Part shown: piece after piece, positions 1-64,000 of the stretch
How the letters are laid out: each line of letters opens with the position of its first letter
Position numbering within the stretch: position 1 is the first letter of the stretch
DNA from: Patescibacteria group bacterium
GTDB lineage: Bacteria > Patescibacteriota > Minisyncoccia > Phycocordibacterales > UBA918
DNA length: 64,000 nt
Direction of reading: 5' to 3'
Assembly (NCBI GenBank): GCA_040386275.1
Contig: JAZKFU010000008.1
Location: forward strand, 108,591 to 172,590
Position numbers and translations under genes: made by a program
The notes under the pieces: model-generated
Told to the model about the DNA's origin: nothing
The model's input: the letters and a program-made list of their open reading frames with translations, nothing else
Databases searched by the model: none

Positions 1-1671
1 ATTTCTTTTTGTGCACTCCTGCTCTTTGGTATGCAGGCTAGTCTGGTGCAGGCTGAAATTATTTCTACTTTTGACGCGAGTTATACGGTAAACCCAAATG
101 GGGAAGTAACGGTGCAAGAAACCATCGTCTATGATTTTCAAGGTGAGGAACGTCACGGTATTTTTCGAACGATTATAAACACACATCCGCAACCAGCGAG
201 TGTCTGGTACAAAAAAAGATACATCGATATTGACGTTCAGTCAGTTACTCGTGATGGGCAAGACGAGCCCTATGAACTTACCAATGATTTTGGTAGTACT
301 GAAATTAAAATTGGTAACGCAAATGAAACGATAAGCGGCGTTGCTACCTACGTGCTTTCATATGTTCTGTATGGAGCGTTGTCCTATGGTTCAAGTGGTG
401 CCGAATTTTACTACAATGTTACCGGTAATGATTGGGAAGTCCCTATATCGCTCGCAAGTGCTTCGGTTAACTCAAACAATTTTGGTACAAAGTACGCCTG
501 TTACCAAGGGGCGTACGGTAATACAACTTCGTGCACCAATGCCATTAAAAATGATTCACGAATTACGTTTACCGCTAATGCACTAGAGCCAGGAGAAGGG
601 TTAACGATAGCAACCGAACTTGATGCTGCTGCAATTACAGTGGTTGCAAATGAACAGGTGACGTGGATACTGTTTGGTGCAATCATGGCAGTCCTGTGGT
701 GTGTCGGAATGATAATTGCCCTGTATCGCTTTAGGCGTAGTGCGTACACTCCGAAACCTGTAATTGCACAGTACGAACCATATAAAGATTTTCTACCTAT
801 GCATACAGGGTATTTAGCGGACAATCAGCTTAACCCCCAAGATATTACTGCTGGAGTTTTATATTTGGCACAGCAAGGGTTTATTAAAATTACGCATATT
901 TCAAAATCAGTATTGTATGTTTTTAAAGATACTGATTATGAAATTATGTTGCGCCGACCAATTAGTGAAATACCAACAAAATTTTTAACGTCTGTAAGTG
1001 AATTATTTTTTAAAGCCGATGCACCGGTTGGTACGATTGTGTCGCTCGATAGTTTAAAAAAAGAAGCCCCAAAAAATGCTGAAAAGATTTTACATTTGCA
1101 TCGTGATATTGAAGCTGATCTTATAGAGAAGGGCTTTTATACTAAATCTGCTAACAATATTAAAAAAGTAACCCTTACTATGTTTATACTCATGATAGTG
1201 CTCTTTGGCGGACTATTGTTTGTACCAAATGGAGTCTTTGTTGTTATGTTTGTCGTACTTTTCACTATAATCTGCGGCGCTATTGTTCTGTTTGTATCGC
1301 GACGTACCACTACGGGATTTGAAGCCAAGAATCATCTTGATGGCTTCAAATTATTTTTATCAGTTACCGATAAACAACGATTTGATTTTCATAACGCTCC
1401 CGAAAAAAGCCCCGAGTTATTTATGCAATACCTCCCGTATGCCGTTGCGTTAGGGGTGGAAGAGAAGTGGGCTAAAGTGTTCGAAGGTATCACAATCCCG
1501 CAACCAGAATGGTTTACCGGAAGCTCCATGAATGCATTTTCAGCCTCAGCGTTCACCAGTGAATTTAATAATTTCTCCACAGCGTTTAGCGCCAGTTCTG
1601 GCGTGAGTGGGAGTAGTGGTGGGGGGAGTAGTGGAGGGGGCGGTGGAGGTGGCGGAGGCGGCAGCTGGTAA
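1..1671 (+). CDS. DUF2207-family membrane protein, probably 5' partial (ORF track start at 31 is preceded in frame by hydrophobic ISFCALLLFG to the window edge)
   Basis: Signal-peptide-like N-terminus, N-terminal domain, central TM helices, then a cytoplasmic domain ending in a Gly/Ser-rich tail GGGSSGGGGGGGGGGSW, typical of DUF2207. Confidence 0.5.
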   Translation: MSFCALLLFGMQASLVQAEIISTFDASYTVNPNGEVTVQETIVYDFQGEERHGIFRTIINTHPQPASVWYKKRYIDIDVQSVTRDGQDEPYELTNDFGSTEIKIGNANETISGVATYVLSYVLYGALSYGSSGAEFYYNVTGNDWEVPISLASASVNSNNFGTKYACYQGAYGNTTSCTNAIKNDSRITFTANALEPGEGLTIATELDAAAITVVANEQVTWILFGAIMAVLWCVGMIIALYRFRRSAYTPKPVIAQYEPYKDFLPMHTGYLADNQLNPQDITAGVLYLAQQGFIKITHISKSVLYVFKDTDYEIMLRRPISEIPTKFLTSVSELFFKADAPVGTIVSLDSLKKEAPKNAEKILHLHRDIEADLIEKGFYTKSANNIKKVTLTMFILMIVLFGGLLFVPNGVFVVMFVVLFTIICGAIVLFVSRRTTTGFEAKNHLDGFKLFLSVTDKQRFDFHNAPEKSPELFMQYLPYAVALGVEEKWAKVFEGITIPQPEWFTGSSMNAFSASAFTSEFNNFSTAFSASSGVSGSSGGGSSGGGGGGGGGGSW

Positions 1672-1858
1672 AACTTCCAAAAATGGCTAATTTCTGCGTT
1701 GCCCTGCGGTAAAATATCACTCACCGTATAGACATACGGCTCGTAATATTTTCCTTGCGCGCCTTGAACTTAACTCATTTTTGAAAGTTTTACGAGTAGT
1801 CGGGCTTGATTAATTTAAATTCACTTTTTTACTCCTCTAATGGTTTATAATTATTGAT

Positions 1859-2797
1859 ATGCGGGGATTTGCTAATTTAGGTGGTAATGGGTTTGATAGA
1901 CGACCGCTTGAGCGTCGTCGACAAGTTTTAACTGAAGGTATAACACCTGAAGCAGCTGTTGATGATTCTATGTTTCGGGACGAAACTGGTGAGATAAATA
2001 AAGAATTGCTCGCTGCTGAATCCTATGCCTTTTCTGGATTAATAATTGAAAAAATGTGGGATGATTTAAAAGGTCGCGAAACGACATATTCCAATAATGA
2101 TTCAGTACGTATTCCCCTTACCGAAACTTTCTGGAAAGATTTTGCAGACACATATATCACGTTAGCTCAGACAACAAAAGAAACTTTGTTAGAAGAGGCA
2201 AAAATAATATTTGCTAAACCTAAAGAAGAATGGACGACTGACGAAACATTGGTGGCACGGTATTTTATGGTCCAGTTTGCAAATAAAGACATCACTAATC
2301 TTGGTGCGCCAAGTTTTATAGATTTAATTTCTATTTACACACGCCTGGCTAAAGTTGCTGAAGAGAAATTTTTTGAAACTATTAAACGTGAGCCGTCACG
2401 TGATGAATATATACACGTATTATCTGATAGTTCCTTTCAAAAAATGATGGAACAATTAATGATGAATAATAGACAAACGGGCGTTTCGTTATTCGCTGCC
2501 CTTGAGGGTACCGCTACACCTGACACTGACGATACGTCGCGAAGTTTTAAAACAAATATTTTTGAAATTTACCAGTCAGATACTGGACCATGCCTCCGAC
2601 CAAAGGAGCAATTTATGGATCGATATCGTCATGTAATGAAAGATCACTTAGCACGCCTAAAAGAAAGTAATATAGACATTCAACCTGTATTACGTTGCCC
2701 AGTTATTTATACGGGAAAATTAAAAGAAATGTGCGGCTGGCTTCTCCATGAATTTACCTTTCACTATGTGAATCAAAAATATCCAAAAAAATTGTAG
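1859..2797 (+). CDS. hypothetical protein
   Basis: 312 aa ORF with no motif recognised; plausible coding composition. Confidence 0.4.
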   Translation: MRGFANLGGNGFDRRPLERRRQVLTEGITPEAAVDDSMFRDETGEINKELLAAESYAFSGLIIEKMWDDLKGRETTYSNNDSVRIPLTETFWKDFADTYITLAQTTKETLLEEAKIIFAKPKEEWTTDETLVARYFMVQFANKDITNLGAPSFIDLISIYTRLAKVAEEKFFETIKREPSRDEYIHVLSDSSFQKMMEQLMMNNRQTGVSLFAALEGTATPDTDDTSRSFKTNIFEIYQSDTGPCLRPKEQFMDRYRHVMKDHLARLKESNIDIQPVLRCPVIYTGKLKEMCGWLLHEFTFHYVNQKYPKKL

Positions 2798-2847
2798 GTC
2801 GAGTATACACTGTTGCGCCTTAGAATTTTATTGTATAATGCAAATCT

Positions 2848-3750
2848 ATGGCACAAACAATTTATACGCAGCAGGGGAGTAATATTCGCAAGACGTGGCT
2901 ACTTATGACCAGTTTTTTGGTGATGGTTATTGCTATTTCTTATGCCGTTGCTTTTTACCTTGGAAACCCAGCAATACTTTATATTGGAGTAGCGTTTGCT
3001 TTGATTATGAATGTGGGGAGTTATTGGTTTTCAGACAAGCTAGTATTGCGTATGACCAATGCCAAACCAGTCTTGAAGCAAGACGCTCCTGAGCTCTATA
3101 ATATTGTCGAAAACCTCGCAATTACCGCCGGATTGCCGATGCCTAAGGTGTATATCGTTAATGATCCGGCACCAAACGCTTTTGCGACCGGTCGTAACCC
3201 TGAACATGCGGTAGTGGCGGTAACTACGGGATTACTGTCTATTCTTGATAGAAACGAGCTTGAAGGAGTGGTAGCACACGAAATGGCACACATTGGTAAT
3301 CGCGATATGTTGGTGATGACGGTGGCTGTGGTACTAGCTGGGTTTGTAGCTATCATTGCCGACTTCTTTTCACGTGCGCTTATGTTTGGTGGTGGCGATA
3401 GAGATAATAAAGCGGGTGTATTATTTTTAATCTTAGGTATTGTAGGAATCATCTTAGCTCCGATTGCAGCTCAGTTAATGCAAATGGCTATCTCACGTCG
3501 TCGTGAGTACCTGGCTGACGCTACCGGAGCGTTACTAACCCGATACCCAGAAGGATTGGCTTCAGCCTTGGAGAAAATTTCTGGTTATGGTGGGCAAATG
3601 AAATCAGCGAGCCATGCGACTGCTCACTTATTTATTTCTGATCCGTACGGAAAACAGCAACGTTCAATTGGACAAAAACTTGGTGCATTATTCCAAACTC
3701 ATCCGCCGGCAGCAGAAAGAATTAGATTGCTCAGAGGGATGGATCTTTAA
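2848..3750 (+). CDS. htpX: zinc metalloprotease HtpX homolog (M48 family)
   Basis: HEMAHIGNRD (HExxH) motif, 4 TM segments, typical HtpX length and C-terminus. Confidence 0.85.
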   Translation: MAQTIYTQQGSNIRKTWLLMTSFLVMVIAISYAVAFYLGNPAILYIGVAFALIMNVGSYWFSDKLVLRMTNAKPVLKQDAPELYNIVENLAITAGLPMPKVYIVNDPAPNAFATGRNPEHAVVAVTTGLLSILDRNELEGVVAHEMAHIGNRDMLVMTVAVVLAGFVAIIADFFSRALMFGGGDRDNKAGVLFLILGIVGIILAPIAAQLMQMAISRRREYLADATGALLTRYPEGLASALEKISGYGGQMKSASHATAHLFISDPYGKQQRSIGQKLGALFQTHPPAAERIRLLRGMDL

Positions 3751-3765
3751 AAATAATACACTTAT

Positions 3766-4452
3766 ATGCCCAACCTACGTTCTTTGTTGATGATACTCCT
3801 CGTTACTGTCATTGGTGCGGGGGCTACGTTGTATTTAAAAAATGAAATCCATGCGCTCCATACTATTAATGGTGAGACTATGGTGACTATTCCCAGTATG
3901 AGTACTCCGATTGCTACAACGTCGCCTGATACGGAAACACCAACAGTACCAACCCCAGCACAAGAAATACCCGAAGCTATTACTGGAACATTAAGCGCGG
4001 TAGACACGGGGTGCTTTAGTGATGGTGTGTGTTTCGCTACGGTTGCGGGCCAAAAAGTAATTTTGCTTATTGGTCGTTACCAAGGACCGGTTGGCCGTAT
4101 CATTGGCGCCGAGAGTATTGGTGATTTAGAAACCCATATTGGAAAGACAGTGACTGTCTATGCCGGGAAAGATACGGATGGCAATTTTACGCTCTTAGGA
4201 AACGAAGCGTTTTACCTAAAGGTAGCAAGTGAAACCACGACCACTACCGGAGCGTGTAAGGTAGGAGGCTGTAGTGCGCAGTTGTGTGGAGAAGCGAGTG
4301 ACATGGACGGTATGGTTACCACGTGTGAATTTAGAGCCGAGTACGCGTGTTATAGAACTGCCACCTGTGAACGGCAAACTACCGGAAAATGTGGATGGAC
4401 CCAAACGACTGAGCTTGCGCAATGTCTAAAGAATCCACCAACCCAACTGTAG
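3766..4452 (+). CDS. hypothetical membrane-anchored protein with Cys-rich C-terminal domain
   Basis: N-terminal TM helix, Thr/Pro-rich linker, C-terminal region with multiple Cys (CKVGGCSAQLCGEASD...). Confidence 0.4.
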   Translation: MPNLRSLLMILLVTVIGAGATLYLKNEIHALHTINGETMVTIPSMSTPIATTSPDTETPTVPTPAQEIPEAITGTLSAVDTGCFSDGVCFATVAGQKVILLIGRYQGPVGRIIGAESIGDLETHIGKTVTVYAGKDTDGNFTLLGNEAFYLKVASETTTTTGACKVGGCSAQLCGEASDMDGMVTTCEFRAEYACYRTATCERQTTGKCGWTQTTELAQCLKNPPTQL

Positions 4453-4459
4453 AGAGTGT

Positions 4460-5707
4460 ATGAGTAATCCAACTTCCAGCCCTGCCAAAGATCAGTGTTT
4501 GTACTGTGGCAATAACCCCACGTCACATTCCATGTCCAAAATGGATTCATGGTTATTTTTGACGCTTGACCCCTTAGGACAATGGTTTTTAAAAACCTGG
4601 CTGGGTGCGATAATTTTGTGGGGGATAGATAAACTCTTTTTAGGTTTTTTGGCCCTAGGCACTCGGTTTGGGTTTATGTACTTTGCGCCAGTGCCATCTG
4701 ATTTGGATTCTGATCGGGGTAAGGTCTTAATTGATGAAGCTAATGCTCGAGGGTACAAAACAGAAGTGTTGTATATGTTTGGTAAAATTCACGATTCGTA
4801 CCGCGTAACATTTCCTACCGGGCAAGCACTTATTTTCGAAGGGGTACCCCGACTGTCGCGAGTAAACGCGATGACCTCATCATGGCTTGATGATAAAGCC
4901 CAGATGAAACGATGTTTACAAAAACATTCAGTCCCGGTTCCTAATGGAGCTGCTGTGACTACCTGGAGTCAGGCTAAAAAATTATTTTCCACTTTAGAAA
5001 AACCGGTCATCATTAAACCAAGATTTGGTTCGCGTGGAAGACACACCACTACTAATATTTCTACACTGGAAGACTTTAGAATGGCCTTTACACGTGCCAA
5101 ACAGCTCTGTGTGCAAGTTATCATCGAAGAGCACTACGTAGGGAGTGTGTACCGCGCCACCTGTGTCGAGGGGAAGTTGACAGGCGTGCTGGGGGGAGAT
5201 CCGCCCCGAATTACCGGTGATGGTGTTTCGACTATCGCTACTTTAATTGAACGAAAAAATGCTACAAAACCTGACCGCGTTGGTTTAGTTCGACTGACTG
5301 ATAAACATCATGAGTTTTTACGACTTCAAGGGTACACGCTAGATTCTGTATTAGAGAACGGAATCACAATCGACTTAATCGAAAAAATTGGCTTAAGCTA
5401 TGGGGGATCAAGTGCCGAAGTGACCGATGTAACGCATCCAGCATTAGTGCTTGAACTAGAGCGAGCCGCGGTGGCGGTTGGTGATCCTTTGGTTGGTTTT
5501 GATTTTATTACTACAAGCGTTGAAGCTGATCCCGCTACCGTGAGGTGGGGCATTATTGAATGTAACTCTGTACCGTTTATTAACCTCCATCATGATCCAC
5601 TGTTAGGGACTCCGGTAAATGTGGCGGGAAAAGTATGGGATTGGGTGGAACGCGAGTATGTCCGCAAGGGTATGCCAAAAGAAGTCATTTTAGAGACTCC
5701 TGTCTAG
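4460..5707 (+). CDS. ATP-grasp domain protein resembling the N-terminal domain of cyanophycin synthetase (CphA-like), with N-terminal TM segments
   Basis: KPRFGSRGRHTTTNI, LRLQGYTLDSVLENG and LSYGGSSAEVTDVTHP resemble CphA ATP-grasp motifs; no Mur-ligase domain follows. Confidence 0.5.
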   Translation: MSNPTSSPAKDQCLYCGNNPTSHSMSKMDSWLFLTLDPLGQWFLKTWLGAIILWGIDKLFLGFLALGTRFGFMYFAPVPSDLDSDRGKVLIDEANARGYKTEVLYMFGKIHDSYRVTFPTGQALIFEGVPRLSRVNAMTSSWLDDKAQMKRCLQKHSVPVPNGAAVTTWSQAKKLFSTLEKPVIIKPRFGSRGRHTTTNISTLEDFRMAFTRAKQLCVQVIIEEHYVGSVYRATCVEGKLTGVLGGDPPRITGDGVSTIATLIERKNATKPDRVGLVRLTDKHHEFLRLQGYTLDSVLENGITIDLIEKIGLSYGGSSAEVTDVTHPALVLELERAAVAVGDPLVGFDFITTSVEADPATVRWGIIECNSVPFINLHHDPLLGTPVNVAGKVWDWVEREYVRKGMPKEVILETPV

Positions 5708-5743
5708 TTCGGTTATAGCTATTAATTTTGCTATACTATACCT

Positions 5744-6400
5744 ATGAAAACAATATTGATTGGCGTACTCTTTCTCATTTTTATCGGGGGTTATTTTTAC
5801 ATAAACAATACTGTTACTCAACAACCGGAAGAGGTAACTGAAGTCATGCCGGGAGATACTACCGTTTTGCCTGAAACCGCACCAACTCAATCAGCGCCAG
5901 CTCAGATTGCGCAGTTTGTAAACGATGATCATGACTTTGGTTTCAAATATCGCATCAAGCCGTATGGATATTCAGTGTTTGAGAATAACACCGAACAAAA
6001 TACCGAACAGGGGACTTTGTTTGGCGTGACGTTAGTTCGTTCTGATGACTACAATGAATCAGTAAAGGCAGCCGCTGAAGGGAATGCCTACGACGGACCG
6101 CCATCAATCAATGTCTCCGTGTATGCAGCCCCGTTGGACACCAATCTACCAAGTTGGCTCGTAACTAACAGTGTACGCACCAATTGTCAGGTCGGGAGTG
6201 TGGCTCCGATGATGGTGGTTGGTGAAGCTGGTGTTGGGTGTGTCTGGGATGGATTATACGCCGGCGAAACCCGGGCCATTCAACGTGAAGATAAAATTTA
6301 TGTGTTAATGGGTACGCGAGAAAATATGGAAACCCCCGATGGCTATTCCTATTCTAAAGACTTTATGGATGCAATTGAAAGCTTTACGTTTACAGAGTAG
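5744..6400 (+). CDS. hypothetical secreted protein
   Basis: N-terminal signal/TM helix; 218 aa ORF. Confidence 0.4.
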   Translation: MKTILIGVLFLIFIGGYFYINNTVTQQPEEVTEVMPGDTTVLPETAPTQSAPAQIAQFVNDDHDFGFKYRIKPYGYSVFENNTEQNTEQGTLFGVTLVRSDDYNESVKAAAEGNAYDGPPSINVSVYAAPLDTNLPSWLVTNSVRTNCQVGSVAPMMVVGEAGVGCVWDGLYAGETRAIQREDKIYVLMGTRENMETPDGYSYSKDFMDAIESFTFTE

Positions 6401-6413
6401 TTTACTTAGATCA

Positions 6414-7079
6414 CTATCCACGAATGAGTCTTAGGCTGGTACTAATAACCCAAATCAGCCACATAGCGCCACCTAACACACCTACGAATATAAATGGCGA
6501 CCCATCAGCGATGGTGAGATTTCCTAATCCGGCCACAATGCAAAGGCTACCGCCTGTAATGCCTAGTAACCTTTGCCATGGTCGAGTGAGTTCGCTCGCG
6601 TGGGTAGCGAGTGCTAGTCCAATAAGAGTTGCTCCGAGAGCCGGTAAAGAAAGTGCAAAAGCTGCGGCATGGAACTGCCACATGAGTTCAAAAGCGGAGT
6701 TTGATTCGGTGAGACTTTTGGCCGCGACCGTGACCGCAATATGAGTTGCTATAGTGAAAGCAAATAACGAAGAGAGGGTAGCGCCACTGGCAACTGCAAA
6801 CCGAGACCAGTTCGCCCCAGCGCTGCCTTGGCGTTGTACTAGTCCGTGTAGTGAGGTAATGAATAATAAGAGGAGTACCATATTAAGCGCTTCAAGACCG
6901 GAAGTAATTGCCAAGGCACTTTGGTTCTCGGCGTGGTACGTTAGCACTCTAGCAAGGGGAGCACTATAGTCAGGCGCTGCCGTAATGGCAAATATCGTGT
7001 TCTGAGTAATCATTGACGTAGCGTAGGCGAGCGCCACAAAACCTACAAACCGTGTCTCTTGTATGGTAGATGTATTCAT
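6414..7079 (-). CDS. hypothetical integral membrane protein
   Basis: 221 aa, multiple hydrophobic helices. Confidence 0.4.
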   Translation of the reverse strand: MNTSTIQETRFVGFVALAYATSMITQNTIFAITAAPDYSAPLARVLTYHAENQSALAITSGLEALNMVLLLLFITSLHGLVQRQGSAGANWSRFAVASGATLSSLFAFTIATHIAVTVAAKSLTESNSAFELMWQFHAAAFALSLPALGATLIGLALATHASELTRPWQRLLGITGGSLCIVAGLGNLTIADGSPFIFVGVLGGAMWLIWVISTSLRLIRG

Positions 7080-7085
7080 ATGTAT

Positions 7086-7505
7086 TTATTGAGTGAGAGA
7101 TTCAACCCGAGGCCATTTCCAGGCATATATAATTATTGTTATGAGGAGAATAATTTCTAGAGCGCTGCCTAAAAGAAAATACCACCAAGTCTCTTCAGCC
7201 ATTGCCCCTAATATGGTGAGTATATATATGAGAGCAAAAATTATATTTGTTATCTTAGCAATGTGCGCTTTAAGTACTATAGTGAGAAATACCATCAAGC
7301 TTGGAATTACGACGTACATTGTCGTGAGAAGAAAAAATACTTGGTTAGCTTCAAAAATAAACACTTTTCCCGCTAAGGCATCTTCTAAAACATCAGCTCG
7401 AAAAAATCCAAATATGTCGACATAAGCAAAAATAAACAACATCGACGTCCACAAAAATGCAATAACTATTCGGGTATTAATCTTTAACTCTTGTAAATTA
7501 TTCAT
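7086..7505 (-). CDS. hypothetical small integral membrane protein
   Basis: 139 aa with 4 predicted TM helices. Confidence 0.4.
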   Translation of the reverse strand: MNNLQELKINTRIVIAFLWTSMLFIFAYVDIFGFFRADVLEDALAGKVFIFEANQVFFLLTTMYVVIPSLMVFLTIVLKAHIAKITNIIFALIYILTILGAMAEETWWYFLLGSALEIILLITIIIYAWKWPRVESLTQ

Positions 7506-7670
7506 ATATATCTAATATATCACGCATAGTTATTATGAATGTTTAATTATTTGGTGGAGGGGGGGATTCGGTCATTACATGACCAGTACCCGTTGTCGCT
7601 AGAATATTTCGCAAGCTCATAATCTAGCTGGCAACAGCTTCGAATCACCCTCTCTCGCGCAAAATACAAC

Positions 7671-7713
7671 AAAACCGAAACAAAGCTTAGGCTTTGTTTC
7701 GGTTTTGGTATTT
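7671..7713. terminator. bidirectional Rho-independent terminator downstream of tRNA-Ser
   Basis: Perfect 12 bp hairpin CCGAAACAAAGC-TTAG-GCTTTGTTTCGG flanked by A-run and T-run. Confidence 0.6.
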
Positions 7714-7714
7714 G

Positions 7715-7801
7715 CGGAGAGAGGGGGATTCGAACCCCCGATCGGGTTGCCCCGATGCTACCTTTCCAAGGTAGTACAATCAACCGCTCTGCCACCTCTC
7801 C
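7715..7801 (-). tRNA. tRNA-Ser (anticodon GGA)
   Basis: Reverse complement GGAGAGGTGGCAGAGCGGTTGAT...CTACCTTGGAAAGGTAG...GGGGGTTCGAATCCCCCTCTCTCCG folds as a cloverleaf with a 7 bp acceptor stem, anticodon loop UUGGAAA, long variable arm and GTTCGAATC T-loop; no encoded CCA. Confidence 0.85.
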
Positions 7802-7831
7802 AGTTGGTTTAGCGTTGGTATCATACCCTAA

Positions 7832-8416
7832 ATGTACAGTGGATTAAAGGGATGGTATGCTAATTGGTATATGAGTGGACATCACGCGGTTAATCGCGAT
7901 ATGACGAGGCAGGATTTTTTAATAATGATTGTTACCTTTGTGGTGGCAGTGTGTGCGGGGTTTTATTTATACATGACGGCTTTTGCGCCGCAGTTTGAAG
8001 AATTGACGGGACAGACCGAAGAAGTGTATGAAGATTTTGTGATTGAGGGGAGTCAATATGGTGGAGATCGTATGGGCGGAACAGCACCATCATTTCAGGT
8101 ACTTGAAAATGGTTCATTTCGATATCTGCCATACACAAATGAAGGGGAAACAGCTGATGTGAAAGAAGGGGTGGTCCCAAGAACCCTGTTAAACGATGTT
8201 AAAAAGATAATGACCGAAGAAAATCTCGGAATTGCGTCTACGATTGTGACGCGTGGTGATTGTATGTCATATGTAGATGGTCGAGATTACGCGTATACCG
8301 TGACGGTAGAGGGAGTGAGTTACACCCTTGATACCTGTACTACTAACCTTAAATCAGACGGGGCTATGGCGCTAGCTCTAGACAAACTCTGGAATTACTT
8401 TGCAACGTTAGAGTAA
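7832..8416 (+). CDS. hypothetical membrane-anchored protein
   Basis: 194 aa with N-terminal TM helix. Confidence 0.4.
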   Translation: MYSGLKGWYANWYMSGHHAVNRDMTRQDFLIMIVTFVVAVCAGFYLYMTAFAPQFEELTGQTEEVYEDFVIEGSQYGGDRMGGTAPSFQVLENGSFRYLPYTNEGETADVKEGVVPRTLLNDVKKIMTEENLGIASTIVTRGDCMSYVDGRDYAYTVTVEGVSYTLDTCTTNLKSDGAMALALDKLWNYFATLE

Positions 8417-8548
8417 ACGAAATAACTTGAAAGTAGGAGCGTAGTAATAAGAACAAAGAATGTACATTCTTTGTTCTTATTTTTTTAATCCTGGAAAACT
8501 TATGAATTATTCACCAAATACCATTGTTTGCCTAACTTGAAATTAATT

Positions 8549-9232
8549 ATGAATTCCAAATCATTGCTTATTGCCATTGCTGCGCTGGCATTGACCGCTA
8601 CGGGAGCACAAGCGTTTAGCAGTAATGCACTTATAACCGCTGGACTCAGTGAAGAACAGCAAGCCGCGTTTGTCATCGCTCGTGAATTACGAGAGGAAGG
8701 TGACGTAACTGGTGCGCGTGATGTATTGGTCGAAGCCGGAATAGATGAAGCAGCCATTGAGAAAGTACGCTCCGCCATGCATGATGAACGCAAAGCGGAA
8801 CACGAGGCTATTCTCGCTGCCGTAGCTGCAAATGATTTTACTGCCTTTACCCTTGCCATAAAAGATTCGCCTTTAGCAGACCTGATTACTACCGAAGAGG
8901 ATTTTGCCGCTTTTATTGAAGCACACAACCTCCTTGATTCAGGGGATAAGGCTGGAGCCAAAGTCATCTTTACAGAACTTGGCTTGCCAGAATCACATCA
9001 CGGCAAGCATGCAGGTGGGCGGGGGATGATGTCAGAGGGACAACACAAACATAGACACGGTGAAGCACCCTTACGGGAAGAGCTTACCGAAGCACAAATT
9101 CAAGCTTTTAATGTCGCACGCCAAGCCAATGATAGGGACGCCATGGAGGCTATAATGGAGGAAGCTGGAATCGTTAAGCCATCCAAGGGTGAAGTACCTA
9201 AGTTCTTGAAGGACGGACGAGAACTTCAATAA
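8549..9232 (+). CDS. hypothetical secreted protein with His-rich segment (ATG at 8549; ORF track lists a TTG at 8528)
   Basis: Signal peptide MNSKSLLIAIAALALTATGAQA; HHGKHAGG/HKHRHG His-rich stretch; terminator hairpin follows at about 9268-9305. Confidence 0.4.
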   Translation: MNSKSLLIAIAALALTATGAQAFSSNALITAGLSEEQQAAFVIARELREEGDVTGARDVLVEAGIDEAAIEKVRSAMHDERKAEHEAILAAVAANDFTAFTLAIKDSPLADLITTEEDFAAFIEAHNLLDSGDKAGAKVIFTELGLPESHHGKHAGGRGMMSEGQHKHRHGEAPLREELTEAQIQAFNVARQANDRDAMEAIMEEAGIVKPSKGEVPKFLKDGRELQ

Positions 9233-9327
9233 TGGACGATGCGAACTTTCGCACTCTGCCACATAGACACAAACACGCGCCCATAGCTTGGGCGCGTTTG
9301 TGTATACAATTTGCTACAATATACATC

Positions 9328-9987
9328 ATGCGTGTATATCATTGGGTCGCTCTCTTAGTTTGTGTTTTATTTGTTCCGTCTGTCTATGCTTTTGAAGCGA
9401 TAGAAGAAACGGTGCCGACTCAATACGAAGTCATTACCATTCAAAATCCTGAAATAGAACAATTACTCTTGGGGGAGCTCACTGACGCGCCCGAGATGTT
9501 TGAAATTGTTTCAGAAACTCCTTTTACACTCACTGCCGAAATTAGAGCGGTACCTAATACTTCAGGTACCAGCCTGCCACAACTCGGGGGAATTATTATC
9601 CGACAAAAAGAAATTCGAGGCGTTGAAGAAGTGGCTCGTCTAAATGCCACCGATGCTACCTGGGCGGTAATGACCGATCCAGATTCGGGACTGGTCTACC
9701 AGGCTGGGCCATATTTTAGTGAACCGGTAGAAGCGGGAACCTACCGCATTGAGGTGAGCAATCCTAATAATCAGGGTAAGTATTTGCTTGTGATTGGTAA
9801 TCAAAAAGATGCTAACGGATATTTTGCTTCATTGTCGGATATAAAACTTGTGTACCGTTTTTATGGGTTAAGTATGTTTCGGATGGTGAGTTCACCCTAT
9901 GTATATTATCCGTTAGGATTTGTACTGCTAGTAGGAATAATTTTTAGTATCTGGTACTGGAGACGTTCACAAAAACATCATGCTTAA
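9328..9987 (+). CDS. hypothetical exported protein with C-terminal TM anchor (start chosen at MRVYHW)
   Basis: Signal peptide VALLVCVLFVPSVYA and a C-terminal hydrophobic helix; the ORF track start at 9232 lies upstream of a terminator hairpin, so the internal ATG is preferred. Confidence 0.4.
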   Translation: MRVYHWVALLVCVLFVPSVYAFEAIEETVPTQYEVITIQNPEIEQLLLGELTDAPEMFEIVSETPFTLTAEIRAVPNTSGTSLPQLGGIIIRQKEIRGVEEVARLNATDATWAVMTDPDSGLVYQAGPYFSEPVEAGTYRIEVSNPNNQGKYLLVIGNQKDANGYFASLSDIKLVYRFYGLSMFRMVSSPYVYYPLGFVLLVGIIFSIWYWRRSQKHHA

Positions 9988-10083
9988 ACTCATTGTCATA
10001 ATTATCGCTGCGGTCGGATTTATTTGGTATTTTTTTCCGCAATTTGCCGATCAGTCTTTAGAGTCCTATTTAGAAGAAAACGT

Positions 10084-10365
10084 ATGGCAGAAGTAGCTCA
10101 AGCATCATTTTGGTTTGTGTATGTACTTCAGTGTAACGATGGTTCGCTGTATACGGGAGTGACTACTGATTTAGAACGGCGCGTAAAGGAACATAATGGG
10201 GAGGGGGCGAAAGGTAAGGGGGCGAAATATACCAAAGCTCACCGGCCTGTCACCTTAGTCTATTCTGAAAAAGCCACTAATCGTAGCGAAGCGCAAATTA
10301 AAGAAGCGGCTATTCGTAAATTATCACGAGCAGAAAAATTACGACTCAAGGTGCAAATCTCTTAG
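10084..10365 (+). CDS. GIY-YIG nuclease family protein (UPF0213-like)
   Basis: FWFVYVLQCNDGSLYTGVTTDLERRVKEHN matches the GIY-YIG core (Y-V-L...Y-T-G...R...E-H-N). Confidence 0.6.
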   Translation: MAEVAQASFWFVYVLQCNDGSLYTGVTTDLERRVKEHNGEGAKGKGAKYTKAHRPVTLVYSEKATNRSEAQIKEAAIRKLSRAEKLRLKVQIS

Positions 10366-10458
10366 ATTCTTTGCAACTTCCAAACTTATATGAAATTAAC
10401 GGTATTTCTCTTAATCTAGAAATGTGTAGTTGCATTATAGAAGTAAAGGCATACTATA

Positions 10459-10785
10459 GTGGCGGGACAGAATGTATGTAAGGGAAGGGAAAGTACTATG
10501 CTGATTGCACGAGTGGGTGGGGCGCTTTTGGGGTACGTACTGGCTGCTTATTGTGGCTATGTTGCGTTAGACTTTTTGGTTTCAACCCTTACCTTGTCTG
10601 GACGACCACTTACGGTGACCATGCCAGGAGTAATTGTGTTTGGGTTCTTGGCCTTCACATGTTTGCTTATTGGTATGATGTTTGACTACAAGCGACTTCA
10701 ACCGTTTGCTGAGTGGCTTAAGTCGTCTTTTGTGGCGTTAGGGATTATGAGTATCATTTGGATTCAGTTTATTCCATTACACTGA
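10459..10785 (+). CDS. hypothetical small membrane protein
   Basis: 108 aa with 3 hydrophobic helices. Confidence 0.3.
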   Translation: MAGQNVCKGRESTMLIARVGGALLGYVLAAYCGYVALDFLVSTLTLSGRPLTVTMPGVIVFGFLAFTCLLIGMMFDYKRLQPFAEWLKSSFVALGIMSIIWIQFIPLH

Positions 10786-10997
10786 AGGTTGCCAAATAAT
10801 GGGTCACGTCAAAACGTGGCCCATTCTCTATGGTCATTTATCTAAGTAGCTAAAGGAAAGAGAGGTAAATCAACCTCCGACATATACTAGACAAAACAGG
10901 CAAAAAACGGTATTGTATTTGGGTTTTCGGGCGCGCCCACTTTATCGCGCGCCTTTCTCTGTTTTATAAGGGCGAAACGTTTAATTATCATTTTATT

Positions 10998-12782
10998 ATG
11001 TCAAAAGAAATCCGCAATATTGCTATTATCGCTCACGTAGACCATGGAAAAACCACTCTCACTGATGCTCTGATGGAGCAAACAGGCGCTCGTGAAAAAG
11101 ACGCTTCAATGGATAGTAACGCGCTTGAACAAGAGCGGGGAATTACTATTTACGCGAAAAATACTTCAATTGAGTACAAGGATACAAAAATCAATATTGT
11201 GGATACCCCGGGTCACGCCGACTTTGGTTCTGAGGTAGAACGTGTATTGCGATCAATTGACTGTGTGTTATTGGTTGTAGACGCGCAAGAAGGTCCAATG
11301 CCTCAGACGCGCTTTGTGCTCAAGAAGTCCCTTGAACTTGGTCTTAAGCCAATTGTAGTGTTAAATAAAATCGACAAGCCAGCGGCTGACATTCCTCGAG
11401 CTGAAGAACAAGTACTTGAACTCTTCCTTGAACTTGGTGCTAACGACGAACAATGTGATTTCACTACTGTGTACGCTATTGGTCGTGAAGGAAAAGCCAA
11501 ACGAAATGTAAACGATGAAATGGTAGACCTTTCACCACTGCTTGATGTAATTTTGGAGCTCGTACCTCCAGCTCGAGCGTTTGTTCCTGGTGAAGCATTA
11601 CGCGCACAAGTATTTAACCTCGGGTATGACAACTTCCTCGGACGGCTCGCGGTAGCTCGTGTGTATGAAGGTTCAGTGAAAGCTAACCAACAATTGATTG
11701 TGAAGCATGAAGGACAAGACAACCGCAAAGGTAAGGTCGTTAAACTTAATACCTTTAAAGGAATTTCTAAAGTTGAGTCACCAGAAGTATTTGCTGGAGA
11801 CATTGTGATGATTGCCGGTTTTGAAGATATTAATATTGGAGACACGTTAACTGATTCCGATGCTGCCGTACCGTTGCCGGCTATCAAGGTAGACGAACCA
11901 ACTATTGCGCTCCAGTTTATGCCTAACAGTTCTCCGTTTGCAGGCCGTGAAGGGAAGTACGTGACGAGTCGTCAAATCAAGGAACGACTTGAAAAAGAAC
12001 TCCAAGTAAACGTAGGACTCCAAGTAAACTTTGATCAAGGAGATAGTTTTGAAGTACGTGGTCGTGGAGAAATGCACATCGCGATTCTGCTCGAAAACAT
12101 GCGTCGTGAAGGGTATGAACTTGCTGTGTCTCAACCACAGGTAATTATCAAGGAAATTGATGGCGTAAAATCTGAACCGTTTGAAGAAGTGACGGTTGAT
12201 ATTCCATCAGAATTCCAGGGGGCCGTAATTGAACGATTGGGAACCCGTGCGTTTACAATGACCAATATGATTATGCATGAAAACCAAGTGCGTATCATGC
12301 TGGAAGGACCAACGCGAGGACTCCTTGGATACAAGAACCAATTTGTGGTTGATACTAAAGGTGACGGAATCCTAGCGTCACGAGTACTTGGGTTCCGCCC
12401 GTATGCTGGTGAAATTAAGAAGCGCCAAGTGGGATCAATGATCTCAATGGTGCAAGGTAAAGCGCTTGGATTTGCGCTCTATGGACTGCAAGACCGCGGC
12501 CAGCTCTACATTACTGCGGGAACTGAAGTGTATGAAGGAATGGTTATCGGAAATACCAGTAAAGGTGAGGAAATGACCGTAAACCCAACCAAAGGTAAAC
12601 AGCTCACGAACATGCGTTCATCAGGAACCGACGAAGCGATTAACCTGGTAAACCCACGCATTGTGTCTATCGAAATTGGACTCGAAATCATGGCTGACGA
12701 CGAATACCTCGAAGTTACTCCACAATCTGTGCGCCTCCGAAAAGCAAAATTGAAAGAAGGCGACCGAAAGAGAGGAAGTTAA
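10998..12782 (+). CDS. typA: GTP-binding translational GTPase TypA/BipA
   Basis: AIIAHVDHGKTTL, DTPGHADF and NKID G-motifs; 594 aa with EF-G-like domain layout. Confidence 0.9.
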   Translation: MSKEIRNIAIIAHVDHGKTTLTDALMEQTGAREKDASMDSNALEQERGITIYAKNTSIEYKDTKINIVDTPGHADFGSEVERVLRSIDCVLLVVDAQEGPMPQTRFVLKKSLELGLKPIVVLNKIDKPAADIPRAEEQVLELFLELGANDEQCDFTTVYAIGREGKAKRNVNDEMVDLSPLLDVILELVPPARAFVPGEALRAQVFNLGYDNFLGRLAVARVYEGSVKANQQLIVKHEGQDNRKGKVVKLNTFKGISKVESPEVFAGDIVMIAGFEDINIGDTLTDSDAAVPLPAIKVDEPTIALQFMPNSSPFAGREGKYVTSRQIKERLEKELQVNVGLQVNFDQGDSFEVRGRGEMHIAILLENMRREGYELAVSQPQVIIKEIDGVKSEPFEEVTVDIPSEFQGAVIERLGTRAFTMTNMIMHENQVRIMLEGPTRGLLGYKNQFVVDTKGDGILASRVLGFRPYAGEIKKRQVGSMISMVQGKALGFALYGLQDRGQLYITAGTEVYEGMVIGNTSKGEEMTVNPTKGKQLTNMRSSGTDEAINLVNPRIVSIEIGLEIMADDEYLEVTPQSVRLRKAKLKEGDRKRGS

Positions 12783-12792
12783 CGATTAAAAA

Positions 12793-12822
12793 AACGACCC
12801 CACCTGGGGTTGTTTTTTTATT
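12793..12822 (+). terminator. Rho-independent terminator after typA
   Basis: ACCCCA-CC-TGGGGT hairpin followed by TGTTTTTTTATTTT. Confidence 0.6.
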
Positions 12823-12848
12823 TTCCAATATAACTACCGTAACTTTTA

Positions 12849-13322
12849 TTGGGGTTTACAAGTATTACTATGTGTAGTACGGTAGCGAAAGAAACGAACT
12901 CAAATATAGGAAGTACCCACATGGAGTCGAATAATTCAGCTCATGTTGTCGATACGCCTCGTTCTGACCAACTCAACGAAGTAGAAAAGGTAAGTACCTA
13001 CAAGAAGTCGATACAAAATGAAAATATCGTTGACGCGCTTGTTCGAATCCAGCCGAACGACAAAGTAGTCTACGCCCAATTTGCGGTGGGTCAGTCACCC
13101 GTGATTAACCGCTTTATTGAACGTATGGTGAATCGTTTGGAGAAAGAAAAAGTTCTGATGCGATTCAATAAGCGTTCCGCGGATGGCCAAAGCGTTGCCT
13201 TGATTGCGGTCGGGGTTACGCCAGCAATTTGCAAACTGATTGAGGGTGAGATCAAACGGCTTGAAAGTATAAAGCCAGCCCCAGTCGATGTAGAAGAAGA
13301 GTTGATGAAAATCTACGGATGA
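12849..13322 (+). CDS. hypothetical protein (start uncertain)
   Basis: 157 aa ORF, followed by hairpin GGCCGCTTTTTGC...GCAAAAAAGCGGCC. Confidence 0.3.
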   Translation: MGFTSITMCSTVAKETNSNIGSTHMESNNSAHVVDTPRSDQLNEVEKVSTYKKSIQNENIVDALVRIQPNDKVVYAQFAVGQSPVINRFIERMVNRLEKEKVLMRFNKRSADGQSVALIAVGVTPAICKLIEGEIKRLESIKPAPVDVEEELMKIYG

Positions 13323-13446
13323 AGCCAGGCCGCTTTTTGCTCACCATGCAAAAAAGCGGCCTTTCCTTTGTTCTTGCAATCAAACATTGGAAACCCATAC
13401 AAAACAACAATTCACTCACGAGTAACTCTGTAGGGATTCACTTTAC

Positions 13447-13482
13447 AAAAACGCGCGAACTAAAGTTCGCGCGTTTTTTTAT
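13447..13482. terminator. bidirectional terminator downstream of the pseudouridine synthase gene
   Basis: ACGCGCGAAC-TAAA-GTTCGCGCGT perfect hairpin flanked by A-run and T-run. Confidence 0.6.
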
Positions 13483-14189
13483 TGTAGGTTAAGGAGGGTT
13501 AAAAAATCTTTCAGTTCTGGTCCGGTAATTTTCCGGTACTGATTGGGTTTAATATTTTTTAGTTCAATATTAGCTATGCGCACCCGTTTGAGGTTTTTTA
13601 CTTGGTACCCAAGCGCAGCACACATCCGTCTGATTTGGTGTTTTTTTCCTTCAGTGAGAGTAATGTTAAATTTATGTTCGTTTTTAGTTGAAGGCTTTAC
13701 GATGGTGGGCTTGGTTTGGTAGCCTTCAATATCAACTCCATTTTGCATTAAGTGTACAAATAACGTGGAGATTTTTTTGTCTACTTCTACTTGGTATTCC
13801 TTTTCAACACCTGATTCAGGAGAGAGGAGGGGAGCGGTAATCCGTCCATCACTGGTTACAATAATGAGTCCTTCAGAAGCTTTGTCTAACCGTCCCACCG
13901 GAGCCATATTGGTAATACCAAAGTCACGTTCAAGACGCATCACAATATCAACCTCTTTTTCGTTTGGTGAGTGAGAGATAGTCCCGCGACCTTTATAGTA
14001 AGCAAGATACTGTTTGTCCTTGGTTTCGCCTTTGATGGTCACGACGTCAGTAGCTTCTACTTGCTGGCCGGCAACGGCTTTTTTGCCATTAATGAGAACC
14101 TGTCGTTTTTCAACGAGTAGGTCAGCTTCACGACGGGACGCAATGCCAGTGTGAGCTAGATATTTGTTTACACGCATCGGGAATTCCAT
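13479..14189 (-). CDS. rRNA pseudouridine synthase, RsuA/RluB family (S4 domain plus catalytic domain)
   Basis: N-terminal S4-like RVNKYLAHTGIASRREAD and catalytic VGRLDKASEGLIIVTSDG. Confidence 0.8.
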   Translation of the reverse strand: MEFPMRVNKYLAHTGIASRREADLLVEKRQVLINGKKAVAGQQVEATDVVTIKGETKDKQYLAYYKGRGTISHSPNEKEVDIVMRLERDFGITNMAPVGRLDKASEGLIIVTSDGRITAPLLSPESGVEKEYQVEVDKKISTLFVHLMQNGVDIEGYQTKPTIVKPSTKNEHKFNITLTEGKKHQIRRMCAALGYQVKNLKRVRIANIELKNIKPNQYRKITGPELKDFLTLLNLQ

Positions 14190-14288
14190 AGAAAAAAATT
14201 ATATCACAAAATTATCATTTTGCAATGATACAGCCAGTATATATGTCAAACGCAAGGATTGTGTCCTTGCGTTGCTACTACCAAACTC

Positions 14289-14864
14289 TTATTTCTTGAG
14301 GGAAACCTCAGGCGTTTTATAGTATTGCAGTTCAGTGGGATTGAGTCGGGCTTCAATCCGTTTTTTGTTATCAATCATTGTAAAGGGAAGGGAAGTCATA
14401 AGTAGGGAGACGTCATCTTTTTGGGTGGTCTTACTTAAATCAACCAGGGCTACCATCGTAAAGGTGCCTGATTTACCTTTAGGTAAATAGTAACGACCGT
14501 CTTTAATTTCGGCATCTGATACCACAATGGCCTTTGATTTGCCTGGTAATACCGTGTAATTAAGACTGGCGGTGGCGGTATTTGACGTTAAGATTGAAGT
14601 GGTGGCTTTGGCTTCGTTCATACCGTTAAATAAAATACTATAGCCAGCATCAGTACCCTTGTCATCAAAGTCTTTATTGCGGTCCGCCATAATAGGCATA
14701 TATACTTCTCGGTTTAAAAAACCAAAGGTATACGATACGGTAAACAGGGCAGTGCCATTACCAAGGTCAACAGCTGTTTGTCCGGTCGTCTTATACGCGT
14801 GGGTGGCGCTCGGTGCAATGAGGGCTCCTAGTAACAGCGTAACTCCAAAAATATATGATTTCAT
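14289..14864 (-). CDS. hypothetical secreted protein
   Basis: Signal peptide MKSYIFGVTLLLGALIAPSATHA; terminator hairpin AACGCAAGGA-TTGTGT-CCTTGCGTT downstream. Confidence 0.4.
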   Translation of the reverse strand: MKSYIFGVTLLLGALIAPSATHAYKTTGQTAVDLGNGTALFTVSYTFGFLNREVYMPIMADRNKDFDDKGTDAGYSILFNGMNEAKATTSILTSNTATASLNYTVLPGKSKAIVVSDAEIKDGRYYLPKGKSGTFTMVALVDLSKTTQKDDVSLLMTSLPFTMIDNKKRIEARLNPTELQYYKTPEVSLKK

Positions 14865-14935
14865 AGCTCTATGGTACTACACCTTATAGGCAACGCAAAA
14901 CTGAAATAATATAATGGTATAGTACGTAATACTAT

Positions 14936-15535
14936 ATGCTGTCACCCGAGATAATTACTGATTTATCGGACGAGGAAATCGTTACGCGAACGCTGCATGA
15001 TCGCAGTTACTTTGAAGTGATTGTTGAGCGTTTTGAAGAGAAGTTGCAACGATACATCAGACGACTTGGCGTGAGTGTTCATGAAGATAGGCAAGATTTA
15101 TTGCAGGAGATTTTTATTAAGGTCTATAAAAACCTCAATGGGTTTGATCGAAATCTCTCATTTTCTTCCTGGATTTATCGGATTGCGCACAACGAAGTTA
15201 TCTCGTGGTACCGTAAAAAAAGTGTTCGACCAGAGGGGCATATGTCTGGTGATATCGACGAATTATTTTTATTTATCCCGGATACCATGGCGAACGCTGA
15301 ACAACTGGTTGATTCGAGTATTGATGCCAAGTTGCTTCACCAGGCACTGACTACTCTCGAAGCAAGGTACCGGGACCCCATCATCCTTCGCTTTTTTGAA
15401 TATAAAGAATATGATGAAATTTCCGATATTTTAAAAATACCCATCGGTACTGTCGGTACCCTCATCTCCCGCGGAAAGAAAAAGCTCGAATCACTCCTTT
15501 CTCCCACAAAACTCTCCGTAACCCCACCATCATGA
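14936..15535 (+). CDS. RNA polymerase sigma-70 factor, ECF subfamily
   Basis: Region 2 (IFIKVYKNLNGFDRNLSFSSWIYRIAHNEVISWYRKK) and region 4 HTH (EYDEISDILKIPIGTVGTLISRGKKKL). Confidence 0.75.
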   Translation: MLSPEIITDLSDEEIVTRTLHDRSYFEVIVERFEEKLQRYIRRLGVSVHEDRQDLLQEIFIKVYKNLNGFDRNLSFSSWIYRIAHNEVISWYRKKSVRPEGHMSGDIDELFLFIPDTMANAEQLVDSSIDAKLLHQALTTLEARYRDPIILRFFEYKEYDEISDILKIPIGTVGTLISRGKKKLESLLSPTKLSVTPPS

Positions 15536-16431
15536 CAACACCATTAATTCCTCCATACGCATCCGAGACAAAGCCCAGTACCGCGGTACGGGTGTTAGAA
15601 CGTATTGAACAAGAGGCGATTACGCCCACACCTCGGTGGCAGTTCTTTGTTGGTGAAGGCATATTGTGGCTAATTTGGCTCGGTACCGTGATTTTTGGTT
15701 CAGCCGCCTTATCGGTGACGGCGTATGTAGCCTTAAGCGCCACCTACGCCCTCTATGAAGCGACTCACGAAAATTTTGTCACCTTCCTCATACAAAGTAT
15801 GCCGTATTTATGGCTCGTGCTTTTCTCCTTGATGGCGTACTTAACGGTGTTTGAGGTCAAAAAAACCAAACGTGGCTATCGGTACGGGACGTTTGTTATT
15901 CTCGGTAGTAGTCTTGCGTGTACTGTCATCGGCTCGGTTCTATTTCATGCACTGGGGTTGGGATATGTAGTTGATCGTACGTTGGGGCAACAAATATCCA
16001 TGTATATGTCTATGGAAAAAAGTGAACGAAAAATGTGGCAAATGCCTGCCAAGGGTAGACTACTCGGTGAAATTCACACTCCCGAATCAGGAGGGGAGAA
16101 CGAGGTAATTAACTTTAAAGATACAACCGGAGCCTTGTGGCGTATATCCGACGGGGAAATGACTGATAAAGAACGCACCTTATTACTATCGGGAGCAACG
16201 GTGCGGTTGTTGGGTACGACAACCAGTGAATTTTCCTTTCATGTCTGTGGTGTGTTCCCGTGGTTGCAGGGTAAGGCCATGGGTCGACGCGAATTAATGC
16301 AGGAACGCCAAGAATTTGACGATATGTTAGCGGCCCATAGGCGCATGATGGAGGGGAATAGACCTCCCAATGTGCCCGTAGAGAGCGTTTGCTCCCATTT
16401 GGAGATGATGAGTCGTTTACAAGCGCGCTAA
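15532..16431 (+). CDS. putative anti-sigma factor / membrane protein translationally coupled to the ECF sigma gene
   Basis: 4-nt overlap with the sigma gene stop; multi-TM protein with soluble C-terminal domain; function inferred from context only. Confidence 0.4.
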   Translation: MTTPLIPPYASETKPSTAVRVLERIEQEAITPTPRWQFFVGEGILWLIWLGTVIFGSAALSVTAYVALSATYALYEATHENFVTFLIQSMPYLWLVLFSLMAYLTVFEVKKTKRGYRYGTFVILGSSLACTVIGSVLFHALGLGYVVDRTLGQQISMYMSMEKSERKMWQMPAKGRLLGEIHTPESGGENEVINFKDTTGALWRISDGEMTDKERTLLLSGATVRLLGTTTSEFSFHVCGVFPWLQGKAMGRRELMQERQEFDDMLAAHRRMMEGNRPPNVPVESVCSHLEMMSRLQAR

Positions 16432-16558
16432 TGTATCGACACCATAATCACACCGTGTTCTATATTAGAATATTATTTTTAGTGTCCGGCAATATGGTAA
16501 AAATAGGGCTCTAAATAAAGATATTATTGAAGCATTCACGGGCCATAAGGCGCCGATT

Positions 16559-16590
16559 TGATTGACATAAGGTGATAAATATGCTATTAT
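16559..16590 (+). promoter_or_regulatory. sigma-70-like promoter (TTGACA-17-TATTAT) upstream of the transglycosylase-like gene
   Basis: Consensus -35 TTGACA and -10 TATTAT with 17 nt spacer. Confidence 0.45.
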
Positions 16591-16702
16591 CTTAAAACCA
16601 GCAAAATCGTGATAGGATAGTGCGGTTACAAGGTATCAGCTTGTATTTATAACTTAAGACAATTGGCTTATTATATCCACTCTAATCCTCGCTGCGCTCT
16701 CA

Positions 16703-17119
16703 GTGTCAACCGCTTATGCAGTCCCACAGAGTGCCGCGTATGGAAAGATTGTGACTGACTCGAGTAAAGTAGTAACGGCTGAAACGAAAGCAAAACCGGT
16801 ATTGGTAAATACTGAAGCAATTGTTCGAAACTACTTCAAAGATATTCCAGTCATGATCCAGGTGGCTCGTTGTGAATCGACTTTTCAGCATACCCTTGCT
16901 GACGGATCGGTTCTCCGCGGTAAGGTAGACAGTGCGGATACGGGTGTTATGCAAATTAACAAACGGTATCACGCGGCTACTGCAGCTGCTCTCGGGCTAG
17001 ACCTTCATGATATTTACGACAACATGGCCTATGCCCGACATCTCTATGAGAAGCAGGGAACACAGCCTTGGAATGCGTCGGCTCCTTGTTGGGCACAGAC
17101 GCTAGCCGTAAACATCTAG
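16703..17119 (+). CDS. lytic transglycosylase-like (SLT-domain) protein; GTG start in track, in-frame signal-peptide-like extension upstream lacks a canonical start
   Basis: ARCESTFQH...GVMQIN resembles the SLT catalytic Glu/Ser and GLMQI motifs. Confidence 0.55.
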   Translation: MSTAYAVPQSAAYGKIVTDSSKVVTAETKAKPVLVNTEAIVRNYFKDIPVMIQVARCESTFQHTLADGSVLRGKVDSADTGVMQINKRYHAATAAALGLDLHDIYDNMAYARHLYEKQGTQPWNASAPCWAQTLAVNI

Positions 17120-17258
17120 TAGTTATTCCAAAAATTCCTACCTACTGCGTTGCCTGCGTCGAGAATTCATTCACCGTACAAAAAGTACGGCTCACGAATT
17201 CTCTCCTGGTCGCCTTGTATCTAGAAATTTTAGAAACAACTATATCTCCACGAAACTC

Positions 17259-17288
17259 AAAAAGAACCCCGTACGGGGTTCTTTTTGT
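17259..17288. terminator. bidirectional terminator
   Basis: AAAAAGAACCCC-GTAC-GGGGTTCTTTTT perfect hairpin with flanking A/T runs. Confidence 0.6.
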
Positions 17289-17310
17289 ATCTGCTATACT
17301 GAGGGTTATT

Positions 17311-17775
17311 ATGGCAAAGACACCTAATTACTGGATTATGAAGAGTGAGCCTGATGAGTTTAGTATTGATGATTTGCAGAAAAAGAACGTGTCCATTTGG
17401 GATGGGATTCGTAACTATCAGGTACGGAATATGATTCGGGATGGTATGAATGTTGGGGACCGGGCGTTCTTTTATCATTCGAGCACTAAAGATATCGGCA
17501 TAGTGGGGGAGATGGAGGTGGTAGAGCGTGCCTATCCCGACCCGTCACAGTTTAAGGCTAGCAGTAAGTATTTTGATAAGGGTTCTAAACCTGATAATCC
17601 ACGCTGGCTGTCATTTGATGTGCAGTTTGTAGCAAAGTTTCCTCGACTGCTTTCTCTCGCAGAATTAAAACTAAATCCAAAATTTGAAACCCTGCCTCTC
17701 GTCAGGAAAGGGAATAGACTCTCCATCATGCCGATTACCAAAGCTCACTATGAAGCTATTAAAAAAGCGATATAA
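17311..17775 (+). CDS. EVE domain (PUA-like) protein
   Basis: MAKTPNYWIMKSEPDEFSIDDL...WDGIRNYQVRNMIRDGMNVGDRAFFYHS is a typical EVE-domain N-terminus; start chosen at the internal ATG after the terminator. Confidence 0.65.
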   Translation: MAKTPNYWIMKSEPDEFSIDDLQKKNVSIWDGIRNYQVRNMIRDGMNVGDRAFFYHSSTKDIGIVGEMEVVERAYPDPSQFKASSKYFDKGSKPDNPRWLSFDVQFVAKFPRLLSLAELKLNPKFETLPLVRKGNRLSIMPITKAHYEAIKKAI

Positions 17776-17781
17776 ATTATT

Positions 17782-18069
17782 ATGGCAAAAGTAAATCGAG
17801 CCGCTGAAGTTAAAAAGTTTACCGATATCCCTAACGTAGGGAAGGCGATGGAGCGAGATTTTCTATTTCTGGGTGTAACATCACCAGTGCAATTAAAGAA
17901 GCTCGATGCCTACACTCTCTACCAAAAAATGTGCAAAAAGAGTGGAACCCGCCAAGACCCCTGTGTGCTAGATACCTACCTAGCTGTCATCGACTTTATG
18001 AACGGGGGCCCCGCTAAACCATGGTTTTACTACACAAAAGATAGAAAGAAACGTTTTCCTAATGTATAA
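17782..18069 (+). CDS. Cdd1-like helix-hairpin-helix (pathogenicity-locus family) small protein
   Basis: IPNVGKAMERDFLFLGV...QDPCVLDTYLAVIDFMNGGPAKPWFYYT resembles PF11731-like HhH proteins (recalled from memory, not searched). Confidence 0.45.
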   Translation: MAKVNRAAEVKKFTDIPNVGKAMERDFLFLGVTSPVQLKKLDAYTLYQKMCKKSGTRQDPCVLDTYLAVIDFMNGGPAKPWFYYTKDRKKRFPNV

Positions 18070-18137
18070 CTTTTACATAATACTAATTAAAAACATATAT
18101 TATTGACTGTTTGTGATAAAATTTACCTAGATCAGAA

Positions 18138-18728
18138 ATGGAGGATCAAATGGTACTGGCTCTCGTGATAGCACTCACTCTGGGGGCTGGACTCATTTCA
18201 GCTTCTTTCTTTGAATGGGCTGTGCATAAATACTTGCTGCACCGTCCAATATCGTACTTTAAAATTTGGTTTGAAGGTCACACGAGAATTCATCATATGA
18301 AATTTAAGTTTGATCATCGATATCACCTGCAACATGATGATGATAAGGAAATCATTGACATGAAGCGGTGGGCGCTTGTGCTGATTGGATTTGGTTCACT
18401 CCCGTATTTTGTGGTTATGGCTTTATTCGATTTTCCGCATGAGTGGGTAATGGTACTTACGGGTACGCTTTTATCAACATTGTATTATATAGCGTATGAG
18501 TATTTGCACTGGTGTATGCACCTTCCTAAAGAGCGTCGTTTAGAAAAGTCATGGCTGTTTCGGCGCTTAAACGGTCATCATCTGTTGCATCATCGCTTTA
18601 TGGGTAAAAACTACAATGTCGTGTTTCCATTTGCCGATTGGTGTATGGGCACATTGATGGCGCGATCAACGGTTCACTTCAAGCAACCAAAAGGGCCGTT
18701 CATAGCTGATGTGCAACCGCTCTCATGA
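18138..18728 (+). CDS. fatty acid hydroxylase superfamily membrane protein (His-box di-iron enzyme)
   Basis: His boxes HKYLLH, HTRIHHMKFKFDHRYH, HWCMH and GHHLLHHRF embedded in TM helices. Confidence 0.55.
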   Translation: MEDQMVLALVIALTLGAGLISASFFEWAVHKYLLHRPISYFKIWFEGHTRIHHMKFKFDHRYHLQHDDDKEIIDMKRWALVLIGFGSLPYFVVMALFDFPHEWVMVLTGTLLSTLYYIAYEYLHWCMHLPKERRLEKSWLFRRLNGHHLLHHRFMGKNYNVVFPFADWCMGTLMARSTVHFKQPKGPFIADVQPLS

Positions 18729-18749
18729 TGCTGCGATGAGAAGAAACAA

Positions 18750-18790
18750 ATATATCTGGGCCTGCACATGGGCCCAGATATTTCTATTTT
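18750..18790. terminator. bidirectional terminator
   Basis: ATATCTGGGCC-TGCACAT-GGGCCCAGATAT perfect 11-12 bp hairpin with flanking A/T runs. Confidence 0.55.
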
Positions 18791-18836
18791 AAAAATAAAT
18801 CATTTGATGGTATAGAACCAGGTGATTTTTTATAGC

Positions 18837-19211
18837 TTACTGGTAGCTTTTTATTAAAGCGTATTTATTTTTATGCGCGATACCTAGATAGAGGAAGGCA
18901 GGTAGTATTGCCCACAACATGCCCGGGAATCCACTATAAGCACTGTAAAGAACAAGACCCACTAATGAGAGTCCAGCTAACAGTAGAGCAGTGCATTTAC
19001 TATGTGCTTGAGCTGGTTTGTAGAATAGTGCAACAATTAAAATTACTGCCAAAAGAATTTGGGTAATGCCTAAGCCAAGCCAAAAGGGTGAGGGTAGGGT
19101 AGAGAAGGCCTGCGAAGTCGCTAGTACATCATAATTTCCCATCATATACAGAGCGCCTGTTATGGTATACAAGGCAATTAAAACTTGAGATATGTTTAAA
19201 GCTATTTTCAT
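18837..19211 (-). CDS. hypothetical small membrane protein (DoxX-like?)
   Basis: 124 aa, 4 TM helices. Confidence 0.35.
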   Translation of the reverse strand: MKIALNISQVLIALYTITGALYMMGNYDVLATSQAFSTLPSPFWLGLGITQILLAVILIVALFYKPAQAHSKCTALLLAGLSLVGLVLYSAYSGFPGMLWAILPAFLYLGIAHKNKYALIKSYQ

Positions 19212-19254
19212 AAATACTATTACATTGATTATATAAGAGTAGTATACATCATCC

Positions 19255-20214
19255 TTATTTCTTTAAGGGATGGAACTCTTTGTGTGTCGTTTCAGCGTAT
19301 CTATCACTTGCATGCACGTAGCGGGAAGTGGTTTCTAGGGACTCGTGACCTAATAGTACTTGAATAGCGGCGGGGTTGGCACCTTGTTCGGCTAGGTAGG
19401 TGGCAAATCCGTGACGAAGAGAGTGAGCACTGGTAGGAATACTGATACCGAGCATTTCTCGGTACCATTTGATTTTCATTTGCAGGTAATTAGCCGAGAT
19501 ATGTTTTTTAATGTCCTTGGCGTTAAGACCTCGGCGAGCGACAAAGATATACGGGCAATCATCATCACGCATTTTTAAGTAGGCACGGATATAACCCTCC
19601 GCTCGAGCGGTGAGGTAGATAAAACGTTGTTTACGCCCTTTACCTAATATGTATATTTTGCCCGTGTGATCAAGTTGGCTAATTTTGAGACTAATGAGTT
19701 CAGAGATACGCATACCGCTCGCAAATAACGTTTCAAGTAATGCTCGGTTCCGAGCCGCTACAAACTCGTCTTTCTCTAGGGTGGTGGGGCACTCGATTAG
19801 TTTAATCAGTTCGTTAAGCTCGAGTAACTGACCAGACGGTTTTTGCATCCGGAGAAGTTTAATGGCGGTAGGGGCAATAGGGGTAGGCTCATCCATGTCC
19901 ATCAGGAACCCCAGGTACCGCCGTAGGGAAGTGAGGTGCCGATTAATTGATCCACTTTTTAATTTTATTTCTGACTCAGCTCCAGCTGATGTCTTGCGGG
20001 TGGGGGAGTTGAGGTACGCTTTATACTGCTCGATAGTTTTTTTGGTTACTTTACTAAATTCAATACTACGCATTTCTTCTTTTAGAAAATTGGCAAAGGT
20101 ATCCAAGTCACGTTCGTAATTGTACAAAGTTTCCGGGGAATAATTATTCGCCTGAATGTGAAGTAGGAAGTCATCAATAAGAGGGAGGGTATTCATAATT
20201 GTATTTGTAGACAT
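19255..20214 (-). CDS. tyrosine site-specific recombinase / integrase (XerC/XerD family)
   Basis: C-terminal catalytic region RHGFATYLAEQGANPAAIQVLLGHESLETTSRYVH (R-H-R-Y box II motif); N-terminal SAM-like domain. Confidence 0.8.
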   Translation of the reverse strand: MSTNTIMNTLPLIDDFLLHIQANNYSPETLYNYERDLDTFANFLKEEMRSIEFSKVTKKTIEQYKAYLNSPTRKTSAGAESEIKLKSGSINRHLTSLRRYLGFLMDMDEPTPIAPTAIKLLRMQKPSGQLLELNELIKLIECPTTLEKDEFVAARNRALLETLFASGMRISELISLKISQLDHTGKIYILGKGRKQRFIYLTARAEGYIRAYLKMRDDDCPYIFVARRGLNAKDIKKHISANYLQMKIKWYREMLGISIPTSAHSLRHGFATYLAEQGANPAAIQVLLGHESLETTSRYVHASDRYAETTHKEFHPLKK

Positions 20215-20920
20215 ATTGTACCAAATGGGGTAACCCTATTAGGTTATTAATAACTGAGTATAATAACTCTAATACTCAGTATTATATATAAAATAAGGGT
20301 ATTCTGCACCTATACTATCCCCAGGCTTAAAACCCTGACTTCCCTATAGGGTAATAAAATTTCAAATTATAATGGGTAATTAATTATTGAGTTTTTACTG
20401 TAGTTATTTTCCCGTTCGTTTTCAGCTCATTTTGTCTCTTTTTACTTTTTCTATCTAAACTCATATTTTGTCTTTGGTGTAAATTATGCATTCGTATCCC
20501 AATATTCATTTTTTACTTAAATACGTAAATTTCTCAATTTGAGACTTTTTTGGTACTGGTACCTAAGTACCTCTTTTTAGCTCCTAGACCCTATTCTCTG
20601 AAGCTCAAAATTCGATTCTAAGCCTCATGCATGTTTTGAGACGACATCTACATTATGTGAAAATATTCACGAGTAAAGGTACCTGATACAAAGTATCAAA
20701 AAATGTTCTGTGCCAGCCGAGTATGTGAATGGAGTGATACGAAGTCGAGTGTTTTTAAACTTATTGCTGCTAATGACTAATTGTATGTAGACAGTACAGT
20801 ATCAGTTACAAAAATATTTTTTAAAAAATACTAGGGAAGTCACGTGTCTTAAAAGATCATTCACTCTTCCCTGTTTGTGTAAAAAATTTCGAGCCCACAA
20901 ATATAGGCGGGCTCGTAAAA

Positions 20921-21226
20921 TTATATTACAAACGTAGCTGTAGGCTGAAGCTGTTGTGGGCGCAAATCATCATCAAATTTATCAAAATTTTCAGTATAAA
21001 AAAATTTTGATAAAACATGTACCGATGATGCGCCGACTAGTGACCAGCCAGCTTTGGCTTCTTCTGTGGTTAAAAATGACTCATGAAATTCTTCAACAGC
21101 GTCGGCTAAGGTTTTCTCTGAATGTTGTTTCCTACTAAGTACACGCTTGGTATACATTTTAAATTCATGAACTCCTCGTGCCTCGTCAACAAGGTTTTGA
21201 ATTTGAGTAATGATATAAACAGCCAT
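20921..21226 (-). CDS. hypothetical protein
   Basis: 101 aa ORF with hairpin CGAGCCC...GGGCTCG downstream. Confidence 0.35.
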   Translation of the reverse strand: MAVYIITQIQNLVDEARGVHEFKMYTKRVLSRKQHSEKTLADAVEEFHESFLTTEEAKAGWSLVGASSVHVLSKFFYTENFDKFDDDLRPQQLQPTATFVI

Positions 21227-21298
21227 TGTGACCTCCCCGCTTAGGTAGAACCTATTTTATCTGGTTCATATACTATTCCTTTGTAGAGTGATGTCAAA

Positions 21299-21631
21299 TT
21301 ACGTAATAGGTTTAAAACTAAACTGTAAAATCTTTACAATTGAATCTGGATTTACAATATCTCCATAGTATCCTCGATACGCAGCGTACATTTTTTGTTC
21401 AGATGTATACCGTTCGTGCCCCATCCAATCCTTTTCTTCTAGAGTGCCTAAGGTTTTGATGTATAAATTAGTTATCTCCCCTGTTCCTATAGTTTCCAAC
21501 GTTTCTTTATTTATAAAAGTGATTGCATCCCCCACTGTTAAATCTTTATCATCAAATAATCTCCAGGTAGAAGTTTTTGTACCCGCAAGAATTTGTGCAG
21601 ATAATTCTGGAGTGAATTTTAGGGTCTTCAT
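21299..21631 (-). CDS. ASCH domain (PUA-like) protein
   Basis: MKTLKFTPELSAQILAGTKTSTWRLFDDKDLTVGD resembles the ASCH N-terminus; start taken at the internal Met. Confidence 0.5.
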   Translation of the reverse strand: MKTLKFTPELSAQILAGTKTSTWRLFDDKDLTVGDAITFINKETLETIGTGEITNLYIKTLGTLEEKDWMGHERYTSEQKMYAAYRGYYGDIVNPDSIVKILQFSFKPIT

Positions 21632-21635
21632 ACAG

Positions 21636-21986
21636 TTAATTTGCAAAAATGCTTACAATGCTAATTACTAAAGCAAATATAGAAATTACAAATGCTTGCT
21701 TTGAATTTTGTCGCGCTTCTTTTAGTTCATCATACTCGAGTAGTCGTGATCTGCCTTCAAAACTTAACATGAACCTCATACCTCTACCGTCACCGCTTCC
21801 TCCTACATATGTAAAAAATGGACCATTTGTACTAACTTCAGTTCCGATAAATACTTGTTGTTCATAATTAAGTTTTAAGTTTTGAATCAAATCAGCATGC
21901 GTGAAATTAGGATTATCCAGAGCATACCTTAAAATTTTTACATGAATATCTTCTTCAGTTTCAGTAAAGTATTTTGACAATAACAT
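21636..21986 (-). CDS. hypothetical protein with C-terminal TM helix
   Basis: 116 aa; C-terminal AFVISIFALVISIVSIF. Confidence 0.35.
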   Translation of the reverse strand: MLLSKYFTETEEDIHVKILRYALDNPNFTHADLIQNLKLNYEQQVFIGTEVSTNGPFFTYVGGSGDGRGMRFMLSFEGRSRLLEYDELKEARQNSKQAFVISIFALVISIVSIFAN

Positions 21987-21990
21987 ATTT

Positions 21991-23301
21991 CTAGTATGGT
22001 GGCAGGTATAACATTGGGTCGAGGTATGCTTCGGTCGCGGCTACTGGGGTGGTGGCTGCTCCACAACTGGTTACGGCTTTGATTTCGTTGAATTTACGGA
22101 CACTTACTCCGTCTTTGGCGTACACGGTAAAGTGGAGGTGTGGGCCAGTTGAATAGCCGGTGTTACCGGAATAACCAATAACTTCTCCGGTTGCTACTCG
22201 TTGTCCGGGTACGACACTTTGCACACTTTGGTGTGCGTATAAAGTTGCGAGTCCGTTGGCGTGATCAATCAGCGTCCATTTACCCCATGAGTAACAACCT
22301 GGCACTGCATCCGTGTTACCAGTCGCACGAACTGTTCCCGCAAGCGGCGCCGTGATTTGACTACCCGACGGAACACCAAAGTCTACGCCCGGGTGGTATG
22401 CTCGCCCACCATAGGCGCCAGCATTTCGTTTTGCAAACTCAGTTCCGCCGAAATATTGCGTTACCACAATATTTTTTAGTGGCCAATCAAACACCCGTGA
22501 TCCTGACGCCGGGATAGTATTAGGGTTAAGAATAAACGTCAGCTTTGCTTCAAAGTCGCGCATTTCTTTTACAATTTGTTCGCGGGCTGCTTGTTTTTGC
22601 TTGAGCAGTTTTTGGAAATTAGCTTCTTCGTTTTTTGTTGCAACGAGTAGTTCAGAACGTTCGGCTTTATTGCTGGCTAATACTGAACTTTGATCACTGT
22701 ACTGATTTTTTAAACTCACTAATTCCCCACGCCTTTCAGATGTTTGGTCGCGTTTTTCTTCGAGGGTTTGTTGCAGGGTAACGAGGTTAGCAACGCGTTC
22801 GTTCATACTGTTACGTACTCGATCAAGCGTTTGCAGAGTACTCCAAAATTCAGAGAGTCGTTCATTTTGTAACATCGCTTCAATCATAGTGACTTGCTCG
22901 GACTTGTAGATACGACGAATTGTTTCTGCAATAGCAGCTTCGTTTTTGCTAATATCATTCTCGGCGGTATTGATTTCTAAAATCAGTTTATTAATCTCAA
23001 GATCAGTTGAGTTAATTTTTTGCTCAGTGTATTTAATTTCCGCTTGAACCTTGCCGCGTTCCAGTTCGAGTCTCGCAATGGCGTTTTGCAATGTTTTCTT
23101 TTCTCCACCCACTTCTTTGAGTGACGCTTCGTACTTTGCAATTTCTTTTTCAATTTCACCTAATCGGTTGTTTCGATCACGAATTTCCGTCTGCAAAGCT
23201 TCGATATCTACTTGTGCGCGGACATGATTAGTCCCCCACCAGAAGGATGGGATAAGTGCTAAGCCTAAGAAAAAAGTAACAAAAAATTTATGTACGGTCA
23301 T
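21991..23301 (-). CDS. M23 family metallopeptidase with N-terminal coiled-coil (EnvC/murein hydrolase activator-like)
   Basis: Long coiled-coil N-terminus; C-terminal HPGVDFGVP...HLHFTVY M23/LytM motifs. Confidence 0.8.
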   Translation of the reverse strand: MTVHKFFVTFFLGLALIPSFWWGTNHVRAQVDIEALQTEIRDRNNRLGEIEKEIAKYEASLKEVGGEKKTLQNAIARLELERGKVQAEIKYTEQKINSTDLEINKLILEINTAENDISKNEAAIAETIRRIYKSEQVTMIEAMLQNERLSEFWSTLQTLDRVRNSMNERVANLVTLQQTLEEKRDQTSERRGELVSLKNQYSDQSSVLASNKAERSELLVATKNEEANFQKLLKQKQAAREQIVKEMRDFEAKLTFILNPNTIPASGSRVFDWPLKNIVVTQYFGGTEFAKRNAGAYGGRAYHPGVDFGVPSGSQITAPLAGTVRATGNTDAVPGCYSWGKWTLIDHANGLATLYAHQSVQSVVPGQRVATGEVIGYSGNTGYSTGPHLHFTVYAKDGVSVRKFNEIKAVTSCGAATTPVAATEAYLDPMLYLPPY

Positions 23302-24773
23302 TACCCTTGTAGTTTATCACAAGCGGTTTCTATCCGAGCAAGCGTTTCCACTTGGCCAATACTATACGCAATAGTAAATGGGTCAGGAGACTGAATTTTG
23401 CCTGATAAACAGACTCGTAGAGGCCATAAAAGCTCTCCCTTCCCTACTTCTTCTGCATAGGGCCATAAGGCAGCCTTTATTGTATCAGAGGAGCTAAAAT
23501 CGGCATTTTTAAGCAATTCTAGGGCCATTTTTAGTCGTGGAAGGGCTTGGGTAGCATCCGTATCATTTTTCCACTTTATAATTGAGGTTTCGTAGTCTGG
23601 TGCAGTAAAAGCCCAGTCATATTCTCCGGCACTAACTTCCGTGTGGAATTCAGCGAGGGTGTTGATTCGTTCACGAATTGTTGGCACTAATCGCTTGAGG
23701 GTGTTGATAGTGTATTGTGGCAGTGCGGATAGTTGCTCGGGGATTGCTGGTAGCAGGTACTCCATAAACGCTTCGTTTGACAGTGCGTTTAAGTGCTGGC
23801 GGTTCATCCAGAGTAGCTTTTCTTCGTTAAACACAGCACCGGCTTTTTGAATTTTTGAAATATCAAACGCGGTGATAAGTTCATCTTGTGAAAATACTTC
23901 TTGTTCAGTGCCAGGGTTCCAGCCAGTTAACGCTAAAAAGTTCACCATGGCTTCCGGTAAGTAACCGTCAGTGCGGTAATCTAAAATGTCTTTGGCGCCA
24001 TCTCGTTTACCAAGTTTTTTGGTGCGGTCATCACGGAGAATTGGTGGTAACGTTACAAAGGTTGGGTACGGAATATCAAGCGCATCATAGATACTTAAAA
24101 ACTTAGGCATACTTGAAATAAACTCATCTCCGCGCATGATATGCGTCACCCCCATCACGTGGTCATCAATAATGTGGGCAAAATTGTATGTTGGGTAGCC
24201 GTCTGATTTAATTAAAATCACATCATCGAGCATCTCTTCCCCGGCCGACAGTTCCCCGCGCACTTCATCGTGCCAGGTGTAGCGTTTAATCTCAGGCACC
24301 TTTAAGCGCAAGGGCTTGGTGCCGTCCCAGGTTTCAAACACTTCGGGTCTATGGTCTCGAAATAAAAATGGTCGTTTAGCAGCAATGGCACTTTCTTTAA
24401 AAGCTGCGACCTCTTCAGTGGTATACGGGTCGGGATACGCGAGACCTTTGGCAATTAATTGGTGCGCAAACTCTAAATACGTTGGGAGACGTTCTGATTG
24501 AATACATGAACCAAACGGTGTGTCAGTACCCGGACCATAGTCCCAGGTAATACCAAGCCACTGCAAGGCTTCTTTGATTTGTTCGATAGAGCCAGCAACT
24601 TCACGTTCCTTGTCGGTATCTTCGATACGGAGAATAAACGTGCCGTTATCCTTGCGCGCGTAGAGGTACGCAAACAGAGCTGTCCGAATACCGCCAATAT
24701 GCATAAAACCCGTCGGAGACGGGGCGAAACGCGTTACTACTTTTTTAGCATCTGCATTATGATCCATGTTCAA
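23301..24773 (-). CDS. gltX: glutamate--tRNA ligase
   Basis: FAPSPTGFMHIGGIRTALF (HIGH-type motif) and KLGKRDG (KMSKS-like) class I GluRS signatures. Confidence 0.9.
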   Translation of the reverse strand: MNMDHNADAKKVVTRFAPSPTGFMHIGGIRTALFAYLYARKDNGTFILRIEDTDKEREVAGSIEQIKEALQWLGITWDYGPGTDTPFGSCIQSERLPTYLEFAHQLIAKGLAYPDPYTTEEVAAFKESAIAAKRPFLFRDHRPEVFETWDGTKPLRLKVPEIKRYTWHDEVRGELSAGEEMLDDVILIKSDGYPTYNFAHIIDDHVMGVTHIMRGDEFISSMPKFLSIYDALDIPYPTFVTLPPILRDDRTKKLGKRDGAKDILDYRTDGYLPEAMVNFLALTGWNPGTEQEVFSQDELITAFDISKIQKAGAVFNEEKLLWMNRQHLNALSNEAFMEYLLPAIPEQLSALPQYTINTLKRLVPTIRERINTLAEFHTEVSAGEYDWAFTAPDYETSIIKWKNDTDATQALPRLKMALELLKNADFSSSDTIKAALWPYAEEVGKGELLWPLRVCLSGKIQSPDPFTIAYSIGQVETLARIETACDKLQG

Positions 24774-25869
24774 TCCCGATTGACAAAAGTGCTGTCGCTA
24801 CCAGTTGCGCCGCGTCAGGGCGGGCAAAGGCTCGTGCTGAAGCACACATATGTTGATATTTATCAGGGTCCCCCATAATAGACTGGATTTCGGCGGTAAG
24901 CAAATTCTCGGTTAAGTTCCCTTCCTCAAGCACGGAAGCCGCGCCGGTACGGGCGTAGGCGTAGGCATTAGTGCGTTGATCGTGACTGATTTCCTCAGGA
25001 ATAGGAATAACAATTGATGGCTTGCCATGTAAGGCAATTTCAAATAATGATGTACTGCCCGCGCGGGTAATGACGATACTCGCCGCATCCAAAAGGGCTG
25101 CGACGGTGCTCGCTGTTACCTTCCCTTTTACGTAGTAGCGACTGAGTAACGCCGGGTCAGTGACCAATGCTTGAGCGGTTTGAATCACAGTGTGTTCAAG
25201 TTCTGTTCCAGTCTGGTGAAAGATTCGATATTGGGGCAACAGTCGAGTGAGCGACTTTAAAATCAGACCGTTAATTCGGTCAGCACCGAGCGAACCACCG
25301 GTGATGTAAATCAACGGAGCGTCATTCGGGATACCGAGTTTAGTAAATGGATCACTATCAATATTGGCAATGACACGACGAATCGGAATTCCAACAAGCG
25401 CAGTTTTATCAGCCGGAAAGTGTTCGGCTACCTCGGGGTACGCAATACCAATGTAGCGAGCAAAGTTTCGAGCGAGCAAACTAGCGCGACCGGGCTTGCT
25501 GTCTGATTCATGAATCACTACGGGGATACGATAGAAACGTGCCATTAATAAAACCGGCACGCTGGTGTATCCGCCTTTACTAAAAATCACATCAGGGTAC
25601 CAGATAAATAGTTGGTACCAGGCTACGAACACTCCCACAAACGTCTTCCACATATCCAAAAAGTTTTGCAGTGAAAAATAACGACGTACTTTTCCAGCCG
25701 GACAGTACACGTGACGGATGTTGTGTGCTTGGAGCTCAGCTTCATCAAATGAGGTGGGGCCTATGTAAATTAGTTCAGCAATAGGGTTAACGGCGCGAAT
25801 GGCTTCGGCTGTTGCAATCAACGGATAAAAATGACCACCGGTACCACCACCGACAAACGCAATTCTCAT
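24757..25869 (-). CDS. murG: UDP-N-acetylglucosamine--N-acetylmuramyl-(pentapeptide) pyrophosphoryl-undecaprenol GlcNAc transferase
   Basis: MRIAFVGGGTGGHFYP N-terminal glycosyltransferase family 28 motif; dcw-cluster position after ftsW. Confidence 0.85.
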   Translation of the reverse strand: MRIAFVGGGTGGHFYPLIATAEAIRAVNPIAELIYIGPTSFDEAELQAHNIRHVYCPAGKVRRYFSLQNFLDMWKTFVGVFVAWYQLFIWYPDVIFSKGGYTSVPVLLMARFYRIPVVIHESDSKPGRASLLARNFARYIGIAYPEVAEHFPADKTALVGIPIRRVIANIDSDPFTKLGIPNDAPLIYITGGSLGADRINGLILKSLTRLLPQYRIFHQTGTELEHTVIQTAQALVTDPALLSRYYVKGKVTASTVAALLDAASIVITRAGSTSLFEIALHGKPSIVIPIPEEISHDQRTNAYAYARTGAASVLEEGNLTENLLTAEIQSIMGDPDKYQHMCASARAFARPDAAQLVATALLSIGIEHGS

Positions 25870-25883
25870 ATTGCATTATTCTA

Positions 25884-27038
25884 TCATGGACGCACACTGC
25901 TCTTGCGGTACTTGGACACATTTAACACAATCCCAACCATCGTTAAGGTAGCAAGCAACGCTGTTCCTCCGTGACTAATAAATGGTAACGGTAATCCCGA
26001 CAGCGGCGCGACACCGAGCATCGCACCAATATTCAAAAACGCCTGCAAAACTATAATGGTCATAAACCCAACTACCAGCAACATCCCAAACATATCCGGT
26101 GCGACAGCGGCAATCTTAAACCCACGGAACGTAAAAGATAAAAATAATACAATCAACATCACACTCCCTACAAAACCAAATTCCTCTGAGTACACAGCAA
26201 AAATAGAGTCACCAATTGGTTCAGGTAGGTATTCAAATTTTTGAATACTCTGACCAAACCCACGCCCAGAAAATCCTCCTGAACCCACTGCAATCAGTGA
26301 TTGTTGAATCTGGTACCCGGCGCCTTGTGGGTCACTCTCGGGGTGCATAAAGGTTGTTAAACGATCCATGATGTACGGGCGCATCATCGCCACTATCGCG
26401 AGCAAAATAACAGCGGACAGCACCATCACTCCCACATCCCGCCACCTGCCACCAGCGGTAATAAACATCGCCAACCCAGCCGCAGCCATAATCATAAACG
26501 TGTCAGTATCTGGTTGCATAAGCATGACAAACCCTACAACTGCTACAATCCCGATAAACGGCAAAGTTCCGGACACAAAGGAATTGATGTGCTGGTTCAT
26601 ACCCGACAGCCAGGTGGCTACATAAATCACAAACCCAATTTTCAAAATCTCAGCGGGTTGCAAGGAAAAGCCAAAAATATTAATCCAGCGAGTTGCTCCC
26701 CCGTGAGTGGCACCGATGCCCGGAATAAATACGGCGAGTGTAATCAGGATGGAAAATATAAATATATAAAAAGCATACTGGCGTAAGTTTCGGTAAAAGA
26801 GATTGCTCATCAAAAACATCGCCGTTCCCCCACCCGCAATCCCAAACAAAAATTGGTTAAAGGCCACGCTCGAAAAACTAGCACCACTACGAGACAGTAA
26901 CCCTAGTGATGCCGAGGAGAATATTAAAAACCCACCTACTACTAACACAATAACGAGGGCCAATAAAATTTTGTCGACGGGCTTGGCTTTCATATAATCT
27001 AAGCAACGGTAGCGATTGCTAGTCCTGCAATGGCACAC
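25884..27038 (-). CDS. ftsW: SEDS-family peptidoglycan glycosyltransferase FtsW/RodA
   Basis: 10-TM SEDS protein located between mraY and murG. Confidence 0.8.
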   Translation of the reverse strand: MCHCRTSNRYRCLDYMKAKPVDKILLALVIVLVVGGFLIFSSASLGLLSRSGASFSSVAFNQFLFGIAGGGTAMFLMSNLFYRNLRQYAFYIFIFSILITLAVFIPGIGATHGGATRWINIFGFSLQPAEILKIGFVIYVATWLSGMNQHINSFVSGTLPFIGIVAVVGFVMLMQPDTDTFMIMAAAGLAMFITAGGRWRDVGVMVLSAVILLAIVAMMRPYIMDRLTTFMHPESDPQGAGYQIQQSLIAVGSGGFSGRGFGQSIQKFEYLPEPIGDSIFAVYSEEFGFVGSVMLIVLFLSFTFRGFKIAAVAPDMFGMLLVVGFMTIIVLQAFLNIGAMLGVAPLSGLPLPFISHGGTALLATLTMVGIVLNVSKYRKSSVRP

Positions 27039-28057
27039 ATAATACTAATAACCCAGTACCGCATAACAACTTTAGCTGACGGCCAACCAATCGCTTCAAA
27101 ATGGTGATGGAGGGGTGCAATTCTAAATAACTTACGACCAGTTAATTTTCGGTATGTTACTTGCATCAATACAGACGCTGCAGTCGCAACGAGCGGCAAC
27201 CCAATTAACGGCAACAGTAATATCCCCTTCCCGTCTCCCAGGTCATCAGTCATAAATACTACGACAGCCAGTGTAAGGGTTAAAGCCATTGAACCGGTTT
27301 CTGTCATCCAAAACCGTGCCGGTGGAATGTTAAACCATAAAAAAGCCAATATACCACCGGCAACCGTGGCGCAAAAAGCCGCGAGGTCATATTGCGACTG
27401 GTTAAAGGCAATCCCCGCGTAGGATAAAAAGATGGTTGAAAATACACCCCCCGATAACCCATCAATGCCATCAATCACGCCACTAGCGTACAGTGAGATG
27501 GTAGTGAAAATAAAGAATGGGATAATTAACCAACCGATATACACCGATCCATCAAATGGAATTCCCACACTATCAATGCCGAGTTTCGCATAAAACCACC
27601 AGCCGATAAATCCTGATAGTGCCGTAACGATAATTAAACGCACGGACAATCGCAGTCCTTTGCCACCGTGCACCACGTCATAATAATCATTAAGTAATCC
27701 CACCAGCGCTCCGATAATCAAGGTAGTAAACGGAATCCAGGTTTCTGACCGACTGAGAAAAAACAGTTCATCATAAATACTGTGCGGAAATAATAGTTGC
27801 CCCAGATATATAAACCCAAGCGTACAAACTACAGACCCCCAAATCACTATGCCGCCCATACGCGGTGTTTTTACTTCCCCGTCGCCTTTAAGACGATTAA
27901 ATTCAGTCGCGACAGTACCATTCAGGGCCGTCTTGCCGCCAGTCTTTTTCCAGACTTTATGTTTAAAGAGATAGTGCGTCAAAATCGGCGTTAATACAAT
28001 CCCAAAAATAAAGGCGACCGTAGCGGGGATTAAAATTGCAAAAATTGGGTATTCCAT
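26999..28057 (-). CDS. mraY: phospho-N-acetylmuramoyl-pentapeptide transferase
   Basis: Multi-TM MraY/WecA family with conserved DD and NxxNxxDGIDGL-type motifs (DGIDGLSGG). Confidence 0.85.
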   Translation of the reverse strand: MEYPIFAILIPATVAFIFGIVLTPILTHYLFKHKVWKKTGGKTALNGTVATEFNRLKGDGEVKTPRMGGIVIWGSVVCTLGFIYLGQLLFPHSIYDELFFLSRSETWIPFTTLIIGALVGLLNDYYDVVHGGKGLRLSVRLIIVTALSGFIGWWFYAKLGIDSVGIPFDGSVYIGWLIIPFFIFTTISLYASGVIDGIDGLSGGVFSTIFLSYAGIAFNQSQYDLAAFCATVAGGILAFLWFNIPPARFWMTETGSMALTLTLAVVVFMTDDLGDGKGILLLPLIGLPLVATAASVLMQVTYRKLTGRKLFRIAPLHHHFEAIGWPSAKVVMRYWVISIMCAIAGLAIATVA

Positions 28058-28060
28058 ATC

Positions 28061-29077
28061 TTATTCAGTCTCCTCCATTGCGGTCGTTACTGCCTGCACT
28101 AATTTCTTAACATCACTAAACCGACCATCGTAACTAGAACCAAGCACCGTAATAATAATTGGTCGGTTATAGCCGGCATCAAAGGCAATGGTAAGGTTTC
28201 CACCGGCTAAATCGGTATAACCAGTTTTAGAACCAAGCAAGTTAGGAATTTGCGTCACAATCGGATTGGTATTTTCAGCGGAGTGGTAACTTCCCGCTTC
28301 ATTGTAAACGCGAGTACTGGTGAAGGTGCTCGGTTCGAGAATGCTCGGGTAATTTTCCAGAATATATTCCATGAGGAATGATACTTCACGTGCCGTACCG
28401 ACAGCCCCCGCTTCGCTTGCATCAACATCCAGTCCCGTAGGGTTATAAAAAGTAAAATTAGTAAAACCTAACTCTTCGGCGCGCACGTTCATGGCGTTTA
28501 CAAACGTTTGATTAGGGTTACTCGTATCAATCAACGCACCCACGGCATTTGCCAAAGCATAGGCTGCGTCATTGGATGAGGCGAGCATGGCGTAATCAGA
28601 CAATGACTGCACCGAAATAAGCTCCCCTTCTTGTAGGCCACTTGATCCAGATTGTGAAATGGCCGATTTGGAAACGGAAACCTTTTTACTATCATCAACC
28701 AATTCGTGCGCAACCAAAGCCGTCATTAGTTTGGTGATAGACGCCAGCGGTAGAACTGTATCGGCGCCTTTAGTGTAAAGCGCCTTCTTGCCTTTGACGT
28801 CATACACAAACGCAGCCTTTCCTTCCAGAGAAATATTTTCTAAGGTGGCTATAGCAGTAAGATTATTTTGAGCAGTAACGAGTGGTGCTTCAGGGGCGGG
28901 AGTATCAGTGCCAGTATCGGTATTCATAAATCGCTTAACAAACACTCCACTAAAAATAAGCGCGAGTACAAGCCCAAGGACGGACAATTGCGCTAATACT
29001 GGAAACCGTCGAACTTCCACCGATTCTTGTGGTGTTTCTTCAACAGTATCAATCATGTAGTCGGTATCATCGATCAT
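28061..29077 (-). CDS. D-alanyl-D-alanine carboxypeptidase (S11 serine peptidase, PBP5/6-like)
   Basis: SITKLMT (SxxK) active site motif; signal/TM anchor. Confidence 0.7.
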   Translation of the reverse strand: MIDDTDYMIDTVEETPQESVEVRRFPVLAQLSVLGLVLALIFSGVFVKRFMNTDTGTDTPAPEAPLVTAQNNLTAIATLENISLEGKAAFVYDVKGKKALYTKGADTVLPLASITKLMTALVAHELVDDSKKVSVSKSAISQSGSSGLQEGELISVQSLSDYAMLASSNDAAYALANAVGALIDTSNPNQTFVNAMNVRAEELGFTNFTFYNPTGLDVDASEAGAVGTAREVSFLMEYILENYPSILEPSTFTSTRVYNEAGSYHSAENTNPIVTQIPNLLGSKTGYTDLAGGNLTIAFDAGYNRPIIITVLGSSYDGRFSDVKKLVQAVTTAMEETE

Positions 29078-29658
29078 ACGGTAGTTTCGGTCTTAGCGTG
29101 TTCATCAAATTGTTCAAGCGCATCAGTGATACGAGCAAATTCAGGTAATGAACTATTGTCAGTAACGCCTAGTGTCGCAAGCAGTGCGGGAGTAACCGAA
29201 AAGGTGTACCCGCTCCCCTTCCCACTCGCGTTTCGTTCAATTAATCCGCGAATTAATAAATTGCGCAAAATAAATGATGAATTAACCCCTCGAACCCGGT
29301 CTATCTCGCTACGTGATACGGGACCACGGTATAACACAATCGCTAGCGTTTCAGCGCCCGCTTTACCAATATCATTTTTAATATCAGCTTTTCGAATTTG
29401 TTCAATAAACGGAGCCAGTTCGGGAGCCGCTGCTAATACAATCTCGGTCTCAGTTTCAATTAGACGAGTAGCACCATTCGTGAGTCGAGATGAAAGATGC
29501 GCAATAGCAACGTTTAAATCTTCCTCTGAGACCGAGTAGAGCTTTAAAAGGCTAGCTTTTTTCTGTGGGGCTGACTTATAAAAAAGCAGTCCTTCAATAA
29601 GAATATCTAAAGGCATTGTACACACCAGTGTACCATAGAATAAGGCCGATAAAACCAC
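29074..29658 (-). CDS. scpB: segregation and condensation protein B (true start may be the internal MPLDIL at about 29616)
   Basis: Winged-helix ScpB-like sequence (LLFYKSAPQKKASLLKL...IVLYRGPVSRSEIDRVRGVNSS...LLIRGLI). Confidence 0.7.
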   Translation of the reverse strand: MVLSALFYGTLVCTMPLDILIEGLLFYKSAPQKKASLLKLYSVSEEDLNVAIAHLSSRLTNGATRLIETETEIVLAAAPELAPFIEQIRKADIKNDIGKAGAETLAIVLYRGPVSRSEIDRVRGVNSSFILRNLLIRGLIERNASGKGSGYTFSVTPALLATLGVTDNSSLPEFARITDALEQFDEHAKTETTV

Positions 29659-29750
29659 GTATTTTAGACCTTTTCTGTTGACAACATTAAAATCCCCAAT
29701 CCTAATGCTTGACTTTTGTATTTTAGTATGCTATTGTTTTACCTACCTGA

Positions 29751-30062
29751 GGCACGGTGCCAAAAGGTATTACGAAAGGTCTTTCCATGCCGCCGAACTT
29801 CTCACCGGGGCGCCCATCGCCCCGCGCAGTGTTGACCAAGGTATCATCGATCTCGCCGGGCGCCGCCAGGGACCTGGAGGTGTCCGCGTCCTCGACCACC
29901 GATGTCGACGGCCACGTTCGTTGTGAAAACTTCTGATCGGCCGGCGGCGCCCGTTTCGGGCGAGTTGACCAGGGCGGTTTGCGGAGCAAATCCCAACTAG
30001 GGACAAGCTGCCGCGATGACCGCTTGGTCTGACAAAGAAACAAAAAATATATTGGTGCCGAG
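29751..30062. other. GC-rich (about 65% GC) non-coding insert bounded by 8-bp direct repeats CTACCTGA (29743-29750 and 30063-30070), splitting scpA from scpB
   Basis: Abrupt GC shift against the low-GC background; direct repeats exactly at both boundaries; short inverted ends GGCAC...GTGCC; promoter-like TTGACT-17-TATTGT just upstream and a hairpin terminator just downstream. Confidence 0.35.
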
Positions 30063-30085
30063 CTACCTGATTCCCAAAACGCTCA

Positions 30086-30130
30086 AACCCCGCTACATGC
30101 CAGTCATGTTGCGGGGTTACTTTATTATAT
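30086..30130. terminator. hairpin terminator (bidirectional) between the GC-rich insert and scpA
   Basis: AACCCCGC...GCGGGGTT 8 bp stem with nested ACATG/CATGT, followed by ACTTTATTATATTTTT. Confidence 0.5.
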
Positions 30131-30191
30131 TTTTAAACTTTATATTTAAAAAGTTTATTATTTTCCCTATTCAATTTCCTATATTCTATTT

Positions 30192-30935
30192 TTAATAGTA
30201 TCTCGGTGTTCCTCCTCGCTCTAATTCAATTTCTATATCATCAAACCGACCAAGTTGTGTCACCAGTACATTTCCCTGTTTTACTAATTCTAAAATTGCC
30301 AAGAATCCCACAATTACTGTTTTGTGTTCGGGAGCTTCGGCGCGCAGTTGGGAGAACTTGGTTTTAATTTGTGACTCAATACGCTTTTGCAAATTGCTCA
30401 TCATTTCTTCGAGACTAATTGTTTGTTTGACTTGTACCTTGGGTTTGATTTCCTTTTTAGGAAGATTATGAAGAACTGCATCCATGGCTTCACGCAATGC
30501 GTCAATGGTGCAGTATTCGTCAGGAATAAACAAGGCGTCTTTGGGTGCAATAAAACGCGGAGTGTAAAGTGGAGTTTTGCCAAAAATACTCGTTAAGTAC
30601 TGCCCTGCGTCGCGGTAGATTTGGTATTGGCGCAAACGGTCTTCGAGATCATCAATTAATACTTCTTCCTCTTTGGTAAGCTCGAGAATTGGTAATAGAG
30701 ACTTTGACTTAATCAAGAGTAACGTAGCCGCCAACTGCACAAACTGCGCCGTGTGAGGGAGCGATTTTTCCTGCATAGCACTAACCTGTTTGATGTATTC
30801 GTCAGTTACTTCAGCGAGCGAAATATCGTTAATCAGTAACTTCCGCTTTTCCACTAATTCAATTAACAACTCCAAAGGCCCCTCAAAGACATTTGATTTA
30901 AATGAGAATGCTAGTGGTGTGGCAATGAGCGACAT
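30192..30935 (-). CDS. scpA: segregation and condensation protein A
   Basis: N-terminal FEGPLELLIELVEKRKLLINDISLAEVTDEY is a typical ScpA motif. Confidence 0.75.
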   Translation of the reverse strand: MSLIATPLAFSFKSNVFEGPLELLIELVEKRKLLINDISLAEVTDEYIKQVSAMQEKSLPHTAQFVQLAATLLLIKSKSLLPILELTKEEEVLIDDLEDRLRQYQIYRDAGQYLTSIFGKTPLYTPRFIAPKDALFIPDEYCTIDALREAMDAVLHNLPKKEIKPKVQVKQTISLEEMMSNLQKRIESQIKTKFSQLRAEAPEHKTVIVGFLAILELVKQGNVLVTQLGRFDDIEIELERGGTPRYY

Positions 30936-30969
30936 AATTACCAGAATAATACCACACTACCGTCTACGG

Positions 30970-31611
30970 TTATTCTAAGGGAAAGAAATTTGTTTCTTTA
31001 CTCTTTACATATAGCACCTCATCAAACTTCTGAATGAGCGGAAAGGGACTCATGTATGGTTCGCGGTAGGTCCGGTACGCTTCGGCGGTCCAGCCTAAAT
31101 CGAGATACTGAGCGTAGTCTTTTTCTTTTTGCGAGAGGAAGTATAAATGAACATTTGGTTCAATTTTATCAATAGCTTTGACAAACGCCGCTTCCCGCGT
31201 GAGGCGGACGTCAAGTTCGGCGAATACATCTTTAAGCAATGTAGCTAAATGAGCTGGAGCATTTTTCACAATTTCTGCTTCAGCCTGTTTTTCGTCTTGC
31301 TTGTGTTCGTCCGTTTTGGTGCGTGTCGGCATATCGCCCACAAATGCTTCGGCCATATCATGCCAGGTAGCAAGGTGACGAATCGTTTCTAAGTTAAGTG
31401 GCTCGGTTTCGGCAATCAACGGGTAGAAATAATCTATCAAAATATGCATGCCGTAAATATGTTCAGCCACTGATTCGGTTTCATCCTCGGTGCGCGTGTG
31501 GGCCCACCGCATGGTGTGCTTGAGTTGGTAATAGGTTATCAAAGTGTCGAGTTCTCTAAGAACAAACTTCTCATCACTCATGATTTTGGCGTTAATTTCC
31601 TTGATAGTCAT
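30970..31611 (-). CDS. HD domain hydrolase (YfbR-like 5'-deoxynucleotidase family)
   Basis: ESVAEHIYGMHIL ... WHDMAEAFVGDMP (H...HD...D metal-binding pattern). Confidence 0.6.
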   Translation of the reverse strand: MTIKEINAKIMSDEKFVLRELDTLITYYQLKHTMRWAHTRTEDETESVAEHIYGMHILIDYFYPLIAETEPLNLETIRHLATWHDMAEAFVGDMPTRTKTDEHKQDEKQAEAEIVKNAPAHLATLLKDVFAELDVRLTREAAFVKAIDKIEPNVHLYFLSQKEKDYAQYLDLGWTAEAYRTYREPYMSPFPLIQKFDEVLYVKSKETNFFPLE

Positions 31612-31622
31612 ACTGAAAATGA

Positions 31623-33035
31623 TTAATACGTTTCAAGCCACTTAATTAATAACCGTACTGGTTCACCGGTAGCCCCTTTTGCTAGTTTGTCACTCGGGAT
31701 ACTGTCCATTCGCGGAGCAATATCCAGGTGTGCCCAGGGAACATTTTTTGGTGCAAACGCTTCGAGGAACATTCCACCTTCAATCGCACCTCCCCACTTC
31801 GCAAAGTTAATTGCTATGTTACTAATATCAGCGCGGGCACTTTTCAGTGGCGCTTTATATTCATCCCAGAGTGGAAGCGGCCAGACCAAATCTCCAGACT
31901 CTTCACCGAGTGTTCGCAGGGTGGTTTCTAATCCCGAGTCACGGGTCATAACGGCACTCGCTTGTTGACCAAGTGCTACCAAGGCCGCGCCCGTTAGCGT
32001 CGCTACATCAATGATAGCGCGTGGATTGTACCGTGCACTATATGTGAGAGCATCAGCCAGGACCAAGCGTCCTTCCGCATCGGTGTGAAGGATTTCGACG
32101 GTGGTGCCAGAGAGCGACGTCACAATATCGCCGGCGCGCATACTGCGACTACTAATTGCGTTTTCGGCTGCAGGAATGAGTGCAATGATATTTTTCTGTA
32201 TTCCTAATTGTGCCGCTGCTACAATTGCGGCCATTACGCTACTTCCTCCTGACATATCCATATGCATATCATGCATTGATCCAGAAGGCTTAACGTTAAG
32301 TCCGCCGGTATCGTAGGTAATACCTTTTCCTATCAAAACCAGTGGCGCTTCTTTTTTATTTTTTGCGCCGAAATATTCCATGACAATAAATTGTGGTTCA
32401 TTGTGTGACCCTTTGCCAACGGCTTCGACTAAATTAAGTTTTTGTTTTTTGATGTTTGCTAGGCCTAATACTTTGACCGATACATTGGTACCTTTCGCTA
32501 GTTTTTTCGCCATTAAAGCGAGTGCCTTTGGGGTCAGGTCGTCACCATGGGTGTTGGCAATATCACGCGCGGTATTGGTGTATTCTCCGACAATTGTTCC
32601 GCGTGTAAAACCGGCTTTAGCTTGTGCCGATATTTGATTGATGATAACTATTTCCTTGAGCGCATGTTTAGTGTCAGGCTTTGATTTGTACACGGTGTAG
32701 TCGTAGGCCGCGAGCGTTAGGTTTTCAGTGATGGTTGATGTAAACCAGCCTTCATCGTAAACGTGGAGTTTTGGAAAATGTTCGCGACTAATAGCGAGAC
32801 TAGCGTACTCAACTTTATGTGCTTTGAGAGACTGCACGAGACTGCGCATCAGTGTACGAAAAGTTCGTGGTGTCACCTCTTCCCACTTGCCCGCCCCTTG
32901 GCGATACTCTGTAATGCCCGTTGTCGTTTCAACAAAGCGGTGAGTACTTACAGGGTCAGCAGTGAGAACAATCCGGGTATATTTTTTATCAAGCGTTGTT
33001 TCGGCTTTCTGGGAAAGGGTGATTTTGGTAGTCAT
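31623..33035 (-). CDS. pepA: leucyl aminopeptidase (M17 family)
   Basis: NTDAEGRLVLADAL M17 signature plus VGKGITYDTGG. Confidence 0.85.
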   Translation of the reverse strand: MTTKITLSQKAETTLDKKYTRIVLTADPVSTHRFVETTTGITEYRQGAGKWEEVTPRTFRTLMRSLVQSLKAHKVEYASLAISREHFPKLHVYDEGWFTSTITENLTLAAYDYTVYKSKPDTKHALKEIVIINQISAQAKAGFTRGTIVGEYTNTARDIANTHGDDLTPKALALMAKKLAKGTNVSVKVLGLANIKKQKLNLVEAVGKGSHNEPQFIVMEYFGAKNKKEAPLVLIGKGITYDTGGLNVKPSGSMHDMHMDMSGGSSVMAAIVAAAQLGIQKNIIALIPAAENAISSRSMRAGDIVTSLSGTTVEILHTDAEGRLVLADALTYSARYNPRAIIDVATLTGAALVALGQQASAVMTRDSGLETTLRTLGEESGDLVWPLPLWDEYKAPLKSARADISNIAINFAKWGGAIEGGMFLEAFAPKNVPWAHLDIAPRMDSIPSDKLAKGATGEPVRLLIKWLETY

Positions 33036-33086
33036 AGTTGTAGTATAGCAGAATCCCCTGAATAGAGATTCAGGGGTTTCTAGATG

Positions 33087-34439
33087 TTATAACTCGGCTT
33101 CCTCACTTTGGTCCTTGCTTGTAAACGTATCAATACGGTTAATGTCTCGTGGGAATAGGGTGGCTTCTTTTACGTTGCCAATACCACAGTATTTTGCAGT
33201 CAGTCGTTCAAGCCCCATTCCGATGCCTCCGTGTGGAGCGATACCGTATTTGAAAGCTTGGAGATAGAATTCAAATTTATCTGGATCAAGACCTTTGCCT
33301 TTAATCCGTTCAACGAGCTCGTCATAGTTGTGTACGCGCTGTCCGCCCGAACACATTTCAAGTCCGCGGAATAGTAAGTCAAAACTGCGGGTAAATTCCG
33401 GATTAGCTGGGTCTACGTGGGTGTAGAACGGACGCTTTGAGGTTGGGAAATGCGTTACAAACACATAATCAGAACCAAGATTCTTATTAGCGTATTCGCA
33501 GAGGAAGCGCTCGTCTTCTGGTTCTAGATCTGGTTCACTGGTTTTATCCACTCCGGTTTCTTTAAGAATAAGTGCTTGCGCTTCACGGAGGGTCATGACC
33601 GGGAATGTTTCGGGAGCCAGGGCAATGTCAGTACCAAGCAGGGTAATTTCAGCAGCACACACAGTGTTTACATGAGTGTTGATGTGACGAATTAACTTGG
33701 TCACTAACACAATCACATCGGTGTGGTCGTTAATAAACGCCATCTCCAGGTCGAGCATACTAATTTCACTCAGGTGTCGTGTAGTTGCACTTTTTTCAGC
33801 TCGGAAGGTTGGACCGACCGCAAACACACGTTCAAATACGCCCGCTAGGATTTGTTTGTAGAGCTGTGGACTGGTGGCGAGTGAGGCTTCAACGCCTTTA
33901 AAGTATTTCACTTTAAATACTTCTGCCCCACCTTCGGCATCACCACCTACTAATTTCGGGGCTTGGAATTCAGTAAAGCCTTCACTATTGAGAAACGTAC
34001 GGTACGCCACGAGGATTTCACTTTGTACTTTAAAGATTGCTCGCTCGCGATTCCGACGTAGTGTCAGGGGACGGTTATCAAGCAAGGTGTCGAGGTTTAG
34101 TTCGCTATCCATATCAAATGGCATAGGAGCGGCGGCACTGAGGACTTCAATGTTAGTAATCTCAAGTTCGATGTCACCATTTTGGACGCCTTCCTTGCGC
34201 ATCTTTTCTGGTCGTGCGTTTACTACTCCCGTAACTGCGATGACATATTCGGGTTTAAGTGTCTTGGCTACTTCCAGTACTTCTGGTTTACCAAACACGA
34301 CTCCCTGGACAATCCCTGTTCGGTCACGAAAATCAAAAAACGCCATCTTCCCCTGATCGCGAGCAATCGCGACTGAACCGTTAATTAAAACTGTTTCACC
34401 AGTATGTGTCTGTAGTTCTCCTATAAGTGTTCGTTGCAT
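33087..34439 (-). CDS. class II aspartyl/asparaginyl-tRNA ligase (compact archaeal-type AspRS or AsnRS)
   Basis: N-terminal OB fold, motif 2 FRAE...TRHL, motif 3 GGIGMGLERL; preceded by a T-box leader. Confidence 0.7.
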   Translation of the reverse strand: MQRTLIGELQTHTGETVLINGSVAIARDQGKMAFFDFRDRTGIVQGVVFGKPEVLEVAKTLKPEYVIAVTGVVNARPEKMRKEGVQNGDIELEITNIEVLSAAAPMPFDMDSELNLDTLLDNRPLTLRRNRERAIFKVQSEILVAYRTFLNSEGFTEFQAPKLVGGDAEGGAEVFKVKYFKGVEASLATSPQLYKQILAGVFERVFAVGPTFRAEKSATTRHLSEISMLDLEMAFINDHTDVIVLVTKLIRHINTHVNTVCAAEITLLGTDIALAPETFPVMTLREAQALILKETGVDKTSEPDLEPEDERFLCEYANKNLGSDYVFVTHFPTSKRPFYTHVDPANPEFTRSFDLLFRGLEMCSGGQRVHNYDELVERIKGKGLDPDKFEFYLQAFKYGIAPHGGIGMGLERLTAKYCGIGNVKEATLFPRDINRIDTFTSKDQSEEAEL

Positions 34440-34454
34440 ATAATGATTTTATTA

Positions 34455-34700
34455 TTAGTTTGAGTTGGAGAAACGAAAAATCGCCACTCCACAAATATTA
34501 TTGCTAATACGTGTGCAGGGGCGATTGCAAAAATAGTTTGCGTCGCGGTGCCACCCTACTTTTTAGTACAAATACAGTACTAAAATCTCAATCACGCGCT
34601 AACGGGCGTTGCCGGAGAGGCTACCTCTCAAGACCTCGGCAGGTGTCAGCTGCGTCATCGGTTCTTTTAGTATGCCAGCTTCCAAGTGCTTGTCAATTTA
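34455..34700 (-). promoter_or_regulatory. T-box leader (tRNA-sensing riboswitch) upstream of the Asp/Asn-tRNA ligase gene
   Basis: Minus-strand AAGUAGGGUGGCACCGCGACG matches the conserved T-box sequence (AGGGUGGNACCGCG); candidate stem I with GUGAUUGAGA-like distal motif; candidate specifier codons GAC or AAC. Confidence 0.65.
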
Positions 34701-34975
34701 ATACCGTCGGAATTAATTTAATAATAATAGTAAATTGTCCGTCGTACTGGGCACGTACAGTGGTGGGTAAATCAAGGCTCTCAATCAGTTCATTGACATC
34801 GTCAGTACTATCTAGAGTGCCACCCTCAAAATCTATATACCCATCACCACTCTCGGTTTTTCCTTGGTCACAGATGGCACCAGTGGCACTCAGTGCGGTC
34901 GTAATTGCTCGTGCTGCACGAGCTACATCATCAAAATTTTCTAACGAGGGTCGTCGTTCTGACATATAAAATTAA

Positions 34976-35926
34976 TTACAGACTAATCCCAATAACATTT
35001 CGAACTTGGGCCAGTGTTTGATTCGATACTGCCTTAGCTTTCTCTGCCCCGTGTGCTAACACTGCCTTAACTTCGTCATCGGTAATTGAGGCGCGCTTTT
35101 GCCGCATTGGTTCAATAAAGGCATCGATATCTTCTATCAGGGCTTCTTTAATATTTTTATACTTACCAGCGTGTTCCGTATAGAGCGGCTCGAGTTCAGC
35201 TTCAGTTTTAAAGAGTTTGTGAATCGCGTACACATTTTCTGGGCGGTCACCGGTACTATCGGTCACAATACTCATCACTGCTTTAATAATGTCTTCTCGA
35301 CTCCCAAATAACGGAATCGTATTTTTATAACTCTTACTCATCTTGGCGCCATCGGTTCCAGGCACAACACCAACCGCTTCAAGAATCAGCTCCTTAGGTT
35401 CTTTAAGGATGTTACCATAAGCGTTATTAAATTTAGTCACTGCTTCACGACTGTATTCGAGGTGTTGCCGTTGATCTTCCCCTACCGGCACAAAATCAGT
35501 GTTATAGAGCAAAATATCTGCAGCCATGAGCATTGGGTACGTAAACAGTCCGGCGTTAGCTTCCAGACCCTTAGCCACTTTATCTTTATATGAGTGAGCG
35601 AGCATCAAAAACGGTACGGTGACGAGACAATTCATAATCCATCCCATTTCCATATGGTCAGGGTTATCTGATTGGCGAAACAACGTCACATGTTCTGGGT
35701 CTACCCCAACGGCGAGGTAATCACGAACGGTGTTATAGATGTTAGCGCGCAGAGTCGCTCCGTCGCGCACTGAAGTTAAGGCGTGGTAGTCCGCTACCAT
35801 CAGGTAAAAGTTAGCTGAGTCTTTTTTATCGTGGTACAAATCCAAAAATGGCTTCATCGAACCAAAGTAGTTTCCAATGTGTAAATCTCCCGAAGACTGC
35901 AGGCCGGTCAGAATAGTTTGTTTCAT
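34976..35926 (-). CDS. trpS: tryptophan--tRNA ligase
   Basis: TGLQSSGDLHIGNYFG (HIGH-type motif) and KMSKSYKNT (KMSKS). Confidence 0.9.
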   Translation of the reverse strand: MKQTILTGLQSSGDLHIGNYFGSMKPFLDLYHDKKDSANFYLMVADYHALTSVRDGATLRANIYNTVRDYLAVGVDPEHVTLFRQSDNPDHMEMGWIMNCLVTVPFLMLAHSYKDKVAKGLEANAGLFTYPMLMAADILLYNTDFVPVGEDQRQHLEYSREAVTKFNNAYGNILKEPKELILEAVGVVPGTDGAKMSKSYKNTIPLFGSREDIIKAVMSIVTDSTGDRPENVYAIHKLFKTEAELEPLYTEHAGKYKNIKEALIEDIDAFIEPMRQKRASITDDEVKAVLAHGAEKAKAVSNQTLAQVRNVIGISL

Positions 35927-35966
35927 AAGTCTTGTAATAGTAGCAAAATAACCTTTTCTTTGCTAA

Positions 35967-37643
35967 TTAACTTATTAATGGTAGAGAAAGAACAAAACTT
36001 GACCCCTTCCCGTCACCGTCTGATTTACACGTAATATCCCCTCCCATAGTGCGTGCCATTTCGCGCGCTACAAACAGTCCTAAGCCGGTGCCATTGATGT
36101 TGACGCTATTGGCATTTTTCGCTCGCGAGAATTTTTGGAACAAATTCTTAACTGTTTCTTGGTCCATTCCAATACCGGTATCAATTACTTCGACATAGAG
36201 CTTCCGTGCAATGTGGTTCTCGTGTACATAGACAGTAATGGTCCCCTTTTGTGTGTATTTCAAAGTGTTATTAATTAGGTTATGGAGTATCTGTTGGGTC
36301 TTAGAAATATCAGCCCGGACAATCCCTTTGCTCGCTATATTAGATTTAAAGAGTAATAGTAACCCAGAGCGAGTGGCTTCAGGACGCAAGTCGTCTACGA
36401 TATGTTCTGCCTGTTCACAGAGATTAAATTCACTGTAGGTGTACTTCATATTGCCCGATTCAATCCGCGAGACATTAAGGAAGTCTTCAATCGAAAAAGC
36501 CATTAATTTAGCAGACTCATGAATGCGTCCCAGGACCTCAGTCATTTCATCTGGTGCTTTTCCGTAGTTACCATCAAGAATCATAGAGGTGTACCCCCGA
36601 ATAGCGGTTAGAGGACTACGCAACTGGTGTGAAGCAATTGAAACAAACTCCGACTTTTGTTTATCAACCACCCGGAGTCGTTCATTGGTTGATTCAAGGT
36701 TGCTCGCCAGCATTTCAATTTCTTCTCGTTGCGACACTTCACTCCGTACACTCTTTATGAGTAATGTACCCAAGATAGAAAAGAAGAGTATGGTCGCCAC
36801 CGCGATAATTTGAGCATTTTCAATTGAACGTACAAATAACAAAGATACCAACAATATAAGTTGTCCCGCCATCAAGGCCTCAGTTGCAAGGAGCTTAACT
36901 TTGAATGTTTCGTACCGAACCAGGATATACCCTAAAAATGCTACAAATATCGGCATCCCGAACAATCCAATCTGACCTGACTTCCAGTCACCGAGGAAGC
37001 TCCCGATAATATTACCAATAGAGAATGAGAGTAAGAATAAGAGGATGCCGGTAGAGACTAAAATGGTCTCTCGTTGGTTGTGTTTCTTTCGATACAGCTG
37101 TTTTATCGTTAACAGCAAAATTAACCCTACAAAGAGAAATTCAAACCCGTAGACGTAATACTGCCACAGTGGTCCTTCACTCGCGTAGCGTAGACAATTT
37201 GTGTAATCAAACCCAATGAGGTTCAAGGTAGTATGTCCAAATAAGATGAGGGGCAGGAACATCGTGAAGATAGCCAACTCGATTTTAAATGACGGGAATT
37301 TTTGATTGTAAAAGGCATAGATAAAATAAAATGCTCCCACGTACATTAATAGCTCAAAGTACATTAATGTCGACCAGACAAACATAATAATATCTGAGCG
37401 AGGCGAAGCCCAGGTAATTAAATCTAGGAAACACCAAATGGCGAACATGGAGGTCGTGAATAAAAGTGCTTGAGCAGCTTTGTTGCGCCAATTAGTGCGT
37501 AGTACAAAAATGGCAATAATTAACCCCGACAAAGACGGTAAAAAATGACCATAATATTGAAAACTTCCCTCTAGATTCTCAGAGAAGATTAAAAAATTAG
37601 CCACTTTCCAGGCACACATTGTAGGATCAACGATGTTCAACAT
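35967..37643 (-). CDS. sensor histidine kinase with N-terminal 7-8 TM sensor domain
   Basis: HisKA H-box SHQLRSPLTAIRGY and HATPase_c N, G1, G2 boxes (NLINNTLKYT, DTGIGM, GTGLGL). Confidence 0.75.
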   Translation of the reverse strand: MLNIVDPTMCAWKVANFLIFSENLEGSFQYYGHFLPSLSGLIIAIFVLRTNWRNKAAQALLFTTSMFAIWCFLDLITWASPRSDIIMFVWSTLMYFELLMYVGAFYFIYAFYNQKFPSFKIELAIFTMFLPLILFGHTTLNLIGFDYTNCLRYASEGPLWQYYVYGFEFLFVGLILLLTIKQLYRKKHNQRETILVSTGILLFLLSFSIGNIIGSFLGDWKSGQIGLFGMPIFVAFLGYILVRYETFKVKLLATEALMAGQLILLVSLLFVRSIENAQIIAVATILFFSILGTLLIKSVRSEVSQREEIEMLASNLESTNERLRVVDKQKSEFVSIASHQLRSPLTAIRGYTSMILDGNYGKAPDEMTEVLGRIHESAKLMAFSIEDFLNVSRIESGNMKYTYSEFNLCEQAEHIVDDLRPEATRSGLLLLFKSNIASKGIVRADISKTQQILHNLINNTLKYTQKGTITVYVHENHIARKLYVEVIDTGIGMDQETVKNLFQKFSRAKNANSVNINGTGLGLFVAREMARTMGGDITCKSDGDGKGSSFVLSLPLIS

Positions 37644-37650
37644 ACTTTAC

Positions 37651-37800
37651 TTACTGTGGCCGGTCTTCAGGACCATTAGGGCTAGTAATCACTTGATAGT
37701 CTTTTTTCACTATATTAACGTAATACATCAAACTGATAGAAAATAAAATGCAGATCGCTAATATAATGCGAACGATGGTAGCTTTAGTGGTGTCTTTCAT
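37651..37800 (-). CDS. hypothetical 49-aa single-TM peptide between the two kinase genes
   Basis: ATG 4 nt after the upstream kinase stop; MKDTTKATIVRIILAICILFSISLMYY hydrophobic helix; weak support. Confidence 0.3.
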   Translation of the reverse strand: MKDTTKATIVRIILAICILFSISLMYYVNIVKKDYQVITSPNGPEDRPQ

Positions 37801-37804
37801 GTTT

Positions 37805-39481
37805 CTAAACCAGTGGGAATGAAATCGTAAATGTTGAGCCTTTGCCTTCTCCTTCTGATTGAACGGTAATATCACCTCCCATTGCGCGAGCCATTTCTCG
37901 GGCTACAAATAATCCTAAACCGGTACCCATAATATTCGCAGAGCTAGCAATTTTAGCGCGGGCAAATTTACCGAATAGTTTTTGCATGCTCTCACTACTC
38001 AATCCGACTCCCGTATCAATAATGTCCACGTATATTTTTTTACTTTTTACATCATCGTGGGCATAGACTGTAACACTTCCTTTCGGCGTATACTTCAAGG
38101 CGTTGTTGATAAGGTTATGGAATATTTGCTGTGTCTTTCCTGCGTCCGCTCGGACGAGTCCAGTTCCCTGCATATCAGAGCGATAGAGCAACATTAATCC
38201 CCGTTTTACCGCATCTGCGCGTAAATCATCTACCACATGTTCAGCTTGATCCTTAAGATTCACGTCCATGTACTCGTACTTCATATTCCCTGATTCAATG
38301 CGAGATACATCCAAGAAATCATTAATTGACGTAGCCATGAATTTAGACGATTCATTTACACGTTCCAATATTTCTTGTGCCTTTTCCGGTAATTGACCAA
38401 AACTCCCCTCCGCCATCATCGATACATACCCGCGGATAGCAGTGAGTGGGCTGCGTAACTGGTGCGAAGCAATCGATACAAACTCGGACTTCTGTTTATC
38501 CAAAATCTGCAACCGCTCGTTAGCTCGTTCTAGACCATAGGCCAACTTCTCAATCTCCTCTCGCTGTTTGATTTCTCTGTAGACAGAACGAATAAGGAGG
38601 TATCCTAAAATAATAAATAATATAAATGCCGCAGCTGTAATAATTCTAAACGAATTCGTGTCGTCTACAAAAAGAAGTGAAGCAATTAACGAGCCAATAA
38701 ACATCACAAGCGCTACCGTACTAAAGAGTCGTATATTAAAGGTTTTATACTTAACAATACTGTATACAAAGAAGCTAATAAATACCGGCATTGTAAAAAG
38801 ACCAATCTGGGCAAAACGCCAGTCCTCATTGAAACTACTTATAATGTTTCCAAGTGAGAACATTAGCAAAAGACTTGTGATGCCTAGAGTTAGTATAGTA
38901 ATTTCACCACGTCGTTTTGGTAAGCGAATTGCACTTCGAATCGCGAAAATCACAATCCATACGAGAATTATCCCTTCTATTCCGTAAGTATAATATGTAG
39001 CCATCGGCCCCTCCAAACTAAGACATATCGACTCATCAAATGCGTAAAGCATCAAGCTAGTTGGCACAAAGAGGACAACTGGTAAATATAAAATTCCAAG
39101 AATTATTTTTTCAATAAATCTATTATCCTTTCCATTAATGAGTGTCTGCATTAAGTACAATGCACTAATATAAATTATAGGTTCAAACAATATTTGCATT
39201 GACCACACAAACATGATCACGTCCCCTCTATTACTTGCCCAAAATACAGAGTCAAGTAAAACCCAAATAGTGAAACTTAAAGTTAACGAAAAAAGTGCTC
39301 GATTTGGTAGGCCGTTTACATTTTTAAAAAGTACGAAAATTCCAAGCAGTAATGCAATGAGAGATATAGGTAGATGAGAATAATAAACTAGTGACGGAAC
39401 ATTTTCTGAAAAAATCAAATAGGTCGGGCCAGAGAAATCACATAAGCCTGGATTTGAAATAGATGCCGGAATTGAGTCCAT
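37805..39481 (-). CDS. sensor histidine kinase, paralog of the adjacent kinase
   Basis: Same architecture: SHQLRSPLTAIRGY H-box and HATPase_c boxes; collinear similarity to the 35967-37643 product. Confidence 0.75.
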   Translation of the reverse strand: MDSIPASISNPGLCDFSGPTYLIFSENVPSLVYYSHLPISLIALLLGIFVLFKNVNGLPNRALFSLTLSFTIWVLLDSVFWASNRGDVIMFVWSMQILFEPIIYISALYLMQTLINGKDNRFIEKIILGILYLPVVLFVPTSLMLYAFDESICLSLEGPMATYYTYGIEGIILVWIVIFAIRSAIRLPKRRGEITILTLGITSLLLMFSLGNIISSFNEDWRFAQIGLFTMPVFISFFVYSIVKYKTFNIRLFSTVALVMFIGSLIASLLFVDDTNSFRIITAAAFILFIILGYLLIRSVYREIKQREEIEKLAYGLERANERLQILDKQKSEFVSIASHQLRSPLTAIRGYVSMMAEGSFGQLPEKAQEILERVNESSKFMATSINDFLDVSRIESGNMKYEYMDVNLKDQAEHVVDDLRADAVKRGLMLLYRSDMQGTGLVRADAGKTQQIFHNLINNALKYTPKGSVTVYAHDDVKSKKIYVDIIDTGVGLSSESMQKLFGKFARAKIASSANIMGTGLGLFVAREMARAMGGDITVQSEGEGKGSTFTISFPLV

Positions 39482-39540
39482 ATATTAAACTTTAAGTTTC
39501 TTTATGTTTATTGTATAGTACAATCTATTAATCTCAATAT

Positions 39541-39933
39541 ATGTTACGGGTAAAAACTAAAATTAAAACAAGTGAAGTTAATGGTATTGGTCTATTTGCT
39601 GATCAGTTTATTCCAGCAGGAACAGTAACTTGGAAGTATGATCAAGGTTTTGATCCACATTTTACAATTGAACAATTTGAATCTTTACCTGACTTTACAA
39701 AAGAAACCATTTTAACCCATGGGTATTTTGATCACCAATTAAATGTGTATATCCTTTGTTCTGATGATCAACGATTTATTAATCACTCACAAAACCCAAA
39801 TATAACCTCAACGCCTTCTGAAGATGTGGCTAATAAAGATATCCACCCTGGGGATGAACTAACTTGTGATTATTCTCAATATGAACAAGATTGGTTTGAA
39901 CGAAGAGATGTTGATAGAAGTTCATTTGTTTAG
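39541..39933 (+). CDS. SET domain protein (putative protein lysine methyltransferase)
   Basis: GIGLFA, INHSQNPN (NHS motif) and ELTCDY (post-SET-like) motifs. Confidence 0.6.
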   Translation: MLRVKTKIKTSEVNGIGLFADQFIPAGTVTWKYDQGFDPHFTIEQFESLPDFTKETILTHGYFDHQLNVYILCSDDQRFINHSQNPNITSTPSEDVANKDIHPGDELTCDYSQYEQDWFERRDVDRSSFV

Positions 39934-39939
39934 CAAATA

Positions 39940-39971
39940 TAAAAAAACCACACTAGGTGTGGTTTTTTTTA
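39940..39971 (+). terminator. Rho-independent terminator after the SET gene
   Basis: AAAAAAACCACAC-TAG-GTGTGGTTTTTTTT perfect hairpin. Confidence 0.6.
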
Positions 39972-39978
39972 TACACTT

Positions 39979-40095
39979 TTATAGTGGGACTATGTAGTAG
40001 TCATAGGCAATAAAAATTCTAAAATAAGAAATTATTACTGTAAGCAAAATTAAAAATAGAAATGCCCAAATTAATATTTTTGATTTTTTGGTCAT
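39979..40095 (-). CDS. hypothetical 38-aa hydrophobic peptide immediately downstream of speH
   Basis: ATG 3 nt after the speH stop; MTKKSKILIWAFLFLILLTVIISYFRIFIAYDYYIVPL; not in ORF track (under 60 aa). Confidence 0.25.
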   Translation of the reverse strand: MTKKSKILIWAFLFLILLTVIISYFRIFIAYDYYIVPL

Positions 40096-40098
40096 AAC

Positions 40099-40515
40099 TT
40101 AATTATATATATTTTCACTTGGATATCGAATCCCACGCTTTTGTATGTGCATGTCACTAGATTGTAACATGAAAGCTTTTGTAAATTCATCCCGTAACTT
40201 GTCAGTATCTAAATCATTTTGACACGTGTACACATCAATAGTTACAAAGCCTCGGGCTGGAAAAGTGTGGAAACTAATATGACTTTCTGCAATCATTACG
40301 AACCCACTAATTCCACCTGGATCCTTACGATTTTTTGGACCTACTTCTACAACTACAGGTTCGTTAATTACATGCATCCCCATTGCTTTTGGAATGTCAT
40401 TAAGCATATTTGTAAGAAGTTCTCTATCTTTTAATGTTTCTTCTGATGCTCCGTAACCATCAAGCATAAAGTGTACACCGAACTGTTCAGTGGATGGGGT
40501 ATTTATTATTGTCAT
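40099..40515 (-). CDS. speH: S-adenosylmethionine decarboxylase proenzyme (small pyruvoyl type)
   Basis: FMLDGYG and processing-site region IAESHISFHTFPA (ES cleavage) typical of SpeH/SpeD-class AdoMetDC. Confidence 0.8.
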   Translation of the reverse strand: MTIINTPSTEQFGVHFMLDGYGASEETLKDRELLTNMLNDIPKAMGMHVINEPVVVEVGPKNRKDPGGISGFVMIAESHISFHTFPARGFVTIDVYTCQNDLDTDKLRDEFTKAFMLQSSDMHIQKRGIRYPSENIYN

Positions 40516-40545
40516 TGTTTAAAACTATAGCACAGATTGATATAA
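40516..40545 (-). promoter_or_regulatory. promoter-like element (extended -10 TGCTATAGT) abutting the speH start; duplicated at 41707-41735
   Basis: Minus-strand AATCTGTGCTATAGTTTT lies 7-9 nt upstream of the ATG, implying a leaderless or very short-leader transcript. Confidence 0.4.
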
Positions 40546-40620
40546 ATTGCAAGTATTTATGTGTATAAGTGATGAAATTTAAAAATCCCCGCCCTTGTGA
40601 AAAGGCGGGGACTACATGCA

Positions 40621-41706
40621 TCAGAATTTACCGAGAACAATCGTCATTCCCAGTGCAATAGTTGCAAGAGTGAGCAACATTGCCTTGGTCCTGGTAGGCA
40701 TAACACTAATCAGGCTTGCGCTTGATAGTGTCACCTGTCCCAGATGCAAGTCTTTTTGTCTTTCATGCATCCTCTTTCCAATAAAGGTTAGAAGAACAGT
40801 TAGACCAAAGACTGCAACCACGTGACCTGAAATTATGAGGTTAACGAACACGCCAGTGAGTTGCCACAAGGCATAAATCTCAAAGACATATACGAGCGCC
40901 CCAAACATCTCAGCAAACATGATGACCCAGAAGTACTGTTTAAGCTTCGGAATAAACTCGCGAAACTCAATACGAACTTTTTTGGAAACCAAAATCATCG
41001 CTCCAGACAAGTATCCCAACCAGTAGTAAGGTTGAAACGCAAGAACGTCTGCAAGTGAACGTTCGTACAGAACGGCTGACCCAAGAACCGTGTATGCGGT
41101 GATGAGTACAAGCATCAATATCACCGTCGAGCTCCTCGTTGTAGTAAGAGAAAACGCGGTATCTTGCATATCAAATCGCACAATCAGGCAGATTGTAGCA
41201 ATCAAACTTACAAGAAACCACAACGAGAAGTCGATATCTTGTAATGCGGCAAGTGGACCGTACGAAACGTCCAAGGCGCTAATGCTGGCAGTGGCCAGGT
41301 ATACCCACAGTGGCGACGTTGCGAGCCACATTGAAATTGCGGTGATATTTGGCCGCTCATCCCCTGTGGGAATAAACAGTTTAAAGTAGCACCCCATAAC
41401 CGAAATGGTCAGTGCGCCCACAACCATCATCCAGATCCCCTCTTTCCAGAGTGAAAGCGAATGCGAAAGTAGACTAACTCCATCAACAGCTAAGACAGAA
41501 TAGAGGCACCAGCAAATAATCGTAGTGACAGTTCCAAAGAACACTCCTGCCACAGACGAGACCAGCCAAGCCATTTTGGGACGTTGCTGATAACAGTCGT
41601 CCATCATGTACTCATCGAAAAGTATCATGATTGCCTGGCTCATTGAGCTCAGGACTGCAAAGAAAATTCCCAAGCTCATGCTAGCTCCTGTTGTGTAAGG
41701 TTTCAT
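40621..41706 (-). CDS. hypothetical polytopic membrane protein
   Basis: 361 aa with about 9-10 TM helices; terminator hairpin CCCCGCC...GGCGGGG downstream. Confidence 0.4.
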   Translation of the reverse strand: MKPYTTGASMSLGIFFAVLSSMSQAIMILFDEYMMDDCYQQRPKMAWLVSSVAGVFFGTVTTIICWCLYSVLAVDGVSLLSHSLSLWKEGIWMMVVGALTISVMGCYFKLFIPTGDERPNITAISMWLATSPLWVYLATASISALDVSYGPLAALQDIDFSLWFLVSLIATICLIVRFDMQDTAFSLTTTRSSTVILMLVLITAYTVLGSAVLYERSLADVLAFQPYYWLGYLSGAMILVSKKVRIEFREFIPKLKQYFWVIMFAEMFGALVYVFEIYALWQLTGVFVNLIISGHVVAVFGLTVLLTFIGKRMHERQKDLHLGQVTLSSASLISVMPTRTKAMLLTLATIALGMTIVLGKF

Positions 41707-41735
41707 CTGTAAAAACTATAGCACAGATTAATAAA
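41707..41735 (-). promoter_or_regulatory. second copy of the TGCTATAGT promoter-like element abutting the membrane-protein start
   Basis: AAAACTATAGCACAGATT repeated at 40524-40541 and 41711-41728. Confidence 0.4.
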
Positions 41736-41882
41736 AAAAGCAAGTAAATAACTATGGAGTGTTGATAACTCCTAAATAAAATTCCCCTCTTACATCTAGT
41801 TTAAAATCAATAAAATGAACATTCATACATTTATGATGTAAAATACATAAACAAATATTCACTTTTTAAATATTTTATACAC

Positions 41883-42335
41883 ATGAAAATTTCTTCAAAC
41901 ATTCAAACTGTCTTAGATATCCTTCAAAATGAAGTAAATGGCGAAGCTAAAGAAGCTCTTTTAAAAATGACTGAAGATTATAGCATGACATGGATGTATC
42001 AAAGTAAAAATGAATTGTTCCCTACTACAAGTAATGATATAGAAAGTGAATTGAAAGAAGTGTATGTCATCAAAGACAGAGAGTATGATATACGTAACAT
42101 TTGTGAAAGTGAAGATGTGGTTATGGTTGAGATGATTGAAAGTTATTCTGACCCTAAGACAGGACAAATATATAGAACTCCTCAGGTTATTGTTCTAAAG
42201 TTTAAAGATGGAAAAATTCAAACCGGCCGTCACTATAATGACCCCAATCTTTCTTATATGAAATTAAGTGAAGAGCAGATTAATTCTGCGCTAATAAATA
42301 CCGAAACAAAATTAATAATTAAATCTAAAATTTAA
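41883..42335 (+). CDS. hypothetical protein (NTF2/SnoaL-like fold suspected)
   Basis: 150 aa; weak resemblance only. Confidence 0.3.
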   Translation: MKISSNIQTVLDILQNEVNGEAKEALLKMTEDYSMTWMYQSKNELFPTTSNDIESELKEVYVIKDREYDIRNICESEDVVMVEMIESYSDPKTGQIYRTPQVIVLKFKDGKIQTGRHYNDPNLSYMKLSEEQINSALINTETKLIIKSKI

Positions 42336-42360
42336 TATTATTACTAATGAGATTACATGT

Positions 42361-42618
42361 ATGGAAAATAAACTCTTTACGTCATTAATTGAATCAGGTA
42401 TATATTTCTACAAGGAACACGGTAAGAGTGCGGATATTGCAAATATGCTAATGACTATGGAAGTTAATGAAACAGGTATCATTCACGACTTCATAATTGA
42501 ACTATCTCTGACAATGCACCCAAATGAGGAAGTCGGTGTTGGCTGTCATTCAATTGAGACTATTGAAAAAGCATTCCATGAGTACAAAATCACAGGCACA
42601 ACCGATTTGTTAAATTAG
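42361..42618 (+). CDS. hypothetical small protein
   Basis: 85 aa ORF. Confidence 0.3.
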   Translation: MENKLFTSLIESGIYFYKEHGKSADIANMLMTMEVNETGIIHDFIIELSLTMHPNEEVGVGCHSIETIEKAFHEYKITGTTDLLN

Positions 42619-42671
42619 TTTTCAATAATAATTACACTTTCATTGAACCTGGCTCCTCAAATTATTCAATT

Positions 42672-43589
42672 TTAATCACCGTGTGGTTTTAAATTTGGAA
42701 TAGCATCTTCATTTTTAATAAAGCGATTAAACCAGTTAATTGACTGTTTAAAATATTCCGTTTTGTATTCAGTTATTCCGTGGTCAGCACCTTCAAATAA
42801 AATGAACCGATGCGGTATCTTGTGAGTATACATATCCCGACTCATTTCGATGGAATCAATTGGAGATACACGCCAATCAGCTGTTCCATGCATAAGTAGT
42901 ATAGGAACTTTTTTTGGTAGTTCGTTACTCCAACGTAAAGGAGAGCGTAGTATGAGTTCATTTTTACTTTTACCCCATAGACTTATTTGGTGTTCTCGCC
43001 ACTTGGGTCGTTCTTTACCTTGTCTAATTTGATCTGCAGGAGCTGCAGCTATAACTGCTGACTTTATCCATTTCACCTCACGTAGAAGCATGTATGCCAT
43101 AAGACCACCACGTGAATGTCCTTTAATGCCAATTTTATTTATATCCGCAACTGAAACACTTTTGAGAATATCTTTCAGCTTAACTATACTTGCTATGTCA
43201 TCTTCCCCTCCAAACTTGTCTTTGCCATCTCCGCCTTCAACTCCAGGATATTGGGTGCTTATTACAATGTATCCTTCAAGTGCATATTTAACTAACTGAC
43301 CGTATATTGCCCGTGGTGCTAGAGCTGCAAAATCTCTACTTCCTCCGCGTAAATGAATTATACAAGGTACTTTCTCCTTTAGATTTTTTGGTATTGTAAT
43401 GTATCCAATTACTTTTAATTTTCCGACTTTATATATGAAACGATATGTCTCGACTAGTTGTAACTCATTTTTTGCAGATTCAATTTTTTGTATATCTGAT
43501 AAAAAATCTAATTTTTCAGACAGGGGGTAAGATTCAACCAAGGTAACTGATTTGTTACCTTTTAATTCACCAATAAATTCTTGTATCAT
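42672..43589 (-). CDS. alpha/beta hydrolase (S9 prolyl oligopeptidase / dienelactone hydrolase-like)
   Basis: Nucleophile elbow GHSRGG and downstream Asp/His (HGTADWRV, GADHG). Confidence 0.65.
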   Translation of the reverse strand: MIQEFIGELKGNKSVTLVESYPLSEKLDFLSDIQKIESAKNELQLVETYRFIYKVGKLKVIGYITIPKNLKEKVPCIIHLRGGSRDFAALAPRAIYGQLVKYALEGYIVISTQYPGVEGGDGKDKFGGEDDIASIVKLKDILKSVSVADINKIGIKGHSRGGLMAYMLLREVKWIKSAVIAAAPADQIRQGKERPKWREHQISLWGKSKNELILRSPLRWSNELPKKVPILLMHGTADWRVSPIDSIEMSRDMYTHKIPHRFILFEGADHGITEYKTEYFKQSINWFNRFIKNEDAIPNLKPHGD

Positions 43590-43607
43590 AATCTGATTCT
43601 ACCTTAT

Positions 43608-43650
43608 TAACTTAAATATAAAAAGTTGGACCCCGCGATGCAGGGTCCAA
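43608..43650 (-). terminator. terminator after the GNAT gene
   Basis: TTGGACCC-CGCGATGCA-GGGTCCAA hairpin followed on the minus strand by CTTTTTATATTT. Confidence 0.5.
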
Positions 43651-44139
43651 TTAAAGCAATTTTGCCATTAAGTACTTATCGACAAGACAACCATCAATTT
43701 TCGCTGCTCCTCGAATTGTTCCTTCGATGTTAAAAGCGAATTTTTGATATAAGTGAATCGCCTTAAGATTAATTGTTTGAACATATAGCTGAAGTCGATA
43801 TAGATTCATCAACTTTGCTTCTGTTATTGAATGAGTCATGAGTGCTGACCCTACACCCTTATTGCTAAAGTTGGACGTAACACCTATAGCTAAGGTACCT
43901 ACACCACAATTCCGTTTCATTCTACCTAAAGATATACCTAAATAACCAATAATTACTGCAGTCTCCTCCGCAATCCATAAACGCTCATATTGTTGAGAGA
44001 GACTGAGTCTTTTTGCTAATAAAGATGGTTCTGGAACTTCATCATGTTCATAGAGCATAAACTGTGACTCAGATGTTATCTGAATCATTAATGATGCTAG
44101 TTGCACAGCGTCACGCTCATTTGCTTGTCTTATTAACAT
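43651..44139 (-). CDS. GNAT family N-acetyltransferase (track ORF 43651..44508 over-extends through the GC-rich terminator region)
   Basis: MLIRQANERDAVQLASLM...RLQLYVQTINLKAIHLYQKFAF is the GNAT fold; ATG at 44139. Confidence 0.65.
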   Translation of the reverse strand: MLIRQANERDAVQLASLMIQITSESQFMLYEHDEVPEPSLLAKRLSLSQQYERLWIAEETAVIIGYLGISLGRMKRNCGVGTLAIGVTSNFSNKGVGSALMTHSITEAKLMNLYRLQLYVQTINLKAIHLYQKFAFNIEGTIRGAAKIDGCLVDKYLMAKLL

Positions 44140-44152
44140 GTCGACTACCTCT

Positions 44153-44193
44153 CTTAAGATAAAGGCGCGCCATCCAAAGAAGGATAGCGCGCC
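44153..44193 (-). terminator. GC-rich terminator after the DUF1399-like gene
   Basis: Minus-strand GGCGCGCUAUCC-UUCUUU-GGAUGGCGCGCC hairpin followed by UUUAUCUU. Confidence 0.5.
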
Positions 44194-44212
44194 CGATGCC
44201 ATTGCTGATTGA

Positions 44213-44695
44213 TCAGCTCTGGCAGTTCGTGGAAGCCCCGCAGACGCCGGGGCCGCAGCTGCCCGGAATCTTCGTGAACGCCCAGTGCTCGGAAAGCGTA
44301 CCGAAGGTGCGCTCGGCGGCCTCGAGGGTGTTCCGGACCATGGAGCCGTCGCTCGAGGCCCGCTGAGCCTGGGTGAGCGGCTGGTGGTGCAGGAAGAAGC
44401 CGACCTTCGACTTACAGTAGTCGGCATAGTCGCCGGTGAACAGAATGAAGTTGTGCCAGATCTCGTCGATGTCTTCGGGCGGCGCCATGGAGCCGTCGTT
44501 GGTCGCACAAAGATAGAGGAACTTTTTCATCTCGCCGAACAGCTCGTCCGTGAACTCCGGCGTCCAGCCTTCCTTCACGACCATGCGTTCCTTGAGCGCC
44601 GGGTGGTCGTAGTCCATCATCTTCGCGAGAAGATTCGGATCAGTTGCAAGGCGCTGTCGCTGGGACAGAGCAATAACACTTGTCATCGTGGTCAT
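44213..44695 (-). CDS. GC-rich (about 62% GC) DUF1399/GRDP-like domain protein with Cys-rich C-terminal tail
   Basis: DIDEIWHNFILFTGDYADYC resembles the DUF1399 core motif (recalled from memory); tail GSCGPGVCGASTNCQS; composition far from the genome background. Confidence 0.45.
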   Translation of the reverse strand: MTTMTSVIALSQRQRLATDPNLLAKMMDYDHPALKERMVVKEGWTPEFTDELFGEMKKFLYLCATNDGSMAPPEDIDEIWHNFILFTGDYADYCKSKVGFFLHHQPLTQAQRASSDGSMVRNTLEAAERTFGTLSEHWAFTKIPGSCGPGVCGASTNCQS

Positions 44696-44824
44696 TTTTC
44701 ACCCCTTGAGGTTTATGGTTTGAAGTTGCCTAGGAACTACTGCAGCTTCTTGAATTAAGCCTGCAGATTATGCCATTTAACACCACAAATAGTTAATTGT
44801 CAACTATTAAATAGTCAATGTAAA

Positions 44825-44986
44825 TTAACCTTTTTCGTCACCCATTCTGTCTGAGCTTGTAAAAACTTGAGGCTCATCAGTTAAGTGATCAAATTCATGT
44901 GGCACGGGACGATTTTCTACTCCGACTCTTGTGAGCCATGAGTCAAACTTCAAATATGCCCAGTTTTTAATTTTGTATAAGCACTT
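44825..44986 (-). CDS. hypothetical 54-aa peptide
   Basis: Strong SD AAGGGGAG 6 nt upstream of the ATG; MKCLYKIKNWAYLKFDSWLTRVGVENRPVPHEFDHLTDEPQVFTSSDRMGDEKG; downstream of the radical SAM gene on the same strand. Confidence 0.35.
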   Translation of the reverse strand, partial: KCLYKIKNWAYLKFDSWLTRVGVENRPVPHEFDHLTDEPQVFTSSDRMGDEKG

Positions 44987-45197
44987 CATTTTAGCTCCCC
45001 TTCTTTTCATTTCTAACAGTATAATGGCACATTTTATAAATTTGTCTATAGTTACGTTCAGGTATCTACTAGTTTACGCAATATTGATAAAAGTAAGCTA
45101 AAAGACTCTGGTTTGCTCTAATTGTACTTATTTTAATATTTATTGTTGTAAAATTTAAGCATGTATTATACATTTTTTCTTTTTTAGAAATTCCTTT

Positions 45198-45240
45198 TAG
45201 TTATAAAAAAAGCCACTGTAAATTTTCACTTACAGTGGCG
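45198..45240 (-). terminator. Rho-independent terminator after the radical SAM gene
   Basis: GCCACTGTAA-ATTTTCAC-TTACAGTGGC perfect 10 bp hairpin followed on the minus strand by UUUUUUUAUAAC. Confidence 0.6.
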
Positions 45241-45260
45241 TAAAGATCTCCCAACTTCAC

Positions 45261-46727
45261 TTAGCCCGATTGGTCCAAATATTTTGTAATCTTTGGACTA
45301 TAGAACATTGAAAGAACTTCATCTTCAAATAGTAACCCAAGAGTCGAAAGACGGATACCAGATTCTATACCTAGTTGGTAACGATTGAGTAATCCAAGTT
45401 CCAAAAACTTCATTTCAAGCTTTTGATAGTGAGATACTGATTCGTGAGCAGCACCCTCAAAGGATTGAAATGCTAGTTTGCCTTTACGCATACCGATGAC
45501 ATATGATCGAGCTAGGTACTCGTTCTGGTCAAGTTTAAGCGCACTATCAATAGTTTTTCCTCCGTTCTCCATGTGCTCTATGTAGGCATTGATGTCGGGC
45601 GTATTGCGAAAGAGAACACCCTCGTAGACATTAGAGTCTTTCGAGTTAGATTTTACACTAACATGAGAATAGGAAGATGCACCGACGCCAAGTAAATTAC
45701 TGTCTGTAGAAGTCAGTATTTTATTGAAAGTCATTGCGTGACGATCATCAAGTACAAAACGATTCCCATCAACTTGGCGATATCCCATGTCAGTAAGTTC
45801 TTGCCAGAGGAGCATACGACCCACTAAAGTGTCATACTCTCCTTCGAAATCCCCTTTTTTGTCTGGATTTTTATACCATTCTCCTTGTGGACGTTTAGCA
45901 AATCGACCGTGATACCACGTTAGTTGCGGTGGGCGCACTATTCTAAGTATATTGAGGTTTTGCCACACCTCATCGAGAGTGCCTTTATAGAGTGACTGGA
46001 TGAGGTCTAGGTTCCAGTTATCGAAGACTTGTCCGACAAGTTCGCAGGCAAGTATTGCGGTATCTTGCTTATATCCACGTGCCGCTCGCTTTAATACTTC
46101 ATCATCAAAGGATTGGATTCCAAAGCTAATCCTGGTTACCCCATGCTTTTTTAGAATTTGAAGCTTTTCATAACCACCTGGTGCAGTAATGGTTAGAGGA
46201 CTCGCTTCCATGCATATTTCCACATCCTCCTTAATATGGAATTCTCTACGGATGGTGTTGATGATAGCTACTAGTTGATTACTCTCAAGAATCAGGGGTG
46301 TTCCACCACCGATGTAAATTGAATTGATTACAGTTTCTGATGATCGCAGCTGGCTGCCCCATTCCTGTATTTCAACTTTAAGAGATTGTAAGTAGCGCTC
46401 AACTTGTTCAGTACGACTTGTCGAACTGTGATTTTTGCCCCGATAGGTCTTTACAGCGTAGTGGCAAAAGGTGCACAGTGTCTCACAGAAAGCTATGTGG
46501 ACGTATAAACTTGATTCTCCGTGATAAGAAAAATCATTTATTGCATCACCCGTTTTGACTTTTTGTAGTGCATTAAGTGGCGGGTAGGTAACAACTGAGT
46601 GACTTCCACCTAAAATGAAGCGTTTGACGAACACTTCAGCTTCACGAAGTTTTGGTAGTACGTCTGGTATACCAAGTTGTAAAAGAGCATCGGTAGCCTT
46701 TGAGATAGCAGCCGTTTTGTCTCTCAT
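45261..46727 (-). CDS. HemN-like radical SAM protein (coproporphyrinogen III oxidase / HemW / class C rSAM family)
   Basis: CETLCTFCHY (CX3CX2C), IYIGGGTP, EICMEASP family motifs; 488 aa. Confidence 0.8.
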   Translation of the reverse strand: MRDKTAAISKATDALLQLGIPDVLPKLREAEVFVKRFILGGSHSVVTYPPLNALQKVKTGDAINDFSYHGESSLYVHIAFCETLCTFCHYAVKTYRGKNHSSTSRTEQVERYLQSLKVEIQEWGSQLRSSETVINSIYIGGGTPLILESNQLVAIINTIRREFHIKEDVEICMEASPLTITAPGGYEKLQILKKHGVTRISFGIQSFDDEVLKRAARGYKQDTAILACELVGQVFDNWNLDLIQSLYKGTLDEVWQNLNILRIVRPPQLTWYHGRFAKRPQGEWYKNPDKKGDFEGEYDTLVGRMLLWQELTDMGYRQVDGNRFVLDDRHAMTFNKILTSTDSNLLGVGASSYSHVSVKSNSKDSNVYEGVLFRNTPDINAYIEHMENGGKTIDSALKLDQNEYLARSYVIGMRKGKLAFQSFEGAAHESVSHYQKLEMKFLELGLLNRYQLGIESGIRLSTLGLLFEDEVLSMFYSPKITKYLDQSG

Positions 46728-46876
46728 AATTTTCCCCTACTTTGTTGAGAGTATCTGCACTGTACAGTACAATAGATAATCAATAATGTCTAGTCAGAGA
46801 TAAAAACTTATGAATTATTTAACTATTATACAAATGCAGATTTAATTATCTTGACAAGAAAGAATACAATGTTATA

Positions 46877-47011
46877 CATAAACAATATGTCAAACACATA
46901 TCAAAAACCAACTATTACTAACTGCTTGGCGCCGATTGCGCGGATGGCGGGGTTTGTGGCGACTGCCTGTAGTTCAGGTACGTTTGTAGTTAGCTATGGT
47001 GTTTGTATGAA
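46877..47011 (+). CDS. hypothetical 44-aa Cys-containing hydrophobic peptide, leaderless-type, divergent from the radical SAM gene
   Basis: MSNTYQKPTITNCLAPIARMAGFVATACSSGTFVVSYGVCMKTT; TTGACA-17-TATACA promoter with ATG 7 nt after the -10; perfect terminator 30 nt downstream; not in ORF track (under 60 aa). Confidence 0.35.
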
Positions 47012-47029
47012 AACGACGTAATCCGTCAA

Positions 47030-47068
47030 CCTCTCATTATAAAAACCCCATGGCTACCTATAAGCCAT
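47030..47068. terminator. bidirectional terminator
   Basis: CCCCATGGCT-ACCTATA-AGCCATGGGG perfect 10 bp hairpin flanked by AAAAA and TTTTT. Confidence 0.6.
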
Positions 47069-47114
47069 GGGGTTTTTAGTTACGTAGCGTGTTCTTTAAC
47101 AGGAGGAAGTATAA

Positions 47115-47759
47115 ATGAGTGTAGAAAAATCGAAGTTGCCAGAGGCTGTTCATCTTAAATTTCCGGGTGGCTATTGTCGTCCAGTAGAAATTGGTGATGC
47201 GCCTTATATCTACGTCTGGGTTAACGATCCAGATATTCGTCCCTTTCTTAATCGCCATGTTGTGGAAATGTTGGCAGATGAGGAGGAATGGATTAAAGGG
47301 TTGAGTAAGGAGAAGGAACATCAGCATGTATGGATGATTTGTCTTACTGACGGGGCACGAGTAGGTACCATAGGTCTGCATAACATTGACCTTAAAAATG
47401 GTACCGCTACCAGTGGCGCCATGTTTGGTACTAAAGAACATCAAAGTAAGGGGGTGGGTCAAAAAGCTAAGCATGTGATACTTAATCATGCGTTTAATGG
47501 ACTGAACCTTAGACAGATATACTCCAATGTTCTTAGTTTTAATGAGCGTAGTATTCAATACAACATCAAGTGTGGGTATCGTGAATTAGTGCGACTGCCT
47601 AATGATGTGAAAATGGGTGACCAATTTTATGATTGTGTCATGATGATGGTAACCCGGGATAGTTGGCTACCAATTTGGGAGAAGTTCCGCAAGGAGCACC
47701 AGATTGAATCGTTTGAAGAGATGCTGGAACGAACCATGAAGCCGAGAAAAAAAGAATGA
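47115..47759 (+). CDS. GNAT family N-acetyltransferase (RimJ/RimL-like)
   Basis: GTIGLHNIDLKNGTATSGAMFGTKEHQSKGVGQKA and the later NHAFNGLNLRQIYSNV...CGY segments are typical of RimJ/RimL-type GNAT acetyltransferases. Confidence 0.7.
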   Translation: MSVEKSKLPEAVHLKFPGGYCRPVEIGDAPYIYVWVNDPDIRPFLNRHVVEMLADEEEWIKGLSKEKEHQHVWMICLTDGARVGTIGLHNIDLKNGTATSGAMFGTKEHQSKGVGQKAKHVILNHAFNGLNLRQIYSNVLSFNERSIQYNIKCGYRELVRLPNDVKMGDQFYDCVMMMVTRDSWLPIWEKFRKEHQIESFEEMLERTMKPRKKE

Positions 47760-47795
47760 AGCAAATACCCCACACTGTGCGCAGTGTGGGGTATT

Positions 47796-48281
47796 TTAAT
47801 TTAAATATAAAAAGACCATCGGGAGGATGAGCCACCAGAAGAACCATTCTTTGGGGGCGAATAAGGAGGCTATGGGGGTGCCGGGGGTTACGAATTCGGT
47901 TACAGGCAATACGTGGAAGCTGTAAATCATGATGAGAATGGTGGCGGCGAGCACCAAGAGGATTTTCTTGAAGAGGGTTTCGAAGCGTTTTTCGCGGTAG
48001 GCGTCGGGCATTACCCGAGCGACGAGGATGGTGGCAATTGTGGTGAAGATAGTAAAGATGATTACTTTGCCGATGGCGACGGTTTGTTCGCTTGCGCCGT
48101 TCGGAAGAAACGACTCGTAGTATGGAAACTCGAGCGAAATGAGTAACGCTAAATATAAACCAAAAATGAGATTGACGATTGATTGTCTCCCCCGCACCAA
48201 CACCCAGACTAAAAAGAAACCAAAGACTGCAAGGAGAAATACCAGTTCTTGGAAAATACTGAGGAAATACGTCGTGTCCAT
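47796..48281 (-). CDS. hypothetical integral membrane protein
   Basis: 161 aa, about 5 TM helices. Confidence 0.4.
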   Translation of the reverse strand: MDTTYFLSIFQELVFLLAVFGFFLVWVLVRGRQSIVNLIFGLYLALLISLEFPYYESFLPNGASEQTVAIGKVIIFTIFTTIATILVARVMPDAYREKRFETLFKKILLVLAATILIMIYSFHVLPVTEFVTPGTPIASLFAPKEWFFWWLILPMVFLYLN

Positions 48282-48419
48282 AGGTAACTATAGTATATGC
48301 CTTTATGACTGTCTCTATAGTCAGTATCCACTGTTACGGTTGGCGTGGTGTAATGGACCTCTATGAGGGGTTACTGTACTATTGAGGAAAATAAGTTCAT
48401 CAAGTGAAGGAGAGTAGTC

Positions 48420-48614
48420 ATGCGGAATATTATTCTGGTCTATGTACAACTGCTGGGATTCATTTTGCTTTTTGGATACTTTGTTCATTTGTATCTCAAG
48501 CTGTCCACTATTGAATTGGTGGTGGGCATGCTGGTGCTCTTTATGCTTTCAGTGCTCACGTTGTGGGAAATAATTCAATATCATCTTAAGAAAGACGAAA
48601 AACGGCACCCCTAG
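48420..48614 (+). CDS. hypothetical small membrane protein
   Basis: 64 aa, two hydrophobic helices. Confidence 0.3.
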   Translation: MRNIILVYVQLLGFILLFGYFVHLYLKLSTIELVVGMLVLFMLSVLTLWEIIQYHLKKDEKRHP

Positions 48615-48631
48615 GTGCCCTTTAATTTATA

Positions 48632-49696
48632 TTAGATACCTTCGGCTCGAAGTTCCTCAACGAGTTTTTTGGCTTTTTTGCTCAGTGCCTTTGGGTTTTG
48701 GATTTCAATTTTAATCATGAAGTCTCCACGACGAGTGCCTTCGATGGGCACTCCTTTGTTTTTTATGCGCAGGAGTTCGCCGTGGGTAATGCCAGCGGGG
48801 ATATTTACTGATACATCACCATCTAGGGTAACAATTTTGTACGTGGCTCCGAGGAGCGCGTCGGTTAGCTTAATTGGTTGTTCAGTGTAGAGCTTCGCTC
48901 CATCTCGTTTAATGGTGCTGTGTGGTTCTACCTGGACTTTGATATAGAGGTCCCCCGTTTGGCCTCCTTTAATGGCTTCACCCCGTCCGGTCATACGAAT
49001 GACTTCACCATTTTGAATACCAGCCGGGACTTTGATTTGAATCTCTTCTTGGGTACGGGCAACACCAGCGCCAGCACAGTTGGTGCAGCGTTCTTTTGGC
49101 ACTTTACCAGTACCGTGACAGGTCGCACATTCGCGTACCGTTGAGAAGCTACCCATGATAGTTTGACGGGCTTCATGAATCTTCCCTGCTCCGTTACAAG
49201 TGGCACAGGTACTCATGGCCGTTCCCTTTTTAGCGCCACTCCCTTCACAGACGGTACACTGGGCATTTTTGGTAATCAGTATTTTTCGGATTACACCAAA
49301 TATTGATTCCTCAAAGTTAAGGTTAATGTCAATAGAAATATCTCGTCCTCGAGCTTGGCCACGTCCGCCACCACCAAAGCCAAAGTTCTCAAAAATATCA
49401 TTGATATCAAATTCAAAGTTGGCTCCCCCACCCTGTTGGAAGTCAGCCCAGTTAAAGCCACCGAAACCAGCACCCGCTTGACCAGAACCGTTCATACTGT
49501 GGCCATAGGTGTCGTATTGAGCCTTTTTCTTTTCGTCTCCTAGAGTGGCGTAGGCTTCGGTAATTTCTTTGTATTTAGCCTCATCCCCGGTCTTTTTGTC
49601 GGGGTGGTACTGAGCAGATAGCTTACGAAACGCCTTTTTAACCTCGTCACGAGACGCTCCTTTTTGCAGGCCTAGAATTTGGTAGTAGTCTTTCAT
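48632..49696 (-). CDS. dnaJ: molecular chaperone DnaJ
   Basis: J-domain with HPD (YHPDK), G/F-rich region, four CxxCxGxG zinc-finger repeats. Confidence 0.9.
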   Translation of the reverse strand: MKDYYQILGLQKGASRDEVKKAFRKLSAQYHPDKKTGDEAKYKEITEAYATLGDEKKKAQYDTYGHSMNGSGQAGAGFGGFNWADFQQGGGANFEFDINDIFENFGFGGGGRGQARGRDISIDINLNFEESIFGVIRKILITKNAQCTVCEGSGAKKGTAMSTCATCNGAGKIHEARQTIMGSFSTVRECATCHGTGKVPKERCTNCAGAGVARTQEEIQIKVPAGIQNGEVIRMTGRGEAIKGGQTGDLYIKVQVEPHSTIKRDGAKLYTEQPIKLTDALLGATYKIVTLDGDVSVNIPAGITHGELLRIKNKGVPIEGTRRGDFMIKIEIQNPKALSKKAKKLVEELRAEGI

Positions 49697-49764
49697 AGAT
49701 ATTTTGTATTATGCCACAGACCGGTCAGATGTACAAAAGACCTGGTAATTCTATGGATACGTGA

Positions 49765-51666
49765 TTATTTTTGCTCTCTATCTCCCCCTTCTACATCCGC
49801 ATCACGTACGGTTCCCTCTTTGTTTTCGGTGTCTCCGGTTGGCTGTTGTGGAGTAGCGTCTGTGCCTTGAGCATTCATCGCTTCACCAATTTTCTGCATA
49901 GAGGTACTGAGTTCTTCAGTAGCACTTTTAATAGCCGCTACATCGTCGTTACCTTTGGCAGTAGTAAGAGCGGCGATTTTAGCAGTCACTTCATCTTTGA
50001 TTTCCGTTGAAACCTTGTCCCCGTGATCTTTGAGCGCTTTTTCAGCGGTGTACACCATTTGTTCAGCGAGGTTTCGGGTTTCAATTAATTCTTTCTTTTT
50101 TGCATCTTCACCGGCATGTTCTTCGGCATCTTTTTTCATACGTTCGATATCAGCTTCGGTAAGTCCTGAGGATGCTTCAATTTTAATTGATTGTTCCTTG
50201 CCGGTTGATTTGTCTTTTGCGGTTACTTTGAGGACGCCGTTACTATCAACATCAAACACGACTTCAATTTGTGGTACACCCCGCGGTGCTGGTGGAATAC
50301 CATCAAGCACAAACCGTCCGAGCGATTTGTTATCAGTGGCCATTGGGCGTTCACCTTGAGTAATATGAATCTCGGTTGAGGTTTGATTGTCTGAGGCAGT
50401 TGAGAATACCTGTTCTTTTTTGGTTGGGATGTGCGTGTTGCGTTCAATTAATTTTGTTGCTACCCCGCCCATGGTTTCGATACCAAGTGACAGTGGAATC
50501 ACGTCCACGAGGGTAATGTCTTGCACGTCACCTTGGAAGATACCCGCTTGAATTGCGGCACCAAGAGCTACTACTTCGTCGGGGTTAATTGATTTGTTTG
50601 GTTCTTTTCCAAAGAGGTCTTTTACCGCTTTAATAATCGCCGGCATGCGAGTTTGTCCTCCTACTAAAATCACTTCATCAATATCTGCAAGCTTGAGTCC
50701 GGATGCTTCCATTGCGCGCTTGGTAATCTCGATTGATTTATCAATAAATTCGCTCGCGAGTTCTTCGAGTTTGGCTCGGGAGAGTTTGATTGCTAAGTGC
50801 ACCGGTCCGTCAGAACCTTGGGAGATAAACGGAATGTTAATTTCAGTTTCGGCAGTGGTTGAAAGCTCAAGCTTAGCTTTTTCCGCGGCTTCATCGAGCC
50901 GTTGGAGTGCTAGTTTGTCTTTACTGAGGTCGATACCGTCACTGCCTTTAAAGGTGGCAATTAAGTGACGAATAATCGCTTGGTCAATGTCACGTCCTCC
51001 CATGTGAGCATCTCCGTCACTGGATTGTACTTCAATCACGTCATCCCCTACTTCGAGTACTGATACGTCAAACGTACCACCACCAAAGTCGTACACGACG
51101 ATTTTTTCATCCTTCTTTTTATTAAATCCGTACGCAAGAGCAGCGGCTGTTGGTTCGTTAATGATTCGTTTTACATCCAATCCCGCAATCTTTCCGGCGT
51201 CTTGAGTGGCCTTTCGTTGTGAGTCGTTAAAGTACGCTGGTACAGTAATAACTGCTTCAGTAATTTTTTCACCTGTTTTGGTTTCGGCATCGGCTTTGAG
51301 TTTCGAGAGAATCATCGCTGACACTTCTTCGGGTCGGTACTCTTTACCGTCCATCACGACGACTGCTCCCCCATCGGCACCTTTTTTGATTTCGTACGGG
51401 ACGATGTTTTTGTCTTTCTGCACTACCTCTTCATCGTAGTTGTGACCCATGAACCGCTTGATACCATAGATGGTGTTGGTAGGATTCGTTACCGCTTGTC
51501 GTTTGGCTATTTGTCCGACGAGACGTTCTCCTGTTTTAGAAATAGCCACCACTGATGGAGTGGTTCGAACGCCTTCGATGTTTTCAATAATAGTTGGTTC
51601 ACCTGCTTCAATGATCGCCATGGCGGAGTTTGTAGTTCCAAGATCAATTCCTAAAATTTTAGCCAT
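49765..51666 (-). CDS. dnaK: molecular chaperone DnaK (Hsp70)
   Basis: [18 protein letters not shown] and other Hsp70 signatures; 633 aa. Confidence 0.95.
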
Positions 51667-51696
51667 ACTGTATATGAGTTATAGTGTTCAATTAAA

Positions 51697-52302
51697 TTAT
51701 TCAATAGTTCCTACCGTTACTCGTGCTGGTCGAATTAATTCTGTCTTTTCGCCCTGTTTTAATTCGTATCCCTGTTGAATGATGTTAATGATGCGGTTGT
51801 TTTGTTCAGCGTCCGTTACGGGAACCATACTGAGGGCTTCATGACGAGTCGGGTCAAAGAGTTCTCCGACAGGATTAAAGGCAACCACGTGATACGCATC
51901 CATTACACTTTTTAATTGCGCATACGTGCCTTCAATACCGCGCCGCCACTTTTGGTCACTTTCATCCATCGCTTTTACGTCTTGCATAGCGAGGAAAAAG
52001 CTATCGCACACAGGTAAGAGCTTTTCTATATGTTTAATAACACTACGTTCTTTATCACGGGCTCTATCTTCCTCGAGTCGTTTTCGGGCATTGAGGAAGT
52101 CAGCTTTCGTTCGTTGCAACTCTTCAAGTAACTCCCTATTCTTTTCTTCAGCCTCTTTCAGTTTTGTTTTTAAAGTTTTTAATTTGTTTTCTTCGTTCTG
52201 TTCAATGTCGGAAAGTTCAGGGTCTGGCATTTCAGAATGGTCAGTATCAGTGGTGATTTCAAGCCCTTCGTCTCCTTCGTGTTTGTCTTTTTTGTTCACC
52301 AT
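51697..52302 (-). CDS. grpE: nucleotide exchange factor GrpE
   Basis: Coiled-coil N-terminus and a C-terminal GrpE-like region (MVPVTDAEQNNRIINIIQQGYEL, VGTIE); directly upstream of dnaK. Confidence 0.8.
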   Translation of the reverse strand: MVNKKDKHEGDEGLEITTDTDHSEMPDPELSDIEQNEENKLKTLKTKLKEAEEKNRELLEELQRTKADFLNARKRLEEDRARDKERSVIKHIEKLLPVCDSFFLAMQDVKAMDESDQKWRRGIEGTYAQLKSVMDAYHVVAFNPVGELFDPTRHEALSMVPVTDAEQNNRIINIIQQGYELKQGEKTELIRPARVTVGTIE

Positions 52303-52389
52303 GTCAGCATTATAACGCGGAAAAAGAGGAGTGTCAAAAACAAGAAAGCCACCATAGAAATGCGCAGGTGGCTTTCGTTGGTGGCAAAT

Positions 52390-52641
52390 TTATTCGTCGA
52401 TCATACACCACATTTTCACTCGGGCTTCGTTTGATGATCCAGATTTAACCCCGCTTAACACTTTACCAGTGGAGTCGATATACTGCCAGTTAGTACCGGC
52501 TGGCACAGAGGTTACATTTTCTTCAAATTCTCCAATCACAGTGTATAAACGATTGGGCTCCCAATTTATTCCGATGATTACACCTACAGGTGCATCTTCA
52601 TGAATGGTTTCACCGATCTCGTAGGGACCGAACTGCTTCAT
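52390..52641 (-). CDS. hypothetical small protein
   Basis: 83 aa; perfect hairpin terminator GAAAGCCACC...GGTGGCTTTC downstream. Confidence 0.35.
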   Translation of the reverse strand: MKQFGPYEIGETIHEDAPVGVIIGINWEPNRLYTVIGEFEENVTSVPAGTNWQYIDSTGKVLSGVKSGSSNEARVKMWCMIDE

Positions 52642-52828
52642 TTTACGTCTCCATACAGTCTTAATCTGCTTTAAACTATACCATAATTTTCTGACAAGAC
52701 AACAAAAAACTCCCTAAGTAGTTTTTTGTTGTCTAGCGCTTCGATTAGGAAACGATATATTTTGAGTGGCAATTTTTGTGAATGTGCGTTAGGCTAGTGT
52801 CTGTCGTTCTTCAAGGAGAAGCTAAAAG

Positions 52829-53212
52829 ATGCAAAGAACTTCCGCTGCGCAGATCCGGAATGCCTACAAAAACTGTGGTGGTGTTCCGAGAATTTTATTG
52901 ACGGATACGCACGGATTCTTGAATATCGAGACCAAGGCTGAATTTCTCAGCACGCTGTGTGGCATATTTAAAGTCAAAGCCGCTGACTTCGAAACAGTTG
53001 AGGATGTCAGGCAATTACTGTCTGAGGTAACCATTTTATGTCACCGGTACAACACCGTTATACAGCGAAATCTTCGAGAAACTTCGCTTGTGGTCTATGA
53101 CGGGTTACCGTTAGTGCGCGACTCGTATCGCATTGAATCAATCACCAATGATTTTTTGGTACAGCTCTCAAACCGGATTATCGTCCACCCCATGTGGATG
53201 CGCCGGAAATGA
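52829..53212 (+). CDS. hypothetical protein
   Basis: 127 aa; hairpin GGCAGGGCCCC...CCCCGCC plus T-run downstream. Confidence 0.35.
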   Translation: MQRTSAAQIRNAYKNCGGVPRILLTDTHGFLNIETKAEFLSTLCGIFKVKAADFETVEDVRQLLSEVTILCHRYNTVIQRNLRETSLVVYDGLPLVRDSYRIESITNDFLVQLSNRIIVHPMWMRRK

Positions 53213-53273
53213 GCATAAATGGCAGGGCCCCAAACCCCGCCATTTTTTTATATTGAAATACAAAATGATTACT

Positions 53274-53396
53274 CAAAACGATAGAAATAGGATGCAGTGC
53301 GCGGCGCGCAAGAAAAAAGACTCGACCGGGACAACAGTCCAGGGAGAGTCTTTTTTCGTAGCGCAACAAAGCAATGCGCCTATTTCTATCGTTTTG
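53274..53396. repeat. nested inverted-repeat element: 18-bp perfect terminal inverted repeat enclosing a bidirectional terminator hairpin; overlaps the 3' end of rpsI
   Basis: CAAAACGATAGAAATAGG (53274-53291) vs CCTATTTCTATCGTTTTG (53379-53396); inner AAAAAAGACTC...GAGTCTTTTTT with a further CCGGGAC/GTCCAGG stem. Confidence 0.5.
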
Positions 53397-53796
53397 ACCA
53401 GGCCGGTCGCTTTCGAGCTTTTAGAAGTCCAAACTTCTTTCGTTCTACTGAACGAGGATCTCGCTTGAGGAATCCGGCTTTCTTGAGTTGGATTCGTCGC
53501 GCTTCTTTTTCTTTTACCAATGCGCGAGCAATACCGAGACGGATAGCTTCGGCTTGTGAGGATGTTCCTCCGCCTAACACTTTGGCAGTAATAGTGTAGT
53601 GTTCGATGCCAGCATCAGGAGTATCAAGGACTGACTGAACATCTTTGTGTAATGAAAGGTGTGGGAAGTACGCAGTAAGATCTTTATCATTAACCATGAT
53701 AGTTGTCTTGTCTGCTGGGGTAAGGCGTACACGAGCGGTAGAAGTCTTTCGACGACCAATGGCTTCAATGTAGCGTTCTGATGTTTTAGTAGCCAT
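53386..53796 (-). CDS. rpsI: 30S ribosomal protein S9
   Basis: YIEAIGRRKTSTARV ... C-terminal RKKFGLLKARKRPAWSKR. Confidence 0.9.
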   Translation of the reverse strand: MATKTSERYIEAIGRRKTSTARVRLTPADKTTIMVNDKDLTAYFPHLSLHKDVQSVLDTPDAGIEHYTITAKVLGGGTSSQAEAIRLGIARALVKEKEARRIQLKKAGFLKRDPRSVERKKFGLLKARKRPAWSKR

Positions 53797-53797
53797 A

Positions 53798-54160
53798 TTA
53801 TTCTGTAATTACCAAGTTTTTAAGCATTGGTTTTTTGAGCTTGGTATTTGCAAGCATCCCACCAATAGTTCGTTCTAGTACCACTTTGTAACCAAGACGG
53901 TTACCAAGGTGATCAAGTGTTTCTGTCTTGCGACCACCTGGGTACCCAGAATATGACTGGTAAATTTCAGTTTTCTTCTTTTCAGGAATGTCCATCTTAC
54001 TAACATTCTTGATTTCTACAGTCACCGGCGCAACTAAGTTTTTCACAAAGTCAGGCTGGTCTTTCCCGAGGAGTACTCGAGCCGCTTCTGTCGCAACAAT
54101 GCCGAGCCGTTTACCGGCTGCGTCAATTGTGTGAACGCGGTTTTCTGGTAGTGTCTTCAT
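53798..54160 (-). CDS. rplM: 50S ribosomal protein L13
   Basis: MKTLPENRVHTIDAAGKRLGIVATEAARVLLGK is a typical L13 N-terminus; start at the internal Met to avoid overlap with rplQ. Confidence 0.85.
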   Translation of the reverse strand: MKTLPENRVHTIDAAGKRLGIVATEAARVLLGKDQPDFVKNLVAPVTVEIKNVSKMDIPEKKKTEIYQSYSGYPGGRKTETLDHLGNRLGYKVVLERTIGGMLANTKLKKPMLKNLVITE

Positions 54161-54164
54161 AAAA

Positions 54165-54521
54165 TTATTCAACAAATTCAATTACAGCTTCATCTCGTCC
54201 AGCTGGTGTTCGTCCTACTTTAATAATACGTGTGTATCCACCGTTTCGAGTCGCAAACTTTGGTGCGATTTCTTCGAACATTTTTGAAATCACTTTAGCA
54301 GCTGGTTCACCCAAGCGACTCGCAACAATGCGACGAGCAGCTACAGTGTTCTTTTTGCCGTGTGATACCAAACGTTCTACAAACGGACGGAGTTCTTTAG
54401 CTTTTGCTTCAGTAGTCTTGATCTTGCCGTCACGAATAAGTGAGACTGCAAGTCCGCGTACGAGAGCGGTTCGCTGTGAGCGAACACGTCCAAATTTTCT
54501 GTTTTTATTACCGTGTACCAT
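54165..54521 (-). CDS. rplQ: 50S ribosomal protein L17
   Basis: MVHGNKNRKFGRVRSQRTALVRGLAVSLI is a typical L17 N-terminus. Confidence 0.9.
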   Translation of the reverse strand: MVHGNKNRKFGRVRSQRTALVRGLAVSLIRDGKIKTTEAKAKELRPFVERLVSHGKKNTVAARRIVASRLGEPAAKVISKMFEEIAPKFATRNGGYTRIIKVGRTPAGRDEAVIEFVE

Positions 54522-54531
54522 ATATTTATTG

Positions 54532-55488
54532 TTATTCGCCTAGGGTGAGACCCATAGTAGAGAGTAACGCGACAATTTCTTCTACGCCTTTAGGACCAAT
54601 ACCGTCGAGCGCAAGGATATCATCTTTTGACTTTCGCACAAGCCCCCCAATCGTTCGGATTGATGCTGTTTCAAGCGCAGCGAGGGTGCGAGTAGTGAGT
54701 TCAAGAGTTTCAATTCGAGTCTTTAGCACTTCAGTATCAAGAGCTGTTGTTTCAGTCGCAACTGGAGTTTCAACTGCTTGAGGTACATTGTTTTGTTCCT
54801 GGAAGCCGATCACCGCTTTAAGTTGGTGAATCATGATCTCGATTGAGTTCTCAAGCGCCTGTCGTGGTGTGATTGTTCCATCAGTTTCGATTGAAAGACG
54901 GAGACGGTTGTAATCTGTTCGGTCACCCACACGCATGTTTTCTACTTCGTAGTTTGCACGACGGATTGGCGTAAATACGGCATCAAGGGCAATCGTACCA
55001 ATTTCAACTTTATCCTTTTGGTGGATTTCGCGCGGAACGTAGCCAAGACCTCGTTCAATGGTGATTGCCATATCAAGGACTGATGACTTGGCAGTAAGTT
55101 CAACAATGTGTTGTTTTGGGTTAAGAATTTCTACTTGTGAAGGACACGTAATGTCAGAAGCGGTGACAATGCCTGCACCTGATTTTTTGAGGTGGATAGT
55201 CATTGGTTCGTCACCGTGTAGTTGAAAGCGAACTCGTTTGAGATTAAGGAGTAATGTAATTACATCCTCATTCATACCAGCGAGGGTTGAAAACTCGTGT
55301 TGAACACCTTCGATTTTTACTTGCGTTACGGTTGCTCCCGGAAGTGACGCGAGAATGATGCGGCGCAATGAGTTACCAAGTGTGTGACCGTAGCCAGGGA
55401 AAAGACCATCGATTTCGTATACTCCGTGGAATTCTTCTTCAGATACAACGCGTGGCTTTGACGGTAGTGTTACATTAGTTTCTAACAT
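54532..55488 (-). CDS. rpoA: DNA-directed RNA polymerase subunit alpha
   Basis: N-terminal dimerisation domain (GHTLGNSLRRIILASLPG) and C-terminal alpha-CTD HhH. Confidence 0.9.
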   Translation of the reverse strand: MLETNVTLPSKPRVVSEEEFHGVYEIDGLFPGYGHTLGNSLRRIILASLPGATVTQVKIEGVQHEFSTLAGMNEDVITLLLNLKRVRFQLHGDEPMTIHLKKSGAGIVTASDITCPSQVEILNPKQHIVELTAKSSVLDMAITIERGLGYVPREIHQKDKVEIGTIALDAVFTPIRRANYEVENMRVGDRTDYNRLRLSIETDGTITPRQALENSIEIMIHQLKAVIGFQEQNNVPQAVETPVATETTALDTEVLKTRIETLELTTRTLAALETASIRTIGGLVRKSKDDILALDGIGPKGVEEIVALLSTMGLTLGE

Positions 55489-55527
55489 ACTGTGTGAATA
55501 TTATTTTAATAAAACCGCGGTTAATAC

Positions 55528-56133
55528 CTATCGACTGTAGTACTCAAGCACTTGTTCAGGGTCAAACATAAAGTCAGTCATCTGGTAGGTTGGTTGACTC
55601 TTAACGGTACCACTCATAGTCTTTACATCAAATGAAAGCCAGGTAGGTACACTGGTAGCTTCGTGAGTGTCAGCAAGGAGTGTGAAAAGACCAGTAGCCT
55701 TACTTCCCTCTCGGACAGTAATAACATCTTCAGCTGATACTTTGTGTGATGGAATATCAAGACGACGACCATTCACATAAATGTGACCATGGTTCACCAT
55801 TTGTCGCGCAAAACGACGAGTTTTAGCAAGACCTAGACGATACACAACGTTATCAAGACGTGATTCAAGACGTTCAATCAAAAGGGCAATTGGTTGGTGA
55901 CTCTTGGTTGTTGCTTCAGCTACGTAGCGTGAAAGTTGTTTTTCACTGATACCATAGGTAAAACGCATCTTTTGCTTTTCGATAAGTTGCTTCTTGTAAT
56001 CACTCGCCATTCCGCCACGCTTTCGAACTCGACCTTGTTTAGCCTGTGAAAGAGCAAACTTTGCAGTTTGTGTCTTTTCGAAGATTGGTGCGCCAAGACG
56101 TTTGGCGATTTTGTATTTTGGACCGATTTTCAT
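55528..56133 (-). CDS. rpsD: 30S ribosomal protein S4
   Basis: MKIGPKYKIAKRLG N-terminus, S4 RNA-binding domain. Confidence 0.9.
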   Translation of the reverse strand: MKIGPKYKIAKRLGAPIFEKTQTAKFALSQAKQGRVRKRGGMASDYKKQLIEKQKMRFTYGISEKQLSRYVAEATTKSHQPIALLIERLESRLDNVVYRLGLAKTRRFARQMVNHGHIYVNGRRLDIPSHKVSAEDVITVREGSKATGLFTLLADTHEATSVPTWLSFDVKTMSGTVKSQPTYQMTDFMFDPEQVLEYYSR

Positions 56134-56144
56134 AATATAATAAA

Positions 56145-56576
56145 TTAGATACGTCGTGGCTTAGGTGGACGGGTACCGTTAAATGGAACCGGTGTCATAT
56201 CCACAATCTTGGTAATACCAATGCCTTTTCCAGAAAAAGCACGTAAGGCTGATTCGCGACCAGCACCAACGCCACGCACGACTACTTCTGCGTCTTTCAT
56301 ACCCATTTGCTGAGCTTTTTCACCGATGATTTCACCTACTTTCGCAGCGGCAAACGGTGTACTCTTGCGAGAACCTTTAAAACCAAGGGCTCCACTACTC
56401 GCACTCATAACAGCGTTACCTTTGGGATCACACAATGTGAGCAAGGTATTGTTAAAAGTTGCAAGGATGTTAAGGCGCCCCGCTGGCACTTTTCGTTTTG
56501 GAATACGATTCAAAGCGCGAGAGCTACCCGCGATGTCTGAACCTCCACTCTTCTTCATGATACGTTTCTTACCCAT
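56145..56576 (-). CDS. rpsK: 30S ribosomal protein S11
   Basis: ILATFNNTLLTLCDPKGNA...GSRKSTPFAAAKVG...C-terminal PPKPRRI. Confidence 0.9.
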   Translation of the reverse strand: MGKKRIMKKSGGSDIAGSSRALNRIPKRKVPAGRLNILATFNNTLLTLCDPKGNAVMSASSGALGFKGSRKSTPFAAAKVGEIIGEKAQQMGMKDAEVVVRGVGAGRESALRAFSGKGIGITKIVDMTPVPFNGTRPPKPRRI

Positions 56577-56606
56577 ATGTCGTTACGTTTATGATATTAA
56601 TAAATT

Positions 56607-56984
56607 TTAAGTCTTTTCGAGCTTACGACGTCCACTTCCCATCGTCTTCTTTGCACCCTTGAGTGTACGTGCATTAGTTTTAGTACGTTGACCACGTGTC
56701 GGTAGACGCTTGGCGTGACGTGAGCCTCGGTATGAAGAAATATCTTTGAGGCGTTTGATGTTAGCTGCAATTGATCGCTTTAGTTCTCCTTCGATAGTAA
56801 ACGCTTCAACACTTTCACGAACAGCATTTTCTTGTTCAGTTGAAAGAGTAGTTGGTTTAGCCGTTACATCAATTTTGTGACTTTCCAAAATGGTTTTTGC
56901 TCGCGCAAGACCAATACCATAGACAGCGGTGAGGCCGTAGGCTAATTGTTTATCGTCGGGAATGTTAATACCTGAAATACGCAT
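56607..56984 (-). CDS. rpsM: 30S ribosomal protein S13
   Basis: MRISGINIPDDKQLAYGLTAVYGIGLARAK is a typical S13 N-terminus. Confidence 0.9.
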   Translation of the reverse strand: MRISGINIPDDKQLAYGLTAVYGIGLARAKTILESHKIDVTAKPTTLSTEQENAVRESVEAFTIEGELKRSIAANIKRLKDISSYRGSRHAKRLPTRGQRTKTNARTLKGAKKTMGSGRRKLEKT

Positions 56985-56996
56985 AGTGATTGTAAA

Positions 56997-57113
56997 TTAA
57001 CCTTGACGCTGCTTATGGCGGGGTTTCTTTTTATTAATAACAAACACAACACCACGTCGTTTGACGATGATATCATCTGGACTCATTTTTTTAACTGAGG
57101 ATCGTACTTTCAT
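56997..57113 (-). CDS. rpmJ: 50S ribosomal protein L36 (missing from ORF track because it is short)
   Basis: Minus-strand translation [38 protein letters not shown], 38 aa, in the expected position between infA and rpsM. Confidence 0.85.
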
Positions 57114-57123
57114 GGTGTGTTAT

Positions 57124-57351
57124 TTATAGTCGTTTACTAATTCGTGCTTTGCCGCCGTATGGGTCGATAATCATACCGACTTTATCGCCAACCAAGACTC
57201 TGATTCTAAAGCGTCGCATCTTGCCAGCAAGATAGGCAATTTTAGACTCGCCCGTGTCATCAATGATTACACGGAAAAGAGCATTTGGAAGAGCTTCTTC
57301 CACAACGCCATATGTTAACTCGTCTTTTGTCGATGATTCTTGCTGGTCCAT
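57124..57351 (-). CDS. infA: translation initiation factor IF-1
   Basis: GVVEEALPNALFRVIIDDTGESKIAYLAGKMRRFRIRVLVGDKV S1-like fold; start at internal Met (MDQQ). Confidence 0.85.
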   Translation of the reverse strand: MDQQESSTKDELTYGVVEEALPNALFRVIIDDTGESKIAYLAGKMRRFRIRVLVGDKVGMIIDPYGGKARISKRL

Positions 57352-57399
57352 TAGACGTGTGAGAGTGTAACAAATCAAATGAACTCCGTCAATACGTGG

Positions 57400-58842
57400 C
57401 TACGGGTTTTGTGTGAGTAGTTCTTCGTGAATTTCAATATCCGCTAGTTTTGTCGGGAAACTACGCTTCCAAAATGGCCGAACTTCGACTTCCCCCCTTT
57501 CAATACCGGTGTAATTCCCTAATACAACGTTAAAAGCAGTCTTTTCTTTACCTAAAAGTTCAGTTTTCATTTTTTCGCCATCAAAGGTCCAAACAATCTT
57601 TGGTACCCCAGCAATTTTAAAGTCCAGTTGTGTTTCATTGGCAATATTTGACTGGCTGGTAGTGGCGTTTACGTACGTAAAGGTAAGGTTTTCAAGGTTA
57701 TCAATTCGGACTGGCTCATTGTCGTACCCCACAATAGTTTCTTTGGCGATAAACTGCGCAAATTCTTCCTTTTGGAAGAGTGGGATTTGGAGGACGGCCT
57801 GTTCTTTAATGGTCACTAAATCATCTCCATATTGGGTTGGTGGTAGTGGGTTGTAGGTGATGGCAATGGCGGATTCAAAGTTAGTAAAGTCAGCGGGAGC
57901 TTGGGTTTTGATTTTTTCAAGGAGTTTATTACGGAGTTCTAGTTGGAGTGATTGTCGTGCTGTACTGAGTTCATCGTCATTGATAATAAACTTTGGTCCA
58001 TCAAACCCATCCACAAAAGCGGCTGTGTTCTTGGCAGAAATAGCATTATATAAATCAGTATATCCACCTTCTTTAAAACCAGGGACAGTTAACGCAGTAT
58101 TTGGTTGAAGGTTGTGTTTGTCTCCAGCTACATCAGCAAAAACTTGGGCGCGAATAACGCCGGGTTTGTTTTCTCCGTCAGTTCCCTTAACGGCTCCGGG
58201 TACAACGACTGATTCTTGGATTCTGAATACCAAGCCGTCAGCGGTAGCAAACCGGGTATTTTTAATCAAACGTTCAGCGCCAGGGGTTGATTTAGAAATT
58301 TCAATTTCACCGGTGGCTTGTTTAGTGACCGTTTCTTGACCGGTTGCTTTTACCTGTCGTTCTCCACTGTCTTCGAGGGTCATAATTTCATACGATAGTT
58401 CGCCAGGGCGCTTTTCACTGTAGGCAGAAAATTCGGCGTTAACGTTGAGTTCCCGTACTTTGGGATAAATAGTGATATCAGCTCCTCCCGTGAGGGCGCT
58501 AATCCCTAGTCCTCCGATTAATACCAGGCCAGCGAGGGTGAGGCCGATGTAGAGATTGTTTCGATTTCGTTTACTCCCGTTTACAACCGGAATGATACCA
58601 TCGTCTTCTTCTTCAGATTCGAGACGATCATCGTGCTCTCGTTCTCGTTCGCGATCCATACTCCCATTATGGGTATGGTGCTCGTGGGCAGTATGAGAAA
58701 AGGATGGTTCAGCAGACTGTGGTTGGGGTCGTACCAGCCGTCCTTCGTTCATAGAGGGACGAGCAGCATCTCCTTCAATAGGACGTCTCGGTTGGCGAGG
58801 TTGGGCAGGTCGGATATCCTGCAGGTTCCATTTTTGTGACAT
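57400..58842 (-). CDS. hypothetical membrane-anchored protein with disordered His/Arg/Glu-rich N-terminus
   Basis: 480 aa; single TM helix (LYIGLTLAGLVLIGGLGISAL) after a low-complexity N-terminus. Confidence 0.4.
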   Translation of the reverse strand: MSQKWNLQDIRPAQPRQPRRPIEGDAARPSMNEGRLVRPQPQSAEPSFSHTAHEHHTHNGSMDREREREHDDRLESEEEDDGIIPVVNGSKRNRNNLYIGLTLAGLVLIGGLGISALTGGADITIYPKVRELNVNAEFSAYSEKRPGELSYEIMTLEDSGERQVKATGQETVTKQATGEIEISKSTPGAERLIKNTRFATADGLVFRIQESVVVPGAVKGTDGENKPGVIRAQVFADVAGDKHNLQPNTALTVPGFKEGGYTDLYNAISAKNTAAFVDGFDGPKFIINDDELSTARQSLQLELRNKLLEKIKTQAPADFTNFESAIAITYNPLPPTQYGDDLVTIKEQAVLQIPLFQKEEFAQFIAKETIVGYDNEPVRIDNLENLTFTYVNATTSQSNIANETQLDFKIAGVPKIVWTFDGEKMKTELLGKEKTAFNVVLGNYTGIERGEVEVRPFWKRSFPTKLADIEIHEELLTQNP

Positions 58843-58865
58843 ATAACTATTGTACAGTATAACGC

Positions 58866-60116
58866 TTAAAGTTGTATAAAATCATTGCAGTGATGCTGTT
58901 TGTGGAAAAACTGCGCCGCCACTAACATAGCCGTATCGTCGGTTACAGTTAAAAGAGCCTTTTTTTCTTCGGCATTGTAGTGGTTGGTCAGCAATTCACT
59001 TGTTACTTTGTGTACGGTATGGATAGAACCAGTAGCTTTTTTAGCCGCTTCAGTGAGCTGGACACTAAAAAAGTTTTCGGTTTGGTTGTCACCATGCATA
59101 AAAAGCGTTTTGGGAATTGATAAGGTATCCCCCGTTTCTCGGAATAGATTTGCGAGGTTATTTTGGTACTCATCAAAAACCACCTCTACCTCAGCTCTCT
59201 TGTCTGGTGATATAGATTCCATGGCATGGGAAAAATATGGTTCTTTTAGGAACGCGTAGGCTTCAGCCAGGGGAATATTTAATATTGTTGAAATGGTACG
59301 AGCCAGCGTACTGATACCAATCGGCGTATGGGTGCAATAGCGCAAGATACCTCCCCGGACCACGCCAATTTCAGTGGCTTCGTAGGTAACATCCACCAAA
59401 CAGTATTCACTTAATTGGTTGTTAAATTCACGAATAATGCAATGAAACATCAGCATAAACGAGAACTGTTCAAGGGATGCTTGTTTAAAAACCTTTGTTT
59501 TAATGTCTCGTACTGCGTCTGTTAAATAGGTCTGGGCGACGGCACTGACTTGGGTAAGTGTGACTGAAGACGCTCGTTTACCTTTGGGGTTTTCGATTTT
59601 ATAGTCATTGGCTTGGATGTCAGTGGTGGCCCGCGTCATAATAGCGAGACCTAAATCAGAGGCGAGCTCATTTTCTTTGAGTTCTTCGGTGATTTTCTTT
59701 TGGGCGGCTTGGGTTAGGCTTTGCAGTAACGCTTCAGTGATTTCAAACGGGGTTTCTTTTTCGTACCCAATGACTTTGGTAATAGTGTATGACCACGGGG
59801 CGGTCATGGATACTTGGATGTGGGTAATTTTACTGCGAGGATAGGCAACGCGAAGGAGTTTGGTCCCATCATTTTCTAACAACAAAATAGCGTTAATGAG
59901 TGCAGTTATAACAGATTTGGCATTCACTACCGTGTCACTTTCTGCACGCTTCACAGCGTACTCACGTTTGGACCATATAATCTCAGGACTCTTTTTGGCG
60001 CTGTCTGACTTTATAATAGAAGCCATTACACTACCCGAGCCAATTTCTATAACCGCACCAAAACGAATAGTAGATTCTGATTGCGAAAAGAGCGACATAT
60101 AATTAAAGTATATCAA
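58866..60116 (-). CDS. hypothetical ASKHA (actin-like ATPase) fold protein, possibly Ppx/GppA- or FtsA/PilM-like
   Basis: GAVIEIGSGSVMASII resembles the phosphate-1 motif of actin-like ATPases; weak. Confidence 0.35.
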   Translation of the reverse strand: MIYFNYMSLFSQSESTIRFGAVIEIGSGSVMASIIKSDSAKKSPEIIWSKREYAVKRAESDTVVNAKSVITALINAILLLENDGTKLLRVAYPRSKITHIQVSMTAPWSYTITKVIGYEKETPFEITEALLQSLTQAAQKKITEELKENELASDLGLAIMTRATTDIQANDYKIENPKGKRASSVTLTQVSAVAQTYLTDAVRDIKTKVFKQASLEQFSFMLMFHCIIREFNNQLSEYCLVDVTYEATEIGVVRGGILRYCTHTPIGISTLARTISTILNIPLAEAYAFLKEPYFSHAMESISPDKRAEVEVVFDEYQNNLANLFRETGDTLSIPKTLFMHGDNQTENFFSVQLTEAAKKATGSIHTVHKVTSELLTNHYNAEEKKALLTVTDDTAMLVAAQFFHKQHHCNDFIQL

Positions 60117-60228
60117 TTAATTTTGTATTCGTTTCCATTTCTCCACTTTAAGGATATTGAATATGGAAAATGGAAGATTCTAGAATATTGAAAATGGAAT
60201 ATTGAAAATTGAAGATACGTACAACAAA

Positions 60229-60254
60229 ACCGAAACGTTTTGCGTTTCGGTTTT
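60229..60254 (-). terminator. Rho-independent terminator downstream of alaS
   Basis: CCGAAACG-TTTTG-CGTTTCGG hairpin flanked by A-run and T-run; similar in sequence to the tRNA-Ser terminator. Confidence 0.55.
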
Positions 60255-60297
60255 GTATATTTTCTATTTTACTATTCAATATTCCCTATCCTCCGCT

Positions 60298-62244
60298 CTA
60301 TTCTAAAATTGCTTTGATACGTCGCACGCCAGCTGAAGATGATTCCTCTTTAGTGATTTTGAATACTCCACCAACGTCTTCTAGCTTTTCTACGTGTGGT
60401 CCACCACAGAGTTCGCGCGACACTATTACGCCGTCGGTGGTTGTCATGGTGTACACCTTTACTTCATCCGGATATCGGTCCCAGAAACTCGCTTCAATGG
60501 TCGGGTCTGCTTCGGCATCGGTTTTTTTCATCATATCGATGGTGACCACACCCCCGAGCCCAATTGCGTCGTTTACAAATTTCTCCACGGCAGTTATTTG
60601 TTCAGGTGTCATTTTGTCACCATGAGTAAAGTCATACCGTAGTCGTTCACCGGTAATGTTAGAGCCCGCTTGGTGCACGTGAGTACCAAGAATTTGTCGT
60701 AACCCCGCAAGCATAAGGTGAGTGGCGGTGTGAAGTTTTACCACTTGTTCTGAACTATCAGCCAGTCCCCCTTTGAATTTTTGTTCGGCCCCAGCTCGTG
60801 AGAGGTTGCGGTGTTCTTCCATCAGGGTATCAAAACCAGCCCGTTCAACAATTAGACCTTTTTCGGTAGCAATTTCTTCGGTGAGTTCAATTGGGAATCC
60901 GTAGGTAGTGTAGAGTTCAAAGGCGTTTTTGCCTGAGATAGCTTGTTTGGTTGTTGGTGCTACTGATTTATCAATAACGCGTTTCCCATCAACTTCTTTA
61001 CTCACCATGTGTACCTGGAGAGTAATTTTATTAAATTGCTTGAGTCCACTTTCGAGCGACTTTCTAAATTGTTCTTCCTCTTTACTGATAGCGTCAATAA
61101 TCATCGCTTGATTAGAAGCGAGGTTAGTGTAGTGATCTTTGTAGGTTGCAATCACACTTTCTGATAGTTGTGCAAAGGTGCCGGCTGGAATTTGTAACTG
61201 ATCAGCAAAGCGCACGGCGCGACGTAGTAAACGGCGCACAAAATAGCCTTGATCAGCATTTCCCGGGAATACTCCATCACCAATCAAAAACACTGCTCCA
61301 CGAATGTGGTCGGTAATTACCCGAAAGGCCACGAGATTATCCTCGTATTTTTTGCCTGAGAGCGTTTCGATTTGTTTGATTACTGTGGCGAGCAAATCAA
61401 CCGTAAATACATCGGGGTCACCGTTTTTAGCTGCGGCAATGCGTTCTAGCCCCCCACCAAAGTCTACGTTACGTTGTGGAAGTTTGGTAAACGAACCATC
61501 CTCTTGTTTGATGTATTCAATAAACACTGAGTTACCAATTTCAAGAAATTGCCCCGAATCACTATTTGGGTGCGGTTGCTGTTTGCCGAAAATCGGGTGC
61601 GTGGCGTGTTCAGCTCCAAAGTCGTAAAAGATTTCACTATCAGGACCCCCAATTTCACCTGCAGGCATGTTGGCTGGTTTGCCTGAACGGCTCCACCAGT
61701 TTTTGGCTGCGTCGTAATAGAAAATGCGTCCACCTTGCATCCCCACTTCGTACCCATTTTCTTCGGTACCAATAAACACGTCTTTGGCTTCGATTCCCCG
61801 TTCAGCAAATAGTTCTTTCCAGATTGCTACTGCTTCATCATCACGCGGAATTCCCAAACTCTCGTCTCCGGCAAAGACCGACACGTAGATGTGTTGCGGG
61901 TCGAGTCCAATTTCATCAACCAGGTAGGTAAAGAAGAAACGGAGTTGTTCTTTTTTAAAGTAGTCACCCAAGGACCAGTTTCCCAACATTTCAAAGAAGG
62001 TGGTGTGACGGTTGTCCCCCACTTCTTCGATGTCGTTGGCGCGGAAACATTTTTGTGAGTCAGCGAGACGAACCCCAAGCGGGTGCTTTTCACCCATAAG
62101 GTACGGAATCAATGGTTGCATCCCACTACCGGTAAAGAGCGTGGTGGGGTCGTTTTCAGGAACCAAGGCAGCAGATGGCACCACGGCGTGGCCGTTTGTA
62201 CGCATAAACTCCAAAAACTTACTCCGAATTTCGTTACCTGACAT
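60298..62244 (-). CDS. alaS: alanine--tRNA ligase (short form, 648 aa)
   Basis: N-terminal class II AlaRS catalytic core (FLEFMRTNGHAVVPSAALVPENDPTTLFTGSGMQP), editing-domain HxxxH-like segment (HTATHLMLAGL); lacks the long C-terminal extension of ~875-aa AlaRS. Confidence 0.85.
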   Translation of the reverse strand: MSGNEIRSKFLEFMRTNGHAVVPSAALVPENDPTTLFTGSGMQPLIPYLMGEKHPLGVRLADSQKCFRANDIEEVGDNRHTTFFEMLGNWSLGDYFKKEQLRFFFTYLVDEIGLDPQHIYVSVFAGDESLGIPRDDEAVAIWKELFAERGIEAKDVFIGTEENGYEVGMQGGRIFYYDAAKNWWSRSGKPANMPAGEIGGPDSEIFYDFGAEHATHPIFGKQQPHPNSDSGQFLEIGNSVFIEYIKQEDGSFTKLPQRNVDFGGGLERIAAAKNGDPDVFTVDLLATVIKQIETLSGKKYEDNLVAFRVITDHIRGAVFLIGDGVFPGNADQGYFVRRLLRRAVRFADQLQIPAGTFAQLSESVIATYKDHYTNLASNQAMIIDAISKEEEQFRKSLESGLKQFNKITLQVHMVSKEVDGKRVIDKSVAPTTKQAISGKNAFELYTTYGFPIELTEEIATEKGLIVERAGFDTLMEEHRNLSRAGAEQKFKGGLADSSEQVVKLHTATHLMLAGLRQILGTHVHQAGSNITGERLRYDFTHGDKMTPEQITAVEKFVNDAIGLGGVVTIDMMKKTDAEADPTIEASFWDRYPDEVKVYTMTTTDGVIVSRELCGGPHVEKLEDVGGVFKITKEESSSAGVRRIKAILE

Positions 62245-62301
62245 AGTTAATTCCTATTAAATAATATTTTTTACTATAGCAAATTATTTTGATTTTGCTA
62301 C

Positions 62302-64000
62302 TTATTTCCCTATTTTCTTGGAGAGTTTGGCAAACTCAGCTACGTTGCGTTCGATACTCCCTAAACTGGCTTCAAAGGTTTCAATCTTGCGGGCATTAAT
62401 ACCAATCGATGAGAAAATGTTTTCTACCGTGTCTTTACTCCCACTGCACAGGAACTTATCAATTTGCTCAACGTATGACGTGTCAGCTCGGTATTGTTCG
62501 GCCATGAGGTTACTCATCAGTAACCCGTAGGCATACGTGTAGACATAAAACATTGATCTAAAGTGACTAATGTATACAAATGAGTATCCATCATCGTCGA
62601 CAACATCAATTCCCTTGCCCAGGTGAGCACGAAGTTGTTTGGCAAACAGGGCAGCTAATTCTTCTTTGCTCGCTGCACCTTGGGTACGGATGAGATTGTG
62701 CATCTCGCGTTCAAAGTTAAAGAAGGCGATTTGTCGTTGAATGGTTGAAATATCACGCGTTAACCGGTCATGCATGAGTGTAAATTTGGTAGCATCATCA
62801 GATTGTCGATACACCGCGTCAAAAACGAGATTTTCAAATAACGTACTAGCGGTTTCAGCGGTGGTTGTAGAATAGTCCTGGTAACGTGCTGGTTGGTGGC
62901 CTTTACTGCGGTAGCTATGCAAGGCATGTCCCATTTCGTGGGCGAGGGTTTCGAGTGATTTAAAGGTATCTACTTGATTAAGAAAGACAAAAATCGGAAT
63001 GTTGGTATCGCTCGACATAAACGCTCCGCCGCTGCGCCCTTTTTTTGGATAGACATCAATTCGTCCCGTTTCTAACATGTCATCAAAAAATTCACCGTAC
63101 TCGTTTTTGACGCTATAAAATACATCTCGACAGATATCGGTTGCTTCTTTATACGGAATTTTTATCTCTGTTCCGAGCGCGTCATACTTTGACGCGTACG
63201 GCAGGCTCGTGACGCCGTGCGCTTTGGCTTTTAGTTCGTAAAATTTCCGACTCAAGGCAAACCCTTTGGTGCTAATTGATTCCACGAGTGCTTCAACACT
63301 GGTTAAATCGTTTTCGTAACTTTGCACTTTAGCTTCGTACGGAACTTTGTACCCGCGTAACTCATCATTGATTTTTTTATCAATCACAATGGCGTTTAAT
63401 TCGTTTTCTGCAATTTCAGACAACGCCTTAAGTTCAGTACGAATCACGTTCCATAGCTTTGGTCGTTCGATGGGTGCAATCGCTGAAACGTTTTCAATCG
63501 CTTCAACCAAAGGCATTTTCTTTTTCTTGTATTCAATCTCCCGTTTGTTGATAATTTTTTCGGTGCCGGCTATCCATAAACTGCGTGACGGGTTTGATTT
63601 TAGCGCCATGATTTTTTCCTCGGCTTCAGTGAGGTTGTGTTTGGCGGTGGCAAACGATTGGGATAGCAAATAATGGTACGGTGCGAGGGTTGGATTTTTC
63701 AAATATTCCTTTTGGAGTTTGGCGGGAATTTTAGCGATGGCGAGTCCAAAGAAGATAGCCAAGTTACCAATTTTTGTTAAGCGATCACTGATTAAGTTGA
63801 TTTGTTGCTCAGCTACTTTGTCATTAGAATCAAGCGTTTGGCGATACCAAAAATACAGAATCGGTTTACTAGCGGGAATCTCAATCAGTGCATCTTGAGC
63901 TTTTAAAGCAGCTAGTAGTTTAACGGGCGTACTAATAAAGTCCTTGCCGGCAAACTTTTTAGCAAACTGCGTATAGGCAGCTTCAATAGCCAGAATATCT
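62302..64000 (-). CDS. pepF: oligoendopeptidase F (M3B family), 5' partial at window edge
   Basis: HEMGHALHS zinc-binding HExxH; in-frame coding continues upstream of the track start (TTG at 63762) to the window end. Confidence 0.8.
   Translation of the reverse strand, partial: DILAIEAAYTQFAKKFAGKDFISTPVKLLAALKAQDALIEIPASKPILYFWYRQTLDSNDKVAEQQINLISDRLTKIGNLAIFFGLAIAKIPAKLQKEYLKNPTLAPYHYLLSQSFATAKHNLTEAEEKIMALKSNPSRSLWIAGTEKIINKREIEYKKKKMPLVEAIENVSAIAPIERPKLWNVIRTELKALSEIAENELNAIVIDKKINDELRGYKVPYEAKVQSYENDLTSVEALVESISTKGFALSRKFYELKAKAHGVTSLPYASKYDALGTEIKIPYKEATDICRDVFYSVKNEYGEFFDDMLETGRIDVYPKKGRSGGAFMSSDTNIPIFVFLNQVDTFKSLETLAHEMGHALHSYRSKGHQPARYQDYSTTTAETASTLFENLVFDAVYRQSDDATKFTLMHDRLTRDISTIQRQIAFFNFEREMHNLIRTQGAASKEELAALFAKQLRAHLGKGIDVVDDDGYSFVYISHFRSMFYVYTYAYGLLMSNLMAEQYRADTSYVEQIDKFLCSGSKDTVENIFSSIGINARKIETFEASLGSIERNVAEFAKLSKKIGK

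Follow-up and report, generated by a model that had tools for sequence, protein, structure and literature searches.

Is the recombinase gene beside a long AT-rich spacer in this Patescibacteria contig the integrase of a mobile island, or does it serve the chromosome in which it lies? A sequence-only reading had proposed an integrated element with an integrase, an EVE/ASCH pair of proteins, and att sites still to be located, and nearly all of the genes, domains, spacer, and palindrome that it listed are present (Table 1). I analyzed the whole 64,000-nucleotide stretch (hereafter the window) together with related loci. The region is probably a replication terminus with an xer-dif module on a Patescibacteria (Kaiserbacteria/Paceibacteria-like) chromosome. 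What looks like a mobile island is most likely the place where chromosome replication ends in this small, uncultivated bacterium, flanked on both sides by accessory genes that change rapidly.

Table 1. Features of the xer locus (positions in the window)
Feature	Position	Strand	Description or basis
Polar G-rich motifs (RGGGRAG family) pointing to the site	1..64000		Motif counts, window and 80 loci
Core syntenic genes, left replichore arm	16703..18069	+	SLT-like 16703-17119, EVE 17311-17775, Cdd1 17782-18069
Variable genes beyond xer	18138..19211		Fatty-acid hydroxylase-like 18138-18728 (+); 124-aa membrane protein 18837-19211 (-)
xer (type 1)	19255..20214	-	319 aa, Xer-family tyrosine recombinase, catalytic R-K-HxxR-H-Y present
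dif-like site, 28 bp	20253..20280		Sequence, conservation, uniqueness, polarity switch
Promoter-like TTATTTTnnATATAAT	20281..20296	-	Sequence; 60-80% conserved just 5' of the site across 70 loci
Non-coding conserved block 2	20500..20725	-	Five short hairpins; nhmmer, fold z-scores
3' end of 101-aa gene	20833..20915	-	Putative intrinsic terminator 20890-20915 (terminator scan), then hairpin 20833-20872
101-aa protein gene	20921..21226	-	BLASTP, positional conservation
Variable cargo	21299..21986	-	ASCH-domain 21299-21646; 116-aa protein 21636-21986

The recombinase had been assigned to the Xer family, and it does match Phage_integrase (1.5e-31) and SAM_1 of Pfam. In a PDB-based alignment with XerD, its catalytic residues are intact, with the complete R-K-H-R-H/W-Y set. 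The XerC, XerD, and XerA models of NCBIfam align with it over the full length, and its scores lie below every curated equivalog cutoff (184 against 335 for XerC, 179 against 330 for XerD, 162 bits against 220 for XerA, and 99 bits against 267 for XerS). The homology search yielded 4077 homologues at E<=1e-20, and orthologues that are 60-93% identical occupy the same locus in approximately 30 species-level genomes. It was found that the gene has a fixed slot in approximately 100 Patescibacteria loci, where FtsW, MurG, GluRS, and M23 genes are followed by variable genes, xer, further variable genes, and the EVE and SLT genes. The xer gene also lies between M23 and EVE/SLT in 65 metagenome contigs. 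Judged from sequence and synteny, the recombinase is a vertically inherited Xer-family protein and not the integrase of an element.

The small palindrome noticed in the spacer turned out to be a 28-bp dif-like site that lies 38 bp upstream of xer and reads, on the minus (xer-sense) strand, ACTGAGTATTA-GAGTTA-TTATACTCAGT, an 11-6-11 layout in which the arms (20270-20280 and 20253-20263) are inverted repeats matching at 10 of 11 positions around the centre (20264-20269). The 28-mer is unique in the 64 kb even when three mismatches are allowed (0 expected by chance), and a search for a second copy in 760 kb gave a best match with 8 mismatches in 28 residues, which is the background level. The exact sequence occurs in 12 species-level genomes, with one or two mismatches in five more, and as a single copy in each of 70 metagenome contigs. 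In 65 of these contigs xer lies within approximately 200 bp of the site, and the adjacency is seen in the genome loci too. Conservation of the site is extreme: it is identical across genomes whose Xer proteins are just 52-93% identical (differing by up to 48%), and it stands far above the neighbouring non-coding DNA, since the flanking sequence drops to background identity. A published dif site for the Patescibacteria radiation was not found in the literature. The criteria used for Legionella dif are a length of approximately 30 bp, low GC, a palindromic sequence, a non-coding position near the terminus, and varying flanking genes (PMC9765430). The sequence at 20253-20280 has all of these properties, with single copy and terminus position assessed locally, in the window and in each sampled locus. 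Moreover, a dif site adjoining xer is described as characteristic of XerS and XerH, which are single-recombinase systems (PMC5357621; PMC1914069; PMC9765430).

Does the site mark the end of replication? Coding strands converge on it in all of the 10 loci with long flanks. In the window, the GC skew over the first 20 kb ranges from +0.03 to +0.12, is approximately zero or negative thereafter, and reaches its cumulative peak at 20.0-20.5 kb; across loci, one side of the site has a clearly negative skew and the other a skew near zero. Polar G-rich motifs were identified in 80 other loci (645 kb), with the window left out, and they reproduce in it. In those independent loci, copies pointing toward the site prevail over the opposite orientation by 82:1 for GTGGGGGA, 52:0 for GGGGAAGT, and 194:14 for AGGGAAG. 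This polarity does not depend on gene strand, since it holds at 367:24 within genes that are transcribed away from the site. Of the 42 RGGGRAG copies in the window, 41 point at the site, and the orientation flips at 20100-20300: 18 plus-strand copies lie to the left, the last at 20002 inside xer, and 23 minus-strand copies lie to the right, the first at 20339. The hairpin AGGGAAG...CTTCCCT at the 3' end of the 101-aa gene explains the lone wrong-way copy. Across the same point, the KOPS consensus of E. coli, GGGNAGGG, is split 4:0 and 0:4. No FtsK gene was found within the 64-kb window.

Most likely, the 28-bp site and the xer gene 38 bp downstream constitute a candidate self-contained module for chromosome-dimer resolution. 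From the analogy with XerS/difSL, XerH/difH, and XerCD/dif, I infer recombination activity, the use of a single recombinase, and FtsK dependence. An odd number of crossovers between sister chromosomes would produce a dimer, whose two dif copies would be brought together at the septum by an FtsK-type translocase reading the polar G-rich motifs that converge on dif. Two recombinase molecules would bind the two near-identical 11-bp arms of each copy, and strand exchange across the 6-bp centre would restore the monomers. The one-base asymmetry of the arms and the asymmetric centre may set the order of strand exchange.

The resemblance to known systems is partial in each case. As in the XerS/difSL modules of streptococci and lactococci, the site lies upstream of the recombinase gene in a terminus module with variable flanks (PMC1914069), but difSL is 31 bp in length with unequal arms and an 11-bp centre, in contrast to the shorter and nearly symmetric site here, and XerS has 356 residues against 319. 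The XerH/difH systems of Helicobacter and Campylobacter (PMC5241119, PMC3325230) share a near-perfect arm dyad with a small asymmetry and a dif site near xer, and their single-recombinase logic is plausible here. However, of the solved Xer proteins, XerH is the least similar to the window protein (48 bits), the sites are unrelated in sequence, and the asymmetry is a substitution at arm position 10 here and a 1-bp insertion in difH. The XerCD/dif systems of E. coli and B. subtilis (PMC3025954, PMC5357621) share the 28-bp 11-6-11 layout, the inner arm ends TA(T/A)A/TTAT, and the shift point of the GC skew; the polar motifs here resemble KOPS and the SRS motif, and XerC and XerD give the best HMM matches. 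In contrast, classical xerC and xerD lie far from dif and from each other, whereas here a single recombinase gene is adjacent, the arms are near-identical, and the scores are about half the equivalog cutoffs. XerL/dif of the Legionellales is likewise lineage-specific and recognized by the same criteria (PMC9765430), although more than 400 kb separate xerL from dif in L. pneumophila and the site was revealed by the IMEX LME-1, while no IMEX was found here. Archaeal XerA/dif also uses one recombinase, with an xerA-dif module in some species (PMC2958812), and the XerA model fits over its full length; however, besides the score below the cutoff, the host here is bacterial, and in archaea dif often does not lie opposite the origin (PMC2958812).

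Is one recombinase enough? A second conserved Xer family (x2), 28% identical to type 1, exists in the same radiation and occupies this same locus in other genomes, including a strain of the same species (L006). The window Xer might form a heterotetramer with an x2 protein encoded elsewhere in its genome, as XerC does with XerD. This is unlikely, although x2 is as conserved as type 1, and in the tandem loci of L006 and L113-L117 a well-conserved type-1 xer lies downstream of x2 with no dif1 nearby; the picture of one recombinase and one site may be incomplete for that reason. Yet all nine of the x2 contexts sampled (9 of 9) are at this terminus locus and none is elsewhere, always with its own, different invariant site, and neither the 64-kb window nor the approximately 100 type-1 loci contain x2 or any other second recombinase. 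The near-identity of the arms, too, is what would be expected for a single protein.

What, then, are the variable genes? On the left arm, EVE (8e-53) and Cdd1 (6e-29) are clear Pfam matches, while SLT_3 reaches just 17.9 bits, under the cutoff of 27. The EVE and SLT-like genes keep their order and orientation in most related loci, with both xer types. The fatty-acid hydroxylase-like gene (FA_hydroxylase, 5e-8) and the 124-aa gene occur only in the window, L006, and L115, and other relatives lack them between xer and Cdd1/EVE. On the right, the ASCH match (5e-5) is above the gathering score, the 116-aa protein has no Pfam family, and both genes are sporadic in other loci. The ASCH protein also matches two PHROG phage families of unlabelled function. 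In L006, these two genes are replaced exactly gene-for-gene by genes for an S9 peptidase and a HAD hydrolase, and the breakpoints lie exactly at gene ends and inside xer. The M23-to-dif interval varies from 75 to 6228 bp in 48 loci, with a GC content below that of the flank in 45, and its 106 ORFs, of which 54 are singletons, have mixed metabolic and other functions. The 101-aa protein has no Pfam, PADLOC, or PHROG family, is 99% identical in L006, and is matched by the genes of 102/103 aa that take its place in L113 and L002 (E values of 5e-10 and 1e-5 in pairwise BLASTP); it is a fast-evolving positional resident of the locus and not mobile cargo. EVE and ASCH do not form a pair: EVE belongs to the syntenic core and lies across the site, on the other replichore, and ASCH is a sporadic gene 3.5 kb away on the opposite strand. 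The ASCH, 116-aa, fatty-acid hydroxylase-like, and 124-aa genes may be regarded as the accessory cargo of a plasticity zone at the terminus. Lineages seem to have swapped them by homologous recombination anchored in conserved neighbours, and not to have received them with the recombinase.

Alternatively, the cargo could have been captured in the manner of an IMEX, by Xer-mediated insertion of circular dif-mimic DNA at dif (cf. CTX-phi, LME-1, and Acinetobacter pdif) followed by decay of the distal site. In nearly all loci, variable cargo does directly adjoin the site on one side, and a right-arm-like half-site is present approximately 55 bp upstream of it in L012 (ATACTCAGTTACT), L031, L087, and L099. 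Such capture is nevertheless improbable: none of the approximately 100 loci shows two recognisable sites, each of the 70 contigs has one copy, and the L006 breakpoints are not at the site. The other side of xer is variable too, and the cargo consists of ordinary metabolic or housekeeping-type genes.

The spacer had been described as about 700 bp without ORFs, and it was confirmed that 20215-20920 holds no ORF longer than 41 aa. Its GC content of 32-34% compares with 42-46% in the flanks, and GC remains low as far as 21990. A -10-like TATAAT (20281-20286) abuts the dif-like site, which would lie in the xer 5' leader if this element is the promoter. Could the palindrome be primarily an operator or promoter element for xer autoregulation? 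Palindromes are typical of operators, and this one directly follows the conserved TATAAT, 38 bp before the start codon. However, a primarily regulatory role is very improbable. Operators are typically far less conserved than a site that keeps identity at 28 of 28 positions while the proteins fall to 52% identity, the 11-6-11 layout fits dif, polar motifs and gene orientation flip exactly at the site, and the site has the opposite orientation to xer in distant lineages. The two roles are compatible; a location in the xer promoter or leader has also been proposed as possible for difSL (PMC1914069), and the palindrome, which overlaps the likely xer promoter/leader, could act as an operator as well.

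That the recombinase brought in a mobile element or island with the small genes as cargo and overlooked att sites is largely refuted and hardly credible: 20215-21990 is markedly lower in GC, the genes beside the recombinase differ among relatives even within the species, and the ASCH protein has its phage-family matches, but every relative has the recombinase in this one syntenic slot whatever the cargo around it, no direct repeats bound the stretch, the single tRNA gene in the window is 12 kb off, the 760 kb contain no second site, viral contigs gave 0 matches to both candidate sites, no integrase, transposase, phage, or other mobile-element gene is among the 106 cargo ORFs, and PADLOC matched none of nine proteins, which gives no support to the suggested defence context either. 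The stretch is indeed low in GC and variable, as had been suspected, with different genes in the same-species strain. The sequence-only reading had itself set a chromosomal Xer, missing att repeats, and a lack of size polymorphism against its proposal; the first two were found, whereas size polymorphism does exist among relatives.

With the replication terminus as the preferred reading, the AT-rich spacer would comprise the xer promoter/leader region and a conserved multi-hairpin element, block 2. Its hairpins include CTTAGAAT-CGA-ATTTTGAG and GGTAC-N4-GTACC. By nhmmer, block 2 has matches in 13 loci, always upstream of the site, and no Rfam family matches it. It is 83.7% identical to the L106 sequence, compared with 74-79% for the neighbouring genes. 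The fold z-score is -2.79 for the minus strand against -1.61 for the plus strand, and 82% of cells are paired against 35-44% with slid partners, with one U-G wobble invariant. Block 2 is possibly a minus-strand RNA or leader. The several GGTACC palindromes attributed to the spacer are present as two exact copies (20558 and 20678) but are not specific to it, as GGTACC is over-represented throughout the window (27 copies against 9.7 expected).

The locus is best explained, with good confidence, by a xer-dif dimer-resolution module at the replication terminus, flanked by a plasticity zone. What the sequence-only reading observed here is confirmed. The tyrosine recombinase gene (xer) and the EVE, Cdd1, fatty-acid (FA) hydroxylase-like, and ASCH proteins that it named were all recovered by Pfam, and two of the small genes that it listed as being of unknown function have no Pfam family. 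The SLT-like gene is present, its Pfam call being sub-threshold. The 706-bp spacer contains no ORF longer than 41 aa and is AT-rich as described (GC 32-34% vs. 42-46% nearby), and the low GC extends to position 21990. The palindrome AACTGAGTAT/ATACTCAGT was found in the sequence. GGTACC does occur in the spacer, in two copies rather than "several". It was rejected as a spacer-specific feature because the hexamer is over-represented window-wide; there are 27 copies against 9.7 expected from shuffles, and no shuffle reached 27.

The interpretation of the stretch as a mobile island with a pair of PUA-like proteins is not supported. When a single genome from each species was scanned, xer orthologues with 54-93% identity were found in 31 loci, which come from Kaiserbacteria, Paceibacteria, and further Patescibacteria MAGs; relatives in the protein database number 4077 at E<=1e-20. 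By tblastn with the neighbours of xer in the window, a recurrent gene order was revealed: FtsW-MurG-GluRS-M23, a variable gap, xer, a second variable gap, and (Cdd1)-EVE-SLT-like. The xer gene stays in position while the surrounding genes change, the reverse of what an integrase moving with its cargo would show. The EVE and SLT-like genes are core syntenic genes, and the ASCH gene is sporadic across the loci; EVE and ASCH do not form a pair. No att-like repeats bound the stretch; between 16 and 23.5 kb, the att-type direct repeats and the inverted repeats were short chance matches only. The single tRNA found in the window is distant from the stretch, and apart from it the tRNA and Rfam searches of both the window and the spacer gave no match. 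As for the suggested defence context, the small proteins, EVE, and Cdd1 of the window had 0 PADLOC matches, and PHROGs returned only a generic integrase family and families of unknown function. Alignments of the xer product to the XerC, XerD, and XerA models are full-length but score below every curated cutoff, and by this scoring the protein is not a member of any named equivalog. The catalytic residues (Arg, Lys, His-x-x-Arg, His, and Tyr) line up with those of E. coli XerD. It is a resident chromosomal Xer.

Coordinates of features in the window and in related loci (L numbers)
Feature	Location	Strand	Remark
xer (type 1 recombinase gene)	window 19255-20214	-	
Spacer	window 20215-20920		
dif1 (28-bp dif-like site)	window 20253-20280		
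Block 2 (conserved non-coding element)	window 20500-20725	-	
Final plus-strand RGGGRAG	window 20002	+	antisense within xer
First minus-strand RGGGRAG	window 20339	-	
Hairpin	window 20833-20872		after the terminator of the 101-aa gene
Perfect 15+15 palindrome	window 17258-17287		between the SLT-like and EVE genes
Single tRNA	window 7714-7801		
Tandem histidine kinase genes	window 35967-39481		
x2 (type 2) modules	L006:8400-10942; L106:7950-9535; L113:4968-7510; also L107, L109-L112, L118-L123		
183-aa gene (orf183)	L006:9434-9985; L106:8984-9535; L113:6002-6553		no Pfam, PADLOC, or PHROG match
Outlying N-terminal domain of type 1 Xer	L006:10001-10400		72-76% identical to all others
Right-arm-like half-sites	L012:9848; L031, L043, L087, L099, L102		~55 bp upstream of the full site

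A dif-like 28-mer ends 38 bp before the xer ATG and is directly preceded by TATAAT. On the xer strand, it reads ACTGAGTATTA-GAGTTA-TTATACTCAGT, with 11-bp arms that match as inverted repeats at 10 of 11 positions and an asymmetric 6-bp centre. Among loci picked by protein similarity alone, the 28-mer is identical in 12 and has one or two mismatches in 5. In the alignments, it stands out as a block of invariant columns within DNA that is otherwise 55% identical. An exact-match scan found it in 70 metagenome contigs, one copy apiece, and 65 of these contigs have an Xer orthologue (52-88% identical) that begins within ~200 bp downstream on the same strand; four of the other five contigs are truncated at their ends, and one is rearranged. 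Lineages farther away (Xer 58-62% identical) carry a variant that can still be recognised but is inverted with respect to xer. In seven such loci (L022, L023, L025, L026, L027, L030, and L032), the inverted variant is nnTGAGTATAA-TnnCyC-TAAyrCTCAnn; its arm core TGAGTATAA is invariant, and the other arm varies at two positions. No second copy above background was found in the window or in 760 kb of related loci, and signs of an IMEX (half-sites or a degenerate second dif) were looked for and rejected, only background being found. A scan of viral contigs gave 0 matches for the 28-mer. Several loci have half-sites resembling the right arm (e.g., ATACTCAGTTACT in L012), which may be left over from earlier Xer-mediated events or may be fortuitous.

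The strongest evidence for the terminus is that G-rich oligomers converge on this site. In 80 loci (645 kb), with the window and its species-mates left out, the toward-site to away counts are 194:14 for AGGGAAG, 140:7 for TGGGGGA, 82:1 for GTGGGGGA, and 52:0 for GGGGAAGT. The bias is kept inside genes transcribed away from the site (367:24) and is thus not a coding-strand effect. The KOPS-like motif family RGGGRAG has 18 plus-strand copies left of the site and 23 minus-strand copies right of it in the window, with one exception, which sits in a hairpin. The best polarity split of the 42 copies lies at 20100-20300, which includes the site. The E. coli KOPS consensus GGGNAGGG, chosen a priori, gave 4:0 and 0:4 in the window. 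This pattern is the behaviour of the FtsK-orienting polar sequences around dif (PMC3384302, PMC5357621). The GC skew is positive in all 2-kb bins of the window up to 20 kb and then about zero or negative, and its cumulative maximum lies at 20.0-20.5 kb. Each of the 10 loci that extend 6 kb or more in both directions shows coding strands converging on the site. In three loci (L039, L049, and also L044), the M23-GluRS-MurG-FtsW block is inverted and lies on the xer side of the site, as expected from inversions symmetric about the terminus.

A dif site adjoining its recombinase gene has been described as a hallmark of the single-recombinase systems XerS/difSL and XerH/difH, where this layout has been taken as a sign of a transferable module (PMC5357621, PMC1914069, PMC9765430). 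The near-symmetric arms of the 28-mer, with their small asymmetry, recall difH, where such asymmetry orders strand exchange. All criteria used to recognise the Legionella dif fit the 28-mer: ~30 bp, low GC, palindromic, near the terminus, non-coding, and with variable flanks (PMC9765430). The module belongs to a known kind of system, in a radiation without an earlier described one. No paper in the literature searched connects Patescibacteria, CPR, Parcubacteria, or Saccharibacteria with dif sites or dimer resolution, and the 2011 survey of 641 organisms from 16 phyla is older than the Patescibacteria genomes. As far as that literature goes, Patescibacteria (CPR), a very large radiation known almost solely from metagenomes, here gain their first concrete dif site, together with its cognate Xer and a candidate FtsK-guiding motif. 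The terminus-marking 28-mer is useful for MAG assembly checks, replichore orientation, and coverage-based estimates of replication rate. The locus also shows that an integrase next to low-GC small genes can mean a chromosome terminus instead of a mobile element.

Cassette polymorphism at the terminus was unexpected. L006 is a MAG conspecific with the window, the two being ~96% identical in nucleotide sequence over 16 kb. It diverges from the window between mid-spacer (~20509) and about nucleotide 420 of xer, and it lacks the 28-mer. The replacement contains a second Xer gene, x2 (324 aa, 28% identical to xer), a family-less 183-aa gene, and a divergent 5′ third of xer. The C-terminal domain of the type 1 Xer in L006 is 100% identical to that of the window, with a recombination breakpoint near nucleotide 420 of the gene; the N-terminal domain is an outlier. 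In Patescibacteria, the x2 family equals type 1 in abundance and conservation, and it was found at the MraY-FtsW-MurG-GluRS-M23 ... EVE locus in 9 of 9 independent contexts sampled. Some of these loci have x2 by itself, others add the 183-aa gene, and others place x2 in tandem with a well-conserved type 1 xer, which there lacks dif1. Ahead of x2, there is in every case an invariant 24-mer, TTCGTTTTACATATATTGTGCGAA. The type 2 site is readable as 11-6-11, TTCGTTTTA-CATATA-TTGTGCGAA, with unequal arms, one of which is like the classical XerC arm. Neither the window nor any type 1 locus contains the 24-mer, the type 2 loci lack the 28-mer, and the viral-contig scan gave 0 matches for the type 2 site as well. 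In x2 loci, the RGGGRAG polarity flips at or just upstream of x2. The likeness of TTATACCCAGT, upstream of the type 2 site, to the right arm of dif1 was set aside, since L119, L120, and L122 lack it. In the tandem and x2+orf183 configurations, the 183-aa gene always follows x2, and its product could be an accessory factor of the x2 recombinase.

When relatedness is taken from the adjacent M23 protein, close relatives are a mixture of the two types. The nearest to the window are L006 (99%, tandem), L106 (91%, type 2), L021 (89%, type 1), and L002 (86%, type 1). The simplest reading of these sequences would be that two alternative xer-dif cassettes are exchanged at the terminus. Since the types are interspersed and a strain of the same species has type 2 in tandem with a site-less type 1 gene, a dimer-resolution system would have been replaced horizontally. 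Such replacement had previously been inferred only for XerS and XerH, as an ancient event. A fuller reading is evenly balanced between holding and failing as a whole: in this branch of Patescibacteria, one slot at the terminus would hold either of two sequence-unrelated, interchangeable xer-dif cassettes, essential dimer resolution would be replaced by horizontal exchange with intermediates caught, and type 1 would form a new family of single-recombinase Xer systems that has a KOPS-like guide motif of its own. Such a locus, with two alternative cassettes even in a single species, would offer a natural setting in which to study how essential site-specific recombination is replaced.

The polymorphism beside the recombinase is real, and the putative island is a plasticity zone flanking the terminus module. 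Across 48 loci, the interval from M23 to the site is 75 to 6228 bp long, and in 45 of them its GC is below that of the flank. The 106 cargo ORFs of the interval comprise 54 singletons and 23 small clusters, with mixed Pfam families (G6PD/6PGD/6PGL, OMP decarboxylase, DNA methylase, VanY, LexA, GDSL lipase, LD-carboxypeptidase, HhH-GPD, HAD, GNAT, and endonuclease VII); Pfam found no integrase or transposase among them. In L006, genes for an S9 peptidase and an HAD hydrolase substitute for the ASCH and 116-aa genes exactly from stop codon to stop codon, and the 101-aa gene and half of the spacer are kept. The 101-aa gene is resident, not cargo, since diverged homologues occupy its position in other loci. 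The xer-EVE gap is variable too, the FA hydroxylase and a 124-aa protein being encoded in a few loci only.

In the spacer, ~225 bp (block 2) are conserved beyond the neighbouring genes in 13 loci, which include both cassette types; the element lies upstream of xer whichever type is present. The possibility that it encodes 23 aa was rejected because of an invariant 20-nt run without wobble variation. The element has no Rfam match. It contains five short hairpins, and its minus strand folds better than the plus strand (z = -2.79 vs. shuffles). Pairing is kept in 82% of cells vs. 35-44% for slid partners, with few compensatory changes. The invariant U-G wobbles work on the minus strand only and thus favour a minus-strand RNA. 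These features hint at a structured RNA, which may be a small RNA or belong to the xer leader.

Two further features of the window were noted. The palindrome CAAAAAGAACCCCGT/ACGGGGTTCTTTTTG is probably a bidirectional terminator. Farther to the right, two tandem paralogous histidine kinases, both 558 aa, adjoin a low-GC run at 38-44 kb (GC 0.35-0.39).

What the first reader, a model, noticed from the sequence alone, without database searches (positions are those of the whole stretch)
29743..30070. About 312-bp GC-rich insertion with 8-bp direct repeats splitting the scpA-scpB pair
scpA and scpB are normally adjacent; here they are separated by about 530 bp containing a 65-68% GC block (29751-30062) in a low-GC genome.
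- CTACCTGA occurs exactly at both boundaries (29743-29750 and 30063-30070), consistent with a target-site duplication.
- The block starts GGCACGGTGCC and ends GGTGCCGAG (short inverted ends).
- It contains internal hairpins (CGGGGCG/CGCCCCG; CGCCCG-TTTC-CGGGCG) and a repeated GTTGACCA(A/G)GG motif.
- It is preceded by a TTGACT-17-TATTGT promoter-like sequence and followed by a strong hairpin terminator.
Candidates: a MITE-like non-autonomous element, a small structured ncRNA, or a tiny ORF (MPPNFSPGRP..., 49 aa, SD-like AAAGG).
Basis: seen in the sequence. Interest (0 to 1): 0.6.

Follow-up and report, generated by a model that had tools for sequence, protein, structure and literature searches.

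The report
Fast-evolving small-peptide RNA gene cassette
The GC-rich block between scpA and scpB is not a transposon insertion: it is an unannotated, independently transcribed small gene (a 49-codon peptide followed by a conserved structured RNA tail) that sits at this locus in a whole clade of Patescibacteria and is swapped between strains like a cassette.

Summary
CTACCTGA occurs at 29743 and 30063. A GC-rich block (60% overall, about 70% in its core, against a 43% background) lies between convergent-facing scpA/scpB, with a promoter before it and a terminator after it.

The MITE/target-site-duplication reading fails. Most Kaiserbacteria-like relatives carry a 350-950 bp unit at this exact locus. 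Other relatives have 40-85 bp "empty" spacers that contain neither CTACCTGA nor the promoter.

The unit is a transcription unit on the + strand:
- an extended -10 promoter;
- a 5'-terminal stem-loop, whose 5' strand is the first CTACCTGA;
- a Shine-Dalgarno (SD) sequence and a 49-codon sORF (MPPNFSPG...), 29787-29936;
- a structured 3' region and an intrinsic terminator.

Across seven cassettes, every codon difference inside the NFSP motif is synonymous, so the sORF is translated. The frame beyond its UGA behaves as non-coding.

The untranslated parts are 92-97% identical to a relative whose flanking genes are only 74% identical. A genome with 93-96% identical flanks carries an unalignable cassette at 29752-30160.

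No Rfam, Pfam, NCBIfam or PHROGs family matches. My best reading is a lineage-specific dual-function small RNA/peptide gene exchanged by recombination. Its molecular role is unknown.

The parts
29676..29685 (+). TGTTGACAAC, a 4-1-4 palindrome next to a (here decayed) hairpin at about 29643-29672. It is the ancestral part of the scpA-scpB spacer, not part of the cassette.
   Evidence: Conserved in all relatives, including those with 78-83 bp 'empty' spacers (L011, L015). In the window the hairpin folds only weakly.
29709..29737 (+). Promoter of the unit: -35 TTGACT, 17-bp spacer, extended -10 TGcTATTGT.
   Evidence: Found by the promoter scan. Both hexamers, the TG and the spacing are conserved in relatives. 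TGnTAnnnT was found upstream of all 20 sORFs examined. One of only two matches to TTGAC-N15-TGnTAWWRT in the window.
29744..29769 (+). 5'-terminal stem-loop of the transcript (UACCU / AGGUA enclosing GGCAC-G-GUGCC). It contains the first CTACCTGA copy. The inferred transcription start is about 29744-29745.
   Evidence: Local fold. In 18 of 20 cassettes the predicted fold puts a stem-loop within the first 6 nt of the inferred 5' UTR. There are compensatory changes, read from the sequences: L008 UACCCG/CGGGUA, L002 UGUCU/AGAUA, and L018 against L014.
29774..29779 (+). Shine-Dalgarno-like GAAAGG, 7 nt before the AUG.
   Evidence: Read from the sequence. Relatives have GGAG, GGGAG or GGAGG at the same place.
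29787..29936 (+). sORF of 49 codons plus a UGA stop: MPPNFSPGRPSPRAVLTKVSSISPGAARDLEVSASSTTDVDGHVRCENF.
   Evidence: Orthologous sORFs in L034 and L008 and family members in 17 more cassettes. The NFSP codons differ only synonymously across 7 cassettes. Window against L008: 10 synonymous-difference codons among the conserved residues. The upstream GTG extension is closed by a stop codon in L034 (read from the sequence).
29948..29962 (+). 3'-UTR hairpin A (CGCCCG-UUUC-GGGCG).
   Evidence: Fold. Kept through a two-sided change in L033 (CCCA/UGGG) and replaced by GGCCA/UGGCC in L008.
29967..30029 (+). 3'-UTR hairpin B, a long irregular stem with an apical UCCC-loop-GGGA.
   Evidence: -35.6 kcal/mol, z = -3.5. 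In 6 cassettes 91.9% of cells are paired, against 31-50% when the partners are slid. Three pairs show two-sided changes.
30030..30085 (+). A-rich linker (AGAAACAAAAAAUAUA), then a small hairpin carrying the second CTACCTGA copy (30063-30070). This is the conserved GA(G/A)nnACCUGA element.
   Evidence: Aligned across 7 cassettes, with ACCT invariant and GA after it in 6 of 7. The covariance model R1 scores 84-110 bits on its seven training sequences only.
30086..30130 (+). Intrinsic terminator (stem 30086-30118, then a U-rich tract). It probably also ends scpA transcription coming from the other side.
   Evidence: -20.4 kcal/mol, z = -5.5. 97% identical to L034.
29752..30160 (.). Exchangeable cassette as defined against the nearest genome: everything transcribed after position +7, the terminator, and about 40 bp of AT-rich DNA.
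   Evidence: L007 aligns at 96.0% up to 29751 and at 92.9% from 30159, without gaps. In between, 407 bp in the window faces 669 bp in L007 with no detectable similarity.
30163..30191 (.). Conserved right flank of the slot: short TATTC(A/T) repeats abutting the scpA stop codon.
   Evidence: Present in L007, L008, L009, L013, L018, L035, L036 and L038. Absent from empty spacers.
30192..30935 (-). scpA (247 aa).
   Evidence: PF02616. 6212 homologues; the named ones among the closest are from Patescibacteria/Kaiserbacteria.
29074..29616 (-). scpB (180 aa from the ATG at 29616).
   Evidence: PF04079. tblastn hits in relatives.

Best explanation
The block is the body of a small autonomous gene on the + strand, convergent with scpA and divergent from scpB.

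**How it most likely works**
- A strong sigma-70-type promoter with an extended -10 (29709-29737) starts an RNA of about 375-385 nt near 29744.
- The RNA opens with a 5'-terminal stem-loop, which probably stabilises it.
- An SD sequence and an AUG direct translation of a 49-residue peptide. The peptide has a conserved N-terminal NFSPG motif, a variable middle, and a semi-conserved G/D/H-rich C-terminal part.
- The UGA stop lies in a GC-rich hairpin region.
- About 150 nt of conserved, GC-rich, non-coding structure follows: hairpin A, long hairpin B, an A-rich linker, and a CACCUGA-bearing element. An intrinsic terminator ends the RNA.
- The RNA is therefore most likely dual-function, in the manner of RNAIII/hld or SR1/SR1P. 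It would be a peptide mRNA whose 3' domain also acts as RNA.

**The slot and its contents**
The unit occupies a fixed slot between the scpA stop codon and the ancestral scpA-terminator/scpB-promoter region in Kaiserbacteria-like Patescibacteria. Its content is exchanged between lineages, whole or in modules, by recombination through the conserved promoter side and the scpA side.

**Shown**
- The anatomy and its conservation.
- The synonymous-substitution signature indicating that the sORF is translated.
- The non-coding nature of the 3' part.
- Replacement of the cassette between near-identical genomes.

**Inferred**
- The transcription start.
- The stabilising role of the 5' hairpin.
- An RNA-level function for the 3' domain.
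- The biological role of the peptide.
For: **Locus conservation**
- Spacers of 350-950 bp with the same architecture occur in about 25 loci whose ScpA is 60-100% identical to the window's.
- All 20 sORF cassettes examined have a TGnTAnnnT promoter. Nearly all have a 39-52 nt 5' UTR with a stem-loop at or near its 5' end, followed by an SD.

**Translation of the sORF**
- NFSP codons: AAC/AAT, TTC/TTT, TCA/TCC/TCG, CCG/CCC/CCT. All differences are synonymous.
- Window against L008: 14 identical, 10 synonymous-difference and 22 non-synonymous codons.
- The GTG extension upstream is stopped in L034 (sequence).

**The 3' part is not coding**
- In the frame read through the UGA, window against L034 gives 6 non-synonymous and 1 synonymous difference in 26 codons.

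**RNA structure**
- The + strand folds with z = -4.3, against -2.35 for the - strand.
- Hairpin B is 92% paired in 6 cassettes, with 3 compensated pairs. Hairpin A is compensated in L033.

**Conservation pattern, window against L034**
- 5' UTR 93%, 3' UTR 92%, terminator 97%, sORF 79-82%. Flanking gene DNA is 74-75%.

**Exchange**
- L007 has 93-96% identical flanks and an unrelated cassette.
- L017 and L044 share a 97.7% identical 3' part but have unalignable sORF regions. L007/L009/L002 are mosaics.

**Not an artefact**
- An independent assembly is identical across the spacer.
Against: - There is no expression or proteomic data.
- The SD of the window's own copy is weak (GAAAGG).
- The peptide family is tiny and low in complexity. 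Only the same-locus peptides come up among 1.84 billion cluster representatives.
- Covariation support for the 3' structure rests on 4-7 related sequences, and control (a) is only marginal.
- High conservation of the UTRs could reflect recent transfer of the cassette rather than RNA function.
- No partner genes (maturase, transporter, receptor) are adjacent.
- No trans target is known.
Confidence: 0.65

Rival explanations
1. The functional product is purely a regulatory non-coding RNA. It could be a trans-acting or 3'-derived small RNA using the CACCUGA/UCCC elements as seeds. It could instead be an antisense or convergent-transcription regulator that uncouples scpA from scpB. On this view the sORF is incidental or only a cis-acting leader.
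For: - The untranslated parts are the best-conserved parts of the cassette: 92-97%, against 79-82% for the sORF and 74% for flanking genes.
- Hairpins A and B are conserved, with some compensation.
- The anti-SD-like GA(G/A)nnACCUGA element lies next to an A-rich linker and the terminator in 7 cassettes.
- All 20 sORFs end in UGA, mostly placed in the loop of a local hairpin, which suggests coupling between termination and RNA folding.
- The unit lies antisense between two normally coupled genes.
Against: - Synonymous-only variation in the NFSP codons, and conserved SD-AUG geometry in 20 of 20 cassettes, show selection on the peptide.
- No Rfam family matches.
- No target could be identified.
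- The 3' module is confined to the closest sub-clade, whereas the sORF architecture spans the whole clade.
Confidence: 0.2
2. The peptide is the precursor of a secreted or post-translationally modified peptide (RiPP-, bacteriocin- or pheromone-like). It would have a conserved N-terminal recognition motif and a fast-evolving core. The locus would then be a strain-specific 'pherotype' cassette, with the processing genes encoded elsewhere. This is a specific version of the best explanation.
For: - A conserved N-terminal motif ((N)F[SD]P.G) is followed by a hypervariable remainder containing G-G/G-A/G-D motifs.
- Unrelated alleles occur in genomes with 93-98% identical flanks.
- Candidate Phyla Radiation (CPR) graspetide precursors were reported as short, mutually unalignable peptides. 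They share a P-h-h-x(1,2)-h leader motif, and some may be encoded away from their enzyme (PMC8939145). Several peptides here contain P-L-A-x-x-V-type stretches (my reading).
Against: - No maturase, peptidase-ABC exporter or RiPP recognition element (RRE) gene lies in the locus in any relative.
- The only radical SAM enzyme in the window is HemN/STM4012-like and 15 kb away.
- The peptides have no signal peptide.
- No hit to any RiPP precursor model in NCBIfam or Pfam.
- The published core signature TxxxTx(6-10)Dx(1-4)D is not met.
Confidence: 0.2
3. It is a MITE-like non-autonomous mobile element that inserted into a CTACCTGA target and duplicated it.
For: - An exact 8-bp direct repeat brackets the GC-rich block. 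Such bracketing occurs by chance in about 1% of shuffles.
- Short complementary ends exist (GGCAC / GGTGCC).
- Relatives with uninterrupted spacers exist.
Against: - Empty spacers have no CTACCTGA site, and they also lack the promoter that lies outside the repeats.
- Both repeat copies are conserved RNA elements in divergent cassettes.
- The end complementarity is not conserved in L008.
- No other copy was found in the window, in 53 related loci, or in plasmid, phage or viral collections.
- The swap boundary on the right is at about 30160, not 30062.
Confidence: 0.03
4. It is a fragment or pseudogene of a horizontally acquired high-GC protein-coding gene, or an assembly chimera.
For: - GC3 of the + frame is 80%, against 41% for the window's genes.
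- A 106-aa ORF lies on the - strand.
- The same genome does carry a clearly foreign high-GC gene at 44213-44695, 71-79% identical to proteins named as Pseudomonadota.
Against: - No Pfam hit for any frame.
- No DNA similarity to plasmids or phages beyond 30-50 nt chance matches.
- Homologous cassettes with the same sORF frame occur in relatives.
- An identical sequence appears in a second assembly.
Confidence: 0.03

Closest known systems
Dual-function small RNAs that also encode a small peptide (S. aureus RNAIII/hld, B. subtilis SR1/SR1P, E. coli SgrS/SgrT). Comparison from general knowledge.
   Same: A few-hundred-nucleotide, highly structured RNA made from its own strong promoter. A short ORF sits near the 5' end, followed by a long structured non-coding 3' domain ending in an intrinsic terminator. 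C/U-rich anti-SD-like elements are candidate pairing sites.
   Different: No sequence or Rfam relationship. No known targets. The peptide is hydrophilic and G/D/H-rich. The whole unit is hypervariable and is exchanged between strains at one fixed locus.
Hypervariable peptide-precursor loci (comC/agrD pherotypes; RiPP precursors, including the CPR graspetide precursors of PMC8939145).
   Same: Short peptides with a conserved N-terminal motif and a rapidly diverging remainder. Unrelated alleles occur in closely related genomes. The genes are often missed by gene callers.
   Different: No adjacent processing, export or sensing genes. No match to any precursor model. The published CPR core signature is absent. 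A long conserved 3' RNA domain is not typical of such genes.
MITEs and other small non-autonomous insertion elements.
   Same: A short (about 320 bp) compositionally odd block bracketed by an 8-bp direct repeat, inside an otherwise compact gene pair.
   Different: Single copy. No conserved terminal inverted repeats. The repeat is not a target duplication. The block is a locus-bound functional transcription unit.
Integron gene cassettes expressed from a resident promoter.
   Same: A conserved resident promoter followed by interchangeable cargo. Some relatives carry 132-137-aa ORFs in the slot as well as, or instead of, the sORF.
   Different: No integrase and no attC-like sites. Junctions are compatible with homologous recombination in conserved flanks. 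Cassettes are homologous variants of one architecture rather than unrelated genes.
Type I toxin mRNAs (hok, aapA, tisB).
   Same: A small ORF in a highly structured mRNA, with possible 5'-3' end pairing in the minimum-free-energy fold.
   Different: The peptide has no hydrophobic transmembrane segment. No antisense RNA gene is present. The 5'-3' pairing is not conserved.

Membership tests
MITE / non-autonomous transposable element | Target-site duplication: the empty site carries one copy of the duplicated sequence. | tested here: not met
   The empty spacers examined (L011, L015, L019) contain no CTACCTGA or ACCTGA. They also lack the promoter that lies outside the repeats.
MITE / non-autonomous transposable element | Terminal inverted repeats conserved between copies. 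| tested here: not met
   The GGCAC...GGTGCC complementarity is weakened in L034 (GGCGC / GGTGCT) and lost in L008 (GGTAGT). The 5' GGCRC pairs locally with GUGCC instead.
MITE / non-autonomous transposable element | Multiple dispersed copies. | tested here: not met
   No second copy in the 64-kb window, in 53 related loci, in plasmids or phages, or in viral contigs. Whole genomes could not be scanned.
Any Rfam RNA family (including RNase P, tmRNA, SRP, 6S, group I/II introns, ribozymes) | Covariance-model score at or near the gathering threshold. | tested here: not met
   No hit at gathering thresholds in the window except tRNA-Ser. At E <= 10 on 29600-30250 there are only chance hits to the terminator and AT-rich tail. 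ARAGORN finds no tmRNA.
Translated small ORF (small-protein gene) | SD and start codon conserved in position. | tested here: met
   20 of 20 cassettes have an AUG after a 39-90 nt 5' UTR. An SD (GGAG, GGGAG or GGAGG; GAAAGG in the window) is visible upstream in most of them.
Translated small ORF (small-protein gene) | Substitution pattern biased towards synonymous changes at conserved residues. | tested here: met
   NFSP: all codon differences among 7 cassettes are synonymous. Window against L008: 10 synonymous-difference codons. Contrast: 6 non-synonymous to 1 synonymous in the frame after the UGA.
Translated small ORF (small-protein gene) | Direct evidence of translation (Ribo-seq, mass spectrometry). 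| not testable with these tools
   No expression data are available.
Structured regulatory RNA (3' domain) | Conserved secondary structure supported by covariation. | tested here: inconclusive
   Hairpin B: 91.9% of cells paired against 31-50% when slid, 3 pairs with two-sided changes, but only 6 related sequences. In the shuffle control, 10 of 500 shuffles reach the observed covariation score. Hairpin A is compensated in one sequence.
RiPP precursor peptide | Encoded next to a maturase or RRE, or matching a known precursor family. | tested here: not met
   The neighbours are AspRS-like, PepA (M17), an HD phosphohydrolase, ScpA, ScpB, an S11 carboxypeptidase and MraY. No NCBIfam or Pfam precursor hit at E <= 10. 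A distant maturase cannot be excluded.
RiPP precursor peptide | Conserved leader and hypervariable core architecture. | tested here: inconclusive
   The N-terminal (N)F[SD]P.G motif is conserved and the rest is highly variable. However, a semi-conserved G-[DA]-x-G-G-H lies near the C-terminus and no cleavage site can be assigned.
Type I toxin | Small hydrophobic membrane peptide with a cis- or trans-encoded antisense RNA. | tested here: not met
   The peptides are rich in G, D, H, S and P and have no hydrophobic stretch. No antisense promoter or terminator pair was seen.
Selenocysteine or stop-codon read-through gene | Coding constraint continues downstream of the UGA. | tested here: not met
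   The frame stays open after the UGA, and a database entry, P0131, translates it with UGA read as W to give 120 aa. Window against L034 nevertheless shows 6 non-synonymous to 1 synonymous changes there.

The most novel reading that the evidence does not exclude
The scpA-scpB slot of Kaiserbacteria-like CPR bacteria is a clade-wide 'peptide cassette' locus that is shuffled by recombination. Each strain would strongly express one allele of a fast-diversifying precursor peptide, processed by enzymes encoded elsewhere, coupled to a conserved regulatory RNA domain. The system would serve strain discrimination, competition or host interaction in these episymbionts, like a pherotype or bacteriocin system. 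The invariant UGA-in-hairpin would be a translation-coupled switch for the RNA domain.
Probability: 0.15. Interest if true: 0.7.

Novelty: new member of a known kind. Interest (0 to 1): 0.42.

Why it matters
- CPR/Patescibacteria genomes are tiny and largely unannotated at the level of small genes and RNAs.
- Here a strongly promoted, unannotated sORF-plus-RNA unit has been kept in one slot across an order-level clade. Its content turns over faster than anything around it.
- That combination of a fixed slot, a conserved promoter, replaceable content and a diversifying peptide usually marks genes involved in cell-cell or host-parasite interactions. Such functions are the least understood part of CPR biology.
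- It is also a caution for genome scans. A GC-odd block with flanking direct repeats looked like a mobile element but is a resident gene.
- If the peptide or the RNA domain proves functional, the cassette gives a compact, testable handle: about 400 bp with natural allelic series.

Tried and rejected
**Known RNA families**
- Rfam at gathering thresholds and at E <= 10 gave nothing relevant. ARAGORN found no tmRNA.
- By eye I compared the block with RNase P conserved regions, the tmRNA ends, SRP domain IV and 6S architecture. Only a short GGAGCAA..CC..A.UAGGG resemblance to E. coli RNase P turned up. The P4 signature sequences are absent, so I rejected it.

**DNA similarity**
- blastn of the block against plasmids and phages gave only 30-50 nt chance matches in high-GC organisms.
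- Exact-pattern scans of viral contigs with two cassette segments gave 0 hits.
- A promoter pattern matched 113 viral contigs. I take these as matches to a generic strong-promoter consensus and did not follow them. An earlier pattern had the wrong spacing.

**Protein families**
- Pfam, NCBIfam and PHROGs found nothing significant (all E >= 0.06) for all block ORFs, ten sORF peptides and the 132/137-aa cassette ORFs of relatives. PDB sequence search of the 132-aa ORF found nothing.
- A profile search of the peptide family against 5.8 billion proteins and 1.84 billion representatives returned only same-locus peptides, one code-4 mistranslation and one spurious adhesin.
- The exact peptide is not on record as a called gene.

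**Other readings tested**
- UGA read-through or selenocysteine: rejected on the substitution pattern.
- Lasso-peptide reading (G1...E7/E8 ring): fits the window and L034 but fails in L008, and there are no B/C enzymes.
- Graspetide core signature: not met.
- Type I toxin: rejected on peptide composition.
- Pairing of the 3' CACCUGA element with the SD or 5' hairpin: perfect in L007, but not general.
- Covariance model of the 3' module: no extra copies in the window or in 53 loci.
Full report
**1. The observation**

Window 29074-29616 (-) is scpB (PF04079) and 30192-30935 (-) is scpA (PF02616). They are separated by 575 bp.

- CTACCTGA occurs at 29743 and 30063, and only once more in the window, on the other strand.
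- The bracketed block is 60.3% GC. Its core reaches 68-70% in 100-nt bins, against a 43% genome background.
- In 300-nt bins it is the second most GC-rich place in the window.
- The promoter-like site TTGACT-17-TATTGT, with a TG before the -10, is at 29709-29737.
- The downstream hairpin at 30086-30118 folds at -20.4 kcal/mol (z = -5.5) and is followed by a U-rich tract.
- An exact 8-mer direct repeat somewhere in such a spacer is expected by chance (83% of shuffles). One that brackets the block occurs in about 1% of shuffles.
- A second public assembly is identical over the whole spacer.

The description is therefore accurate, apart from a slightly overstated GC value.

**2. Known families**

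- Rfam finds nothing here, at gathering thresholds or at E <= 10. ARAGORN finds no tmRNA.
- No frame of the block hits Pfam.
- The DNA has no relatives among plasmids, phages or viral contigs.
- The + strand folds better than shuffles (z = -4.3), and better than the - strand does (z = -2.35).

**3. Relatives change the picture**

ScpA places the organism among Kaiserbacteria-like Patescibacteria. I fetched 61 related loci by protein look-up and by scanning genome and metagenome collections.

- The spacer is long (350-950 bp) in most relatives whose ScpA is 60-100% identical to the window's.
- It is short (about 10-85 bp) in some loci within that range (L011, L015/L041, L019) and in the most distant ones.
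- Short spacers keep only a terminator-like hairpin and the palindrome TGTTGACAAC next to scpB. They contain neither the promoter at 29709-29737 nor any CTACCTGA.

Something was indeed added between scpA and scpB. It was added deep in the clade, it includes the promoter that lies outside the repeats, and there is no target site to duplicate.

**4. Anatomy of the unit (window + strand)**

All 20 cassettes in which I could define the sORF share these features:

- an extended -10 promoter (TGnTAnnnT);
- a 39-52 nt 5' UTR in 18 of them, longer in the other two;
- a stem-loop that, in 18 of the 20 predicted folds, starts within the first 6 nt of the inferred 5' UTR;
- an A-rich stretch and an AUG, with an SD (GGAG, GGGAG or GGAGG; GAAAGG in the window) visible upstream in most.

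In the window the stem-loop is UACCU/AGGUA enclosing GGCAC-G-GUGCC (29744-29769). The first CTACCTGA is its 5' strand. The stem changes by compensatory substitutions in relatives: L008 UACCCG/CGGGUA, L002 UGUCU/AGAUA, and L018 against L014 (read).

The sORF has 28-52 codons. In the window it encodes MPPNFSPGRPSPRAVLTKVSSISPGAARDLEVSASSTTDVDGHVRCENF (29787-29936).

- Its orthologues are MKNGPNFSPGG...GAGRDLEVSASPPTDVDGHVAHTFS in L034 and MDSNFSPGSYN...GAGADLGVSCPATDVGGHVHCSS in L008.
- Other cassettes share an N-terminal (N)F[SD]P.G(H) motif and a C-terminal G-[DA]-x-G-G-H or repeated A-G-H motif.

**5. The sORF is translated; the rest is not**

- Across seven cassettes the NFSP codons vary only synonymously: AAC/AAT, TTC/TTT, TCA/TCC/TCG, CCG/CCC/CCT.
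- Window against L008 has 10 codons that differ while keeping the amino acid.
- The GTG-initiated upstream extension is closed by a stop codon in L034 (sequence).
- The frame downstream of the UGA stays open. One database entry, P0131, even translates it with UGA read as Trp to give 120 aa. There, however, window against L034 shows 6 non-synonymous to 1 synonymous change in 26 codons. That region evolves as RNA, not as protein.

The non-coding 3' part contains:

- hairpin A (29948-29962), with a two-sided change in L033;
- long hairpin B (29967-30029), at -35.6 kcal/mol and z = -3.5. In six cassettes 91.9% of cells are paired, against 31-50% when the partners are slid, and three pairs are compensated;
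- an A-rich linker;
- a small element, GA(G/A)nnACCUGA, which is the second CTACCTGA copy and is conserved in seven cassettes;
- the terminator.

Both copies of the 'direct repeat' are therefore conserved RNA elements.

**6. Conservation pattern and exchange**

*Window against L034.*
- Flanking gene DNA is 74-75% identical.
- The 5' UTR is 93% identical, the 3' UTR 92%, the terminator 97% and the sORF 79-82%.

*Window against L007.*
- ScpA is 99.6% identical. The flanks are 96.0% and 92.9% identical, without gaps.
- Similarity stops exactly at 29751 and resumes at 30159.
- In between, 407 bp in the window faces 669 bp in L007 with no detectable similarity.
- L007 carries a different sORF there (MMKFEPMGNGRPFYCMNLHLTGAGVDLGHCPQA).

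*Other pairs.*
- L017 and L044 share a 97.7% identical 3' part but have unalignable sORF regions.
- L007, L009 and L002 are mosaics of shared modules.

The slot has conserved edges: the promoter side, and TATTC repeats next to the scpA stop codon. Its content is exchanged between lineages, and the peptide diverges fastest. It is allelic or cassette replacement by recombination, not transposition.

**7. What it most likely is and does**

The best-supported reading is an autonomous RNA of about 380 nt that is both an mRNA for a small peptide and a carrier of a conserved structured 3' domain. That architecture is known from RNAIII/hld and SR1/SR1P (general knowledge). I could not assign a molecular function.

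- The peptides match no Pfam, NCBIfam or PHROGs model.
- Profile searches of 5.8 billion and 1.84 billion proteins return only same-locus peptides.
- The neighbours are housekeeping genes.
- A precursor-peptide role (RiPP-, bacteriocin- or pheromone-like) is attractive. The reasons are the conserved N-terminal motif, the hypervariable remainder and the strain-level allele replacement.
- CPR graspetide precursors have been described as short, mutually unalignable peptides that may lie away from their enzymes (PMC8939145).
- Against this, the published core signature is not met and no processing gene is linked to the locus.
- A purely RNA-based role is supported by the very high UTR conservation and the anti-SD-like CACCUGA element. 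It does not explain the coding signature.

**8. Unexplained regularities**

- All 20 sORFs end in UGA, whereas the window's genes use TAA 31, TAG 11 and TGA 7 times. The context is mostly CC-UGA-Y.
- In roughly three quarters of the cassettes the UGA lies in or at the loop of a GC-rich hairpin formed by the last sORF codons.
- Several relatives carry a second SD-led mini-ORF in the 3' region: MKIFRL*, M.KY[FI]RPPIRADT* (whose stop codon abuts the terminator) and MIFRKRL.... The window's cassette lacks it.

**9. Verdict**

The headline interpretation (a MITE with a target-site duplication) is wrong. One listed alternative, the tiny ORF, is right, and another, a structured RNA, is partly right.

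This is a new, lineage-specific member of a known kind: a small-peptide/small-RNA gene. Its unusual property is cassette-like turnover in a fixed slot between scpA and scpB. Interest is moderate, and would be higher if the peptide proves to be a diversifying signal or weapon.

Noticed in passing
window 44160-44700 (ORF 44213-44695, - strand): A second GC-rich island (61% and 55% GC in 300-nt bins) holds a 160-aa 'glycine-rich domain-containing protein' (PF27765) ending in a Cys-rich tail (GSCGPGVCGASTNCQS). The named ones are 71-79% identical and come from Pseudomonadota (a MAG; Rhodovulum sulfidophilum) and from a Minisyncoccota MAG. It looks like a horizontally acquired high-GC gene in this 43% GC genome.
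   Followed up: partly
window 39300-46800: An AT-rich island (26-39% GC in most bins from 38.7 to 44.1 kb) surrounds the GC-rich gene. It also holds an alpha/beta-hydrolase or peptidase-like protein (42672-43589), a GNAT acetyltransferase (about 43651-44139) and a HemN/STM4012-family radical SAM protein (45261-46727). It may be an accessory or RiPP-like cluster. It is 15 kb from the finding and not linked to it by any evidence.
   Followed up: partly
window 29617-29685; loci L003, L005, L011, L015, L016: The ancestral scpA-scpB spacer holds a perfect hairpin plus T-run and the palindrome TGTTGACAAC. On the - strand an extended -10 (TGnTAnAnT) lies only about 10-15 nt before the scpB ATG, which suggests a leaderless or near-leaderless scpB mRNA with its own promoter. 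In the window the hairpin has decayed (-1.5 kcal/mol).
   Followed up: partly
window 30163-30191; same position in L007, L008, L009, L013, L018, L035, L036, L038: Short tandem TATTC(A/T) repeats lie between the cassette terminator and the scpA stop codon. They are conserved in cassette-bearing relatives and absent from empty spacers. They could be a protein-binding site or a recombination flank.
   Followed up: no
L007, L009, L016, L040, L042, L036, L049 (cassette 3' regions): Second mini-ORFs with strong SDs occur in relatives: MKIFRL*, M.KY[FI]RPPIRADT* (its stop codon abuts the terminator stem), MRIRHLRPPIRADT... and MIFRKRL... They look like ribosome-arrest or leader peptides. They are absent from the window's cassette.
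   Followed up: no
L017, L043-L046 (132-133-aa ORF) and L004 (137-aa ORF): Some relatives carry a conserved 132-133-aa ORF after the sORF, or a 137-aa ORF instead of it, in the same slot. Pfam, PHROGs and PDB sequence searches find nothing convincing.
   Followed up: partly
protein P0131 (same DNA as window 29787 onward): A public protein collection holds a 120-aa translation of this locus in which both in-frame UGA codons are read as Trp. This appears to be a code-4 gene-calling artefact. The organism's long ORFs are intact under code 11.
   Followed up: yes
window 16562-16590 (+): The only other match in the window to the strong extended -10 promoter pattern is TTGACATAAGGTGATAAATATGCTATTAT. 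I did not examine what it drives.
   Followed up: no
window 35967-37643 and 37805-39481 (- strand): Two adjacent 558-aa ORFs have similar N-termini (…FLIFSEN…), so they are apparently tandem paralogues. They look like membrane proteins.
   Followed up: no
Viral-contig loci from L068 on (80 of 113 listed): The promoter pattern GCTTGACTTT-N9-GTATGCTA matches 113 IMG/VR contigs, against 5 with N10. I take this as a widespread strong-promoter consensus rather than relatives of this locus, but I did not inspect the hits.
   Followed up: no

Follow-up and report, generated by a model that had tools for sequence, protein, structure and literature searches.

A compositionally atypical UCP032817-like gene within a conserved gene order of Patescibacteria

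Introduction

Genes of atypical composition are usually taken as recent horizontal acquisitions that subsequently ameliorate. The gene examined here, a UCP032817-like gene (hereafter UCP), shares several features with this amelioration model, including atypical GC content and codon usage, a patchy distribution across phyla, and copies on a plasmid and in an island. It departs from the model in that its atypical composition is common to syntenic orthologues whose neighbours are synonymously saturated and survives turnover between C and G.

The protein belongs to Pfam family PF27765 (UCP032817-like; PIRSF UCP032817), the members of which resemble it in length, in helical architecture and in a WHNFILFT..DY..C core. 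As PF27765 is itself uncharacterised, membership provides no mechanism for the UCP protein. The resemblance to DUF1399 (PF07173) is at the level of a motif only, the DUF1399 side of which we take to be D-I/L-x-x-W-H-x-x-x-L-x-x-x-x-Y-x-x-x-C. Plant GRDPs are larger than the UCP protein, and their C-termini are Gly-rich, whereas that of UCP is Cys-rich (PMC4299439). Literature searches on UCP032817, PF07173, DUF1399 and glycine-rich domain-containing proteins returned plant papers only.

A further point of comparison is provided by NHLP and Nif11, which are long-leader RiPP precursor families. Their precursors are similar to the UCP protein in having a conserved N-terminal domain (at least about 100 residues) followed by a short, variable and Cys-rich C-terminus. 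In contrast to these precursors, the UCP protein has neither a double-glycine cleavage motif nor a known maturase, its would-be leader is enzyme-like, and its tail is invariant within its subfamily.

Composition and reading frames

The window, i.e., the whole stretch of DNA analysed, comprises 64 kb of a 282-kb contig from a metagenome-assembled genome of an uncultured member of the Patescibacteria (CPR). Its GC content is 42.8%, while that of the interval 44153..44700 is 59.3%, so that no other 548-nt stretch of the 64 kb is as GC-rich (maximum elsewhere 52.2%; z about 4). An earlier note on this DNA had given about 62% GC, which is the peak of a 300-nt window rather than the value of the interval; the anomaly itself holds. 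Within the interval lies the UCP gene (44213..44695, minus strand), which runs from an ATG at 44695 to a TGA stop at 44213..44215, and translation bears out the 160-aa product that had been proposed. In the NCBI annotation of the host contig, the gene is given a 157-aa start and labelled as a hypothetical protein. The coding sequence has a GC content of 0.607, with GC1/2/3 of 0.55/0.45/0.83. The third positions, already described as GC-rich, thus stand apart from those of the neighbouring genes (GC3 0.23–0.36) and of the 69 other ORFs in the window (mean 0.39, sd 0.08, maximum 0.63), placing UCP at z = 5.5. Codon usage is foreign to the host, being of a high-GC type that is the opposite of the usage in the host's ribosomal, DnaK and EF genes. 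Composition changes abruptly at the boundaries, and these match the start codon region and the hairpin that follows the gene, and GC is graded over the 5′ 30 codons, as in real genes, which argues against a chimeric origin.

The GC-rich sequence also opens frames other than that of UCP. The ORF at 43651..44508, regarded by the earlier note as artefactual, is indeed composed of a real GNAT gene (43651..44139, minus strand) and a read-through: its upstream 123 codons (44140..44508, minus strand) are an off-frame, R/P/T/S-rich reading of the UCP gene that lengthens the GNAT ORF artificially to 285 aa, whereas GNAT orthologues have 162 aa. An antisense ORF (44285..44758, plus strand) is open for the same compositional reason.

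The UCP protein and its family

The family assignment was obtained via homologues, as PF27765 is precomputed on homologues at 86–92% identity and on all 39 close homologues of the UCP protein, including P0001, the representative of its 90% cluster. The window protein itself received 0 families in a local scan, for which the Pfam copy did not contain the PF27765 model, and neither the protein nor the family consensus had any informative match in local Pfam and NCBIfam scans. With 11,501 cluster representatives at E <= 1e-3, the family is very large. The UCP protein had no match among PADLOC and PHROGs profiles and no structural relative in the PDB, and no UCP relative was detected among IMG/VR viral contigs.

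The resemblance to DUF1399/GRDP proposed in the earlier note proved weak. When searched with the PF07173 (GRDP-like/DUF1399) model, the window protein had no match at E <= 10. The consensus of 185 relatives (39 close homologues and 146 family representatives) also gave none, and matches were found in only 3 of 40 close relatives, where they were marginal (best E 0.02). Some UCP relatives are named "glycine-rich domain-containing protein" by NCBI, and given these product names, which are only suggestive, a remote relation of the UCP family to PF07173 is possible. The motif that the earlier note had singled out, DIDEIWHNFILFTGDYADYC, is present and constitutes the most conserved part of the UCP family.

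This family has the conserved core R..D..WH.FIL....Y...C........HH.P, which is complete in the window protein and invariant in 12 divergent and 40 close members; the invariant residues are R37, D77, W80, H81, Y90, C94, H103, H104 and P106. The polar set among them (D, H, Y, C, HH) is kept in subfamilies that lack a Cys tail. In the window protein, the helical domain is followed by a Cys-rich tail, IPGSCGPGVCGASTNCQS, with 3 Cys, which is almost invariant across phyla within the protein's own subfamily (40 close members). Across 146 family representatives, the C-terminal tails are Cys-rich and variable, while the N-terminal domain is conserved. The AF2 model of the protein is all-helical (pLDDT 87.5), and residues 105 and 156 are joined in it by a beta-bridge. 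On the basis of this model, the tail would pack against the H-H-x-P loop, and the Cys and His residues may form a site of metal or thiol chemistry.

Promoter, leader and hairpins

UCP appears to have a promoter of its own. The promoter-like site (44775..44803, minus strand) consists of TTGACA (44798..44803), a 17-nt spacer and TG-n-TTAAAT (44775..44780). It is AT-rich and conserved across several Patescibacteria lineages, and its position is kept in 10/12 aligned loci; a consensus scanner did not report it because of the T at position 2 of the second hexamer. Transcription would start near 44768, yielding a 5′ leader of about 70–80 nt that is conserved in alignments (44696..44768, minus strand). 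On the same strand, the leader includes a P1 hairpin (44740..44767), an invariant palindrome GTTCCTAGGCAA (44726..44737), which is also given as GTTCCTAGGAAA, a C-rich tract, and, masking the ribosome-binding site, the anti-SD/SD hairpin ACCUCAAGGGGU (44700..44712). With RNAalifold, compensatory changes were found in 5/14 pairs of the leader alignment. In the sequences searched, the leader motif is present in a single copy per locus and, where the start of UCP is known, immediately precedes it. All of its metagenome matches (8/8) are just upstream of an ORF start; 7 of these ORFs are recognisable UCP genes, and the remaining one is cut and has a different N-terminus. A search of Rfam 15 over 43600..45300 gave no relevant match even at E <= 5. 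Judging from sequence, this element is apparently a new and dedicated leader RNA that may be specific to the family.

Between UCP and GNAT lies a second conserved element (44153..44194, minus strand), the GC-rich hairpin that the earlier note had rightly placed after the gene. Its stem-loop (44194..44163) has 13 pairs (9 G-C), a 6-nt loop and the tail TTATCTTAAG, with a fold z-score of −3.2. A hairpin follows the UCP stop codon in 16/18 loci examined, with compensatory changes in 6/12 pairs among 13 aligned Patescibacteria copies. Intrinsic terminators and attenuators that lie between a highly expressed first gene and the enzyme genes behind it similarly combine a GC-rich stem with T-rich sequence, but the T tract in the window is short and weak (TTTATCTT), although it is better in relatives. 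We read this hairpin as a putative intrinsic terminator or attenuator, or as a 3′ stabiliser, and the latter may be its main role. Another terminator-like hairpin, with a T run, follows the GNAT gene (43626..43650, minus strand).

Gene order and residence

In the window, UCP is neighboured by a small ORF, a radical SAM gene and the GNAT and S9 genes. The succession of small ORF, promoter, structured leader, UCP, hairpin, GNAT, and S9 or methyltransferase gene is shared by more than 15 independent assemblies. The small ORF (61 aa; 44825..45010, minus strand) lies upstream of the promoter and has the C-terminal motif ENRP..(E/D)YD.L.(D/E)EP..F..SDRMGDEKG. It has no Pfam match, and homologues occur at the same position in L097, L094, L085 and the Saccharibacteria loci L009/L010 (loci are referred to by L numbers); it may be an operon partner of UCP.

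The GNAT N-acetyltransferase (162 aa; 43651..44139, minus strand, ATG at 44139), identified by Pfam and NCBIfam, has a host-like composition (GC3 0.27). As a partner of UCP it is conserved across phyla: the two genes adjoin in the window clade and in L006–L011, L093, L102, L103 and L105, and they lie close together on plasmid L089. The third gene of the unit in the window clade encodes an S9-type alpha/beta hydrolase (305 aa; 42672..43589, minus strand), which is syntenic in 7 relatives and is replaced in other lineages by a TPMT/TehB-like SAM methyltransferase. In Flavobacterium, Chryseobacterium, Kaistella and Kangiella, distant members of the UCP family are immediately followed by homologous hydrolase genes.

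UCP occupies the same site in all of the syntenic relatives recovered (7/7). The order UCP-GNAT-S9 is seen in L001–5, L085–88 and L094–101, which come from independent samples, and the assemblies with the same UCP junctions derive from unrelated samples and pipelines (ENA, JGI, Logan, NCBI). Between dnaJ and the S9 gene, L097 and the window are collinear. Synteny extends to L105, which has the same dnaK neighbourhood (DnaK 83% and UCP 71% identical to those of the window) and the order dnaK-dnaJ-Impact-161aa-...-UCP-GNAT-MT. The borders of the UCP locus, formed on one side by the promoter with its leader and on the other by the hairpin, contain no repeats, integrase or tRNA, the only tRNA of the window being at 7714..7801. 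Thus, of the signatures of a recent island, the atypical composition is present, while the gene is found in relatives and the borders are free of mobility signatures.

The family as a whole is mobile and moves between phyla. UCP copies are carried on a mobilisable plasmid (L089–91), and the copy in L006 resides in an island whose flanking ORFs are, judging from sequence motifs, a putative integrase fragment and a putative serine recombinase.

Retention of GC among orthologues

Several classes of Patescibacteria show the GC excess, and it is seen in most leader-bearing Cys-tail copies from this group, which have GC3 values of 0.65–0.93 amid flanks of 36–48% GC. The values form a graded series (0.93, 0.91, 0.88 ... 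0.65 ... 0.44). Lower GC3 is found in the leader-bearing loci L105 (0.44), L093 (0.51) and L011 (0.54) and, within the window clade, in L101 (0.65), indicating that the UCP protein does not need GC-rich codons. In every locus measured, G+C decreases in the order UCP > GNAT > methyltransferase. The same order is observed in L006, which has a high-GC host and in which the whole operon is GC-poorer than its flanks.

High GC3 is compatible with extensive synonymous turnover. Between CPR clades, the differences at four-fold sites are mostly between C and G (9–17 of about 55), with GC3 of at least 0.8 in both clades; since proteobacterial copies lack the CPR leader, this turnover happened in the leader-bearing (CPR) lineages. 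Over six syntenic genomes, 29% of the four-fold sites of UCP have an invariant third base, compared with 0% for GNAT and 3% for S9 (Fisher p = 7e-6). The dS of UCP is 0.4–0.9, while that of the flanks is saturated. For the closest pair (the window and L097), UCP has a dS of 0.55, close to the 0.64–0.71 of its neighbours. Both synonymous conservation and GC3 peak where the UCP protein is most conserved. High-GC codon usage is a property of the UCP family in many CPR lineages, kept despite synonymous turnover and family-level divergence.

Host translational selection was rejected as the cause of the high GC3, as the codons preferred by the ribosomal, DnaK and EF genes are the opposite ones. A specific conserved structure within the coding sequence is not supported either, as the z-scores of native versus synonymous-codon-permuted folding range from +1.7 to −5.8 across orthologues; the whole-transcript fold z-score of UCP is only −2.5. 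The candidates for the force that retains GC3 are selection on the mRNA, biased conversion and allele exchange. We infer that selection on the mRNA is the most likely of these, with GC-biased conversion as the alternative.

Discussion

Considered as a whole, the locus is best explained as a resident and regulated first gene of a conserved unit, in which a gene-specific force keeps GC high, and we hold this reading to be slightly more probable than not. Weighing against it are the lower GC3 of some leader-bearing copies, the closest-pair dS, the singleton changes and uncoupled distances described below, a codon usage opposite to that of the host's highly used genes, the inconsistent folding of the coding sequence across orthologues, and the movement of the gene between phyla. 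The two interpretations offered by the earlier note, whose account of the locus is supported in part, fare less well. A chimera, in which a low-GC contig had received a read or contig fragment of high GC, could produce the sharp compositional boundaries, but identical junctions on both sides in more than 15 independent assemblies, the collinearity of L097, the coincidence of the boundaries with the start codon region and hairpin, and the GC gradient over the first 30 codons make it exceedingly improbable. Recent acquisition from a high-GC donor, with amelioration still to come, would account for the strikingly foreign composition and codon usage, and related genes are found in Alphaproteobacteria and on a plasmid with that same GC3 of 0.83. 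We nevertheless regard it as improbable because the same site, leader and hairpin are shared by at least 7 divergent relatives with synonymously saturated neighbours, the operon and promoter are conserved across several Patescibacteria lineages with synteny as deep as L105, the GNAT partner is conserved across phyla and host-like in composition, and mobility signatures are absent from the borders. UCP is therefore best explained as a genuine, long-resident gene of the Patescibacteria chromosome, neither a chimera nor a newly arrived cassette. Since the foreign-type codon usage is real, an ancient high-GC origin is possible; composition does not date such an event.

A less likely but still conceivable alternative is replacement of alleles in situ, in which the locus is old and its coding region was overwritten, perhaps repeatedly, by circulating GC-rich alleles, with recombination anchored in the conserved leader, gene core and hairpin and with the extant copies at different stages of amelioration. 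It is consistent with the graded GC3 series, the high-GC codon usage, the mobility of the family across phyla and on a plasmid, the equality of UCP and flank dS in the closest pair, and the restriction of high identity, in all comparisons, to about 44600..44177. Within the clade, the distances among UCP copies form a star-like pattern that does not track those of the flanks, although this comparison is underpowered and non-significant (Mantel p = 0.16 to 0.9; control p = 0.001). Singleton synonymous changes on terminal branches comprise 28 GC→AT versus 1 AT→GC, a ratio that resembles decay more than equilibrium but that we do not take as proof of decay because the majority-rule polarisation used is biased toward GC→AT. 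On the other hand, searches of 5.8 billion proteins and scans of genomes and metagenomes revealed no GC-rich donor of the window-clade alleles or of the CPR leader, and the nearest non-CPR copy is 79% identical, with a GC3 of 0.59 and a different upstream region. The window-clade alleles are moreover monophyletic, with the window and L097 as sisters, as in the flanks; host-like and GC-rich alleles probably share too little nucleotide identity for homologous exchange; no viral copies were found among IMG/VR contigs; and repeats, integrase and tRNA are absent from the borders. Still more remote is the proposal that the synonymous constraint and composition are caused by an overlapping antisense gene (44285..44758), which we consider very improbable and reject as a compositional artefact. 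Long antisense ORFs do accompany every GC3-rich copy listed, but such a frame would open automatically once TTA, CTA and TCA codons are avoided, as in any GC3-rich gene. The frame is missing in L011, the only copy of lower GC3 and low-GC host among those listed, and its translation is of low complexity and rich in R/V/L/G.

A different question is what the protein does. It is conceivable, if unlikely, that UCP is a RiPP-like precursor or scaffold, with the helical domain as a long leader and the Cys-rich tail as a core that the GNAT would acetylate, the methyltransferase methylate and the S9 peptidase cleave after Pro. The contrast between a conserved N-terminal domain and hypervariable Cys-rich tails in 146 family representatives is consistent with this proposal, as are the tandem or multiple copies in L022, L082, L089 and L008, the C39-peptidase ABC exporters and HlyD beside distant family members, and the HemN-like radical SAM gene upstream in the window. 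A hairpin between precursor and enzyme genes is common in RiPP operons, and one separates the putative precursor from the enzyme genes here. However, the supposed leader contains invariant D, H, Y, C and HH residues that are typical of an active or metal site and are kept in tail-less subfamilies, the tail is almost invariant across phyla in the UCP subfamily, and the AF2 model docks it on the domain. No recognised maturase family adjoins the gene, the partners being a generic GNAT, S9 and class I methyltransferase, and involvement of the radical SAM gene was rejected, as it is not a conserved neighbour of UCP.

Under the preferred reading of a resident, regulated gene, a sigma-70-type promoter would drive transcription of an 80-nt leader, whose 5′ hairpin and SD-sequestering hairpin probably control access to translation and shield the 5′ end. 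Translation would then yield the 160-aa UCP032817-like protein, and the conserved GC-rich hairpin would end or attenuate most transcripts ahead of the genes for the partner enzymes, i.e., the GNAT and S9-type hydrolase here and the TPMT/TehB-like methyltransferase in other lineages. The Cys/His site of the protein may act with these enzymes or be acted on by them. With its GC-rich body placed between two protective hairpins, the message may be long-lived. In its fullest form, this becomes a speculative proposal that we consider as doubtful as the precursor reading: that selection on the message holds UCP at more than 80% GC3 in genomes of 36–48% GC, giving a stable and translationally gated mRNA, and that the encoded protein has an unstudied fold with a Cys-tail site or scaffold that is worked on by the partners.

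Atypical GC is routinely read as a sign of recent transfer or of misassembly, and both readings fail at UCP. Because the anomaly is common to syntenic orthologues and survives turnover between C and G, the composition of UCP is no sign of recency, and an anomaly that is shared, recurrent and resistant to turnover requires that some gene-specific force or a hidden pool of alleles maintain the GC content of the gene. The very large size of the uncharacterised family, its conserved enzyme partners and an apparently new dedicated leader RNA add to the interest of the locus, which provides a compact and tractable entry both to this compositional puzzle and to the protein family in organisms not easily cultured. 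If selection on the message does prove to be the cause, an atypical composition would have to be seen as adaptive and heritable, belonging to the gene itself and not recording when it was transferred.

A GC-rich gene in a low-GC window

The gene at 44213..44695 (-), called UCP here after its UCP032817-like (PF27765) product, lies in the most GC-rich stretch of its size in the 64-kb window: positions 44153..44700 have 59.3% GC versus 42.8% for the window, and the runner-up reaches 52.2%. The ORF runs from ATG to TGA, encodes 160 aa, and has a GC content of 0.607 and a third-position GC (GC3) of 0.826, whereas adjoining genes have GC3 values of 0.23-0.36 and the 69 other ORFs in the window average 0.39 (sd 0.08, maximum 0.63). 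The existing annotation gives a hypothetical protein that starts three codons further in. Past the stop lies a hairpin of 13 bp with 9 G-C pairs (44194..44163 (-)) and the tail TTATCTTAAG. The earlier note had described a GC-rich 160-aa ORF with a TGA stop and a GC-rich stem beyond it, and this description holds, as does its view that ORF 43651..44508 is an artefact. This frame combines an off-frame reading of UCP with the real GNAT acetyltransferase gene (43651..44139 (-)), whose true start is the ATG at 44139 and whose product has the same length, 162 aa, in all orthologues.

Two other compositional features were seen in the window. A GC-rich island at 29750..30050 (60-70% GC, ~300 nt) is intergenic, flanked by two ORFs on the minus strand; it contains neither a convincing ORF nor an Rfam match, and its fold z-score is only -1.3. 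The 161-aa ORF at 47796..48281 (-), which has no Pfam match, has a GC3 of 0.62 both in the window and in the related locus L097, with saturated dS between them (2.06), and is a second, milder example of gene-specific GC3 retention. It is also found next to dnaJ/Impact in L097 and L105, in a kept neighbourhood.

Conserved gene order

Among the homologous loci used for comparison, the order UCP-hairpin-GNAT-S9 hydrolase (the last at 42672..43589 (-) in the window) recurs in L001-L004, L005, L085-L088, L094-L096, L097-L100 and L101, on contigs from many unrelated samples and different assemblers, which refutes the assembly chimera that the earlier note had offered as an alternative. The alignment of L097 with the window is unbroken from 47805 to 42671, and the two share dnaJ, the 161-aa gene, a radical SAM gene and a downstream histidine kinase. 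In L105, the order is grpE-dnaK-dnaJ-Impact-161aa-...-UCP-GNAT-methyltransferase, a neighbourhood shared with the window and L097, with identities to the window of 83% for DnaK, 73% for DnaJ, 71% for UCP, 53% for the 161-aa protein and 42% for GNAT. It follows that the locus is old within this part of Patescibacteria. The UCP protein diverges about as slowly as DnaJ.

The radical SAM gene upstream of the UCP unit (45261..46727 (-)) is HemN-like with a weak match to the STM4012 family; it is kept only in the closest relatives, L097/L098, and is probably unrelated to the unit. The four independent assemblies L001-L004 all stop at one shared base, 133 bp 5' of the gene (positions 1..133), beside a run of nine G and where the leader is divergent; this common break suggests either variation between strains or a local sequencing problem.

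Promoter, leader and downstream hairpin

Patescibacteria copies of UCP share a promoter, TTGACA-17-TGnTTAnAT, and a leader of ~80 nt. The leader begins with a P1 hairpin in which compensatory changes are seen, and it also has the invariant palindrome GTTCCTAGGAAA and an anti-SD/SD hairpin that covers the ribosome-binding site. In the window, promoter and leader span 44696..44803 (-), and they are also present in L007, L009, L010, L085, L094, L097, L102, L105 and L106-L113. A single copy of the leader motif is present in the window and in each of 11 related loci, just 5' of UCP in every case with a known start. All eight metagenome matches are likewise just 5' of an ORF start, seven of them of recognisable UCP genes and one of a cut ORF with a different N-terminus. 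No Rfam family fits the leader, and it was seen only just 5' of UCP-type ORF starts, which makes it a candidate for a new cis-regulatory element. Of 18 loci examined, 16 have the downstream hairpin, and among 13 aligned Patescibacteria copies, 6 of its 12 pairs are preserved through two-sided changes. A small ORF 5' of the promoter (44825..45010 (-), 61 aa) has no Pfam match but a conserved acidic C-terminus, ENRP..(E/D)YD.L.(D/E)EP..F..SDRMGDEKG; it occupies the same position in the window clade and in Saccharibacteria L009/L010, and could belong to the unit as its fourth gene.

Protein family and partner genes

The window protein has no match in Pfam or NCBIfam scans, while PF27765 is the precomputed domain on all 39 homologues (37-92% identity), some of which NCBI names "glycine-rich domain-containing protein". 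The DUF1399-like label proposed earlier stands only as a motif-level lead: PF07173 (GRDP-like/DUF1399) is matched by just 3 of 40 relatives, at E >= 0.02, and not at all by a consensus built from 185 members of the family. Among 1.84 billion representatives, a profile search recovered 11,501 relatives at E <= 1e-3. Invariant in divergent members are R37, D77, W80, H81, F83-L85, Y90, C94, H103, H104, P106 and W138. The C-terminal tails are variable and Cys-rich (at least three cysteines), often ending C-x-[GP]-S-T-N-C-Q, and the tail IPGSCGPGVCGASTNCQ is nearly invariant within the window protein's subfamily. In subfamilies without Cys tails, the D/H/Y/C/HH set is still invariant. In the predicted structure, the tail docks on the HH loop.

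GNAT follows UCP in the window clade, UBA3466, Saccharibacteria and Minisyncoccota, in L102, L103 and L105 (low-GC flanks, with the dnaK neighbourhood in L105), and outside Patescibacteria in one Pseudomonadota MAG and one Roseicyclus genome; on a mobilisable plasmid, a Macro-domain gene lies between the two. Third in the unit comes an S9-type hydrolase gene in the window clade, and in the other lineages a gene for a TPMT/TehB-like SAM methyltransferase. Distant family members lie directly 5' of homologous S9-type hydrolases in Flavobacterium, Chryseobacterium, Kaistella and Kangiella, and others have methyltransferase genes 3' of them. C39-peptidase ABC exporters adjoin distant members in 14 of 84 loci, with HlyD and TonB-dependent receptors also among the neighbours.

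Distant members without a Cys tail that lie beside such exporters, HlyD, TonB-dependent receptors and a conserved ~290-aa protein lacking annotation are found in L026, L035, L036, L049, L054, L055, L061, L065, L069, L072, L073, L081, L083, L084 and others, which points, for Bacteroidota, Gammaproteobacteria and cyanobacteria, to a tie with exported peptides. On a Gloeothece plasmid (L115, NC_014534.1, 4959..6933), the family domain is fused N-terminally to a TIGR04222 membrane domain and followed by an overlapping TPMT/TehB-like methyltransferase gene, repeating the methyltransferase partnership in cyanobacteria. The plasmid-like metagenomic contigs L089-L091 (RPA, ParA, MobA, TraG and a RES-Xre toxin-antitoxin pair) carry two members with Macro-domain and GNAT genes between them, one with GC3 0.83 and the conserved tail, the other with GC3 0.45 and a different tail. 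A 147-aa hypothetical protein ~34% identical to the family core is encoded on an E. coli plasmid (L114, NZ_CP095085.1, 7269..7712) and on 24 similar small E. coli plasmids, all ColE1-like, mobilisable and ~7.9 kb long, beside ABC ATPase, JmjC-domain and DUF2164 genes.

From the invariant D/H/Y/C/HH set, the Cys tails, their modelled docking and the recurring acetyl-, methyl- (TPMT/TehB-like) and hydrolase partners, we propose with low confidence that UCP is a module for Cys/His-based metal or thiol chemistry. The chief rival reading, that UCP is a RiPP-like precursor or scaffold, draws on the variable Cys tails, the hairpin ahead of enzyme genes, loci with multiple copies, and the C39 exporters close to distant relatives.

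Origin of the GC excess

GC3 of UCP is 0.65-0.93 in the window clade, 0.66-0.87 in UBA3466, Saccharibacteria and related copies, and 0.85 in L102, in flanks of 36-48% GC. More distant Cys-tail members in Patescibacteria exceed their flanks by 8-23 GC points, and no such excess is seen in the Bacteroidota subfamily. GC declines from UCP to GNAT to methyltransferase in every operon measured, including L006, although its host is GC-rich and the whole operon GC-poorer than its flanks. The codons used (AAG, GAG, CAG, CCG, GGC, TTC, GTC) are typical of high-GC organisms and opposite to those of the host's ribosomal-protein, DnaK and EF genes, which excludes host translational selection as the cause.

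Nucleotide identity between the window and relatives is 88-97% within ~44600..44177 and 45-75% outside. Across six syntenic genomes, dS is 0.41-0.90 for UCP, while most pairs show saturation in GNAT and S9 (pS 0.65-0.86). Among four-fold codons whose amino acid is invariant, all six genomes share the third base at 29% of UCP sites, versus 0% for GNAT and 3% for S9 (p = 7e-6), with <2% calculated by chance from observed base frequencies. Both synonymous conservation and GC3 peak where protein constraint is strongest. At four-fold sites, C<->T and A<->G differences predominate within the window clade and C<->G differences between Patescibacteria clades, with GC3 >= 0.8 kept on both sides. As proteobacterial copies lack the Patescibacteria leader, this C<->G turnover took place in leader-bearing low-GC lineages: something keeps G or C at these sites.

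UCP is a real, resident gene within a conserved regulatory and operonic context, and this context, together with the locus shared with L105, leaves the recent acquisition from a high-GC donor suggested earlier unsupported. UCP may have come from a high-GC lineage long ago, but its composition is not a record of that. We favour, at about an even chance, a gene-specific force retaining G and C at synonymous sites. Selection on the mRNA would be the most coherent candidate, since the GC-rich body has a 5'-proximal hairpin on one side and a strong 3' hairpin on the other; folding tests gave no structure beyond that expected from composition. A less likely alternative, which still carries some weight, is in-situ allele replacement: the resident coding region would be overwritten, repeatedly, by GC-rich alleles that decay afterwards. 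Several observations speak against a retaining force and fit this rival. Some leader-bearing copies have host-like or intermediate GC3 (L105 0.44, L093 0.51, L011 0.54, L101 0.65), and singleton synonymous changes number 28 GC->AT against 1 AT->GC, a count biased by majority-rule polarisation. In the closest pair, window and L097, UCP dS (0.55) approaches that of the neighbours (0.64-0.71), and within-clade UCP distances are star-like and uncoupled from flank distances (Mantel p = 0.16-0.9, compared with p = 0.001 for GNAT against S9). The family also moves between phyla, with proteobacterial and Patescibacteria sequences interleaved in the tree; one copy sits between a putative integrase fragment and a putative serine recombinase (ORFs read by eye), and further copies are carried on a Mob/TraG plasmid. 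However, none of the collections searched yielded a donor pool having the right alleles or leader. On the favoured reading, the atypical composition of UCP is not recent but inherited and maintained; the gene comes with an undescribed leader RNA and belongs to an uncharacterised protein family.
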